Below the pieces are notes generated by a model. That model saw only the letters and a program-made list of their open reading frames with translations, did not search any database and was not told the DNA's origin. A DNA stretch of 64,000 bases from Octopus bimaculoides. Its lineage: Eukaryota. The position numbers and the translations under genes are program-made. The stretch lies in NCBI RefSeq assembly GCF_001194135.2, contig NC_068990.1:7013950-7077949 (forward strand), written 5' to 3'. Positions 1 through 64,000 of this stretch are shown piece after piece (position 1 is the stretch's first letter; every line of letters begins with the position of its first letter).

Positions 1-13540: not shown

Positions 13541-13857
13541 ATATATATACATATTTGTCCAAAATCACGGAGACAGAGTAGGAGAAAAAGTATAAGTGAA
13601 AGGAGAGGAGAGAAAATAGTAATTCAGTGAAGGAGAGAGAGTGAGAGTAATACTCCTGACTGAGAGGGAGAGAGAGAAAGTAATAGCAATGGGAGAGAGG
13701 AAGTGGCAAAGAGCGTATCTTCTGTTTTCTGTCACAACATATGAGAAAGGAAGGGGTGATAGATGAATAACGAAGGAAGAGGTGAAAAAGTCCATGTTTC
13801 AAGACTATGTGAGAATGTGTGTGTGCATGTAAAGTGAGGTGGGGGTATGTGAATGTT

Positions 13858-13952
<95 letters not shown>

Positions 13953-14764
13953 AATGGAAATGGGATGGTGAACGTTCAGTGCTGAAAAGAAAAATCAAAC
14001 AGCATTTCAACTCAGTGCATATGTGAATGTTTGTATCTGTGATTATAATGTACCTTGTTTTGTACCTTATTGATATATAAAATACTACAATAAGCTAGTT
14101 TATAATAATAGTTAAAGTAACTTATTTGGTTTTGTATGTTTACTATGAATACTCATAGAAAACATTTAATTCCTTTTCTTTTTACTCTCATTAACCAACT
14201 TATGACAGAAGAACATCTGAAGAAATTCTTCCTTCAGAAGGTTAATATGTATTTCAAGGAAAATGAGTTTCTGAAAAATTAATCACTAGCTCAGCTGATC
14301 ATTTCTGATAATTAACTTATTGCATACAGTGCTCAGGTGCACTAAAACTCATCAGAAAATTCATAATTTACTGCATGAACAGTACATAGAATATGCACAG
14401 GAAGTGAACAGTGACTAAGTCTAAAAAAAAAAAGGAAAAGAAGAAGGAACAGGGGTTTGTGGTGCATCAAGTGTACTGTTGGCAAGTTTCAGGAAGAATG
14501 GAAGTTTTGAAATTGTGTCATTTATTTAATGAAGATCTTGATATCACAAAGTTGAATGACTACACAAAAGTCAACATTCGATGTTTAACACATGACACCT
14601 AAATAATATATTTGTTCTTCATGAGTATTTAGATAAAATAAAACATTTTTCTTGCTTGATAGACTTTGCTTTTTGTAAGGATTTGACAATAATTGTAAGG
14701 TGGACATTCATTCCTATAGATTTCTGTTAACTAATTCATACTACTAGATGAACATCTTCCCTTT

Positions 14765-15060
14765 TACTTACTTCCTCATTTACCGTCCGTTTTCCATGCT
14801 AGCATGGGTTGGACGGTTCGATCCGGGTCTGGGAAGCCAGGAGGCTGCACCAGGCTCCAGTCTGATCTGGCAGTGTTTCTATAGCTGGGTGCCCTTCCTA
14901 ACGCCAACCACTCCATGAGTGTAGTGGGTGCTTTTTACATGCCACCGGTGCAGGGGCCAGAGGAGGCTGGCAACGGCCACGATTGGCTGGTGCTTTTTAC
15001 ATGCCACCAGCACCGAAGCCAGTCAAGGTGGCGCTGGGATCTGCCACGTTCGGATGGTGG
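14765..15060 (-). mobile_element. RTE LINE 3' UTR fragment
   Basis: ccgtttccatgctagcatgggttggacg...ccttcctaacgccaacc is the reverse complement of the same 3' UTR. Confidence 0.75.
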
Positions 15061-15309
15061 GTTTTGAGCCTTAATTGTCTCTCCTATATATAAAACATAT
15101 ATGGATGGTAATTTATAAGTTATACATTAAGCATTATAACTTATTGCATAACAAGGCAAATAAGACAGTCAAAATATTCTATCAGTTTAATGTTCAAAGA
15201 GTCAGATCCAGCCTCTCACATCTACCTTACAATGTAATTCTAAAAGCAAGCAATGACATCATCAAAATCTTGAAGCTACAAGATAATGCATGACCGATTC
15301 AAAACAAGG

Positions 15310-15720
15310 TGAATAAACCTATATGAATTTGTTTTACAAGATTCCTGGTGTGAAATCATGTGTTGAAACAAATATAGTTATACTTGGAGATGGTCTTTTT
15401 CTTTTTTGCAAAATAAACACACACATTACATATTTGTTCTTCACATCAGCTTTATTATTGTTCTTATTTTAGTGTCCTTTGTCTGAAATCTTTCGTCCAT
15501 TCTCTGGACTAAACAGAACAGGAAGAGCCACATGGGATGGGGGAATTACTGAAGAGGTCACAAGATGTGTGGTAAAAGATTTCAGACAAAGGACACTAAA
15601 ATAAGAACAATGATAAAGCTGATGTGAATAACAAATATATAATGCATGTATTTATTTGGCACCCCCCCCCCCCAAAAAAAAAACCCAGAAAAAAGAATGA
15701 CCTTCCTGAAATATAAGAAA
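15310..15720. mobile_element. Penelope-like terminal-repeat remnant forming an inverted pair around a decayed hammerhead motif
   Basis: Arms at about 15380-15493 and 15575-15718 are reverse complements, and the same sequence occurs at 23160-23400. ctgaagaggtcac lies at 15549. Confidence 0.55.
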
Positions 15721-16137
15721 ATGTAAATAAGTAAACTTTACATTTGACAGCCTAATCTGAATGCCAAATATTATTCAATGCATAAAATAAATGATTACTA
15801 ATGTGGTATAAACATTGTAAATTTAATGCATGAAATTCAATATATGATTTCCTAAATAGTAGATATGTTCATGTTACAGGTACAATTTTTTTCATAGATT
15901 TCAGCCTTATTGATAAAGTAGTAAAGACTGCAGTTTGTATTTCTCTTTGTGTGCTCTTAAAAGCAAGCAAATGACAATAACAAGGAAAAAAAAAAAAGAA
16001 AGATCTAATGTCAAAAAGCGTATTAGAAAATTGGATTTTCTGTATTGTTGGATACTGAATTAATGGAACTTTTACTTGAGTTGCTGATCCAAAATGATGT
16101 TAATATCTAATGGTTATTTACATATTTCTCTTTTCAG

Positions 16138-16181
16138 CTACCACCCATGCTCATTCTGGCCTTAGTAAAACGCCATCAAAG
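16138..16181 (+). CDS. Candidate upstream dynein exon (44 nt, phase 1 to 0): (A)[14 protein letters not shown]
   Basis: Strong acceptor tttctcttttcag, donor AAG|gtagga, open frame, and a phase-0 end that fits the 18936 exon. No homology support. Confidence 0.45.
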
Positions 16182-16217
16182 GTAGGAGTACATTTCTTTG
16201 TATTTTGTATGCACACA

Positions 16218-16250
<33 letters not shown>

Positions 16251-18230
16251 CATCATCATCATCATCATTTAACATCTGTTTTCCATGCTGGCATGAGTAA
16301 GACAGTTTGACTGGAACTGGTAAAACAAGCAAAAGAATGAAAGAAAGGCTGTCACCTTACAACAAAAGAATTAAGTAAACTAACTTTCGATTCTAGAGAA
16401 AATGACTTTATTTTGACCATTGCAGCATAAACCATACATTTTGGATTATAAAGAAACAAATATCTTAAATAATAAATGTTACACATGTATCTCTTCAGCA
16501 ATCTACGATATAATCTAAGCTACTGCTTGGGTTTTGTTGACATAGTTCAAAGATTGGGAATGCAGCTGGTAACAGTTTAAATAGTTCAATAGAAAACTAT
16601 TCCTAATATCTTTCAAGCTATTCATTTAAACTTACAGCAGTTAATATTTTTAGCCAGTACACACACATATACTGTTGCTGATGTCCAATCAACAAATCTC
16701 CTGTTGGTGCTGTCCTTACCAAAAATGTTTAAAAAGACAGGTAAGGTTTAGCAAAAGGAAAGGCAACTGGTTATAAAAGAATGCCAAAATAAGCTGTATT
16801 TGTCTATTTGGGACTAGGGAAAGACAGACATAAAAAAAATGTACATATATATATATATACAGGGGTTGGACAAAATAATGGAAAGACCTTAATATTTCAA
16901 ACAAATTTAGTTTAATATGGGGTAGGACAGCCTTTGGCAGTAATTACAGCTTGAATTCTATGAGCTATAGACTCATACTAAGTTTAAATTGTTTCCAAAG
17001 GAATTTTTGTCCATTCTTCAGCTAAAACAGTCTCCAGTTCTTGTAGTGATGATGGTGGAGGATATCGACTCCTTACTTATTTTCCTAAAATGCATCATAA
17101 ATGTTCAATAATATTGAAATCTGGGGACTATGGTGGCCAGATAAGATGTTCAACTTCACTCAAATGTTCCTCGTGCCATTCAGTAAGAACTTTAGCTGTG
17201 TGAATTGGTGCATTATCATCCTGAAAGATTGTGTTTCCCTCTGGAAACAGTTCCGCAACCATAGGATGAATTTGATCAGATAAAATGCTTAAACAGTCTT
17301 GACTATTAATTCTGCCATGAAGGGAAACAATTGGGTTGGCAGATTTCCAAGATATAGCCACCCTCCCTAGATTATCACAGATCCTCCTCCATGTTTAACA
17401 GTTGGAAGAAGGCAGTCTGGGTCAAATAATTCTTTTGGTTGTCTCCACACATATACTCAGCCGGTGGTTGGAAATAAGGTAAAGGATGACTCATCCAAGA
17501 AAATAACATTCTTCAACTGCTCTAGGGAACAATTCTATGGGATTTTACTCCACTCTAAATGCTTTGCAACATTTATTTTTGAAAGTAGTAGTTTTCTGAT
17601 TGCAACCATCCTGTGAATCTGGCTTTGTACAGCTCCCAGCAAAAAGTTTTTGTGGAAACTGTGTTCTCAAGGTTGTCATTAAGCTCTGCAGTAATTTTGG
17701 GAGTTGTACTTTTGTGATCCTTTCTAACAATTTGTGTAAGAGTCTAACAGTTCCTATCTGAAAGTTTTAGTTTTCTTCTGGAGTTTTGTTTTGATGAGGA
17801 GGTTTTTCCCTCTTTCTCAAAAGCTGTCGTTACTTTTGAGACAGTACTTCTTGATACACCAAAACATTTCGGGTGTTTTTGTTACGTTAGCGCCTGCCAT
17901 ACAAGCACCAACAATTTGACCTCATTTGCATGAATTTTAATTACTTTTTTCTGATGATATCTGAAAATAAACAGCAATTTTAGCAAAACATATTAAGCAA
18001 CACTAAAAATAAATCAAAAGACAAAAATGAACAAGCTTTTGACATGTTATAGATATTTCAAAATTATGATGCTAGGTGTTTCCATTATTTTGTCCAACCC
18101 CTGTATATATGTATATATATATATATATATATATACAGGGGTTGGACAAAATAATGGAAATACTTAGCATCATAGCATCATAATTTTGAAATATCTATAA
18201 CATGTCAAAAGCTTGTTCATTTTTGTCTTT

Positions 18231-18270
<40 letters not shown>

Positions 18271-19242
18271 CGTATAGTAACATCGTTTTTGGAGAAAGAA
18301 CCGGTTTCGTATTTTCTTTTCAAATTTCTCAAATTTCTTTACCTCTATTGTGTCATGTCTTTGCTATGTTGTGAATTATGGCGCTCCAGACAGGTGAAGG
18401 TAATCAGGAATTTTTTCCAGTATAAGGGAGATAATCAAAAATGTTGGGAATGATTAAGTTTTAAGTATAGGCTATGGCTTGGTCACCTTTATAAAGTTGT
18501 ACAGGAAATAATCATACCCAAAGACTGGTGTAGTAGCATCAAAGCCAAATGCTTCGAGGGTAAAAGAGATATGCCTCAGAGAGAAGTAGTCACAGAAATA
18601 TCTAATTACTGGACCAGATCATCAAAGTTACTGAATGAGTTATAGCTCAATAAATTAGAAAGCTTAAATTAGATGCAGTTCCAAATATTTACTTGTATAC
18701 CACCGTAAAACAATTCTTTATATCATAGTCTAAAATTAAGTCTTTCCTTTTGTAATCTGCTCCATACGATGGTCAAAATTTCAGTTAATAGAATAATTGT
18801 AATTCAATCAATATTAACAAATCAGTTACTAAGATGTCCTACATCTATAATTTGTTTCTGTAGTCAACAGATAACATTCTGAATACATGAGTATTATCTG
18901 CTTCTGAGAAGATTTGTATTCTGATTTCATTTCAGCTCCTCCGGAAAAACATGCTTATGCTAGAAGAAGCCAAGAAGGAGTTAGAAAAACAGCTGCAAGC
19001 AGTTAAAGAAGAAAGGAAAATATCTGTAAGTCTACTTCCTTCGCCTGTAGTTATTTTTGTGAATGCTGTTTTGTTACATTCTGAGTTTAAATCCCGCTGG
19101 CGTCATCTTTGCCTTTCACCCCTGATTGATTTTGTTACCAGTTTAGTCCTGGAGCCAATGTCATTGACTAACTCCTTCCTGCAAAATTACAGGCCTTTTG
19201 CTGAAATTAAAAATAGATCTTTATTTTCAAGTCACTATAGTA

Positions 19243-19280
<38 letters not shown>

Positions 19281-22200
19281 TTATATGTAAGCACAGGAGT
19301 GGCTATGTAGTAAGAAATTTGCTTCACAACCGTATGATTCCAGATTCAGTCCCACTGTGTGGCAACTTGGGCATGTGTCTTCTACTATAGCCATGGGCTG
19401 ACTAAAACCTTGTGAGTGGATTTGGTAGATGGAAACTGAAAAGAAACCCATCATGTATGTGTGTATATGCGTGTATGTGCATGTGTGTGTGTGTCTGTGT
19501 GTCTTTGTATCTGTGTTTGTCCCCCACTATGACTTGACAACCAGTGTTGGTGTGTTTACGTCCTCATAACGTAGCAGTTCAACAAAAGAACCATATGCCA
19601 TATGTCATACCAGCTGAGACTTCTTTGGTGTTCAATTTCTCATTTCGTCCATTAGCTGTGTTGGTTCTGTTGGATTGCCTTCTGGATTTTCTTGGTATTC
19701 TCTTCCCCTGAATTTCCTGTATTACCATGTCTCTCTTTGATTTTCTTTTTGCCCTTGACTACCACATCATTGAACCTAGTCTCTGCCTATTGGTATCCTG
19801 CTATTTCTTTAAACTCGAGCTCCTCCTTTACTGCAGCCAGCACCTCCTGAACTCTTGATTTTCTGCCTGCTCTCAGCCTGGGTTGAACTGACCTCACAGT
19901 CTTGTCTTGTTTCTGGAGAGCAACACCAGTCAGGCCAATTGGACACCAAGTCATTTTCTTGTGCATTTATTAATCTTGGCTTCAACTGTTCCCACTGTGC
20001 TAGTGCTGATATATATTGGCAAAAACCAGAGAAACTTTAGTATCTGCTTGACCTTCAGGCATCAAATTTTATATTAACCAGACAGGCTTACAAGCTTCCC
20101 TCTGCCATTTCTTTGGTTTCAATTTCATTTTTCATGTCATTCAAGTTGTCATACCGCCTTCCAAAGTGCTTCAGTGTTGGAAAGGGTTGTTTGACTTCAG
20201 TGAATGGGACCTTATCAAATACTAACCCCTTCCATAGTGAGAAGCTCCACAACATTTTAAGCTTGAAGCTTGTTCTAGATGAGGTGGCTACCTTATCAAA
20301 CTGCTTCAGTAGCCTATGTTCTAGTCTTCCCTTGTACTGTAATGTTATAATGTTATCTATAAAGACTCTTACAGGAAGCATTCAGTATTCACTTCCAAGG
20401 TCTGCTAGACATGGACTACTCATCACTGCCTCCAAGATAGTCAGCACAAGCAATACTGGAGAAATAGCACAGCCCATTGCTATACCAACTTCCTGACTGA
20501 TTCAGTCTATTGTAAAATCGTTTGTGGAGAATCATATCAAAAAGCTATGAAAGTACTTTTTCGATACTATTTGTATGTTCTTTGGGACATGATACATCTC
20601 AAGAGCCAGTTGGATCATCTTGTGTGAGAGTGATCCAAATGTATTTGCCAGATCAAGGTGTATGACATTGAAGTCTTTCTTCTCTGCTCTAACTCTTTGG
20701 ATTGCTTATCCAAATCATTGAAACATGCTCTTTGCATCCAAACATTTGAACTTAGAATATATATGCATTTATTTTTTTAAAATTTATATTACAAGGTGAT
20801 GACTCACTGAGGTTACAGTCCAGTGATTGATGCCAATAAAATGAAAAAAATAATAGAGTATTTAAGTTGTGATTACTTTAAAAGTGAAAGCATTTATAAT
20901 AAACAAGCCGGGATTTGTGGTTTGAGAGAAATCTGAACTTGGGAAAACTGTTTTACTTTGATTTCTCTAACTTTCTATTTATTAATTCAAAATGCTTTAT
21001 TGTACATTTATCATCATTCATGAATGTAAAATTTCCTCTTGAAGATAGCTGTGTTGCATGTTTCACTTCACTATCTAAGTTAAGGACACAGATCTATAGT
21101 GTGATTGTTGACCTGACAGTTGGTCTGCTTGTCTAAAACAAAACAATGAGACAAAAGTATTGTATAAGCATGATAGCATGGATAATCTGGTCACTCAATC
21201 TATTAGAAATAGCAGCAAACCTTCCACAAAATACAGTTCATAATCTGAAGAATCGGTGGATACATTGGCTGATGGAGATAAACATGCACCAAATGGAATG
21301 GATATGCCTTGAAATATGCATTGATTGTTGATCTAGTCAAAGGGAGTTACATGGTATTAAACAATAACTGAGTTAACTAGACTACCTTAAAAAAGTTGTA
21401 TCAAACCTGCCCAAGATATAGAAAAAGTGGAGAAACCATAATCTTTGTCAACATGTAAAATTTAAGTTGAATGTGACAAACAATTAATGTTTTTCTTCAG
21501 CATATTTTAATAAAGAATAGTGAGTCACTACATTTCAGTAGGTAATAGCAGTCTTAACATTGGCCAGTATTTGAAAAAGGATTCTTGCACTCAAGTTAGG
21601 ATAATGCCCCTTTCTAATTGCTGAAATTACTTTAACTAGATATCTGGTTAAAGAATCTCTATATCTTAAAGGATATAACATAATTATAAGCATCCTCCTT
21701 TGGATAAACAGATAAAAAAATAAAAGATAAGTTATGATACATATATAAATAATTAATAGTTTTCTTTTCTTTTAAATGTAACTGAGGTTAAAAATGATGA
21801 ATTTAAGAAAGATCTTTATCTGCATTCTTCATGGTATGATCAGGAAAAAGATGAGATACTTGTGTTAATTAAACAGAATTGTAATTCCACTACGTACAAT
21901 TTGTGTGAACTAACTAACACCTAAATCTTACGATATTCATACTACATGGGAACTTTCTGGCAGAAAAAATTTCCATAATTTCAACTATGTGTTTATGCAT
22001 CAGGTATATTTTAAGAAAAGTTTTGTCAATTTCTTAAAATAGACGAAGTATAATCTACTGATTTAATCCAAAACTCCATTCTGAAACTGGATTTTTCACA
22101 TACATTGAAATGAAAAAAAAAGTATAGGAGAGGTGTTTATCAGGCATAAGAATGCTTTTATTTAAAAATATATTGTATCCTTTTGTGTGTAATAAACTAA

Positions 22201-25200
22201 GCAGCAGTAAAATATTGGTGCAAATTATTTTTACAAATTTTCTTCAGTATGCTCCGTTGGATGTGTAATGTCAATGTGAATACCCGTCAGAGTGTAAGTA
22301 TCTTGAGAGAAAAGCTGAACATTAGAAGCATCAGTTGTGGCGTGCAAGAGAGACGATTGCGCTGGTATGGACATGTGGTGAGAATGGAGGAGGATAGCTG
22401 CGTGAAAAAGTGCCACACCCTAACAGTTGAGGGAACCCGTGGAAGAGGTAGGCCCAGGAAGACCTGGGCTGAGGTGGTGAGGCAAGACCTTCGTACATTG
22501 GGCCTCACCGAGGCGATGACTACGGACCGAGACCTTTGGAAATGGGCTGTGCGTGAGAAGACCCGGCAAGCCAAGTAAGATCGTTGCCAGTGCCCCTGGA
22601 CTGGTTCTTGTGCGGGTGGCACATGAGATGCACCATTTTGAGCGTGGCCGTTTTCGTGCGGGTGACACGTAAAAGCACCCACTACACTCTCTGAGTGGTT
22701 GGCGTTAGGAAGGGCATNNNNNNNNNNACACCATTTCGAGCGTGGCCGTTTTCGTGCGGGTGACACGTAAAAGCACCCACTACACTCTCTGAGTGGTTGG
22801 CGTTAGGAAGGGCATCCAGCTGTAGAAACTCTGCCAAATCAGACTGGAGCCTGGTGTTGCCATCCGGTTTCACCAGTCCTCAGTCAAATCGTCCAACCCA
22901 TGCTAGCATGGAAAGCGGACGTTAAACGATGATGATGATGATGATGAAAACTCAGCTCTGTTTTCAGGAAGAATATCTTCTTTTGTTTTCTATTAGTAAG
23001 TATTTGAATTCATTGCTCAAACAGTGGTCTATGGATTGAGAGTCAAGTCATATAGATTCTACTGATCATAACTTTTTTCATCTAGATCAAAAGTATCTCA
23101 CTATGCCTTGTATTATATCATACTTTTAGTTGTAAATATCATATATGTAGAGTTTGATACTGTTAAGGATTTTGTTTTACATTTATGCATTTGTTTTGCA
23201 AGACTTCTGATCTGAAATCATGTGTTGAAACAGATATTGTTATATGTTAGGATGGTCATTTCATTTTTTTTCTTTTTTGCCAAATAACCACACGCACTCT
23301 ATACTCATCCTTCACTTCAGCTTTATCATTGTTCTTATTTTAGTGTACTTTGTCTGAAATCTTTTGTCATACATCCTGTGACCTCTTCAGTGACTCTACA
23401 TCCCACATATCTCCTCCTGTTCTCTTTAGTCCATTCTGTCTTTGTATGGTGTGTATCCTTATCTGCACATGCGTTTGCATCATTATCTGTGTGTGTGTGT
23501 GTGCATGTGTTTTGTATGTGTTTTGTGTGTGTGTGTGTGTGTTTTGTGTGTGTGTATATGGGTTCACTTACTATACTGTTTGTACTCATGTCCTTTATTT
23601 AGTTTTTTTTTTCATTTATTTACCTATTCATTTCTCTATTTTTTTTTCTCATTCTGTCTTAAGTATGTGTATGCATGTCTTTTGTGTGTGTGTATATGGC
23701 TTTATGTATTATACTATTTGTATCTGTCTTTTTTTCTCATCCTGTCTTTGATTGTCATGTTGCATAATGTGGTGGGGGTTGTTATTGTTCCAGTCATGTT
23801 TTTTGTTGAGGCTTGGTCTGTCAACTGCTATGTGTGTGGCCTCTGTAATCTCAGTGACATGACTCTTCTATGTGTTAATAATATCTTAACATCTATTTTA
23901 TTAACTGAGTCTTTATGTTGTAATTGAGCATGTTGGTAGAGCACTGATGTGCTTTTCTCTTCTTTGAGCTCCTACCAGTAAACATCTATCCACTCTCCTA
24001 TACTACATGCTGTCTTCCTAATGTATGTTGTCTTGTTTCTGCACTGTATCTCAGTATGCTATAGACTACATTCCTAATCTTACAGTTAACTTGTGGGTTC
24101 ATCCTACATATTATACAGTTGTTCTCTGTCAATGGAAACCTTTTAACTGGATATGTTCTATTTTTATGGGGGATTTTATAGGGGTCCCTGGCCTTTCTAG
24201 TAGTTTAATCTGTAGATTTACCTTATCTCATTTTTTCCTAAAAAGGTATGCTAGTTTGCTGCCAAACATGACACTCTGGTATTTTTGGTTGTCCTACCAT
24301 GAGTTGGCTTTATCTATCTTCTTCTTGGTCCTTTCATTGCTATTCTAGGATTTATCCCTGTATAGCAGGCAAATTTCATTTTCATCTTTCTCTATGATGG
24401 CCTTGTACTTAGCCCTGGCTCCATTGTAGACTCTAACCCTGTCCCTTTGACAGTTGCCAAAGATCTGCATGCAGTGAATAAAGTGTTGTATGAGTCTAAT
24501 TTCGTTGGGTCACACATGCAAGACACATGTCTCATCACTCTTACCAAGTCTGCTATAAAGATTTTCAGCTTGGCGTTGTCTGCAAAGCTGCATTCTTGTG
24601 AACCAGGTATTTCGAGGCCATGAGTTTGGCATAGTGGCAATGAAGTATCTGGACCTTATTATTCTTAGTTTCCAACTATAGTATGTAGGATGAACTCAGC
24701 TGGTTAACTGTTAGATTAAGAATGCAGGCTATAGCATACAGTGTACTGAAGGATGGTGCAGAAACAGGATGACAACAACATACATTGGGAAGACAGCACA
24801 TAACTTAGGTTAGTGGATTGGTGAATGTTGGTGGGAGCTCAAAGAGGAGAAAAGCTCATCAGTGCTCTACCAACATGCTCAATTAGAATGTAGATGTTAA
24901 GGTATTACCAATACATAGAATAGATATGACACTTAGACAGATAACAGAGGCCACACACATAGTAGTTGATAGATTGAGCCTCAACATAAATGGACCAATA
25001 ACACCACCACACTATTCAATAACCACCACAAATGGAATAATAACTACTGTCACACTATGCAACATGGCAGCTAAAGACAAAATGAGAAAAAAGGACACAG
25101 ATACAAACAATATAATACATAAGAACCCCCCCCACACACACACATACACGCACACACACACACACACACACAAGGCACACATATTCATACTTAAGATGGA

Positions 25201-27651
25201 ATGAGAAAAATAGAGAGATGAATAAGTAAATAAAGGAAGAAAAAAGACTAAATTAAGGACACAGATTTGCTGAATCCAGATTGATTTGAAGCTAGACTAC
25301 AAAGAAGTTATAATTATGTCCAGCAGTAGAGCATTAATGAAAGGGAACAGGAATATTCTGTGCTTATAAAGATTCTATGAGCAAACTGGTTGTTCAGTAT
25401 TCTTCTCCGCCATCTCCCTCCAAAAGGAAAGGAATATTCTGAGAAACTGAAATGTAATCTGATACTATTTATTAGAAGAAGACATAACTTGCCTCTAATA
25501 CTGTATTGTCCAGAAATAATTAATTTTATTTTATTTTCAGATTGACTCAAAATATCGGTACTTTTTCAGCTTGGTAAGTTTTAAATTACTCTTTTGTACA
25601 AATTTAAATGACATTTGAACCCCCACTCTCTCTCTCTATTTGTCATTCTACTTCTGTCTTCATCTTTCAGTCTGTCTCTCTATTTCTTTCATTTACACAT
25701 GCACATGTGTGTGCATGCACACACACATACATTTATTTATGTAGCACAGAACCAAGGAAACTGGTGATGTGCATCATCAAGTGTCATGCTTATTAGTAAA
25801 AGTTAATATTCTGTTGGGAGTAGAGTTTTTTTTTTTTATGTTTCGGACAAAGCCTTTCTTTAGGATTTGAGATACAAGAAAAAACAAAAAGAAAAGAAAG
25901 CTGGAAGTCGCAAGAGAGAGAAATATAAGAGAAGCAGAAAGAAAGAAAAGGCAAGGAAAAGAGAGACAAATTAAAGTGCAAGAGAAAGATGAAGAGAAAG
26001 ATGAAGAGAAAGATGAAGAGAAACATTGTTAGAACGAAGTGGAGAGAAAATTAGAAAGGCGAGCTAAAGGATAAAGTAGTAGTCATTATACTAAGAAGAG
26101 TGCAGAAGTGAAATGAGAACTGCTTAATTAGACCAAATGAAACCAATCAGTGCTGTGTTCCTTAGGCTGAATGTGGCACTTTTTTTTCTCTTTTTGTTTT
26201 TTTAATTTCTTTGTCTTTTAGTATATGAATCCATAGTGTGTAGAAATGCTGGACACTGATAAATGGTTAATGAATTGGCCCCTTGAGTTGAAGTGACTGG
26301 CCTGGGATACATAGTAGAATACAATGAATGTGCTTGTGAAAGCCAACTGCAAAGTGACAGCCTGTTTCATTAATATAAAGAGTACCACAAAATTGACAAT
26401 TGATACTGTAGATGATCTTGGTAGATGTGTTGTGGAAGCATTTCCTATGAAGTTATATAATGTAACTTGGGGCTGGTGATAGTTCTGACACTAATGATAT
26501 AGAGCTAAGTGTTGCACTGCAGTAAATGTAATTAGATGTGCTGGGTGTTGTGTGGCTAAGGACCGAGAGCTTCTAAGGGGTTGTGAAGATTCTTAACTTT
26601 CTTAAAGGCAAGGAGAGATGATAGGGAAAAGATGAGTGATTGGGTCAAAGAGTAGGATGTGGAAGTTGTGGGTGAGTGTTTCAATGAGAAGATGGATGCG
26701 GTGAAGGAAAGTAGAGTCAGGTCAGATGAAGGAAAATAGAGTCAGGTCAGATGAAGGAAAGTAGAGTCAGGTCAGATGAAGGAAAATAGAGTCAGGTCAG
26801 ATGAAGGAAAGTAGAGTCAGGTCAGATGAAGGAAAGTAGAGTCAGGTCAGATGAAGGAAAGTAGAGTCAGGTCAGATGAAGGAAAATAGAGTCAGGTCAG
26901 TAAGTGTGCACAGAAAGAGTAGGAGAATAGTGGCACAGTTTATGGTCTGGTCCCAGTTGAGTACAGGATTCATCACTTATCAAGGGTACTCCTCACTTAA
27001 GGAAGAAATGTCACATTTTTTGGAACTGAATCGATGCTACAAATTCAACAAAGATGGAAGAATTAGGAGAAAGGTATAGCAGGTCTGGTGTATTTGGGGT
27101 GAGGCACAAGACCCAAGCCACCTCATGTTGCACTGTATAGTCATTTTGATCCTTGATAAATAGCAAACAATCCATGAAGCAAGTAGAGTATATGTGTATA
27201 TATATATATATTAATAGGACTTGAGTGTATATTTAAAGATATAAAAGAAACATTAGACAAAACAACAACTTAGATTAGTTGTATTTGCTGTGACTCAAGA
27301 AGGTCTGAGTATGTTTTTTCTAATATGTTTATCAAATTAAGAATTGATTAAAAATTTGTAATGCTACCTGAAAAATAAGTATGACGTCAAAAAAAAAGAC
27401 AAAGTAAATTGGAGATAAAAAAATAAGAGGGTAAGATGTTTATGATAAATAGAAAGTGTACAGAAATGCGAGAAATATATTTATGAAAAAAGTAAGGAAG
27501 AGCAGTGATAGAAATGATAGTAGGGACTAGGGTACAGAAAGGCTCAACAGGCTGACTTTGGGAAAGAGCGAGTTGACACGAAAAGGTACCGCCTCTCTGT
27601 GAGCTGGAAAATAGGAGACTGCTGTATCCCCATATACCCACCATTTATATC

Positions 27652-27692
<41 letters not shown>

Positions 27693-29139
27693 AAGAGAGA
27701 AAGAGAGAGAGCATACAATATCTAAAGCAAGCTAAATTAAGTTAAAGGCAGCAAGGTCACGAAGGAGACAACTCAGTAAACTCAGGAGTTGACAATGAGG
27801 TGATCAGAGCAACAGCATACAATTTTAGAAAGGCATTTGATGATAAGGACCCAAATATTCTCACTGATACTGCTGGAGTACCACCATCCAATACTGCTGA
27901 GACATTTATTCCATCTTTAGTATTTGATGGAGGAGAAAGTTTGATAACAAACAGACAAAGAAGTCTGGTGCAGGCTCCTGCCTAGCCGGCTCCTGCCAAG
28001 CCGGCTCCTGCCAAGCCGGCTCCTGCCTAGCCGGCTCCTGCCAAGCCGGCTCCTGCCTAGCCGGCTCCTGCCAAGCCGGCTCCTGCCAAGCCGGCTCCTG
28101 CCAAGCCGGCTCCTGCCAAGCCGGCTCCTGCCTAGCCGGCTCCTGTCAAACTGTCCAACCCATACCAGCATGGAAGGTGAACACTGTAACAACTAAACTT
28201 CAATTCCTTACAGTGTTGTAACTTGCCTAGTTTTCCAACATTGATGAAATAACATAGCTTCTGACATATCATCCCATGGTCTACTTGCAAAGTCTAAGTA
28301 TATACATCTACATTTGACCAGTTCAGAATGCACTTCAAAATATGGTTGTAGATGATGGGAGTACTGAAATGTATTTTATATGTGAGGTGCCAATATATAA
28401 TCTTCTAACACTGTTTCTCTGATAGAAAGGATTTAATAAATAAATGTATGTCCTTTTATTCAAATATTTTTTTAGTTGTATTTCAAATGGAAAACTGATG
28501 ATAACCTCCATACCTAACTAAACAACTGAGCTTTGATCTCCATCATTCATTATTACATATTTTTATTATTGTACAGTTTCCTTTAGAGTGTAATGTTATA
28601 TGTGTCTATATGTTACATATTTAATTAAATCACAACTATTATCATAATATTCATATTTAACTACGTAAACTCCTCCGCTTGCGAAGACCTGTTGAGGCAA
28701 GTGAAATCGAAATCGAACTAAATTCGATGACTTGCACCCATGCCAATGTTGTCTCCTTCATTGGACACTAAACTCGGCTTGCGAAGACCTGTTGGGGCAA
28801 GCGAAAGTAAAATCGTGATGGCACCTGTGCCCCGGCAAGATCGTTGCCAGTGCTGCTGGGCTGGCTCCGGTGCAGGTGGCATGTAAAATACACCATTTTG
28901 AGCATGGTTGTTGCCAGTACCACCTGACTGGCTTTCGTGCCGGTGGCACTTAAAAGCACCCACTACACTCTCGGAGTGGTTGGCGTTAAGAAGGGCATCC
29001 AGCTGTAGAAACTCTGCTAAACCAGATTGGAAGGGCATCCAGCTGCAGAAACTCTGCTAAATCAGATTGTAGCCATCTGGTTCACCAGTCCTCAGTCAAA
29101 TCAGCCAACCCATGCTAGCATGGAAAGCAGACGTTAAAC

Positions 29140-29185
<46 letters not shown>

Positions 29186-29994
29186 TAAATCCACATTGTA
29201 CAGATATAAATTTACCCAGTTACGTAATTCTCATTCTAATCTTACTGATCCTACTGATTAAAACTTAGCAATTGAGAAGGTAATTGGTTGAATGTTTGTA
29301 AGTTTATTAGAGTCATTCATTGTGTACTGTATTTTCTGGTATCAGTTTTAATAATGCATAAAAGAATCACACTTTCTTCTTCATTTCAAATATGCTTATG
29401 AAGCCATTTTCATCACTTCCTTATTTCTTTGAGGGATATCAGAAATACATTTGCTTTAATATATATTTCAATAACTTTTCACTCAATTTGTCTGTAATTG
29501 ATTAATTATATTATCTGTGATTGAAATTTCCACAAAAGCAGTATTAATTAACACAATTTTTGAAGTCAGATATTAATGTATAGAAGTCTAATGCGTAATT
29601 ATATTTTCTTTATTTTGTTACATTTCATTATCTTCATGTCTGTTTTCCTGTTTTGCCATATTTTAACTGAAATATAAAAGAAAAATTGCTATTTTAGGTA
29701 TGGAAGGTGTATATTAAATGGTATTTAATTACCTCAGTTAATAAGAAATGTTGTTATTGTTTATCTTTTCTTTTGGAAATTATTTCAACAGTGGAACAGG
29801 AAGAGAATTACATAATAATAAATGATAAATGACAAAATAAATAATATTTCAGATCAGCTTCACAGGGGCTTGTAAAACAAAATCTGAAGTGTATTTTATC
29901 TCTAAAATTAAATTACCCCTGTATCAATCACAAAATATTGGTTCCCTAAATATAAATTTATGCTCTGCAAATTTGATAAATGCCAATATCCAAG

Positions 29995-30082
<88 letters not shown>

Positions 30083-30483
30083 TAAAGAAACCCATGAATT
30101 CCATTTATTATATATATATATATATGCCCTTAGATACTGGCGTTTATTAGATTTGCTTAGCATAAATTTACAGTTAGGAAACCAATATTTTGTGATTGAA
30201 ACCGGGGTAATTTAATTTTAGAGATAAAAATACACTTCTGATTTATCTGCTGTTTTACAAGCCTCTATGAAGCTGATCTGAAATATGATATATTCTGTTA
30301 TTTCTTATTTATTATAATATTATTCTACTGCATATACTTGACAAATACTGTGGAATTCCTGAGGTAGATCCAGTGGCATTTATATCAATACCGTGGATGA
30401 TAGCAGGTTGCCATAGACAACGAGTGTGCTTTAATCAGCATACTACCAGGTGTACACCCAAGCTTTAATTAGCTACTTGTATG

Positions 30484-30532
<49 letters not shown>

Positions 30533-33500
30533 GGTGTGGACAGTATTTGAGGACGTGTATTTTTAGTCATTATTCTGTTTGACTAGCTTTTATTGAACTT
30601 CTATCTCAGAAAATAACAATGACAGGCCCTATGCTCACTAATTAAATGTAAAGGCATGTTGGGATTGTGGCTTTGAAGGCTAAGCTTGGTGATTTAGAAA
30701 CTTCTCATTTTCTGAAAGTTACATAATCTTTTGTACACAAAATCTGGTGTGAGTTAGAGAAGGAAGATGGAAGCATATTAGCTGTATCAGAATGTACAAA
30801 ACATTCCAAATGTTCTGATTCCTTCAGGACGTTAAGCCAAACCAGCACAGGGACCCAGTCAGGTGGCTCTGGCAGCGACCCATGTATGAATAGTGCTTAT
30901 TGTGTGCCACCAGCACTGGTATTGGTCACAACTACAATTTCCATTTGATTGTGATGTGATTTGATTTTGATTTTGATCTTGGTTTACTTGACTCAATATG
31001 TCTCCTCAAGCATGGTATACATGTTTATTAATATAAAATGACATAGAAATAGAATATATTCCATATATCAGCTTAATATAACAATCCCTCCTTCCAAGTG
31101 CAATTGGGATTTACAAAACAAAATTAGGATCAAGTCAAATTTGACAGGAAAGGAGGTGTAGTCAGAAGGGTCAGCTATATTGCATTGTTGATACCTTTTT
31201 CATTGAATTGTAAATAAAACTAAAACAAGAATTCAAGGTGAATTGAACTGAAAATGTAGTGGGAGAAAATTAAATGCTTAAATTTGATGATTTCTTATTT
31301 TCACCGCACTTTAGATTAGTTAAGCCTAATTAAGTACATTCAATCAAAAAAAATTCATTTATTAAGTATTTTCTTAAGTGCTAGATGCTTCTGCTTGGTT
31401 AACAAGTGCTGTGAAGACTATGAATTTTAAGTTCAATTTGTGAAGGAAGTTGCATATTCAAATTACATTAACATAATACTTTATCAGTACCAGGCAAAAT
31501 AAAATTTTCTCTGATCCAACTATATCGACTGTTTGCATTGATATTTGAAGCACAAATTAAAAAAAAAAACATAACTTAGCAGAGTTTATCAATTTTTATC
31601 TCAGAACAGTTTTACTCTAGTTTAACTGTATTTTTAATGTGAATACTAGCAACATAGACATTTTAATTTAATGATAACAAGATTTATGATTTGAAATGGT
31701 AATATCTTTTTAAATCATTTAAACTAGAAATTTAAAGAAATCAGTAAAAGCTACAAAATTACAAACAGAAAAGAAAATATAGTTTCTAAGGTACATATAT
31801 GTGTCTGTGTCTATGTATATCTATTTATATAATTCAATCTATCAGGTTTGAATATCTAGTCAGTTTATTTTGGAATTATAGTAATGATATTGAAATTAAA
31901 GATTACTGGAAATCTTTCAATTGTGAAACAAATTTACTTCTTTATTAATGTTAATTATGCTGAATTAAGAGTAAATTAGCTGTCTGAGCATGAAACTAGA
32001 AACAAATTATGTTCATTAAGATAATTTAAAAACATATCTTATGAATGAAAATATTCTCAGGTTAACACTTCTTTGATATGAAAACTATTTTAAAGTTTTG
32101 TCAATGATAGTCCAACACATTTTAAATATCCTCAATACAAATAATCTGAAATGCAATGCCCAGTTAATTGTAATTGGTTAATAAAATCAGTCTTGCATAA
32201 CTTACACATAATTACCTGCTGCAAATATTAGATAAGCACCTTTAGAAATCTTTTACTTGTTTCCCAGACCCCAGTCAAACTGTCCAACCCATGCTAGCGT
32301 GGAAAACGGACGTTAAACGATGATGATGATGATGGTTTCTCTATGAAAGCATGTAAATCAGCATCAGTATGATTTTTAATTTGATGGCATGAAATTTTAC
32401 ATAATGCTATTGTTATAATTTTTCTAATTTCAGTAGAAATACAGTTATACCATTTTATAGGAAGTCTGCACCCTTAGAAAATGTATATTAAAGAGTTTAT
32501 GTTGAAGATACTTTATATTAATGTATATATTTTTCATTTTCGCTTTCTTTTATTCAGATAGCAGAAGTATTGAATTTGGAGACAGAATTTATTGAGAATT
32601 GTGTTGTTGCTGATGAAAAGGTATTTTCTTATTTTGATGTCAGACACACAACTAATATATTTGTAATTTCATTGAATCAAGCATTAACTATTACTCACAA
32701 CTCAAATCCTATTCCCATCAAAGTGTAATCCATCAGAAGTCAAGTTGGCAGCCAAATTCAATCCTATCAGAATATGTTTGGTAATTTAGTCTGCTCAATA
32801 GCCTGAGCTGTTTGGCTGCCAGCTCTGCTCAGTAATCTAGCAAACTCAACACCTTAATCTGTTCAGTGACCTATTCTGCTTAGCAACTTAATCAGTTCAG
32901 CAAGTGACTCTGCTTAACCACCATATTTGTTCAGCAAGTGAGTGACTGGCAACGTATTCTGCTTGATAATCTATTCTGACCAGCAATTTACTCTGTCTAG
33001 TAACCTTGTCTGATCAATGAGTCAGACCAATATTTAAATCTGATCAGTTACTAATTACATGAACTGATAGACTGCGCAAGTATTATTAGAATTGCATTAG
33101 CAAAGACAGATTGGCATCAGTTTTGTCCTAATATCACATCATTCACTTGAGAAAGGCATGAACATTACACATCTTCAGCTGTATTTCCTGTTAAAATAAC
33201 AGAAGGTTATAATGAAAATTATTAACTATTATGAATTATTTATTCAATGCAAGTTTGATCAATTTTCATTTTAACATACATGAGGAAGTACAGGCTAGGA
33301 TAATATATACAGTATCAAAGAGACATCTTATTGTATATGTTGAGTTCAAATCTGGTTAGGATTAACAAAATAAACTTATTTTATTCAACTAATTAAACCT
33401 CCTTAAGATACTAATTTTATAAGAACAAAATTTGTGGCTACTAGATGAAGGCATGTAAACCAATACTTCAGCATAATTTTAAACTTTGATTCTATAAAGT

Positions 33501-36500
33501 TGTGCATACCGTTATTGCTTATCATTATTATTTTTATACAGACATTATGAACAGGTACTATTTTTACTACATGTCTATCCCATTAGAAAATGTACATAAA
33601 AAATATTATGTTGATATTAATGTTAAAAAAAAAAAAGGAAAGCATAGGAAAAGAAATAATGAAAGACAATTATTCTGAGCACAATACAAAGAAACAACCA
33701 GAATATCTATCTGCATAGTCAGCTTCATTAGCACTATTGTTATCATTAGCAGAGTCATCCTTAATACTTTCATAACTTTAGTTTATATAGCAACAGTTGT
33801 TTCAGTTCAAGTAATAATCGACCTCTAAAATCAATCAAGAGGCATCAAGATAGAATGCTTACTTTTACCTACATTTTTGAAATGCAGTGGTAGACAGATT
33901 TTGTTTAATGATAAAAAAGATTTGTTATTTTTAATTATGTTAATAGGAATACATAGCTAGGATTTAATTGACACGCAATGCTAAATAGCTTTCAAGGATA
34001 ATAATTTACTTGGTTTTAAAAATAATTACTCTATCCTTCTTGTGTTTAGAGATCATTTGTAACGTCTCAAAGAACATCAAGATGTCTTCTTTTAATTGTC
34101 TCTGTCTGACTTATGATAGAAACATCAAAATAAAAGCATATAGGTATGCTTCCACCTTCCCTCAATATGAAATCTATGAAAATGGGAAAGAATGTGTTTG
34201 AAATGAACTTCAAATATTCCATAATTTGAAACCATATGTATTTTAAAATACTATCACGAAATATCATTTAATGTCCATTTTCCATACTGGCATGAGTTGG
34301 ATGGCTTGACAGGAACTGGTAAGGTCAGGGGGCTGCACCAGGTTCTACAGTCTGTTTTGGTTGATGATTACAGTTGGATGCCCTTCCTAATGCCAACCAC
34401 TTTAGTGAGTGTACTGGGTACTTTCTACATGGCACCATCACCAGTGTATTTTATGTGGCACCAGCACCTAATCATTTGTAAAAGAAATTGTGGTTATGTT
34501 ATGCAAATGTTGAATAATGAATAATTATAACAAGCTGAGGAGAAAACATTATCTTCAACAATATTAATAGCACCTAACATTTTTATATACATAATGTACA
34601 GTTTGTTGCATACATGTTATGTATGTAAATTAATAAGTAATGAAATTGTAAACAGATAAGAGCTGAGATATCACATATAGGCATAAGATATAGCCTGCAG
34701 TTACAACAAGAATAATTTCTGAGAGATAAAGCTGAAGAATAAAAAATATTTTTTTATACATAGGTTTAACGACACACAGCATTTAGCTGCAGTAAGAAAA
34801 GTCCCTACAGAGAGCAGAAATCCAGGGCTTTTATAAACTTGCTAAAATGTTCTTAAGTTAAACTTTTCTCTTGGTCTGTCAACACTTATCAAAAACTGAT
34901 ACCAAAGATGATTGACTGATAAAAATATCAGTAAATATCATACAGAGTTTAGGAATACAGCTAAATTTAAATATGGTCAACATTACCAAATATAGTAATA
35001 TTACTTGTCAGTAGTATTGATTTTTAAATTTAAATATTTCAGATTTGAGTTGGAAAAGGGCTGTCTGCTACAAGACATTAATTGTTGTATAGTTTTGAAT
35101 AGGACTCAATTTAATGACTGAAACCGGTGGAAGGCAAAAAATAAAGCTGCCTATGGAATTTCCATTTAAGTAAATTTCACTACAAATATTTCTCCTTGGA
35201 AATATTGAAAGGAATTTCCACATTGAACCCAAAACAAATAAAACAAATATCAATATACTTAGCAACAGTAAAGGAGTGAACTGGCGGAATTGTTAGCACA
35301 CCAGGGAAAATGCTTAGGGGCATTTCGTCTGTCTTCCCATTTTGAGTTCAAATTCTGCCGAGGTTGGCTTTGCCTTTCATCCTTTTGAGGTTAATAGAAT
35401 TTAGTATTAGTTGAGTACTGGGATTGATGCAATCAACTTAACCCCTCCCCCCGAAATTGCTGGTCATGTGCCAAAATTTGAAATCAATATACTTAGCAAC
35501 TGTAAATAAGAGATAAGGAGATGATAGTTCATATTACCTTATAATTATATATGTGAAGGTGCACAGCTCAGTGGTTAAAGTGTTGGGCTCACAACCATGA
35601 GGTAGTGAGTTTGATTCCTGGACCAGGCTCTGTGTTGAGCTCTTCTTGAGCAAGACGCTTTATTTCATGTTGTTCCAGTTGACTCTGCTGTAGAAATGAG
35701 CTGCAACATCACTGGTGCCAAGCTATATCAGCCTTTGCCTTTCCCTTGGATAACATCAATGGCATGGAGACGGAAGGCTGGTATGCTTGGGTAACAAGTG
35801 ATCTTCCATACATAATCTTTCCTGGACTTGTTTCTCAGAGGGTAACTTTCTAGGGGCAATCCCATGGTCATTCATGACTAAACAGGGTCTTTTACACTTT
35901 ATAAATATATATTTACATTTTAATGTTTTTTTTTGTAAACCACAATCCTAAATGTTTCGTACTTTGCTGTAGATATTTTTTCTTCTTTCTTTAACTGTTT
36001 AACTTCACATTTTTTCCTTTCTATCATCTCACATTCATCTCTATTCTATTCTATTTCCTCCACTTTTTATAATTTCTTCCTTTCATTTTCGTAAAAGAAT
36101 AGTATAGAAAATAAATAAACTACACGTGACTAATGCAAAACCATTGAGGTGTAAAATAACAATTTAAACTAATGTGATTTTAGACAAATGATTTCTATCA
36201 TAACAATGATATGATAGACAATATTTAGTTAAAATATCATTGGTTTGAAAGTTAAGCTTGGCTATACCAATACTGAGGGTTTTTTGTTTATTGGTTTAAC
36301 AACTCTTTTAAAATTGGTTTTGGTAAACCTCTTATTAATTCTGCTAATTGTAACCAACTTTTTTTAATTTTTGCATTCTTACATTTCATGCTGAAAGGTT
36401 GACTCGCTGGAGGAAAACTATTTTATTTCTTGGGTGTTGCTAATTATTTGAGATTATAATTTATTTGATATCAAGTAATGCCATTGTATGCAATTACATG

Positions 36501-38104
36501 TTCACTGATAATACTCTTCCTTCTTAAACATTTGGCCAAACTGCACCTTTGTGTGTGTGTGTGTGTGTGTGTGTGCATGTCCATGTGTGCATGTCCATGT
36601 GTGTTTATCACATCAAAGAATGAACTGACACTTATGATATATCAAAACCCTTCTTATCAATGCACCACAAGAATGTAAACTTGATAGCAAGCTACAAATA
36701 ACCAATGTAATTTACTGATTCAACAGTAAAAGTGGAAGTTGTAAATTTCATGGTTCTAACATATACCTGTATTTGGTGGCTGTCTCTTCCTTGCAGAGCT
36801 TGACCTCTTCTTGTACTGATAATTGCTTTTTTCATAGTGTGGGATCTTAAATGACTTTTGAGCTCCAAGTGTGTTTGAAGAGCTGATCTTCAAATACTGC
36901 AGCAATGTCTCATTTCAGCACTGGCTTCCATTTTCTGCTTGTTTATTGTGAATGTTCAAGTGCTGCTTCAATCCTGTACATTATCTGCAGGTTTATTTTG
37001 ACAAAAATGACATTGAAACTGGTCATCTGAAATGAAGTTCCAACAGTTCGTGTTTGCCTTACCTGCTTGGGTTCACTGGTGCAGTCTTATACCAACATGA
37101 GATATGCGTACTTTTGTGCATAAGAACATTTTAAAGAAACAATAAGAAACACTCAAAACGATATTAATATTAATCTCATTTTTATGAACTGTTCTTTTCA
37201 TTTCAGTATGCTTAACTCTATCAAGTTCACTAATTTAACTAATTTAAGGCATTTCAAATTTGATTTCAAAGTATATTTGTATCTTTACTTTAGCTTACTA
37301 TTTTCACTCTTTCCCAGTATAAGCTCACCATGAAGCATTTTTTGTTGGGTACACTCATCATCCATATGGATGAGATGGCCTGTTCATTGTAGTTGATTCT
37401 TGATAAACATAACTGAGAATGATGTGGTCTTAGCTTCAGCAAGAAAACTCAGTACCAGGAATTGGTGAGAACTAGCTTATACTGAGTATGTGGCAGAGGA
37501 ATTTCTGATGAAAGCTTTCCAACATTTTTACATGACACTTGCATATTATTCAAGTTTCAGAAGAATACACCAGTGCAGAGTGAACAAATAAGGCATATTC
37601 CATGATCTTAGTATCAGTTTTGATATGGAGCTGTGACTAGATTCTAGGCTTTTGCTGCCTTTTCAATATGCAAGGTGATTTCTGCATCTAGGTTTCCAGA
37701 TATTCAGAAGAAGTCTCCACTTTAAGCACTGTACTCTTAACCAGTATCTGAGGTGCATTGAATTGTTCTCCAGGGGTAGATTGATGCATTACAACAGTTT
37801 TAATTTTTTTTCCAATGAATTGTGAGGCCAAATATATCACATGAAAAATCGAATGTACTAATTAGGCTTCAAAAATTACATCCAATTTTATTTTATATTC
37901 CTTACTTTTATATACTTTAATATACTATGATATTATTGTTACTTCATTTTTTATTTTCATTTTATGTCATTATTTTATAACTCTGATACAATATCAGGTC
38001 CCTCATACATACATAAGTCATATATATGTATGATTTGTGTATATATGTATGTATGTACATATATATATATATATTTATACATACAAATATGTATGTGTGT
38101 GTAT

Positions 38105-38150
<46 letters not shown>

Positions 38151-41100
38151 AAATACATAACAAACAAAAATCAATATCAATGTTACCTCAAATATTAATT
38201 TTGCACACACACAAGCATATATAAACACGTGTATGTGTGTGTACATTTGTGTGCATGTATAGGAGGGAGTGCTGAAAAGTTCTTGGCTTTTGGGTAAAAA
38301 AAAATAAAGGAGGATCAGTTATGATTTTATTCAACATATTCCTCTCTCAGATTCAAACACTTATTGTAACAGTCCTTCAGTTTTTCTAAGCCCTGTAAAA
38401 AAAACTTGGAAGATTGGGCCTCCAGTCAGGCCTTTGCAGTACCCTTAAAGCCAGGACATTTTCAGCACCCCCTTGTATGTGTTTGTATATAGGATTGTTC
38501 CTCTAAAATACAATGATATTGCTTTAATTCTCTTTTCTAGTTTCATTTGATAAAAAGTTTTCTTGCACCCAAAGGGAACAAAAAACTGTTATTCTTCTAC
38601 CAAGACCAACCCAAGGTAAGTACTAAGTGAAAATTTATTTACCATATTTACCTGTGTATAAGTCACACTATTTTATACTTGATTTTAGCTACCAAAAACT
38701 GTGATGCAACTTATACATGGGGCAAAGCTAAAACTTTGGTTGTATGCATCCTACTTTCCTGCTAATCAGGTTATTTATGATCATTACTACCTTGTGCCAT
38801 GTTCAGTTGAACTACAAACAACTTATTTTATTCCACTTAAATTTTATTAGATTAATACCCATGTATTTTTGATAACACAAATCGCATCTTATAAATCATT
38901 TATCTTATCAATTGTCATTATATAATATTGAGACAACTAACGTTGCTTGAGATGTCAGAGTTCCAATGAATGAAGAGCTTCAGGTGCTACTATTTTGAAT
39001 AAATTACTGTTGATATCAATGTATGAAAATGGTTACTGGCAAAATTGGTCTTTGAATTATGCTGAATATTCTAATAATTAGCTGTGATAACTTTCTCAAT
39101 TCAACAACTAGTTCTATAAAGGAGAAAGTTTTCTTTGGGTGATAGCTTTGTCATAATGGCTATTGTTGGTGTTGAGAGAAAAGGTTCTTCATGCAATGCA
39201 AATTTCAAGCTCCAGGTCTGAGTTGAATGGTGACAGAGCTGATGAAAGGGCATTTACAGTTTCAGAACTGCTTGTAAGAGATTGGTGAAAACAAAAGGAA
39301 GTTACACTAAAAATGCCTAAAAGAGCAGGCAAAAGGAAACAAACCCACCATCCAGAGACTGAGAAACAAAAAATAAAATGGATAAAAAGCTGAAGGAACT
39401 GAAGGAGTACTGGTTTCATCATGGCTTTACTGCAGATTTGTCCAGATGCCTGCCCAGATTAACACAGATTCTTCATTCAAGGCTTTGTATGGATTTATGA
39501 AAAGAAATGGACTCAGTCACTGACAGAAAACAAAGATATGTCAGACACTGCCTCGTGACTTAGATATTTACCTTCCACATGTTTTCCCTCAAGTAAAGAA
39601 AACAATCTGATTTTGAAGTTAGCCAGATAAGTAATATTGTTGAAATGCCTTTGCACTTTAATCTACCTGCAACTGCCCAGAGGAAAGAAGACTATACTAG
39701 TATGCAAAAAAAGGCCTCAAAAGGACCTATTTCACAGTATTGCTTGGATGTATGGCTATTTGGTACTAAGCTAAACCCAATACCGATATTTAATAAGGAA
39801 ATCACTGCAAATGTGAAAAAGTTAGCAACTGGAGTAGGAGTGCATTGTCATCCCAATGGGTGGATGGATGAAGACAGCATGGAAATCTAGTTAGCTAAAA
39901 TGTGGAATGCGAAACCTGATACATTTCTAAAGAGGAAAGTTCTACTTCTATGGGGCCATTTCTGTGCTCACAAGGCGGAGAAGGTGGTTTTACATCCTTG
40001 TTACAGCCCTTGGATGTGGTGTTGAACAAACTATGTAAAGATAGAGTATCAGAAATGGACGATGTTGATGGCTCCAGATGAGCAACAATTGACAGAGGCA
40101 AGCAAACTCAAGGATGCAAGTTCAAAGGTGAAGAGTGCCTGGGATGTTATTCCATGTAATATGGTCAATAAAAATTGTTCTCTCAATACAAGAATATTTA
40201 ACAAGATGGAAGGAACAGAGAATAATTGTCTTTGGGAGTACAACGAAGACCAAGATGGTGACCAACTGACATTTCTACTCCATACTGGGAGATGAGGAAA
40301 TTACAGAGAAGGACTTGAATAAACATTTTGGTCACAGCGATGAAGATATCAGTTTTGAAGAATTTTAATTGGTTTTAATTGATTTTAATATATGATATGG
40401 TTATTTGAAATTGATATTTTCTTGATTTTAATTTGAGTTTTAATGTAGTTTTACTTGACTCAGAATTATTGAATTTTATTTGATATTCAATTTTTATATT
40501 TTGTTGTGCATTTCCTTGTTTTCTAGTTGTAGCTTGCATAGCAATTTTATTTCCTTGTTTTCCATTTTACAAACAATATTATTGTTTGTAATTAAGTTTG
40601 TATGTCAATAAATGTGTTTTAACATGGCTGTTTATTTTGTTGACACATGAAAGGTTAATTATTATCATCAGTTATAATTGCAAGTTTGAATATGAAAAGA
40701 AAAGAAATCTGTGCCAAAGATTTAGCAGTAAATTAAGGGTGTGACACATGTAAATATGGTAGTTATTCTTCAGTATTCAATTTACAGATACTATTGTCAA
40801 TATCAAATATAAAGTTTATATTTATTCTAGACTGGAATTCATTTCTGGGGTTATGTCTATGATTAGTATAATAATATATTTGTTTACTAAGCAGTTCAAA
40901 TAAATATCATCATCATCATCATCGTTTAACGTCCGCTTTCCATGCTAGCATGGGTTGGACGATTTTACATATTTACTTAAAGATTTTCTCATCACTATTT
41001 TGGTAAGTATGGTGATTTCCTGATGAGGTGATAAGCCTAGAACATGTTCAAATTGTAGTTTGTATTTTCCAAAATAATTAAGAGAATATTAGTTGTAAGC

Positions 41101-44100
41101 TAATATTTGTTTTGTCTCACTGCTTAATTATTTCTAATTAGTTTTCCTAATGCTTCTGCATTAATTAGTTGAATACTTGAAAGAGTATGGATGACTGTTT
41201 TAATAGGGTACTGGATAACCATTTGAGAAGTTGACAATCCATATTCTGTCACTGCACTCTTGTTTGTGGTAATTTGAACTCTTCATTTCAAATTACCCTA
41301 TCCATGTAGCTGTCAATAAGTATAATGTTAGGCAGAACTAGTTTTTGCATTATAAAATTTTTTTTTTTTTGTATGCAATGCTGAATTCTGTATTAGCTTT
41401 GCGATTGTGGCTAATATGCATTAAATAAAAATAAAACCTGAATAGTAGCATGAAGATAGTAGGAATTATATCAATAGATTGGCCCTGTTGTTAGAATCAG
41501 GAGTATAGGAGAAAAGAATTAATAGATTAAATATATTTGAATTAGTCCTGTAAGTTTGTTTCATTGATCCCTTCTCATAAATGCGTTAATAAATCTACCT
41601 AAATTTATAGAATTGATTTATTTAATCAAACTGTTTCTGATGCATATAAAATACCTCCTTTTCATATTCAGAAAATATAAGTTTAACTTTTTATAAACAA
41701 AAGCGTATTTTCAATTGTGAAGTAATTCAGAGCCATTTCTAATATGGATTTATATGATTCATTTTGGAAAGTATGGAGTAATAAAAATTTAGTTATTGAA
41801 TTGGCAAAATATTTAGCACTATCTTCTACTTTTAATCTTGACATATTGACTGGAGGAAAATAGTTTTGATATTTAAAAGCTAAGGTGATGTGCTGAGTTC
41901 CTAGCAAAGGCAAATACCTCTTGACATGCTAGTTGACCTAACTACAAATATGTAACATGAAGCAGTAAGCTCATGCTCAAGGTGGTGATGGTTTCTCAGT
42001 AAATGTTAAGTCTTTCATTGAATTCAAATGCTCCCATTAATAAAACCTGTTTCTATTTAGTATAGAAAATATCTTCTAAGTGCTTTGAAACGAAGAGTAA
42101 GTTCAAAATACATTTTACGCTATGATTCTCAGAGACGGTCATAAAAATAGATCTTGGTCCTATACAACAACTCAGACTTGTCTTTTCTTTACCAATTCTA
42201 GAAATTGACTGAACAACAGGAATGTCAAGCAAACAAGTGAGCCTCCTTGTCATCAATCATCCACAAAAGATAGCAGTAAAATCTTCCTCTAACAACCTGC
42301 CATCTAAAAAAATTATTTACAGTATATAATGTAGGCTTTGATATACAATGGCAAAAAAAAATATAATAATAATGGGAGGGTAAGGCTGAGGCACATTTGG
42401 TCATATGTTTGCTGGATCAGGTTTATTCAAAGACCAAACAACAAAAACTAAAAGAAAGGAATGAGAAATTTCCATTGGCAAAATCATTTGTACATTTTGT
42501 TTCTAATTTTCAAAGATCATACAGACAAAACATTGCAGGACTGTGAAAAATAACAACATAGAAAAATGGTTGTCAAAATGAAAATAACACTGTTGATACT
42601 TATATGCAGCAGGTCTGGGATTGTCAATGGATGTCATAGGAGGAGAGACAGAGAGGGAAAGAGGTGGGGGTCATGAAATATAATTAGAGTCTTTGCATCC
42701 GAAAAATGTAAATTGTATTGAGATGTAGCTATCATTTGCATTGCTTTTCAGACGGATATGCCAGGAGACAAAACTGCTGGTGGTAAAGGTGCAAAGCAGT
42801 TTTTTATGGCTACAGCAACTGAAGAGGTTTGGCTCAATTTCAATTTCGTTTTATCTTGCAAATTCCTTAAAATGTAATCTCTACATCAGGCTTGGACAAC
42901 CTTTTTTGAGAAACAGGCTGCATGAGACATGCCTCATCATCAGGTGGATGGTACTGCTAAAAAAGGGAAGGTAATGTTTCATTAGGTGTGCCATTCAGAA
43001 ACTCCTGCAGGCTTCAGGTTACCCATGGCCGCCTTATGAGCTTTAGTACTATGGTACAATATCTAATCTACTATGGTACAATATCTAATCTACTAAAGGC
43101 AGTTGTTTTATGAGAGAAAAATTTAAGTGACATAGCAAAGAACCTGTGTCTACATTTTCATAGTTAGGCTAAATGTATGTTTACAAAAACCATACACTTG
43201 TAGGGTTACTGAAGATTATTTATGCACACACACATGTATGTGTGCATATGTATGTATACATTATTTAAGGAATTGGAAACTATCTCATTGAAAATTGGAC
43301 ATATTGCAAGAGCCAGAGATATCCCTTAACAAGAAAACTGACTTTCTATTGCTGCAGGCAAGGCTCTCTACTGGTTAACATTAAACTAAAAAATTTTATC
43401 CTACATATACCAACTGCCTACAACTGTACATGTGTACATGAGATCTGAACTATTTTTCTGCTTCAAAAACGTACTAATTCCCAATTTTTTTTTGGTTGCT
43501 AGTATCTTCCATAAACTTTTACAGATACTTCTATAAACCTTCTATAATCTTTCACAATCTTACATAGATAGAAAATGGGTGTAGAAGATAAATTTTTTAC
43601 CTTTTGGGTCTAGAATTTCTTTTGGTTGAAAAAAAAAAAAAGGAAAGAAAAAAAATGACAATGAAAATTGCTTTTGTCAAAATTCATCAGCAGGTAAGCC
43701 AAAAACCATCTTGATCCAAATTTTAACAACAGTAATGTTTTGCATATTATTTTTTCTGAAACTCATTTTTTTCTCACATTTTTCTCCCTAAATTCCTTAT
43801 TTTTCAGGTGTGGAGTGATTGAATTATAATATGGTTTTATTTTCATTTGTACTTTTTTATATACATTTCAACTAGGTATGCTCTATAAGTATCATGCTTA
43901 GACAGCATCAACTGCAACCAGATATTCTCAATTCTTGACTGATAGTCACTTCAAAATTCTTCAAGTTGAATTTCATATCTATTCTAGTAGAAGCTGTATG
44001 AAAACCTTTCTGTTCACCATCGGTGTTATAGAAAATAATTTGATAATCAGCTACAAGTTGTATATCTGAGGTTGAATATTTCCAAAAGACATCTTGCTTT

Positions 44101-46612
44101 CTTGGGAAATGGTGTAGAAGCTGAACCAAGAAACTGATATCCATCTTTCAGTTGTTCTGTGACAATCAAAAACACCATTGCACATGTTTTTTCGACCTCA
44201 CAAACTACTACACAGAGATCAATAATTTTAGCAGTGCATGTTTTAGATATGTCTTTTACAGACGGTGTTGATTGCATGATTTCTTTGTACGACAAGAATT
44301 GAAGATGGTGATGATACTGAAGCTATTTTTCCATTACTGCTTCTCAGCAGTAATGGAATATTTTCCATTCTTTCTTCAAATGTGATCTTTATTAACTCAA
44401 AAAGTTCTGCTGTTTCTTGTCATTCAATGAGATGAGTGCATCCTTAGCATGACAGTTATGTCTCCATAATTTTATCATTAATTTCATTTCTTATTAAGAG
44501 GATGTATACTTATCCATCCATTGTTATTCAAGGACTATCAGCATGATTTACAGGTTCGCAAGAGTAAAATTGCACTCCCATTACTTAATTAATTATCTCT
44601 TCAATTTAAGGCAGGTGAGCTGGCAGAATCATTAGCATGCCAGGTGAAATGCTTAGTGATATTTCGCCTGTCTTTATGTTCTGAGTTCAAAGTCCACCAA
44701 GGTCGGCTTTGCCTTTCATCCTTTTGAGGTTGATAAATTAACTACCAGTTGCATACTGGAGTCAATATAATCGACTGGCCCCCTCCCCCAAAATTTTGGG
44801 CTTGTTTCTAGAGTACAAAAGAATTAACTGTTCAATTTGTTTTTCTTGTAAAGTTTTCTGATCCTCTCTATGAATAATTGATGAATCTTTGTTGTGAGAG
44901 ATATAAGAAATTTTAATGACAATTTCAATAAAACTATGTCATTTCTAATATTTTATGACTTAAATTATTTTTTTAAAAATATCATAACAACTACAAGGTG
45001 ACTGAATTTTATCAAAGGTCTTTCAACATTTATATATTCAGTGAACATTACATTGATAGTCAAACGACAACTTCTAACAACTTTGAATACAACTTCTACA
45101 ATATGAAATTTCACTTGTAGAATTCTGAAGTGAATACCAGCAAAGAAGAGATAGAATGTAGTTGTAGTGAGTTGTCAGGGCATGATAGTTTAAGTGTATT
45201 CCTAGTTAAAATGTATATAAAATATTTAAAAAGATACAATTAAAAATAAAACCATAAAAATCTTCCCACACCATCCCCACCACCTTCAAAAGGAATTTAG
45301 GGGAAAAATGGATGTCATAGGAGGAGAGATAGAGTGGGAGAGAGATGGTGGGTAATCAGGAAATGTAATTAGAATCTTTGTATCTGAAAAATGTAAATTG
45401 TATTGAGACATACTGAAATATCATTTGCACTGTTTTTCAGACGGAAATACCAGGAGACAAAACTGGTGCTGGTGGTAAAGGTGCAAAACAGTTTTTGATA
45501 ACAACAGGAAATGATGAGGTTTGGTTTAATTTCAGTTTTGTTTTATCTTGCAAATTATTTAGAATGTAACCTCTACATCAAACTTGAGCAACCTTTCTTG
45601 AGAAGCAGGCTGCATAAGACATGCAAATAGAGAGAATATGCAGAACCCTTGCTCTTGCCATAACATTCAACACTTCCTCAATAAATTTTACTGTATCACC
45701 TGAGGATTTTATTTATCTGCACCTTTGATGAAATCATATTCTCTGCATTGTAATGCTTCCTGCTACATTTTTACACATCAATCACAATACTTTCTTCACC
45801 AGTTTTCTTTCCAGCTTATCAATATTTACATTTGAATACAACAATGTAACCTTTCAATGCTTTAGTATTTCCACTTAAATCTGAAAGATTTTCTTAATTT
45901 ATGTAGTATTAAATTCCCAGAAAGGTACTCTGCATTCACTTCACTTTGTCAATTGACAGTGGGGAAGAAATTATTATGCAATGTCCTCCATCCCCACCCA
46001 AACACCAAAAACTAAAAAAGGTAAAAGAACTCATTCTTTACACTCAAACAATCAAGTTAATGCATTCTTTGACAGTATCATCTTTGACAGGGAAAAAGGG
46101 AAACCATCCCACCGTTTAAATGGGAATAAATATTACCTCCCAATGAATGAAAATTGAGCTTTGCACATCAACCAATAAACAATCAAAGGAGCTGTAAAAA
46201 CAGTGTTACTCAAAAGAAGACAACTGAGTGATCAAAAGTGTTTTTCTCACTTTTGTGAAACTTTAAGTAATGTAATTCTGAGTCAGTTTATTAACACAAT
46301 ATAGATATGTATGTATATATATATATCGTTGAAAGCACCGGTTCTCGTCCGATCACCAAAGTTAACCAACATCGAGCTTAGTTAGTACTTAGATGAGTGA
46401 CCGCTTGGGAAACCTAGGTGCTGTAAGCATCCAATTTTAAATGGCGGTGCCCAAGCATGACCACAGCTCATGAGCTGAAACCAGATAAAATGAAAATGAA
46501 TATATAGGAGTTACGACGCAAAAACGTATATATTTAAATGATATATTTTGGTGATGATTTTTTGAGTTAGCTTACCAATTATTTTTGTTGGTAGTTAATT
46601 TATAATATATTG

Positions 46613-46654
<42 letters not shown>

Positions 46655-47999
46655 TAGGTTGAGGAAAAAGTTTGTGTGCCGTGTTAAAATAATGATTTTT
46701 TTATGCAAGAAATTATAAAAAAACAACAAAAACTATTCTTCAAAATAAAGACCATCATTTTCTCCGCCAACGATCTGCAAGCTTTTGGATTTGGTCAAAG
46801 TACCAATTCCAGAACTTCCACACCATCCCAGTTCTTCAATCTTGTCACTAGTCTTTCTGGCAGAATGCGGCTTTGCATTGTCTTGTTGAAACAAGGAGCG
46901 TTTTTGATGAACACAGTGAGTCACCATTGAACATGACATGAACTGAATAAACACACACACACCACAAAATGTATAAAAGAGCATTATTTTAACATGGCGC
47001 ACAAACTTTTACCTCAACTTGATATATATATAGAAATTAAATATTGCGGGTAGCAATTAGTATTATTAATTAATATTAATTTACACCAGTGGCTAGCATA
47101 CATAAATATCCAAGGACTATGATTTATATTACATATATAAATAAGAGGAATAGCTACCATTCATCTAGCATATTAGGAATCCACCTTGGTGGCTATTCTC
47201 CTTATCTATCTATCTATCTATATATATGAAATTACATATAATTTATGATATTTTCTATCTTGCTTTATTCTTCTGATTAGCTATCAGCATATTTTGTAGT
47301 CATAATTATCATATTTCATTGAGCATATGTTGTTTCATTGCCATTTTTACATATTGCTTTTGTAATTATTAGGCTCTCACTGGAATATGTTGTGGTTTCA
47401 TACGCATTGGAGATAAGGCAATTACTGACGTCAATATTGGTATTGAAACAAATTTTCATGTTATTGATTGTAGTGAAACTGGAATATTAAAAACATTTGT
47501 AGAAAGGATTGATTATATGCTTGAAATATTGCAGGTAAGGATGATTATAGTGAAACTAATCTTTTGGATAAGATATTGGATAGAGGCATTAATAAACACA
47601 ACAATTAAGTTTAATCCACACAGCCATACACACACACACACACACAATGCATAAAATGCTTGGTACTGCCTGGAGTAAAAATGCCTGGATTAACGTTGTA
47701 GTGGTGAAACTGAGTCTGCAATAACTTGTTCTGATCCCGCCAGGCGAAATGCTTAGCGGTATTTCGTCTGTCTTTATGTTCTGAGTTCAAATTCCACTGA
47801 GGTTGACTTTGCCTTTTATCTTTTTGGGGTCGATAAATTAAATACTAGTTGCATCCTGGAGTCGATCTAATCGACTGGCCTCTTCACCCAAAATTTTGGG
47901 CCTTGTGTCTAGACTAGAAAAGAATAACTTGTTCTGATCCTAAAGAAATTGTGAACTACCCCAACTTTGGACTCAGTAACCCCTATAACATACACTCAC

Positions 48000-48044
<45 letters not shown>

Positions 48045-48359
48045 TGTATTTTTTCAAGAGTATAAAAAAAGTAACAATGACTTACAAGTATTGGCCAACA
48101 AAGCTTTGTCAGTCAGTGTGATGAAGGCTTGCAGACTGAAACTTTGAAGTCACTGTCACCACTTTTCTGATAAAAGCATAATACGTATGTAGGTATTGAT
48201 GTGACTGAGTGGTAAGAAGTTTGCTTCCCAACCATATGGTTTGGGATTGAATCCCACTGTATGGCACCTTAGGCAATTGTCTTCTACTATAACCTTGGGT
48301 CAACCAAAGTTTGTGAGTGGATTTGATAGATGGAAACTGAAAGAAGACCATCGTGTGTT

Positions 48360-48427
<68 letters not shown>

Positions 48428-50334
48428 TGCGTGTGTGTTTGCATCCGTGTTTGTCTCCCACCACCATTTGACAACTAGTGTTCCTGTATTGACGTCCCCA
48501 TAACTTAGCAGTTCTGCAAAAGAGACTGATAGAATAAGTACCAGGCTTAAAGAAAACAAATAAACACCTAAGTACTGGGGCTGATACATTTCGACTAAGA
48601 ATTCTTCAAATGTGGTGCTCCAGCATGGAAGCAGTGTAATGACAAACAAGTAAAACAGAAAAAGGAAAGAAACAAGATGTCGTACTCTACAAAAAGTAGT
48701 GTAATTTTTCAATTTAATATTTGTATTATAACTAGACATAAAAACATCTCTCTATCTGTCTAAGTCTTAGTAAATTCATTTGGGAACTGAAAGAACAAAA
48801 AAAAGCAATATTCGTTAGAATGGTCGGTCATCGGGAAGTCGTTCCCGTACGACAAGGGTGGGAGATATTGTTCGTTATGTAATTTAGAACTATATTTCAT
48901 ATTATTCTGTAAGGGTAAGTTGATAAATAAGCTAACAAATAATGCTCTAAGGTGTACACATTTTCCAAGACACACATTTCGCTGGTTTAAATAAATTGCA
49001 ATATGACCGGGTATTATAGTACATTATAATATAATATTAGGTCTTAAGGCAGGCCATATCAATGTATAATTTACTAATAGCAGTTGTGGTTTTTTCAAAA
49101 GCTTCTAGAGATAATATAGTATAGATTTCCATTGTAATAGAGGATTGTTTATAATTTATTAATGATATTAATAATATTATGAGGGGTTGTCTCCCCTTAA
49201 CGGACCTTTATTCAAGGAGGAATTTATTTAACGAGTTATTTAAGGACAAATTTGAATATGGACTGGACTTAGAGACGATGTTTTGGTATTTACCTTTTGT
49301 TCTTAAACTTTTTCCCTGAAGACGTGTAAGGCAATTTATATGTTTGACTTAAATTTGACAGTCAAATATAGCCTTATACAGAAATATTGACATAAGAATA
49401 AATTTCAATAATAATGGATATTAGCNNNNNNNNNNNNNNNNNNNNNNNNNNNNNNNNNNNNNNNNNNNNNNNNNNNNNNNNNNNNNNNNNNNNNNNNNNN
49501 NNNNNNNNNNNNNNNNNNNNNNNNNNNNNNNNNNNNNNNNNNNNNNNNNNNNNNNNNNNNNNNNNNNNNNNNNNNNNNNNNNNNNNNNNNNNNNNNNNNN
49601 NNNNNNNNNNNNNNNNNNNNNNNNNNNNNNNNNNNNNNNNNNNNNNNNNNNNNNNNNNNNNNNNNNNNNNNNNNNNNNNNATATATATATATATATGCAT
49701 ATATACATATGTATATTACATACTTACATCTATATGTATATATATATATATGCATATGTGGGCACGGGAATCAAGAAATGTGTACAACAAAAAAATACGA
49801 AATATGCGTACATGGAATATGAACTATTTTTTCGAACAACGAAAGACACAAATGGAAAACAAAACAAACAACATAAATAATGACTCTTCATCAGTTGTTG
49901 TCTGTTTTTCTACTGTCGTATTTCGAGAATTTAGCAACAATATATGCTTTCGATGAAAACAGTTGCTTCCGCAAGGCAAATTAAATAAAATTTAGGATTT
50001 TGTGGAGGGTCAGAATTGGTAACACGGACAGGACAGGACAGTGAAAACAAACAGGAAGGGCTGCTAAGCCTAAATGAGGTTGCGGTGGCGAACGTGTTTA
50101 TCAAGCTTGGACAGGAGACAGACAAGAACACGTCTTTCTTGTTACAGCTACAACGCAGAGAAAGAAACACAAGTTAGGAGAAAAAAGAAAGATAACTGAT
50201 AGTCATGTGGGAGCCACGTGAGCAAGGGAGGAGGAGTGAAGGAGAGTGGCAGAGTAATAGAATAGAATAGTGGGAGAAGAGGAGGTAAAAGAATAAGAGA
50301 GAGAAAGAGAGAAAAACGAAAGAGTAAAAAGATC

Positions 50335-50385
<51 letters not shown>

Positions 50386-51616
50386 TATAATGGGCCTTCA
50401 TATTGTTTCCATCTATTAAATTCTTCGTAGATGTTATTGGTCAACACATGTCTGTGTTAGAAAACACTCAACAAGGTGCTTCACATTAGAACTAAAACTG
50501 GAACTGCATCACAAATTGAAAAGCAAATGCTATAGCTATGTATCCATAGCTACACAAACTTTTTGCAAATAAAAATATTATAAAAAATCATATAGGAAGC
50601 TTCTCATTTACATTGCTTCATCTATTCAATGTGAGAGCATTGTATTAATGGAACAGATATACAGTTATAACTGAATGAATTGTTATTTATTTTAATTTTA
50701 TATTAGATGTGGTGAACCATGGCATCAATAGTTATTGTTTTTTAATAGCTAAAGTACTGGTTCATTGAATTGTTGACAGTATGAGAGTCAAGGGAATGTG
50801 TATTTAACTTGAGTTTAAATGAAATATCTCATGTACCTTAGTGTGTAAATTACTGTTTATCTTTGTTTTTTGTTGTTGTTTTTTTTTTACTTGTTGATAT
50901 ACATCACTCTCATGGACACATGCACACACACACACATATACACACTTGCTTCCTCTCTCTCTGTCTCGCACACACTCACATACATACTCTCACACACACT
51001 TTCTCTCTTATACACACATATGCACTCTCTCACACACACTTACTCTCTTATGCACACATACACACTCTCTCTCTCACACACACACACTCTCTCTCCGTCG
51101 CACACACAGACTCTCTCTCACCTATACTTTCTCTCTAAGGCACTCTCACATACGCACGCATACACAGTTACACACACTTTCTCTCTTATACACAAACATA
51201 CACACACATACCTGCATACACACACATACACATACACACACACAAACACACTCACATGACTGGCCTATGCACACTATCCATCTATCAAATTCCATCAACA
51301 CAGAATTGGTCAGCTAAATCTGTGATAGAAGATGCTGCACAAAGGTCTGTACAGCAAGATCAAACCAGGAGAGTAGTGAAGTAAACTCCTTAACTACATT
51401 GCTATGCCTCATAGAGAAAGGTACGCACCGTACAATATTGCATTTTCTCATTGCCTTTCTCTCTCATTGTGGTCGTTTTCTTCTACATTTGGAAATCACA
51501 GTAACTTCTGAGATGCCAGCAAACTTTTGAAGCACACCAATGTATAAAGATATGCATATACAATATATATATGTGTATATTTATATACACACACACGCTC
51601 ACACACATATATATAT

Positions 51617-51663
<47 letters not shown>

Positions 51664-51867
51664 NNNNNNNNNNNNNNNNNNNNNNNNNNNNNNNNNNNNN
51701 NNNNNNNNNNNNNNNNNNNNNNNNNNNNNNNNNNNNNNNNNNNNNNNNNNNNNNNNNNNNNNNNNNNNNNNNNNNNNNNNNNNNNNNNNNNNNNNNNNNN
51801 NNNNNNNNNNNNNNNNNNNNNNNNNNNNNNNNNNNNNNNNNNNNNNNNNNNNNNNNNNNNNNNNNNN

Positions 51868-51913
<46 letters not shown>

Positions 51914-53466
51914 GAATATACACACACACGCATATATATAGGTGTATTTTTGTATGCGTGTATGTATATGTGCAGATTTGTATATTTTGTTTTATATATG
52001 CATTTTAATGCATATAGTTGCATATCTAGACATGCTCATATATTCTTAAATGATAAACTTCTGGAAAGCTTTACAGATTTTTACAGTTACAGTGATAGAT
52101 TGGATCTGTAGTCTGTATGTGTTCGTGAGTGTGAGTGAGTGAGTGTGTGTGTGTATGTGTGTGTGTGCGCATGTATAATATCTTATGTGTGCAAATAGCT
52201 GTACAACTGCTACTGTTAAGTTTAGATCTCCATGTAGATTATCTGAGTCCTATCTGCTTCCAGTTAAGCAACTGCTATATTTTATAGTTTTACTGGTTAT
52301 AACACACAGAGCAAATGAATAAATTACAATAAACATAAGTTTATATTACTAATTCCTACATACTTTTACCCATTGCAGCTATTTGGAACACTGCACTGGA
52401 TGTTCCAAGTGCAATTATATTGGCTTGGCTTGTTTTAATATTTACGTGTGCACATGTCGGGATGGGGAACGCAGGTCATTGGCTTGACCTTAGGCACGGC
52501 AGGCGCTTGCTCAATAAATTCAGATGTTGTAGAGCAGTGAAGCAAATTTTGTTTTCACAAAGAACTTTGAACTGGCAACATCAGTCCTTACCACACAGTC
52601 CTCCCCATCTTTTATCATTACCATTCCTTTCTCTCTTTTCATCACCTTCTCCTCTTCACTATCAACAGAAAACAACTGCACAATCTAGATATTCAAAACC
52701 ATCATAACAATTCCATCTTCCTCCTCTTATTGTAGATATTTACACTCACCATTAATCCAAATACACACAGGACCACCCACATTCTCCCAACAAACCTATC
52801 GACTGGTGCAAATTGAAAAACATCCTTCATATGAACATTCGGTACTTCCAAATTTAATGCCATATCACCTGAAGAAATGAATGCATGAACAAAGCCTACT
52901 TGCTATCTATGGATATTACTGATTGTATGGTAATCATTCCAGGAATGCAGACTATGGTGGTAAAAAAACATGTGATTTGTGGAAATGCATGTAGCAGTAC
53001 ATTAAAATATTAATAAAGTTCATCCTTGGATTATTATTATTATTAATATATATATAATTGAGATTCAGTTGAATTAGGTACTGAAGTTGAAGCACCAAGT
53101 CAGTCCAGTATCCGAACATCTCCATGCTCAAATTTCTTCCATTTTCTTGCTCTGTTAAAGTATTTGAGAAAAATTATATTAGTGTGTCCAACTGATTAAA
53201 ATTCTGTTTATTTGTGCAGCTAATGATGGCACTGCATTTAAACTGATGTAATGATTGCATTGTTCAATTACATAGAGCGGTTTGAAATGGTCGTAATGCA
53301 TCACTACTTGATATCCTGTTGCTTATTTTGATTATATNNNNNNNNNNNNNNNNNNNNNNNNNNNNNNNNNNNNNNNNNNNNNNNNNNNNNNNNNNNNNNN
53401 NNNNNNNNNNNNNNNNNNNNNNNNNNNNNNNNNNNNNNNNNNNNNNNNNNNNNNNNNTATATGTAC

Positions 53467-53498
<32 letters not shown>

Positions 53499-53832
53499 AT
53501 ATATGTTCATATACATACATACATATATATATATATACATATATATGGATAGAGAGAGAGAGGAAGAATATAAAGTAAGTCATATAATTATTTCACCAGT
53601 TGATATCCATAAGATTATGGTCATTTTGTAGCCAACATCAGGGAAAAATAATATATTTTAGTATATAATAAATTATTTTATATGTCTGCACTTGTGTATA
53701 AGTCATAAATTGCATAGTACTATTGTACATTTTACAAGCTAGTACAGGTATTAGAAGGCTAGCTCTTCAGAACCATAGAATATCATGGTTATAATGGTTA
53801 CATCTATTCTTCAACTATATGTAAATATATAC

Positions 53833-53890
<58 letters not shown>

Positions 53891-55573
53891 GGTAAATCTG
53901 TTTTCTCTTGAAGCACATCTGCATATTCCATTATTATAATCAATATGTATCCACAGTTGTTGCTGTATGTTAGTCAAAATACATATCAAAATTGAGAATT
54001 ATGGAAATGTGATTTGCAGAGTTATTCAATAACAAAACAAGGTGAAAATAAATAATACTGAAAAGTTTCCACTTTCCTGTTTTGTTGTAGATATATATAT
54101 ATACTCTTTTATTCTTTAACATGTTTCTGTCATTTGACTACGGCCATGCTGAAACACCACCTGAAAGAGTTTTAGTCAGAGAAATCAACCCCAGTTCTTG
54201 AATTTAGACATGTAGCGGGGTCCAAGCTGCTTTTCCAGTTGAGCCAGCTTTCCATATCACAAAGGCCGCACTTTCCACTGCCGTTGGTGTAGGGCTTACA
54301 CTTGGCTAAGATCTTCCAATGGATGTTGTAACTGACACCTTTATCTTTTAAAAACGATATATGACTGGATAATTTGGTTGTTTTCCATTTATCCCAGTGC
54401 CTGAAGTTCAAGGTGTGATTATTGAACCTGGCCTTGAAATTCTCCTCTGTAAGGGCCACGTATTTCTTTGTTGAAACCGTGTCCTTAGTGGATATAGAGT
54501 CCATGGTGATGGTCTCGGACATGCAAGCTCCATTTAGCGGGCACAAATTTTTATCCCTGCATGAACAGCTGATTTCATTTTGTGGTTTTTCTGTGTTGTG
54601 TGCGATAATATTTTTGAAATTAGTAGTTGAGCTGAAACTATGGTTGACTGGAAAGTGTCTATCTATCAATGCTAAGAAATACTTGCCTATATTAAAGGTC
54701 ACTTTGGGGGAGTAGTGGGGTGTGAACCAGATAATTTTCCTATTCCTATGTTTTCTTTTCTTTATTATTGGACTGGTGGCACGTGTATAGGTTATTGCCT
54801 TGCTAAATCCACTATCTTTTAGAGCCTTATTATATACTGGAGCAACGCTATTAAAAATGTCCTAAATTTTTAAACACTATGCGGGGGTGGCAGGAACCCA
54901 CATTAATATTACTAAGTCTATCGTTGGGCTTCCTATAAGGTTTATAAATATTCTTATTTAGATCTAAGGATACATCTAGGAAATTGACAACCGTCAGGTT
55001 GGTATCTGTAGCTATGCTAAGGCCGAAAGTTTCCATCAATTGGATAACGTCCTTCCTAAACTGATCCTGTGCTGGTCCATTGGTATTTGCGGTTAAAGCT
55101 AGGGCGTCATGTTTGTAAATGGCGAAATATACGTCAAGAAAAGTCTTGCCCAATGTATCAAGTAGAAATAGTCCAATAAGATCGCATATGCTTGCTCCAT
55201 CATATGACCCCATGCTCACATCGAAAGTACCGTCTGTATTGGTAGTCTTGATCCATTGTGTGTTCTCGCTGAAGAATAAAGTCTTTCTAGAATGGAAGAT
55301 GATGTTCTTATCTTGTGTACTGATTTCTATGAATTCTCTTGAGAAGGTGAGGGCTTTATCTAGCAGTTCCTTAGAGATAGAGGCATAAAAATTGACAATA
55401 TCGAATTGCATGAATCTCGCTTTATTCTTATTCTTAATGGCTTTAAACCAGTTGACGACTTCTATACTATTGGACCATTGTGCTAACCTAGTTGCATTCC
55501 TGACTTTTACATTGATTTTTCCTAAAATTTCTTTACTAATAATGCCAAGTTCTTATTTAGCTGGGTTAATAAA

Positions 55574-55656
<83 letters not shown>

Positions 55657-58600
55657 AAATTATAAATAATATATATACATATATATATACACGCACAGAT
55701 ATTCATCTCCCTTTTTCACTGTCCTATCTTAGAAAGAACTTTTCCCCCACCACCTCCTCTTCCGGTCTTTTCATAATGTAACCTCGTGGGCATCGGTACC
55801 ATTTTCCTCTTTCTCCGTTCTTCCATTCTCCGAACTTTCCATCTTTCCGACGAAGGGCTACGCCCGAAACGTCATACACTCTCTCTTTCCTTTCCTGAGT
55901 GTCCAATAATACTATCCATATCAATGCAGTCAAAGAAATGTATGTTTACATAGATCCTAGCATTTTGGATAACTGGATGTGCAAGTGACCCCATTTTAGT
56001 CTGGTGCATGTTATAGTAGTAGTTGCTCCCCAACTGCTGGTGTTGTTGGTGTCATAGATGTTGCATTAGGAATGGTGATGGAAGACTGGCTGTAGGTTGG
56101 GGACGGTGGTGAATAATATGGTAGTAGTAGTAGTCAGTGATGATGTTGTCTACATGGGCATTTTTGGTAATGGGGCTAAGTGTCGTGGTAGTAGAGAGTG
56201 ATGGCATTGGTGGTGTATGTTCTTGTAGTAGTCACTGGCAAGGTGGTTGGTGGCTGCCAACAGCAAACATTCTTCATCACAGCAGGCATCTATGGTGTTT
56301 GAGGCTGTGGTGGTGGAGAACAAAGTGCTGGTAATTAATAGTGCTAATCACCATTGTTGTGATGTTGTTGTTGGTCATGGTTGCAGCGATGTAGGGAGCA
56401 TCTGGTAATACATTTATAGGAGCCACTGTCCCAACTCCAATCAACCAACAAGTGACTTTTAGATTAAGTCTGTGGATCAGTAAGGATTCCTTGACAGAAA
56501 AATATTCTGTATTCCTGTCTGAGACCAGTATGGATGTGTTTATCTCTTTAGTGGTGTTGTTGCATTTGGTTAACTGTTTATGGAAGGAAGATGTGTTGGG
56601 TGTTTGTTGCTTGTTCAACTGGATGTGGAACAATCAGATTGTACTACTGATGTAACAGATGCTGCATATGGAGCACTGTATCTGGTACACTATGTTTGTT
56701 CACAGACATTCTTAGCTTCATGAAAGGATTAACTTAACAAATTTTAGAAATAATTGCATTGTAGAAGTAGCTGATTAGATATTTAGATATGATAGTTAAA
56801 TTAACCGGACAACATGCTGTACAATCTCGTCTTTTCTTGAATGTTATGAAAGTTATTTTAATGATTGTAGAAGGTATTGATATATGAAACGAGCCTATAT
56901 TGATTTATATTGAGAAATGTCAACTAATTATCTAATTTATTTTGAAATCTTTCTACTCTCTTGCACCAGGAAATTCTAGTTAGATAATATTCCCAGAACT
57001 AATCACTCTATGTTTGAGAGATAATTTTCCTGAATAGAGGTAAATCGCCCATAAAGATAGCCAAAGGTATAATTAAACTTGAATAGATACGCTGTAAAGT
57101 GTAAATTATCTTAAATATATATCTACTTTCCTTGTTCAAACCTATAACATCTTATCAAGATGAGCACTATCTTATTTCATTATTATCTGCATTGAAAAAA
57201 ATCTATATAATTTGTACTTGGACATAAACAAATTCAGATATCAAATAAGTATATGGTAGTTCCACATTATTTACAAGGTTTGTACTTCCTCTGGCTGGCC
57301 TGAATCAAATGCCATCATGTTGCTTTTTTGGAAAGGGCTGGACATAAGCAGCAAAAAAGGCAACAGAGGAGCTTTCAGACTTGTGACAGTCTATGCCCCA
57401 ACAGGAGCTGGACGGCCAGATTTCTTCAGATGTCTAGAGAATTTCCTAGGGACATCTTACTCATTAGTGTTAGTGGGCAACTGGAATGTGATCTTAGACA
57501 CAAGCAAAGATTATGTAGGGGAAGTGGATAGGGGAGTGGAGTGCAAAAGCCTTGCTAACTTCTGGCACTTCCAACTGCATGACAGGCTTCACATCAATTA
57601 CCCAAATACACCAGTGTGGACTTGGTCAAATCACAGTGGGTCATCCAGGTCATACCTAGATAGGGTTTTTATTAGGCTAGCAGAAAGACATAATATAAGT
57701 TGTCCTCATTTTCAGATCATTGGTTATTCAGATTACAAATTTGGGACCTTAGGAAAAAAAATCAAACTAGGACCTGGTTACTGCAAGATGAACACGTCCT
57801 TCCTGGTGAGGAAAGATTTCAGGGACCACATTAGTCGACAACTTAAACAGGAATTGACAGGAGCCATCATCAGCAACAGGTGGTGGGTCTCCTTAAAAAG
57901 GAAAATCAGAGAGGTGTCAGTTAGATTTAGCATAGAGATTTCTTTAGAAACCAACAAAATAGAAAATAAACTAGTTAGTAACTTAGAAGAGGCACATAAA
58001 AGTGGGATTGTAAATGACATGCAAGTGGCAAGAATGGCATTCAACCTTTTCTTTGATGTAAAACATGAAGGCTGTATTGTCCAAGCTAGGTGCATGCCTT
58101 GAAACACGAGGACTCAAAAGCTGTTGGTTGGGCCCAAGTAGTAGAGACACAGAATGGAAACAAATCTAAGATTTGCTCTGTGATGGACTGCAGTGGCCAT
58201 ATGCAATCCAATTCCAAACAGATAAGTGCAGTGTTTTGGCAGCATTTTGAGAACCTCTTCTCAAGGGGAGGCATTCTTGACACTGTGGGCTTTGGGGTTT
58301 ACCTTGAGGGTAAGCCACATCTATCGGACAAGGATACTGAGTGCTGCAAGAAGCTGATTTCAGTGGAGATGGTCTGCCTTATGAAATATATGCCCACATG
58401 TCAGACTTGTTTGTGCCAGTTTTAGCAGCTGTCTACTGCTCCTGGCAACAGACAAGAAGCATGCCCCGTCATGTGAGTTGGGGTGTGGTGATACTGCTGA
58501 GAAAAGATCCAAACAAGGAGGATGTGACTGAAAACTTGAGGCCCATAACTCTACTCAACACTGAGTTAAAGATTTTAGCTAAGTTGCTCACCAAGAGGCT

Positions 58601-60899
58601 GGCGCTTGTTGTCGGTAGTATAGTCAAGGATGCACAAACTTGTGCAATTCCTGGTAGATCTATCCCTGACAGTTTCAGGAATAGATTGGTTTGGAGGGGC
58701 AAGGTTGAGTGTTGGTATCTAGAATGTTGCCAGGTGCTCATTGCACTGTACCAGCTGCCCAAGACTATTAGTAGGAAAACAGTCCAAGAATTCTATAGGG
58801 GGCTAGTTGATGGTATGAGTGATGATGGCCTAGGATCAAATCTAGGCATCGATGAGAACAGTCTGAGTAGTCTCTTCTAGAGGACTTTCAAGTTGATGAT
58901 CATGGACAATTTCCAAAACTCTTTGGCTTGGCAGTGCTACAGAGGGGCATTGCCGATTTGAGACAAGCTCTTCAGGCATGGAAGTGCCAACAGCTGAACC
59001 TGCTCATGATGCTTGCAAGGGGATGAAACCATCCTGCATGCAACAATTCAGTGTCCGCGCATGAGAGAGTCGTGGGATTGAGTAGAGCAGTGGTTGTTAT
59101 GTGTAAGACGAACTCAGCTGTCTGCTGAGTGTATAGTGAGGATTGACACACCACCTTCCCTTAGCAGAGAAAGAAGGCAGATCTTTCTCTGCTTAGCAGC
59201 TGTGGCAAAAGAGGCTGTATAGTGGACCCGTCTGAAAGGTTTGAGGATAGGTACATACCTATCTGGTCAAGACCTCATCAGTTTCTTCAAATATCATTTG
59301 AAGAGGAAGGTGAGGGTAGAGAAGGAGATGCTGCCTTCTAGTGTGTTTATCAAAAAGGGGTCAAAAGTGGCAAGACTGGTGAGACTGAATGGATCGACTC
59401 TAAATCTGATTTTCTAAGCAGGAGGAAAGGGCACTTTCCCATGCCTTGGAGATGGTGGATCAATCCAGGATTTTTGTGTGGTGTTTACCCCTGATTACTC
59501 GAAGTGGATTGCTCCACTATTGGGAATTCTATTTATTTATTTATTTATTATTTATTTCTCTACTTTCTATTATATATTCTCTGTTATACCCTTTGACGTG
59601 GTAGTATCTCCCCTAGATTGATATTAACCCCACATGTTTTTGTAGTTTTTGTAATTGTTTTTTTTTGTGCTGTAACTCAACCTTCGATATTGTCCTCCAT
59701 GTCTTGGGCCCTTGTGGCCAATAAAAGAAATCAGCATTATTATTATGAAGGCTACAAGCTGGCAGAATCATTAGCATGTCAGGCAAAATGTTTAGCGGTA
59801 TATCGTCTGGCTTCACGTTCTGAGTTCAAATTCTTTTGCGGTCGACTTTACCTGTCATCTTTTGGTGCCAATAAATTAGGTACCAGAGAAGTACTGGAGT
59901 TGATGTAATCCGTTAGTCCCTACAACACCATATTTCAGGCCTTGTGTGTCTAGCAGAAAGTATTACTATTATTATTGTTGTTGTTATTGTTGTTATTTTT
60001 AGAATGTTACCTGTCATTTGATGAATAACCTTGAAACTGCACTTTTGCCATTATAGATATTATTAGAAAATATGGCATACATACAATTATTATTATTTAA
60101 CTTTTATCAAATTTATTGATGCTTGCACACAATGGTGATATAAATGCTAATTTTGAAAAGAAAAACTTTTATTACCTTAAAATAAAATCAAACAAAAATT
60201 TCTCATTTGCATATCTCCTCTCATAACTACTCTTTTCTTCACTCCCTCACCTTTTCCTCCTTCTCTGTCTCTACGATTCTTTCTCTCTCACTCTGTGTGT
60301 ATGAGTGTAGCATTCCATTAATCAGTACCTGCGGCCAAAGTTAATATGTGTACCCGTCTTGCACCTTTTCTGTTGTATTTCTCTTTTACCCTTTCCCCTC
60401 CCTCTGACTGGAAGAGTCAGACTAGCAAACAGCCAGCTAACCAGCCAACACTCACCCCCACCCCCACCACCACCACCATTTAACGATCTCTTTCCATTCT
60501 GGCAATGGTTGGACAGTTTGACAGGGGCTGGCCAGGTAGGAGCCTGTCTCATGCTTCTGAGTCTATGGAATGGTTTTTACAGCTGGATGCCCTTCCTAAC
60601 ACCAACTTCTCCATAGAGTGAGCTGGGTGCTTTTTATGTGGTACTCACACAAGAGTACTCAGTTTTGGTATGGGTTTTACAGCTGGATGCCCCTTTAAAT
60701 ATCAACCACTTTACAGTGTAGACTGGGTGCTTTTTATGTGGCACCTGCACTGCCAGGGCCATCAAGTGACTTTACAAGACACAGAGTTTTTGAGAGGGGA
60801 ATGGGCACTGGAGGAGGTGATTTTGCGTCAGATGATGAAAGATTAGAGTATGACAGAGGCAGAAACAGATGTCTTGCTGTAGAGGAAATCCATGGTTAC

Positions 60900-60946
<47 letters not shown>

Positions 60947-61598
60947 GAAAGAGGAGTCTATTATTAAACAGGGATAATTATTATTGTTATTGTTGCTGTT
61001 GTTGTTGTTGGCATTGACTCTTATAATGTTATGACTTCCTTTTTAATTTCCTTTCAAAACATTTTATTTCAAGCATTATCATATAAAATTTTCTTTGGAG
61101 TATTTGTAAAAAGAACTATAATCACTTTATCTTTTAGCATTCATGTTACTCTGTCGAATATAAATCTTATTTAATCATATTGCTTTGAATTAATCTCATC
61201 AATTATCTCATAGCTTTTTCATTTCAATGATATCATTAACTTTTAGTATAACATTTTAGTGTAGGTGTGAAAGGCCAAATGTGGCTGCTTTGAATATAAA
61301 ACAGGTAAAATATTTGGGTTGGATATTTGGATAAAATATTTGGGTTGTTTTAAATGCTAAGGAGTGCAAGAGGGCTTCCTTTGATAACTTTTTTCTTTGC
61401 AGTCTTTGAATACGCTCTATCCTGGCAACAAGTCAAGAATTAAAGATGAAGACATCTTGGAACAAATGCAGTTGAAACTTTATGCCAATAGCTTGTCACG
61501 AGCTGTCGTCACTCTTGAACAACGGTTAATTTTATCACTTACAGAAACCAAAGAACTACTGAAAGACATCTCCTTTCCACTTGATTGTAATACTGCAG
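16138..61598 (+). CDS. DNAH5: Multi-exon gene span (partial, N-terminal region): outer-arm axonemal dynein heavy chain, DNAH5/DNAH8-like
   Basis: AG/GT-bounded exons splice in frame to [141 protein letters not shown]...-SLNTLYPG.... This is colinear with the DNAH5 N-terminus as I recall it (LDARHNYLFAIVASCLDL...LMFYYQD...[18 protein letters not shown]). DNAH5 versus DNAH8 cannot be resolved here. Confidence 0.85.
16860..18103 (-). mobile_element. Tc1-family DNA transposon (DD34E-type), full span, frameshifted transposase
   Basis: TIRs caggggttggacaaaataatggaaa at both ends, flanked by TA. Transposase motif [13 protein letters not shown]...[14 protein letters not shown]. Confidence 0.9.
18136..18234. 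mobile_element. Extra Tc1 terminal fragment inverted against the end of the adjacent element
   Basis: Reverse complement of 18014-18103 across a (TA)n tract, with a few differences. Confidence 0.85.
18936..19025 (+). CDS. DNAH5: Dynein heavy chain exon (90 nt): [30 protein letters not shown]
   Basis: Acceptor atttcatttcag, donor TCT|gtaagt, coiled-coil-like peptide, in frame with the next exon. Confidence 0.8.
19295..19590 (+). mobile_element. tRNA-derived SINE
   Basis: gcacaggagtggct...cagtcccactgtgtggc...ggaaactgaaaagaa. Confidence 0.75.
19640..20745 (-). mobile_element. Decayed non-LTR retrotransposon RT, HERO/NeSL-like (restriction-like endonuclease group)
   Basis: [12 protein letters not shown]...ALEMYHVP...[13 protein letters not shown]...VRVFIDN...LRAGRK. 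Confidence 0.75.
22238..22945 (+). mobile_element. RTE LINE 3' end
   Basis: ORF 22249-22578 with [20 protein letters not shown]...[10 protein letters not shown]...DRDLW, then the 3' UTR and (GAT)n tail. Confidence 0.9.
23160..25265 (-). mobile_element. Rearranged Penelope-like element with long inverted arms (GIY-YIG C-terminus and 3' UTR in both orientations)
   Basis: About 23580-24125 is the reverse complement of about 24670-25265. The + arm encodes [11 protein letters not shown]...SSVLYQH...[11 protein letters not shown]...SLN. Confidence 0.7.
25541..25573 (+). CDS. DNAH5: Dynein heavy chain micro-exon (33 nt): [11 protein letters not shown]
   Basis: Acceptor ttttattttcag, donor TTG|gtaagt. 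Resembles DNAH5 LDARHNYLFAI. Confidence 0.85.
26240..27000 (-). mobile_element. Penelope-like element fragment (RT/EN linker and GIY-YIG)
   Basis: [16 protein letters not shown]...AFKKVKNL...[15 protein letters not shown]...ETG...SHFNSRG. Confidence 0.7.
26700..26899. repeat. 25-bp minisatellite, 8 copies
   Basis: Unit gatgaaggaaa(g/a)tagagtcaggtca. Confidence 0.95.
27973..28146. repeat. 15-bp minisatellite, about 11-12 copies, inside an RTE 3' UTR remnant
   Basis: Unit gctcctgcc(a/t)agccg, flanked by ctggtgcag and gtcaaactgtccaacccat. Confidence 0.95.
28670..29185 (+). mobile_element. RTE LINE 3' UTR with long (GAT)n tail
   Basis: Same 3' UTR as 12815, including the cttgcgaagacctgttg tandem module. 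Confidence 0.85.
29844..30286. repeat. Inverted repeat with arms of about 155 bp around a (TA)n core
   Basis: 29844-29999 is the diverged reverse complement of 30123-30286. Confidence 0.9.
30407..30421. promoter_or_regulatory. RFX X-box-like site GTTGCCATAGACAAC in a dynein intron
   Basis: Two half sites, GTTGCC and GACAAC, separated by 3 nt. Fits the relaxed X-box consensus and lies in non-repeat sequence of a cilia gene. Confidence 0.45.
30530..30835 (+). mobile_element. Tc1/mariner-superfamily 5' fragment (TIR and HTH region)
   Basis: ta|cagggtgtggac start in (TA)n; [22 protein letters not shown]...HSKCSD. Confidence 0.6.
32558..32620 (+). CDS. DNAH5: Dynein heavy chain exon (63 nt): [21 protein letters not shown]
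   Basis: Acceptor ctttcttttattcag, donor AAG|gtattt. Resembles DNAH5 [21 protein letters not shown]. Confidence 0.85.
35272..35490 (+). mobile_element. Short tRNA-type SINE
   Basis: gaactggcggaattgttagc...gagttcaaattctgccg...ccccgaaattg. Confidence 0.75.
35555..35895 (+). mobile_element. tRNA-derived SINE of a second family
   Basis: tRNA-like head gctcagtggttaaagtg...gagtttgattcc, then ttgagcaagacgctt...ctgtagaaatgag. Confidence 0.7.
36950..37800 (-). mobile_element. Decayed RTE (BovB-like) LINE C-terminal region
   Basis: LVYSSET*...[15 protein letters not shown]...QLQ*TGHLIHM, followed by a terminal CHFC...GLKQHLNIH zinc finger. Confidence 0.65.
38259..38477. mobile_element. Mariner-derived MITE
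   Basis: TIRs ggagggagtgctgaaaagttcttggcttt and aaagccaggacattttcagcacccccttg, with TA flanks. Confidence 0.8.
38541..38615 (+). CDS. DNAH5: Dynein heavy chain exon (75 nt): [25 protein letters not shown]
   Basis: Acceptor ttctcttttctag, donor AAG|gtaagt. LLFFYQD matches DNAH5 LMFYYQD. Confidence 0.9.
38642..40759 (+). mobile_element. pogo/Tigger-family DNA transposon (CENPB-HTH and DDE_1), decayed
   Basis: TIRs ccatatttac..gtcacac at both ends with TA flanks. Motifs [42 protein letters not shown]. Confidence 0.85.
42752..42826 (+). CDS. DNAH5: Duplicated dynein exon, copy A (75 nt): [25 protein letters not shown] (alternative exon or pseudoexon)
   Basis: Acceptor ttgcttttcag, donor GAG|gtttgg, open frame, phase 0-0. 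Paralogous to 45441-45518 including the flanks. Confidence 0.6.
44610..44825 (+). mobile_element. Short tRNA-type SINE
   Basis: ggcaggtgagctggcagaatcattagc...gagttcaaa. Confidence 0.8.
45441..45518 (+). CDS. DNAH5: Duplicated dynein exon, copy B (78 nt): [26 protein letters not shown]
   Basis: Acceptor tgtttttcag, donor GAG|gtttgg. FLITTGNDE resembles DNAH5 VFVTEGNDV. Confidence 0.85.
46327..46500 (+). mobile_element. 5S-rRNA-headed SINE-like element (5S-derived 46327-46429 plus SINE tail)
   Basis: cgttgaaagcaccggttctcgtccgatcacc...gttagtacttagatgagtgaccgcttgggaa...gtgctgtaagc is a 5'-truncated 5S rRNA copy. It is followed by ggcggtgcccaagcatgaccacag...ctgaaacc, which resembles the tRNA-SINE tail. 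Confidence 0.75.
46654..47022 (-). mobile_element. Internally deleted mariner element
   Basis: TIRs of about 40 bp (gttgagg.aaaagtttgtg.gcc.tgttaaaataatg) with TA flanks. Remnant [23 protein letters not shown]. Confidence 0.85.
47373..47534 (+). CDS. DNAH5: Dynein heavy chain exon (162 nt): [54 protein letters not shown]
   Basis: Acceptor taattattag, donor CAG|gtaagg. Resembles DNAH5 [23 protein letters not shown]...GGLL. Confidence 0.9.
47740..47925 (+). mobile_element. Short tRNA-type SINE (5' truncated)
   Basis: gcgaaatgcttagcggtatttcgtctg...gagttcaaattcc. Confidence 0.8.
48205..48670 (+). mobile_element. tRNA-derived SINE
   Basis: gagtggtaagaagtttgcttcccaacc...gtgctccagcatgg...gaaacaag. 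Confidence 0.8.
48730..49425 (+). mobile_element. Penelope-like 3' end: GIY-YIG C-terminus and terminal repeat with hammerhead-like motif
   Basis: [11 protein letters not shown] (frameshift in the A run) [34 protein letters not shown]...GAAA at 49316-49384. Confidence 0.75.
54190..55574 (-). mobile_element. Penelope-like retroelement, RT and GIY-YIG, 5' truncated and decayed
   Basis: LINPAK*ELG...[12 protein letters not shown]...[10 protein letters not shown]...[11 protein letters not shown], then [18 protein letters not shown]...[20 protein letters not shown]. Confidence 0.9.
55847..55873 (+). ncRNA. Minimal Penelope-type hammerhead-like motif
   Basis: CCGACGA-A-GGGC-UAC-GCCC-GAAA-CGUC, with palindromic ACGU helix III. 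U4 is C and stem I is weak. Confidence 0.55.
56430..56700 (-). mobile_element. Second Penelope-like GIY-YIG fragment
   Basis: [19 protein letters not shown]...SSFHKQL...[10 protein letters not shown]. Confidence 0.65.
57290..59735 (+). mobile_element. Tx1/L1-clade LINE ORF2 remnant with large internal deletion
   Basis: APE endonuclease FRLVTVYAP...[10 protein letters not shown]; RT start [15 protein letters not shown]...[10 protein letters not shown]; then directly the C-terminal region (WQCYRGALP...ETILH..IQC) and aataaa. Confidence 0.85.
59745..59960 (+). mobile_element. Short tRNA-type SINE
   Basis: agctggcagaatcattagc...gagttcaaattc. Confidence 0.75.
60480..60900 (-). mobile_element. 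RTE LINE 3' UTR remnants
   Basis: tttaacgatc...cagctggatgcccttcctaacaccaac, present twice. Confidence 0.65.
61403..61598 (+). CDS. DNAH5: Dynein heavy chain exon (196 nt, phase 0 to 1): [65 protein letters not shown]
   Basis: Acceptor tttttctttgcag, donor CAG|gtactt. Coincides with ORF 61397-61609 and is colinear with the DNAH5 segment [21 protein letters not shown]...KEPTDY. Confidence 0.8.
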
Positions 61599-63771
61599 GT
61601 ACTTTATAAATGTTTCAATAATGGGTCATGTAATAATTCAAAAATAGAGAACACAATTTCTCTCTTTGCCTACCCTAAAATCTTGTAATTTTTCACCAAA
61701 TGTTCTAATCTTCACGAAGTCACTGTTATATTCTGTTGTAAGTAGTTTTTTCAACTTTATATTTTCTGACGCGACTCTATCTCTTTCTCTATCACTTTTT
61801 CCCCCTCTCATTCTTCCTCTGTTACTACTACGTATCTCTCTTTACCCCTCTCGTTCTTCCTTCTGTTACTACTATATCTCTCTCTTTCCCCTCTCGTTCT
61901 TCCTTCTGTTACTACTATATTTCTCTCTTCCTCTCTTTCTCTCGTTGCTCACCTATTCTTCTACTTCCTCCCCTTGTTTCTCCCTCTACCACTCTCTCTC
62001 TTCCTTACCCCTCCCTGGTCACATGCTTCCGGTCACTAATCCTTTTCTTCCTTGGCTATCGCCGAGTAAACACGCGAACTTACTTCGTCCCGGCTTTCAG
62101 TTCGTGCCTCACAGCATTCATATACACATAATTTTTCATGTCTGGCCGCACAGCGTTTTCCGTTTGTTTTCCTGTCTTGTTTTTTGTCTGCCACTACATT
62201 CCTCCATGGCACAGGTTCAATTTGTGTATACAAATTTAATTTGCGGTCCATGGGAAGAGCCATTTTAACGATGCGTCGATGAAGGAAAATGTTCTCTATG
62301 TGGCTGGTGTGTTTTCTGTACTCTGGTTATTATTATTTTCTTGTCTACGTTTTGTTTGCAATGTCCTGTACCCAGATTCGCACCTATATATACAGGTAGA
62401 CGTAGGTATGCACATACCTGTACGTATATATGCATATACTCATTTATCATTTGTTTTACATGATCGAACGCCTGTGTCATCCCTGTTGTAAGCAGTTTTT
62501 TCAACTTTATATATATATATATATAAACAAATATATAAAGACAACACTCGTTATTATATTAGGAGATTATACATACATTTTAACACTTTACAGTATACTT
62601 ACATATATACATAATTCTATACATTGATCTAAAACAACAGGATTTCTAAATCAAGACCGGAATTTAAGAGAAGTGAAAACCAAAAGGTCTCATGATTTTC
62701 AATGAAGGATTTTATTTTAGATATTCTCATTCTAAAAATCATCTCTGGCTAATCATTGAGAGGACATTGCTGTTGCATTGGCAGAGGTGTGCGCTCTCTG
62801 AGTGCTCTTCTTGTAATATAGTCTTATGCTATAAATTACCTTACATTCTTAACTATACTATTCTACATACTTTAGTCTGCAGGGAAAATTATTATCAAAA
62901 CCACACATTGGAGAATACTATTTGGGGTGGGAGTGTTTTGCCTGGAAATGCAGAATGCAAAGCTTCCTTGATTGAAGGGAGTTATTGTGAAGCCAGAGTG
63001 TAATTAGTCATTTTTTATCTTATTTAATTAAATAAACCTCCCAGAATAATTCAACTCAAAACATTGAAATATATGCAAATGTTAGATGTTAAGGTATCAT
63101 GATGGTAGGGTAGCTTTTAGTATTTAAAGTCTCCAATAATTTCTTTGCTTTATTGATTTCTTTTCCAGTTCTAATTTTCTCTGGTTGTATCTAAGTATCT
63201 ATTTACTTTGTTCTTGTCTACATTGATTTTTCCTTATCTGTCGTTTTTTCACCTAGTTAAGGTGTTACATTCTTAGCCATGGCATTTATAGAGACAATAC
63301 ACATAATTAGGCAAAGAACAGAGACATATAAAGTGAAAACAACGTTTTCAAAGAAGAGTTGTGTCTGCATCTACAACAGTCAATTTAATAAAATTTAAAA
63401 AGAAGCAATATTTCTGTTTGGGAAGAAATATCAAATCTTCTGGGCATATACCGGAAGGTTCAATATTTCTTGCTATAAATTTATATTAGGGAAGATAAAC
63501 ATTTGAAATTGTAACATTCACAAAAAAGAAAAGACAAAAAGAAAACCCACATTACAGAAGGAAAAAAAACTCACATTACAGACTTAGTATATTGAAATGT
63601 TACTATCACAGTTCCAGATATATATTTAGCAATAGTTTAAATGATGAACACTTACATTAATTTTAATGTATGAGCATACAGTTTGATCAACTGGACAACC
63701 TGTTTAGGTGACTTAGTATCCCACAGATATATGAAACTTTAATGTATTTCTTAGGTAGAATCAACATGACA

Positions 63772-64000
63772 GTGTTGGACCTTTGAATAACTGTGTGCTG
63801 GACCTTCGAATAACTGTGTGCTGGACCTTCGAATAACTGTGTGCTGGACCTTTGAATAACTGTGTACTGGACCTTTGAATAACTGTGTGCTGGACCTTTG
63901 AATAACTGTGTGCTGGACCTTTGAATAACTGTGTGCTGGACCTTCGAATAACTGTGTGCTGGACCTTTGAATAACTGTGTGCTGGACCTTTGAATAACTG
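63772..64000. repeat. 23-bp tandem repeat, about 10 copies, running off the window end
   Basis: Unit ctgtgtgctggacctt(t/c)gaataa. Confidence 0.95.

What the first reader, a model, noticed from the sequence alone, without database searches (positions are those of the whole stretch)
42626..45624. Tandemly duplicated, in-frame dynein heavy-chain exon: candidate alternative or mutually exclusive exon pair
Seen: a block of about 310 bp is duplicated (42626-42932 and 45307-45624). Each copy holds an AG/GT-bounded phase 0-0 exon with an open frame: A = [25 protein letters not shown] and B = [26 protein letters not shown]. The only indel in the exon is a clean 3-nt one, while the flanks carry other indels. 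Known: B keeps the DNAH5-like TGND motif. Inference: the gene may switch N-terminal variants, for example sperm flagella versus epithelial cilia. Caveats: most changes in A are non-synonymous, which also fits neutral decay. Including A, B or both keeps the frame, so NMD would not enforce exclusivity.
Basis: partly seen in the sequence, partly recalled or inferred. Interest (0 to 1): 0.85.

Follow-up and report, generated by a model that had tools for sequence, protein, structure and literature searches.

The report
Young duplicated dynein exon, use unproven
A 0.3-kb piece of an octopus outer-arm dynein (DNAH5-like) gene, carrying one small coding exon, has recently been copied into the neighbouring intron; the extra copy still looks usable, but nothing here shows that the animal uses it, so it is an ordinary candidate, not a demonstrated exon switch.

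Summary
Blocks 42626-42932 (A) and 45307-45624 (B) are the only two copies in the window (84% identity, E 2.5e-94). Each holds an AG/GT-bounded, phase 0-0 open exon of 75 or 78 nt. The gene is a DNAH5/DNAH8-type outer-arm dynein heavy chain, and the exon encodes a floppy loop plus one beta-strand of the N-terminal dimerization domain. B is ancestral: it matches Octopus vulgaris and the motif shared by other animals, and Argonauta hians has a single exon.

Whether A is used could not be tested, because no cephalopod RNA or further octopus DNA was reachable. The sequence evidence is mixed and leans against an established switch:
- A differs from B as much as the flanking intron does (86.7% vs 87.5% identity).
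- A lost two near-invariant residues and the best branch-site motif.
- An unselected copy would still look intact 31-55% of the time.
- No known exclusivity mechanism applies.

All eight replacements are conservative (P about 0.01), but an omnibus similarity test is null (P 0.25-0.45).

Verdict: a young, lineage-specific tandem exon duplication. A is most likely unselected and skipped or weakly included. A functional alternative exon remains possible (about 0.3). Interest is modest.

The parts
42626..42932 (+). Duplicated block, copy A (126 nt of upstream intron, exon A, 106 nt of downstream intron)
42752..42826 (+). Exon A, the derived copy. It is 75 nt, phase 0-0, open, and encodes [25 protein letters not shown]. 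It has an AG acceptor and a GT donor.
45307..45624 (+). Duplicated block, copy B (134 nt of upstream intron, exon B, 106 nt of downstream intron)
45441..45518 (+). Exon B, the ancestral-type copy. It is 78 nt, phase 0-0, and encodes [26 protein letters not shown]. It matches the O. vulgaris protein and the DNAH5 motif.
38541..38615 (+). Upstream constitutive exon ([25 protein letters not shown]), which encodes beta-strand KLLFFYQ
47373..47534 (+). Downstream constitutive exon ([11 protein letters not shown]...LEILQ), 162 nt, phase 0-0, donor CAG|gtaagg
16138..16181 (+). Earlier coding exon of the same gene (..[14 protein letters not shown]). The exon carrying the start codon was not located.
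18936..19025 (+). Coding exon ([30 protein letters not shown])
25541..25573 (+). Coding exon ([11 protein letters not shown])
32558..32620 (+). Coding exon ([21 protein letters not shown])
61403..61598 (+). Next downstream coding exon ([24 protein letters not shown]...)
43777..43978 (.). Left arm of an inverted repeat in the A-B intron
45101..45310 (.). Right arm of the inverted repeat (72% complementary over 213 nt). It ends exactly where copy B begins.

Best explanation
A recent, octopus-lineage-specific intragenic duplication copied about 0.31 kb into the upstream intron of a DNAH5/DNAH8-type outer-arm dynein heavy-chain gene. The copied unit is one 78-nt coding exon with 126-134 nt of upstream and 106 nt of downstream intron.

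Exon B (45441-45518) is the ancestral exon and is presumably constitutive. It encodes a disordered Gly-rich loop plus beta-strand QFLIT and the following turn of the N-terminal dimerization domain.

Copy A (42752-42826) still has an open frame and the same splice-site dinucleotides. Since the duplication it has drifted at the intron's rate, so it is most likely an unselected by-product. It is probably skipped by the spliceosome or included only at a low level. If it is included, the likeliest product carries A and B together, as an in-frame 25-residue extension of a loop that already varies in length. It is a possible 'newborn' alternative exon, not an established mutually exclusive switch.

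Shown: the duplication, the gene identity, the polarity (B ancestral), absence from Argonauta, and the lack of a rate difference between exon and flanks. Inferred: the splicing behaviour and the lack of function.
For: - **Rate.** Exon identity is 86.7% against 87.5% for the flanks (Fisher P 0.84). Eight differences are nonsynonymous and two are synonymous.
- **Omnibus test.** The A-B peptide similarity is what 10 random nucleotide changes would give (P 0.25-0.45).
- **Polarity.** At 6 of the 8 replaced positions, and at the indel, B carries the O. vulgaris state, so the changes are in A.
- **Lost residues.** A lost a T/S and a G. Each is present in 14 of the 15 other sequences aligned, and the G is at least 90% conserved in the wider alignment.
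- **Branch site.** A lost the best branch-site match (TACTGAA, branch A at -25 in B) through a 4-nt deletion. It also gained an upstream AG at -25.
- **Other species.** Argonauta hians has one exon between the orthologous neighbours and no second copy. The O. vulgaris model contains only a B-type exon.
- **Chance intactness.** A neutral simulation keeps the frame, the absence of stops and AG/GT in 31-55% of copies.
- **No exclusivity mechanism.** The A-B intron is 2614 nt, both introns are GT-AG, and both exon lengths are divisible by 3. No docking or selector pairing stood out beyond purine/pyrimidine low-complexity matches.
- **Double inclusion tolerated in silico.** An AF2 model with A and B together keeps the fold and places A in the low-confidence loop.
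- **Age of known functional pairs.** More than 90% of functional tandem-duplication exon pairs in human are older than 425 My (PMC8373072).
Against: - A meets every sequence criterion used to predict mutually exclusive exons: adjacency, length, frame, splice sites and homology (PMC3228551).
- In human, 21-38% of such intronic predictions were validated by junction reads (PMC5740500).
- All 8 replacements score BLOSUM62 of 0 or more (P 0.004-0.02).
- The exon's transition:transversion ratio is 4:6 against 25:4 in the flanks (P 0.009). The joint P is 4e-5 under the flank spectrum. These are post hoc tests on 10 sites.
- The one exon indel is in frame.
- The splice sites are as good as those of B from -3 to +6, so some inclusion is plausible.
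- No RNA data were examined.
Confidence: 0.55

Rival explanations
1. A is a functional homologous alternative exon that replaces B in some transcripts (mutually-exclusive-like use). It would swap one beta-strand and turn of the heavy chain's N-terminal dimerization domain ([10 protein letters not shown] to [10 protein letters not shown]) and give two outer-arm dynein tail variants from one gene.
For: - All predictive criteria for such pairs are met (PMC3228551).
- A dynein heavy chain with such a pair is a published example (S. mansoni DHC1).
- Every replacement keeps the residue class.
- The substitution spectrum differs from the flanks.
- Seven of the 10 differences fall in the 23 nt that encode the structured strand and turn.
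- The indel is in frame.
Against: - There is no slowdown relative to the intron, and the omnibus test is null.
- The clustering is not significant after a scan correction (P 0.58).
- Near-invariant G and T/S residues are lost.
- No exclusivity mechanism applies.
- The duplication is absent from Argonauta, and A is not in the O. vulgaris model.
- Most proven pairs are ancient.
Confidence: 0.28
2. A is spliced in together with B, either constitutively or as a cassette. This would give a heavy chain with a tandemly repeated 25-26-residue segment that lengthens a disordered surface loop. Only the reading frame, not the residues, would then be under selection.
For: - The -3 to +6 donor and the acceptor are identical to those of B, and nothing enforces exclusivity.
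- The near-neutral residue change combined with a preserved frame and an in-frame indel fits this reading.
- The loop varies in length between species: the exon encodes 18 aa in Argonauta, 26 aa here, and the region is longer in vertebrates.
- AF2 keeps the fold with A in the pLDDT<50 loop.
Against: - The O. vulgaris protein has one copy only, although the duplication may be younger than that species split.
- The best branch-site motif is lost in A.
- AF2 is insensitive to destabilisation.
Confidence: 0.12
3. The duplication is an assembly artefact, for example two haplotypes or a mis-join placed in tandem.
For: The window has nine N gaps, so it comes from a gapped scaffold assembly.
Against: - There is no gap between 22727 and 49426.
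- The copies differ by about 13% plus indels, far above allelic divergence.
- They are separated by 2.4 kb of unrelated DNA that includes an inverted repeat and a SINE-like element.
Confidence: 0.03

Closest known systems
Tandem-exon-duplication-derived homologous (mutually exclusive) exons. Examples are the cytoplasmic dynein heavy chain DHC1 of Schistosoma mansoni, Drosophila Mhc, and the 236 human events catalogued in PMC8373072. The prediction criteria are in PMC3228551.
   Same: The two exons are adjacent and internal, of near-equal length and the same phase, with conserved splice sites and 68% identical residues. Part of the exon encodes a secondary-structure element of a folded domain.
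   Different: - Usage is unknown.
- The pair is very young: its flanks are still 87% identical, Argonauta lacks it, and most proven pairs are hundreds of millions of years old.
- The exon is no better conserved than its flanks.
- Joint inclusion keeps the frame.
Intronic pseudo-exons, that is, relics of exon duplication
   Same: A lies in an intron, diverges at the intronic rate, has lost conserved residues, and is absent from the one related annotation available.
   Different: A has none of the classical defects: no stop, no frameshift, and intact AG/GT. It cannot be called decayed. At this age, intactness is expected by chance in 31-55% of cases.
Vertebrate paralogue split of outer-arm heavy chains: DNAH5 and DNAH9 in epithelial cilia, DNAH8 and DNAH17 in sperm (PMC11779644)
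   Same: This is the same protein family and the same region. The window's N-terminus matches both human respiratory DNAH5 (8j07) and a bovine sperm heavy chain (9fqr_I3). It would be a way to make two tail variants.
   Different: In vertebrates whole genes are duplicated. Here only one 25-residue exon is duplicated, and tissue specificity is pure conjecture.

Membership tests
Mutually exclusive exon cluster (criteria of Pillmann et al. 2011 and Hatje et al. 2017) | Neighbouring internal exons flanked by further exons | tested here: met
   The exon order is 38541-38615, A, B, 47373-47534.
Mutually exclusive exon cluster (criteria of Pillmann et al. 2011 and Hatje et al. 2017) | Similar length, same reading frame, conserved splice sites, sequence homology | tested here: met
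   The exons are 75 and 78 nt, both phase 0-0, both AG/GT with identical -3 to +6 donors. Identity is 65/75 nt and 17/25 aa.
Mutually exclusive exon cluster (criteria of Pillmann et al. 2011 and Hatje et al. 2017) | [quoted passage not shown] | not testable with these tools
   No cephalopod RNA-seq or cDNA was reachable. Protein and DNA searches found no A-containing product. One search also missed a known 88%-identical protein, so its negative result carries little weight.
Mutually exclusive exon cluster (criteria of Pillmann et al. 2011 and Hatje et al. 2017) | A mechanism that prevents joint inclusion: frameshift with NMD, an intron too short, U2/U12 incompatibility, or competing RNA pairing | tested here: not met
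   Both lengths are divisible by 3, the A-B intron is 2614 nt, and both introns are GT-AG. The duplex scan found only low-complexity purine/pyrimidine pairing. Trans-acting regulation cannot be excluded.
Mutually exclusive exon cluster (criteria of Pillmann et al. 2011 and Hatje et al. 2017) | The encoded segment is embedded in a secondary-structure element of a folded domain | tested here: inconclusive
   In the AF2 model the last third of the exon forms strand QFLIT plus a turn (pLDDT about 85). The first two thirds are a pLDDT<50 loop. The fold matches the DNAH5 N-terminus.
Conserved functional tandem-duplication exon substitution (PMC8373072) | Both homologous exons present and conserved across related species | tested here: not met
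   Argonauta hians has a single exon. The O. vulgaris protein has a B-type exon only, and its DNA could not be fetched because the gene range exceeds 100 kb. Other octopods were not available.
Decayed pseudo-exon | In-frame stop, frameshift or lost splice site | tested here: not met
   A is open, its only indel is 3 nt, and AG and GT are present.
Decayed pseudo-exon | Evolves at the neutral (intronic) rate | tested here: met
   Exon identity is 86.7% against 87.5% for the flanks, P 0.84. The omnibus similarity test is null. Two post hoc pattern tests deviate.
Axonemal outer-arm dynein heavy chain, DNAH5/DNAH8 (gamma) type | N-terminal tail (dimerization domain) homologous in sequence and fold | tested here: met
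   Human DNAH5 8j07 matches at E 9.4e-18 over residues 13-237, and bovine sperm heavy chain 9fqr_I3 at E 6.3e-12. Foldseek gives TMq 0.64-0.67, E 1e-13.
Axonemal outer-arm dynein heavy chain, DNAH5/DNAH8 (gamma) type | DHC_N1/N2 tail, six AAA+ modules, stalk and C-terminal domain | not tested
   These parts lie outside the window. The O. vulgaris and A. hians orthologous models carry PF08385. The adjoining A. hians model carries the AAA domains.

The most novel reading that the evidence does not exclude
A is a newborn, lineage-specific alternative exon caught within a few per cent of divergence from its birth. It would replace, or add to, one beta-strand of the N-terminal dimerization domain of the outer-arm gamma heavy chain. 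An octopus would then make two outer-arm dynein tails from one gene, for example sperm versus epithelial cilia, which would parallel by splicing what vertebrates do with the DNAH5/DNAH8 gene pair.
Probability: 0.15. Interest if true: 0.6.

Novelty: new member of a known kind. Interest (0 to 1): 0.3.

Why it matters
If A proves to be spliced and regulated, it would be a rare, datable example of an alternative exon at birth. Most known tandem-duplication exon pairs are hundreds of millions of years old. It would sit in a structurally mapped interface of the ciliary outer-arm motor and would suggest a splicing route to tissue-specific axonemal dyneins in an invertebrate.

If A is not used, which is the more likely outcome, it is simply a recent intronic duplicate. 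Its practical value is then for annotators, since gene predictors may wrongly include or swap it. Both related gene models seen here are already faulty around these exons.

Tried and rejected
1. **Protein search with up+A+B+down.** It found no hits. It also missed the 88%-identical O. vulgaris protein found later, so the negative result is uninformative.
2. **O. vulgaris locus.** DNA was not delivered because the gene range is 124 kb.
3. **Two metagenome scans.** One used an A/B-common 29-mer and one an octopod-conserved 20-mer of the downstream exon. They gave nothing and one chance hit in a bacterial contig (L002).
4. **A 77-aa intronic ORF over block A used as a handle to other assemblies.** It found nothing.
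5. **Human DNAH5 recalled from memory, used only as a tblastn lead.** It located only the 47373 exon. A hit at 58356 lies inside a retroelement ORF and was rejected.
6. **Search for homology beyond the block edges.** None was found, so the original size and mechanism of the duplication stay open.
7. **Docking/selector RNA pairing.** The best duplex (43751-43790 with the start of both blocks) is polypyrimidine against polypurine with G-U pairs. It sits beside an ordinary inverted repeat, so it was rejected as a specific structure.
8. **Clustering of differences in the last 23 nt.** The nominal P is 0.019, but a scan-statistic permutation gives P 0.58.
9. **'All replacements conservative' and the ts:tv shift.** Both were kept as hints only, because the omnibus test is null and the tests were chosen after seeing the data.
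10. **ORFs on either strand of 42.3-45.9 kb.** Nothing gene-like was seen.
Full report
**1. The observation**

blastn of each block with 300-nt margins against all 64 kb returns one partner. 42626-42932 matches 45307-45624 at 83.6% identity over 318 columns, E 2.5e-94 (families D1, D4 and D5; MAFFT alignment). Homology ends sharply on both sides, and sensitive local alignments of the neighbouring DNA score no better than shuffled sequence. The nearest assembly gaps are at 22718-22727 and 49426-49680, so both copies and the 2.4 kb between them lie in contiguous sequence.

Each block contains an open, phase 0-0 exon:
- A is 42752-42826, 75 nt, [25 protein letters not shown].
- B is 45441-45518, 78 nt, [26 protein letters not shown].

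The acceptors are ...gcttttcag|ACGGA and ...gtttttcag|ACGGA. The donors are GAG|gtttgg in both.

**2. The gene**

The neighbouring exons joined through B match residues 71-163 of human DNAH5 (PDB 8j07), E 1.3e-8, with TEGND opposite TTGND.

An exhaustive profile-free search returned an Octopus vulgaris protein and an Argonauta hians protein. The O. vulgaris protein (P0001) is 88% identical over the 105 residues. It comes from assembly GCA_951406725.2 and carries Pfam DHC_N1. The A. hians protein is P0005.

Using these as guides, I placed nine exons of the gene's 5' part on the + strand:
- 16138-16181
- 18936-19025
- 25541-25573
- 32558-32620
- 38541-38615
- A
- B
- 47373-47534
- 61403-61598

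All are AG/GT-bounded and give one open frame. The first coding exon was not found. The 248-residue product matches human DNAH5 residues 13-237 (E 9.4e-18) and a bovine sperm axonemal heavy chain (9fqr_I3, E 6.3e-12).

An AlphaFold2 model has mean pLDDT 75.8. It superposes on the DNAH5 N-terminus (TMq 0.64-0.67, E 1e-13) and, more weakly, on the cytoplasmic dynein N-terminal dimerization domain 5owo. In the model, the first 14 or so residues encoded by exon B form a pLDDT<50 loop. The last third forms beta-strand QFLIT and the turn TGNDEALTG, which leads into strand ICCGFIR.

**3. Which copy is ancestral, and how old the duplication is**

O. vulgaris has [26 protein letters not shown], that is, B-type. 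At 6 of the 8 positions where A and B differ in residue, and at the one-codon indel, B carries the O. vulgaris state. The other two positions are ambiguous.

Across 15 other sequences the motif is [LVF][FLM][ILV][TS]xGxxE. The T/S is present in 14 of 15 and the G in 14 of 15. A has Ala at both positions. The G is at least 90% conserved in the wider alignment.

In the A. hians locus L001 the orthologous neighbours lie at about 12636-12701 and 14069-14224. There is a single 54-nt exon at 13384-13437 (TETGRRIKTLTLSDGKDE; ttttcag|AC...GATGAG|gtttt) and no second copy. So the duplication arose after the Argonauta/Octopus split.

A and B share Ile/Met (a C-to-T change at codon position 2) where O. 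vulgaris and Argonauta have Thr. This hints that the duplication is younger than the split from O. vulgaris, or that the 5' part of the exon was homogenised. O. vulgaris DNA could not be fetched because the gene range is 124 kb.

**4. Is A under selection?**

*Rate.* Ungapped identity is 88.9% for the upstream flank, 86.7% for the exon (65/75) and 85.8% for the downstream flank. Exon against flanks gives Fisher P 0.84. Of the 10 exon differences, 8 are nonsynonymous. A shows no slowdown.

*Intactness.* I simulated neutral change of a B-like ancestor at the flank-derived rate. AG/GT, an open frame and the reading register all survived in 55% of runs when half the divergence was assigned to A, and in 31% when all of it was. 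Looking intact is therefore not evidence of use.

*Pattern.* Three features deviate from the neutral expectation:
- All 8 replacements score 0 or more in BLOSUM62 (E/D, I/M, L/F, I/M, T/A, G/A, N/T, D/E). P is 0.004-0.02 under random nonsynonymous mutation.
- Transitions:transversions are 4:6 in the exon against 25:4 in the flanks (P 0.0086). The joint P is 4e-5 under the flank spectrum.
- Seven of the 10 differences lie in the last 23 nt, which encode the structured strand and turn (nominal P 0.019).

However, a window-scan permutation gives P 0.58 for that clustering. The one omnibus statistic asks whether the A-B peptide similarity is higher than 10 randomly placed nucleotide changes would give. 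It is null (P 0.25-0.45), because the conservative replacements are offset by their number.

I therefore treat the pattern tests as post hoc hints, not as proof of constraint.

**5. Splicing logic**

The introns are 4136 nt (upstream exon to A), 2614 nt (A to B) and 1854 nt (B to downstream exon). All are GT-AG, and A and B are both multiples of three. Steric hindrance, U2/U12 incompatibility and frameshift-NMD therefore cannot enforce exclusivity.

A duplex scan of the whole pre-mRNA interval against the four conserved flanks found no site that pairs specifically with homologous positions of both copies. The top hit is polypyrimidine against polypurine beside an inverted repeat.

The best branch-site match upstream of B is TACTGAA, with the branch A at -25. 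It resembles the Argonauta TTCTAAT. It is destroyed in A by a 4-nt deletion and substitutions, and A gained an AG at -25. This heuristic suggests a weaker acceptor for A.

If A is recognised at all, the default product carries A and B together. An AF2 model of that isoform keeps the fold (pLDDT 74.6, pTM 0.62). It leaves residues 110-140, which include most of A, as a low-confidence loop and uses B's strand. This is a weak, in-silico indication that double inclusion would be tolerated.

**6. Surroundings**

The 2.4 kb between the copies holds an inverted repeat, 43777-43978 against 45101-45310 (72% over 213 nt). Its right arm ends exactly at the start of copy B. A SINE-like element lies at 44602-44833, with five more copies in the window. 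No gene-like ORF lies on either strand. The only Rfam hit in the window is a 5S rRNA-like sequence at 46313-46429, in the B-to-downstream-exon intron. How the 0.31-kb unit was duplicated remains open. It could be a tandem duplication followed by insertions, or a short dispersed copy.

**7. Comparison with what is known**

Tandem exon duplication that yields homologous, often mutually exclusive, exons is a well-described class. The published predictor uses exactly the features seen here, and it lists a dynein heavy chain (S. mansoni DHC1) as a test case (PMC3228551).

In human, 1,722 such intronic exons were predicted, and 654 (one junction read) or 358 (three reads) were validated. That gives a prior of about 20-40% for transcript-level use (PMC5740500). 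Curated functional pairs are overwhelmingly ancient: more than 90% are older than 425 My (PMC8373072).

Vertebrates make sperm-specific and cilia-specific outer arms with whole-gene paralogues. DNAH8 and DNAH17 replace DNAH5 and DNAH9 in sperm (PMC11779644).

**8. Verdict**

The duplication and the gene assignment are confirmed, and the functional reading is untested. I weigh the hypotheses as follows:
- 0.55: A is an unselected young duplicate, skipped or weakly included.
- 0.28: A is a functional substituting exon.
- 0.12: A and B are included together.
- 0.03: the duplication is an artefact.

This is a new member of a known kind, of modest interest until junction reads or other octopod genomes are examined.

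Noticed in passing
window 46313-46429 (+): There is a full-length match to 5S rRNA (RF00001, 69.8 bits against a gathering score of 38) inside the dynein intron between exon B and the next exon. Its 5' helix is replaced by (TA)n, and microsatellites flank it. It is probably a dispersed 5S pseudogene or the head of a 5S-derived SINE. It is the only Rfam hit in the 64 kb.
   Followed up: partly
window 43777-43978 and 45101-45310: This is an inverted repeat of about 210 nt (72% complementary) enclosing 1.1 kb. Its right arm ends exactly at the left edge of copy B. It could be a foldback or TIR element, or it could be linked to how the duplication arose. In the pre-mRNA it could form a long hairpin in the A-B intron.
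   Followed up: partly
window 44602-44833; also 47739-47934, 35276-35451, 59757-59910 (+) and 5920-6049, 6626-6804 (-): A SINE-like interspersed repeat family (73-86% identity) has six copies in the window. One copy lies between A and B, and one lies just after the downstream exon.
   Followed up: no
window 40906-40968; copies at about 13463, 22883, 29095, 32274 (-) and 14773, 16251 (+): A short repeat of about 63 nt is up to 98% identical between copies, which suggests a young MITE or SINE fragment family.
   Followed up: no
window 57260-58900 (+), 54175-55552 (-), 8638-9240 (-): Long intronic ORFs have retroelement (endonuclease/reverse-transcriptase-like) and transposase-like sequences. One gave a spurious weak hit to the dynein query.
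   Followed up: no
window 42758-42760 and 42806-42808 (exon A): Both Ile-to-Met changes in A (ATA to ATG) create in-frame ATG codons that B lacks. This is probably a coincidence. It would matter only if transcription could start in the upstream intron.
   Followed up: no
P0001 (O. vulgaris) and P0005 / L001 12636-12701, 13384-13437 (A. hians): Both public gene models are faulty in this region. The O. vulgaris model jumps from ...LEILQ to a much later part of the tail and ends early. The A. hians model skips two exons that are present and intact in its own DNA, and it splits the dynein into two genes.
   Followed up: partly
PDB 9fqr chain I3: A 4730-residue chain of the bovine sperm doublet structure is labelled 'Cilia and flagella associated protein 57'. 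It aligns as a dynein heavy-chain N-terminus (E 6.3e-12), so the label in the copy searched looks mismatched.
   Followed up: no
L001 12716-13010 and 13460-13510: The Argonauta introns on both sides of the single orthologous exon are filled with long (CAT)n-type microsatellites.
   Followed up: no
The word-indexed protein search with a 130-aa query returned nothing. The database nonetheless holds an 88%-identical O. vulgaris protein that the exhaustive search found. Negative results from short queries in that tool should not be trusted.
   Followed up: yes
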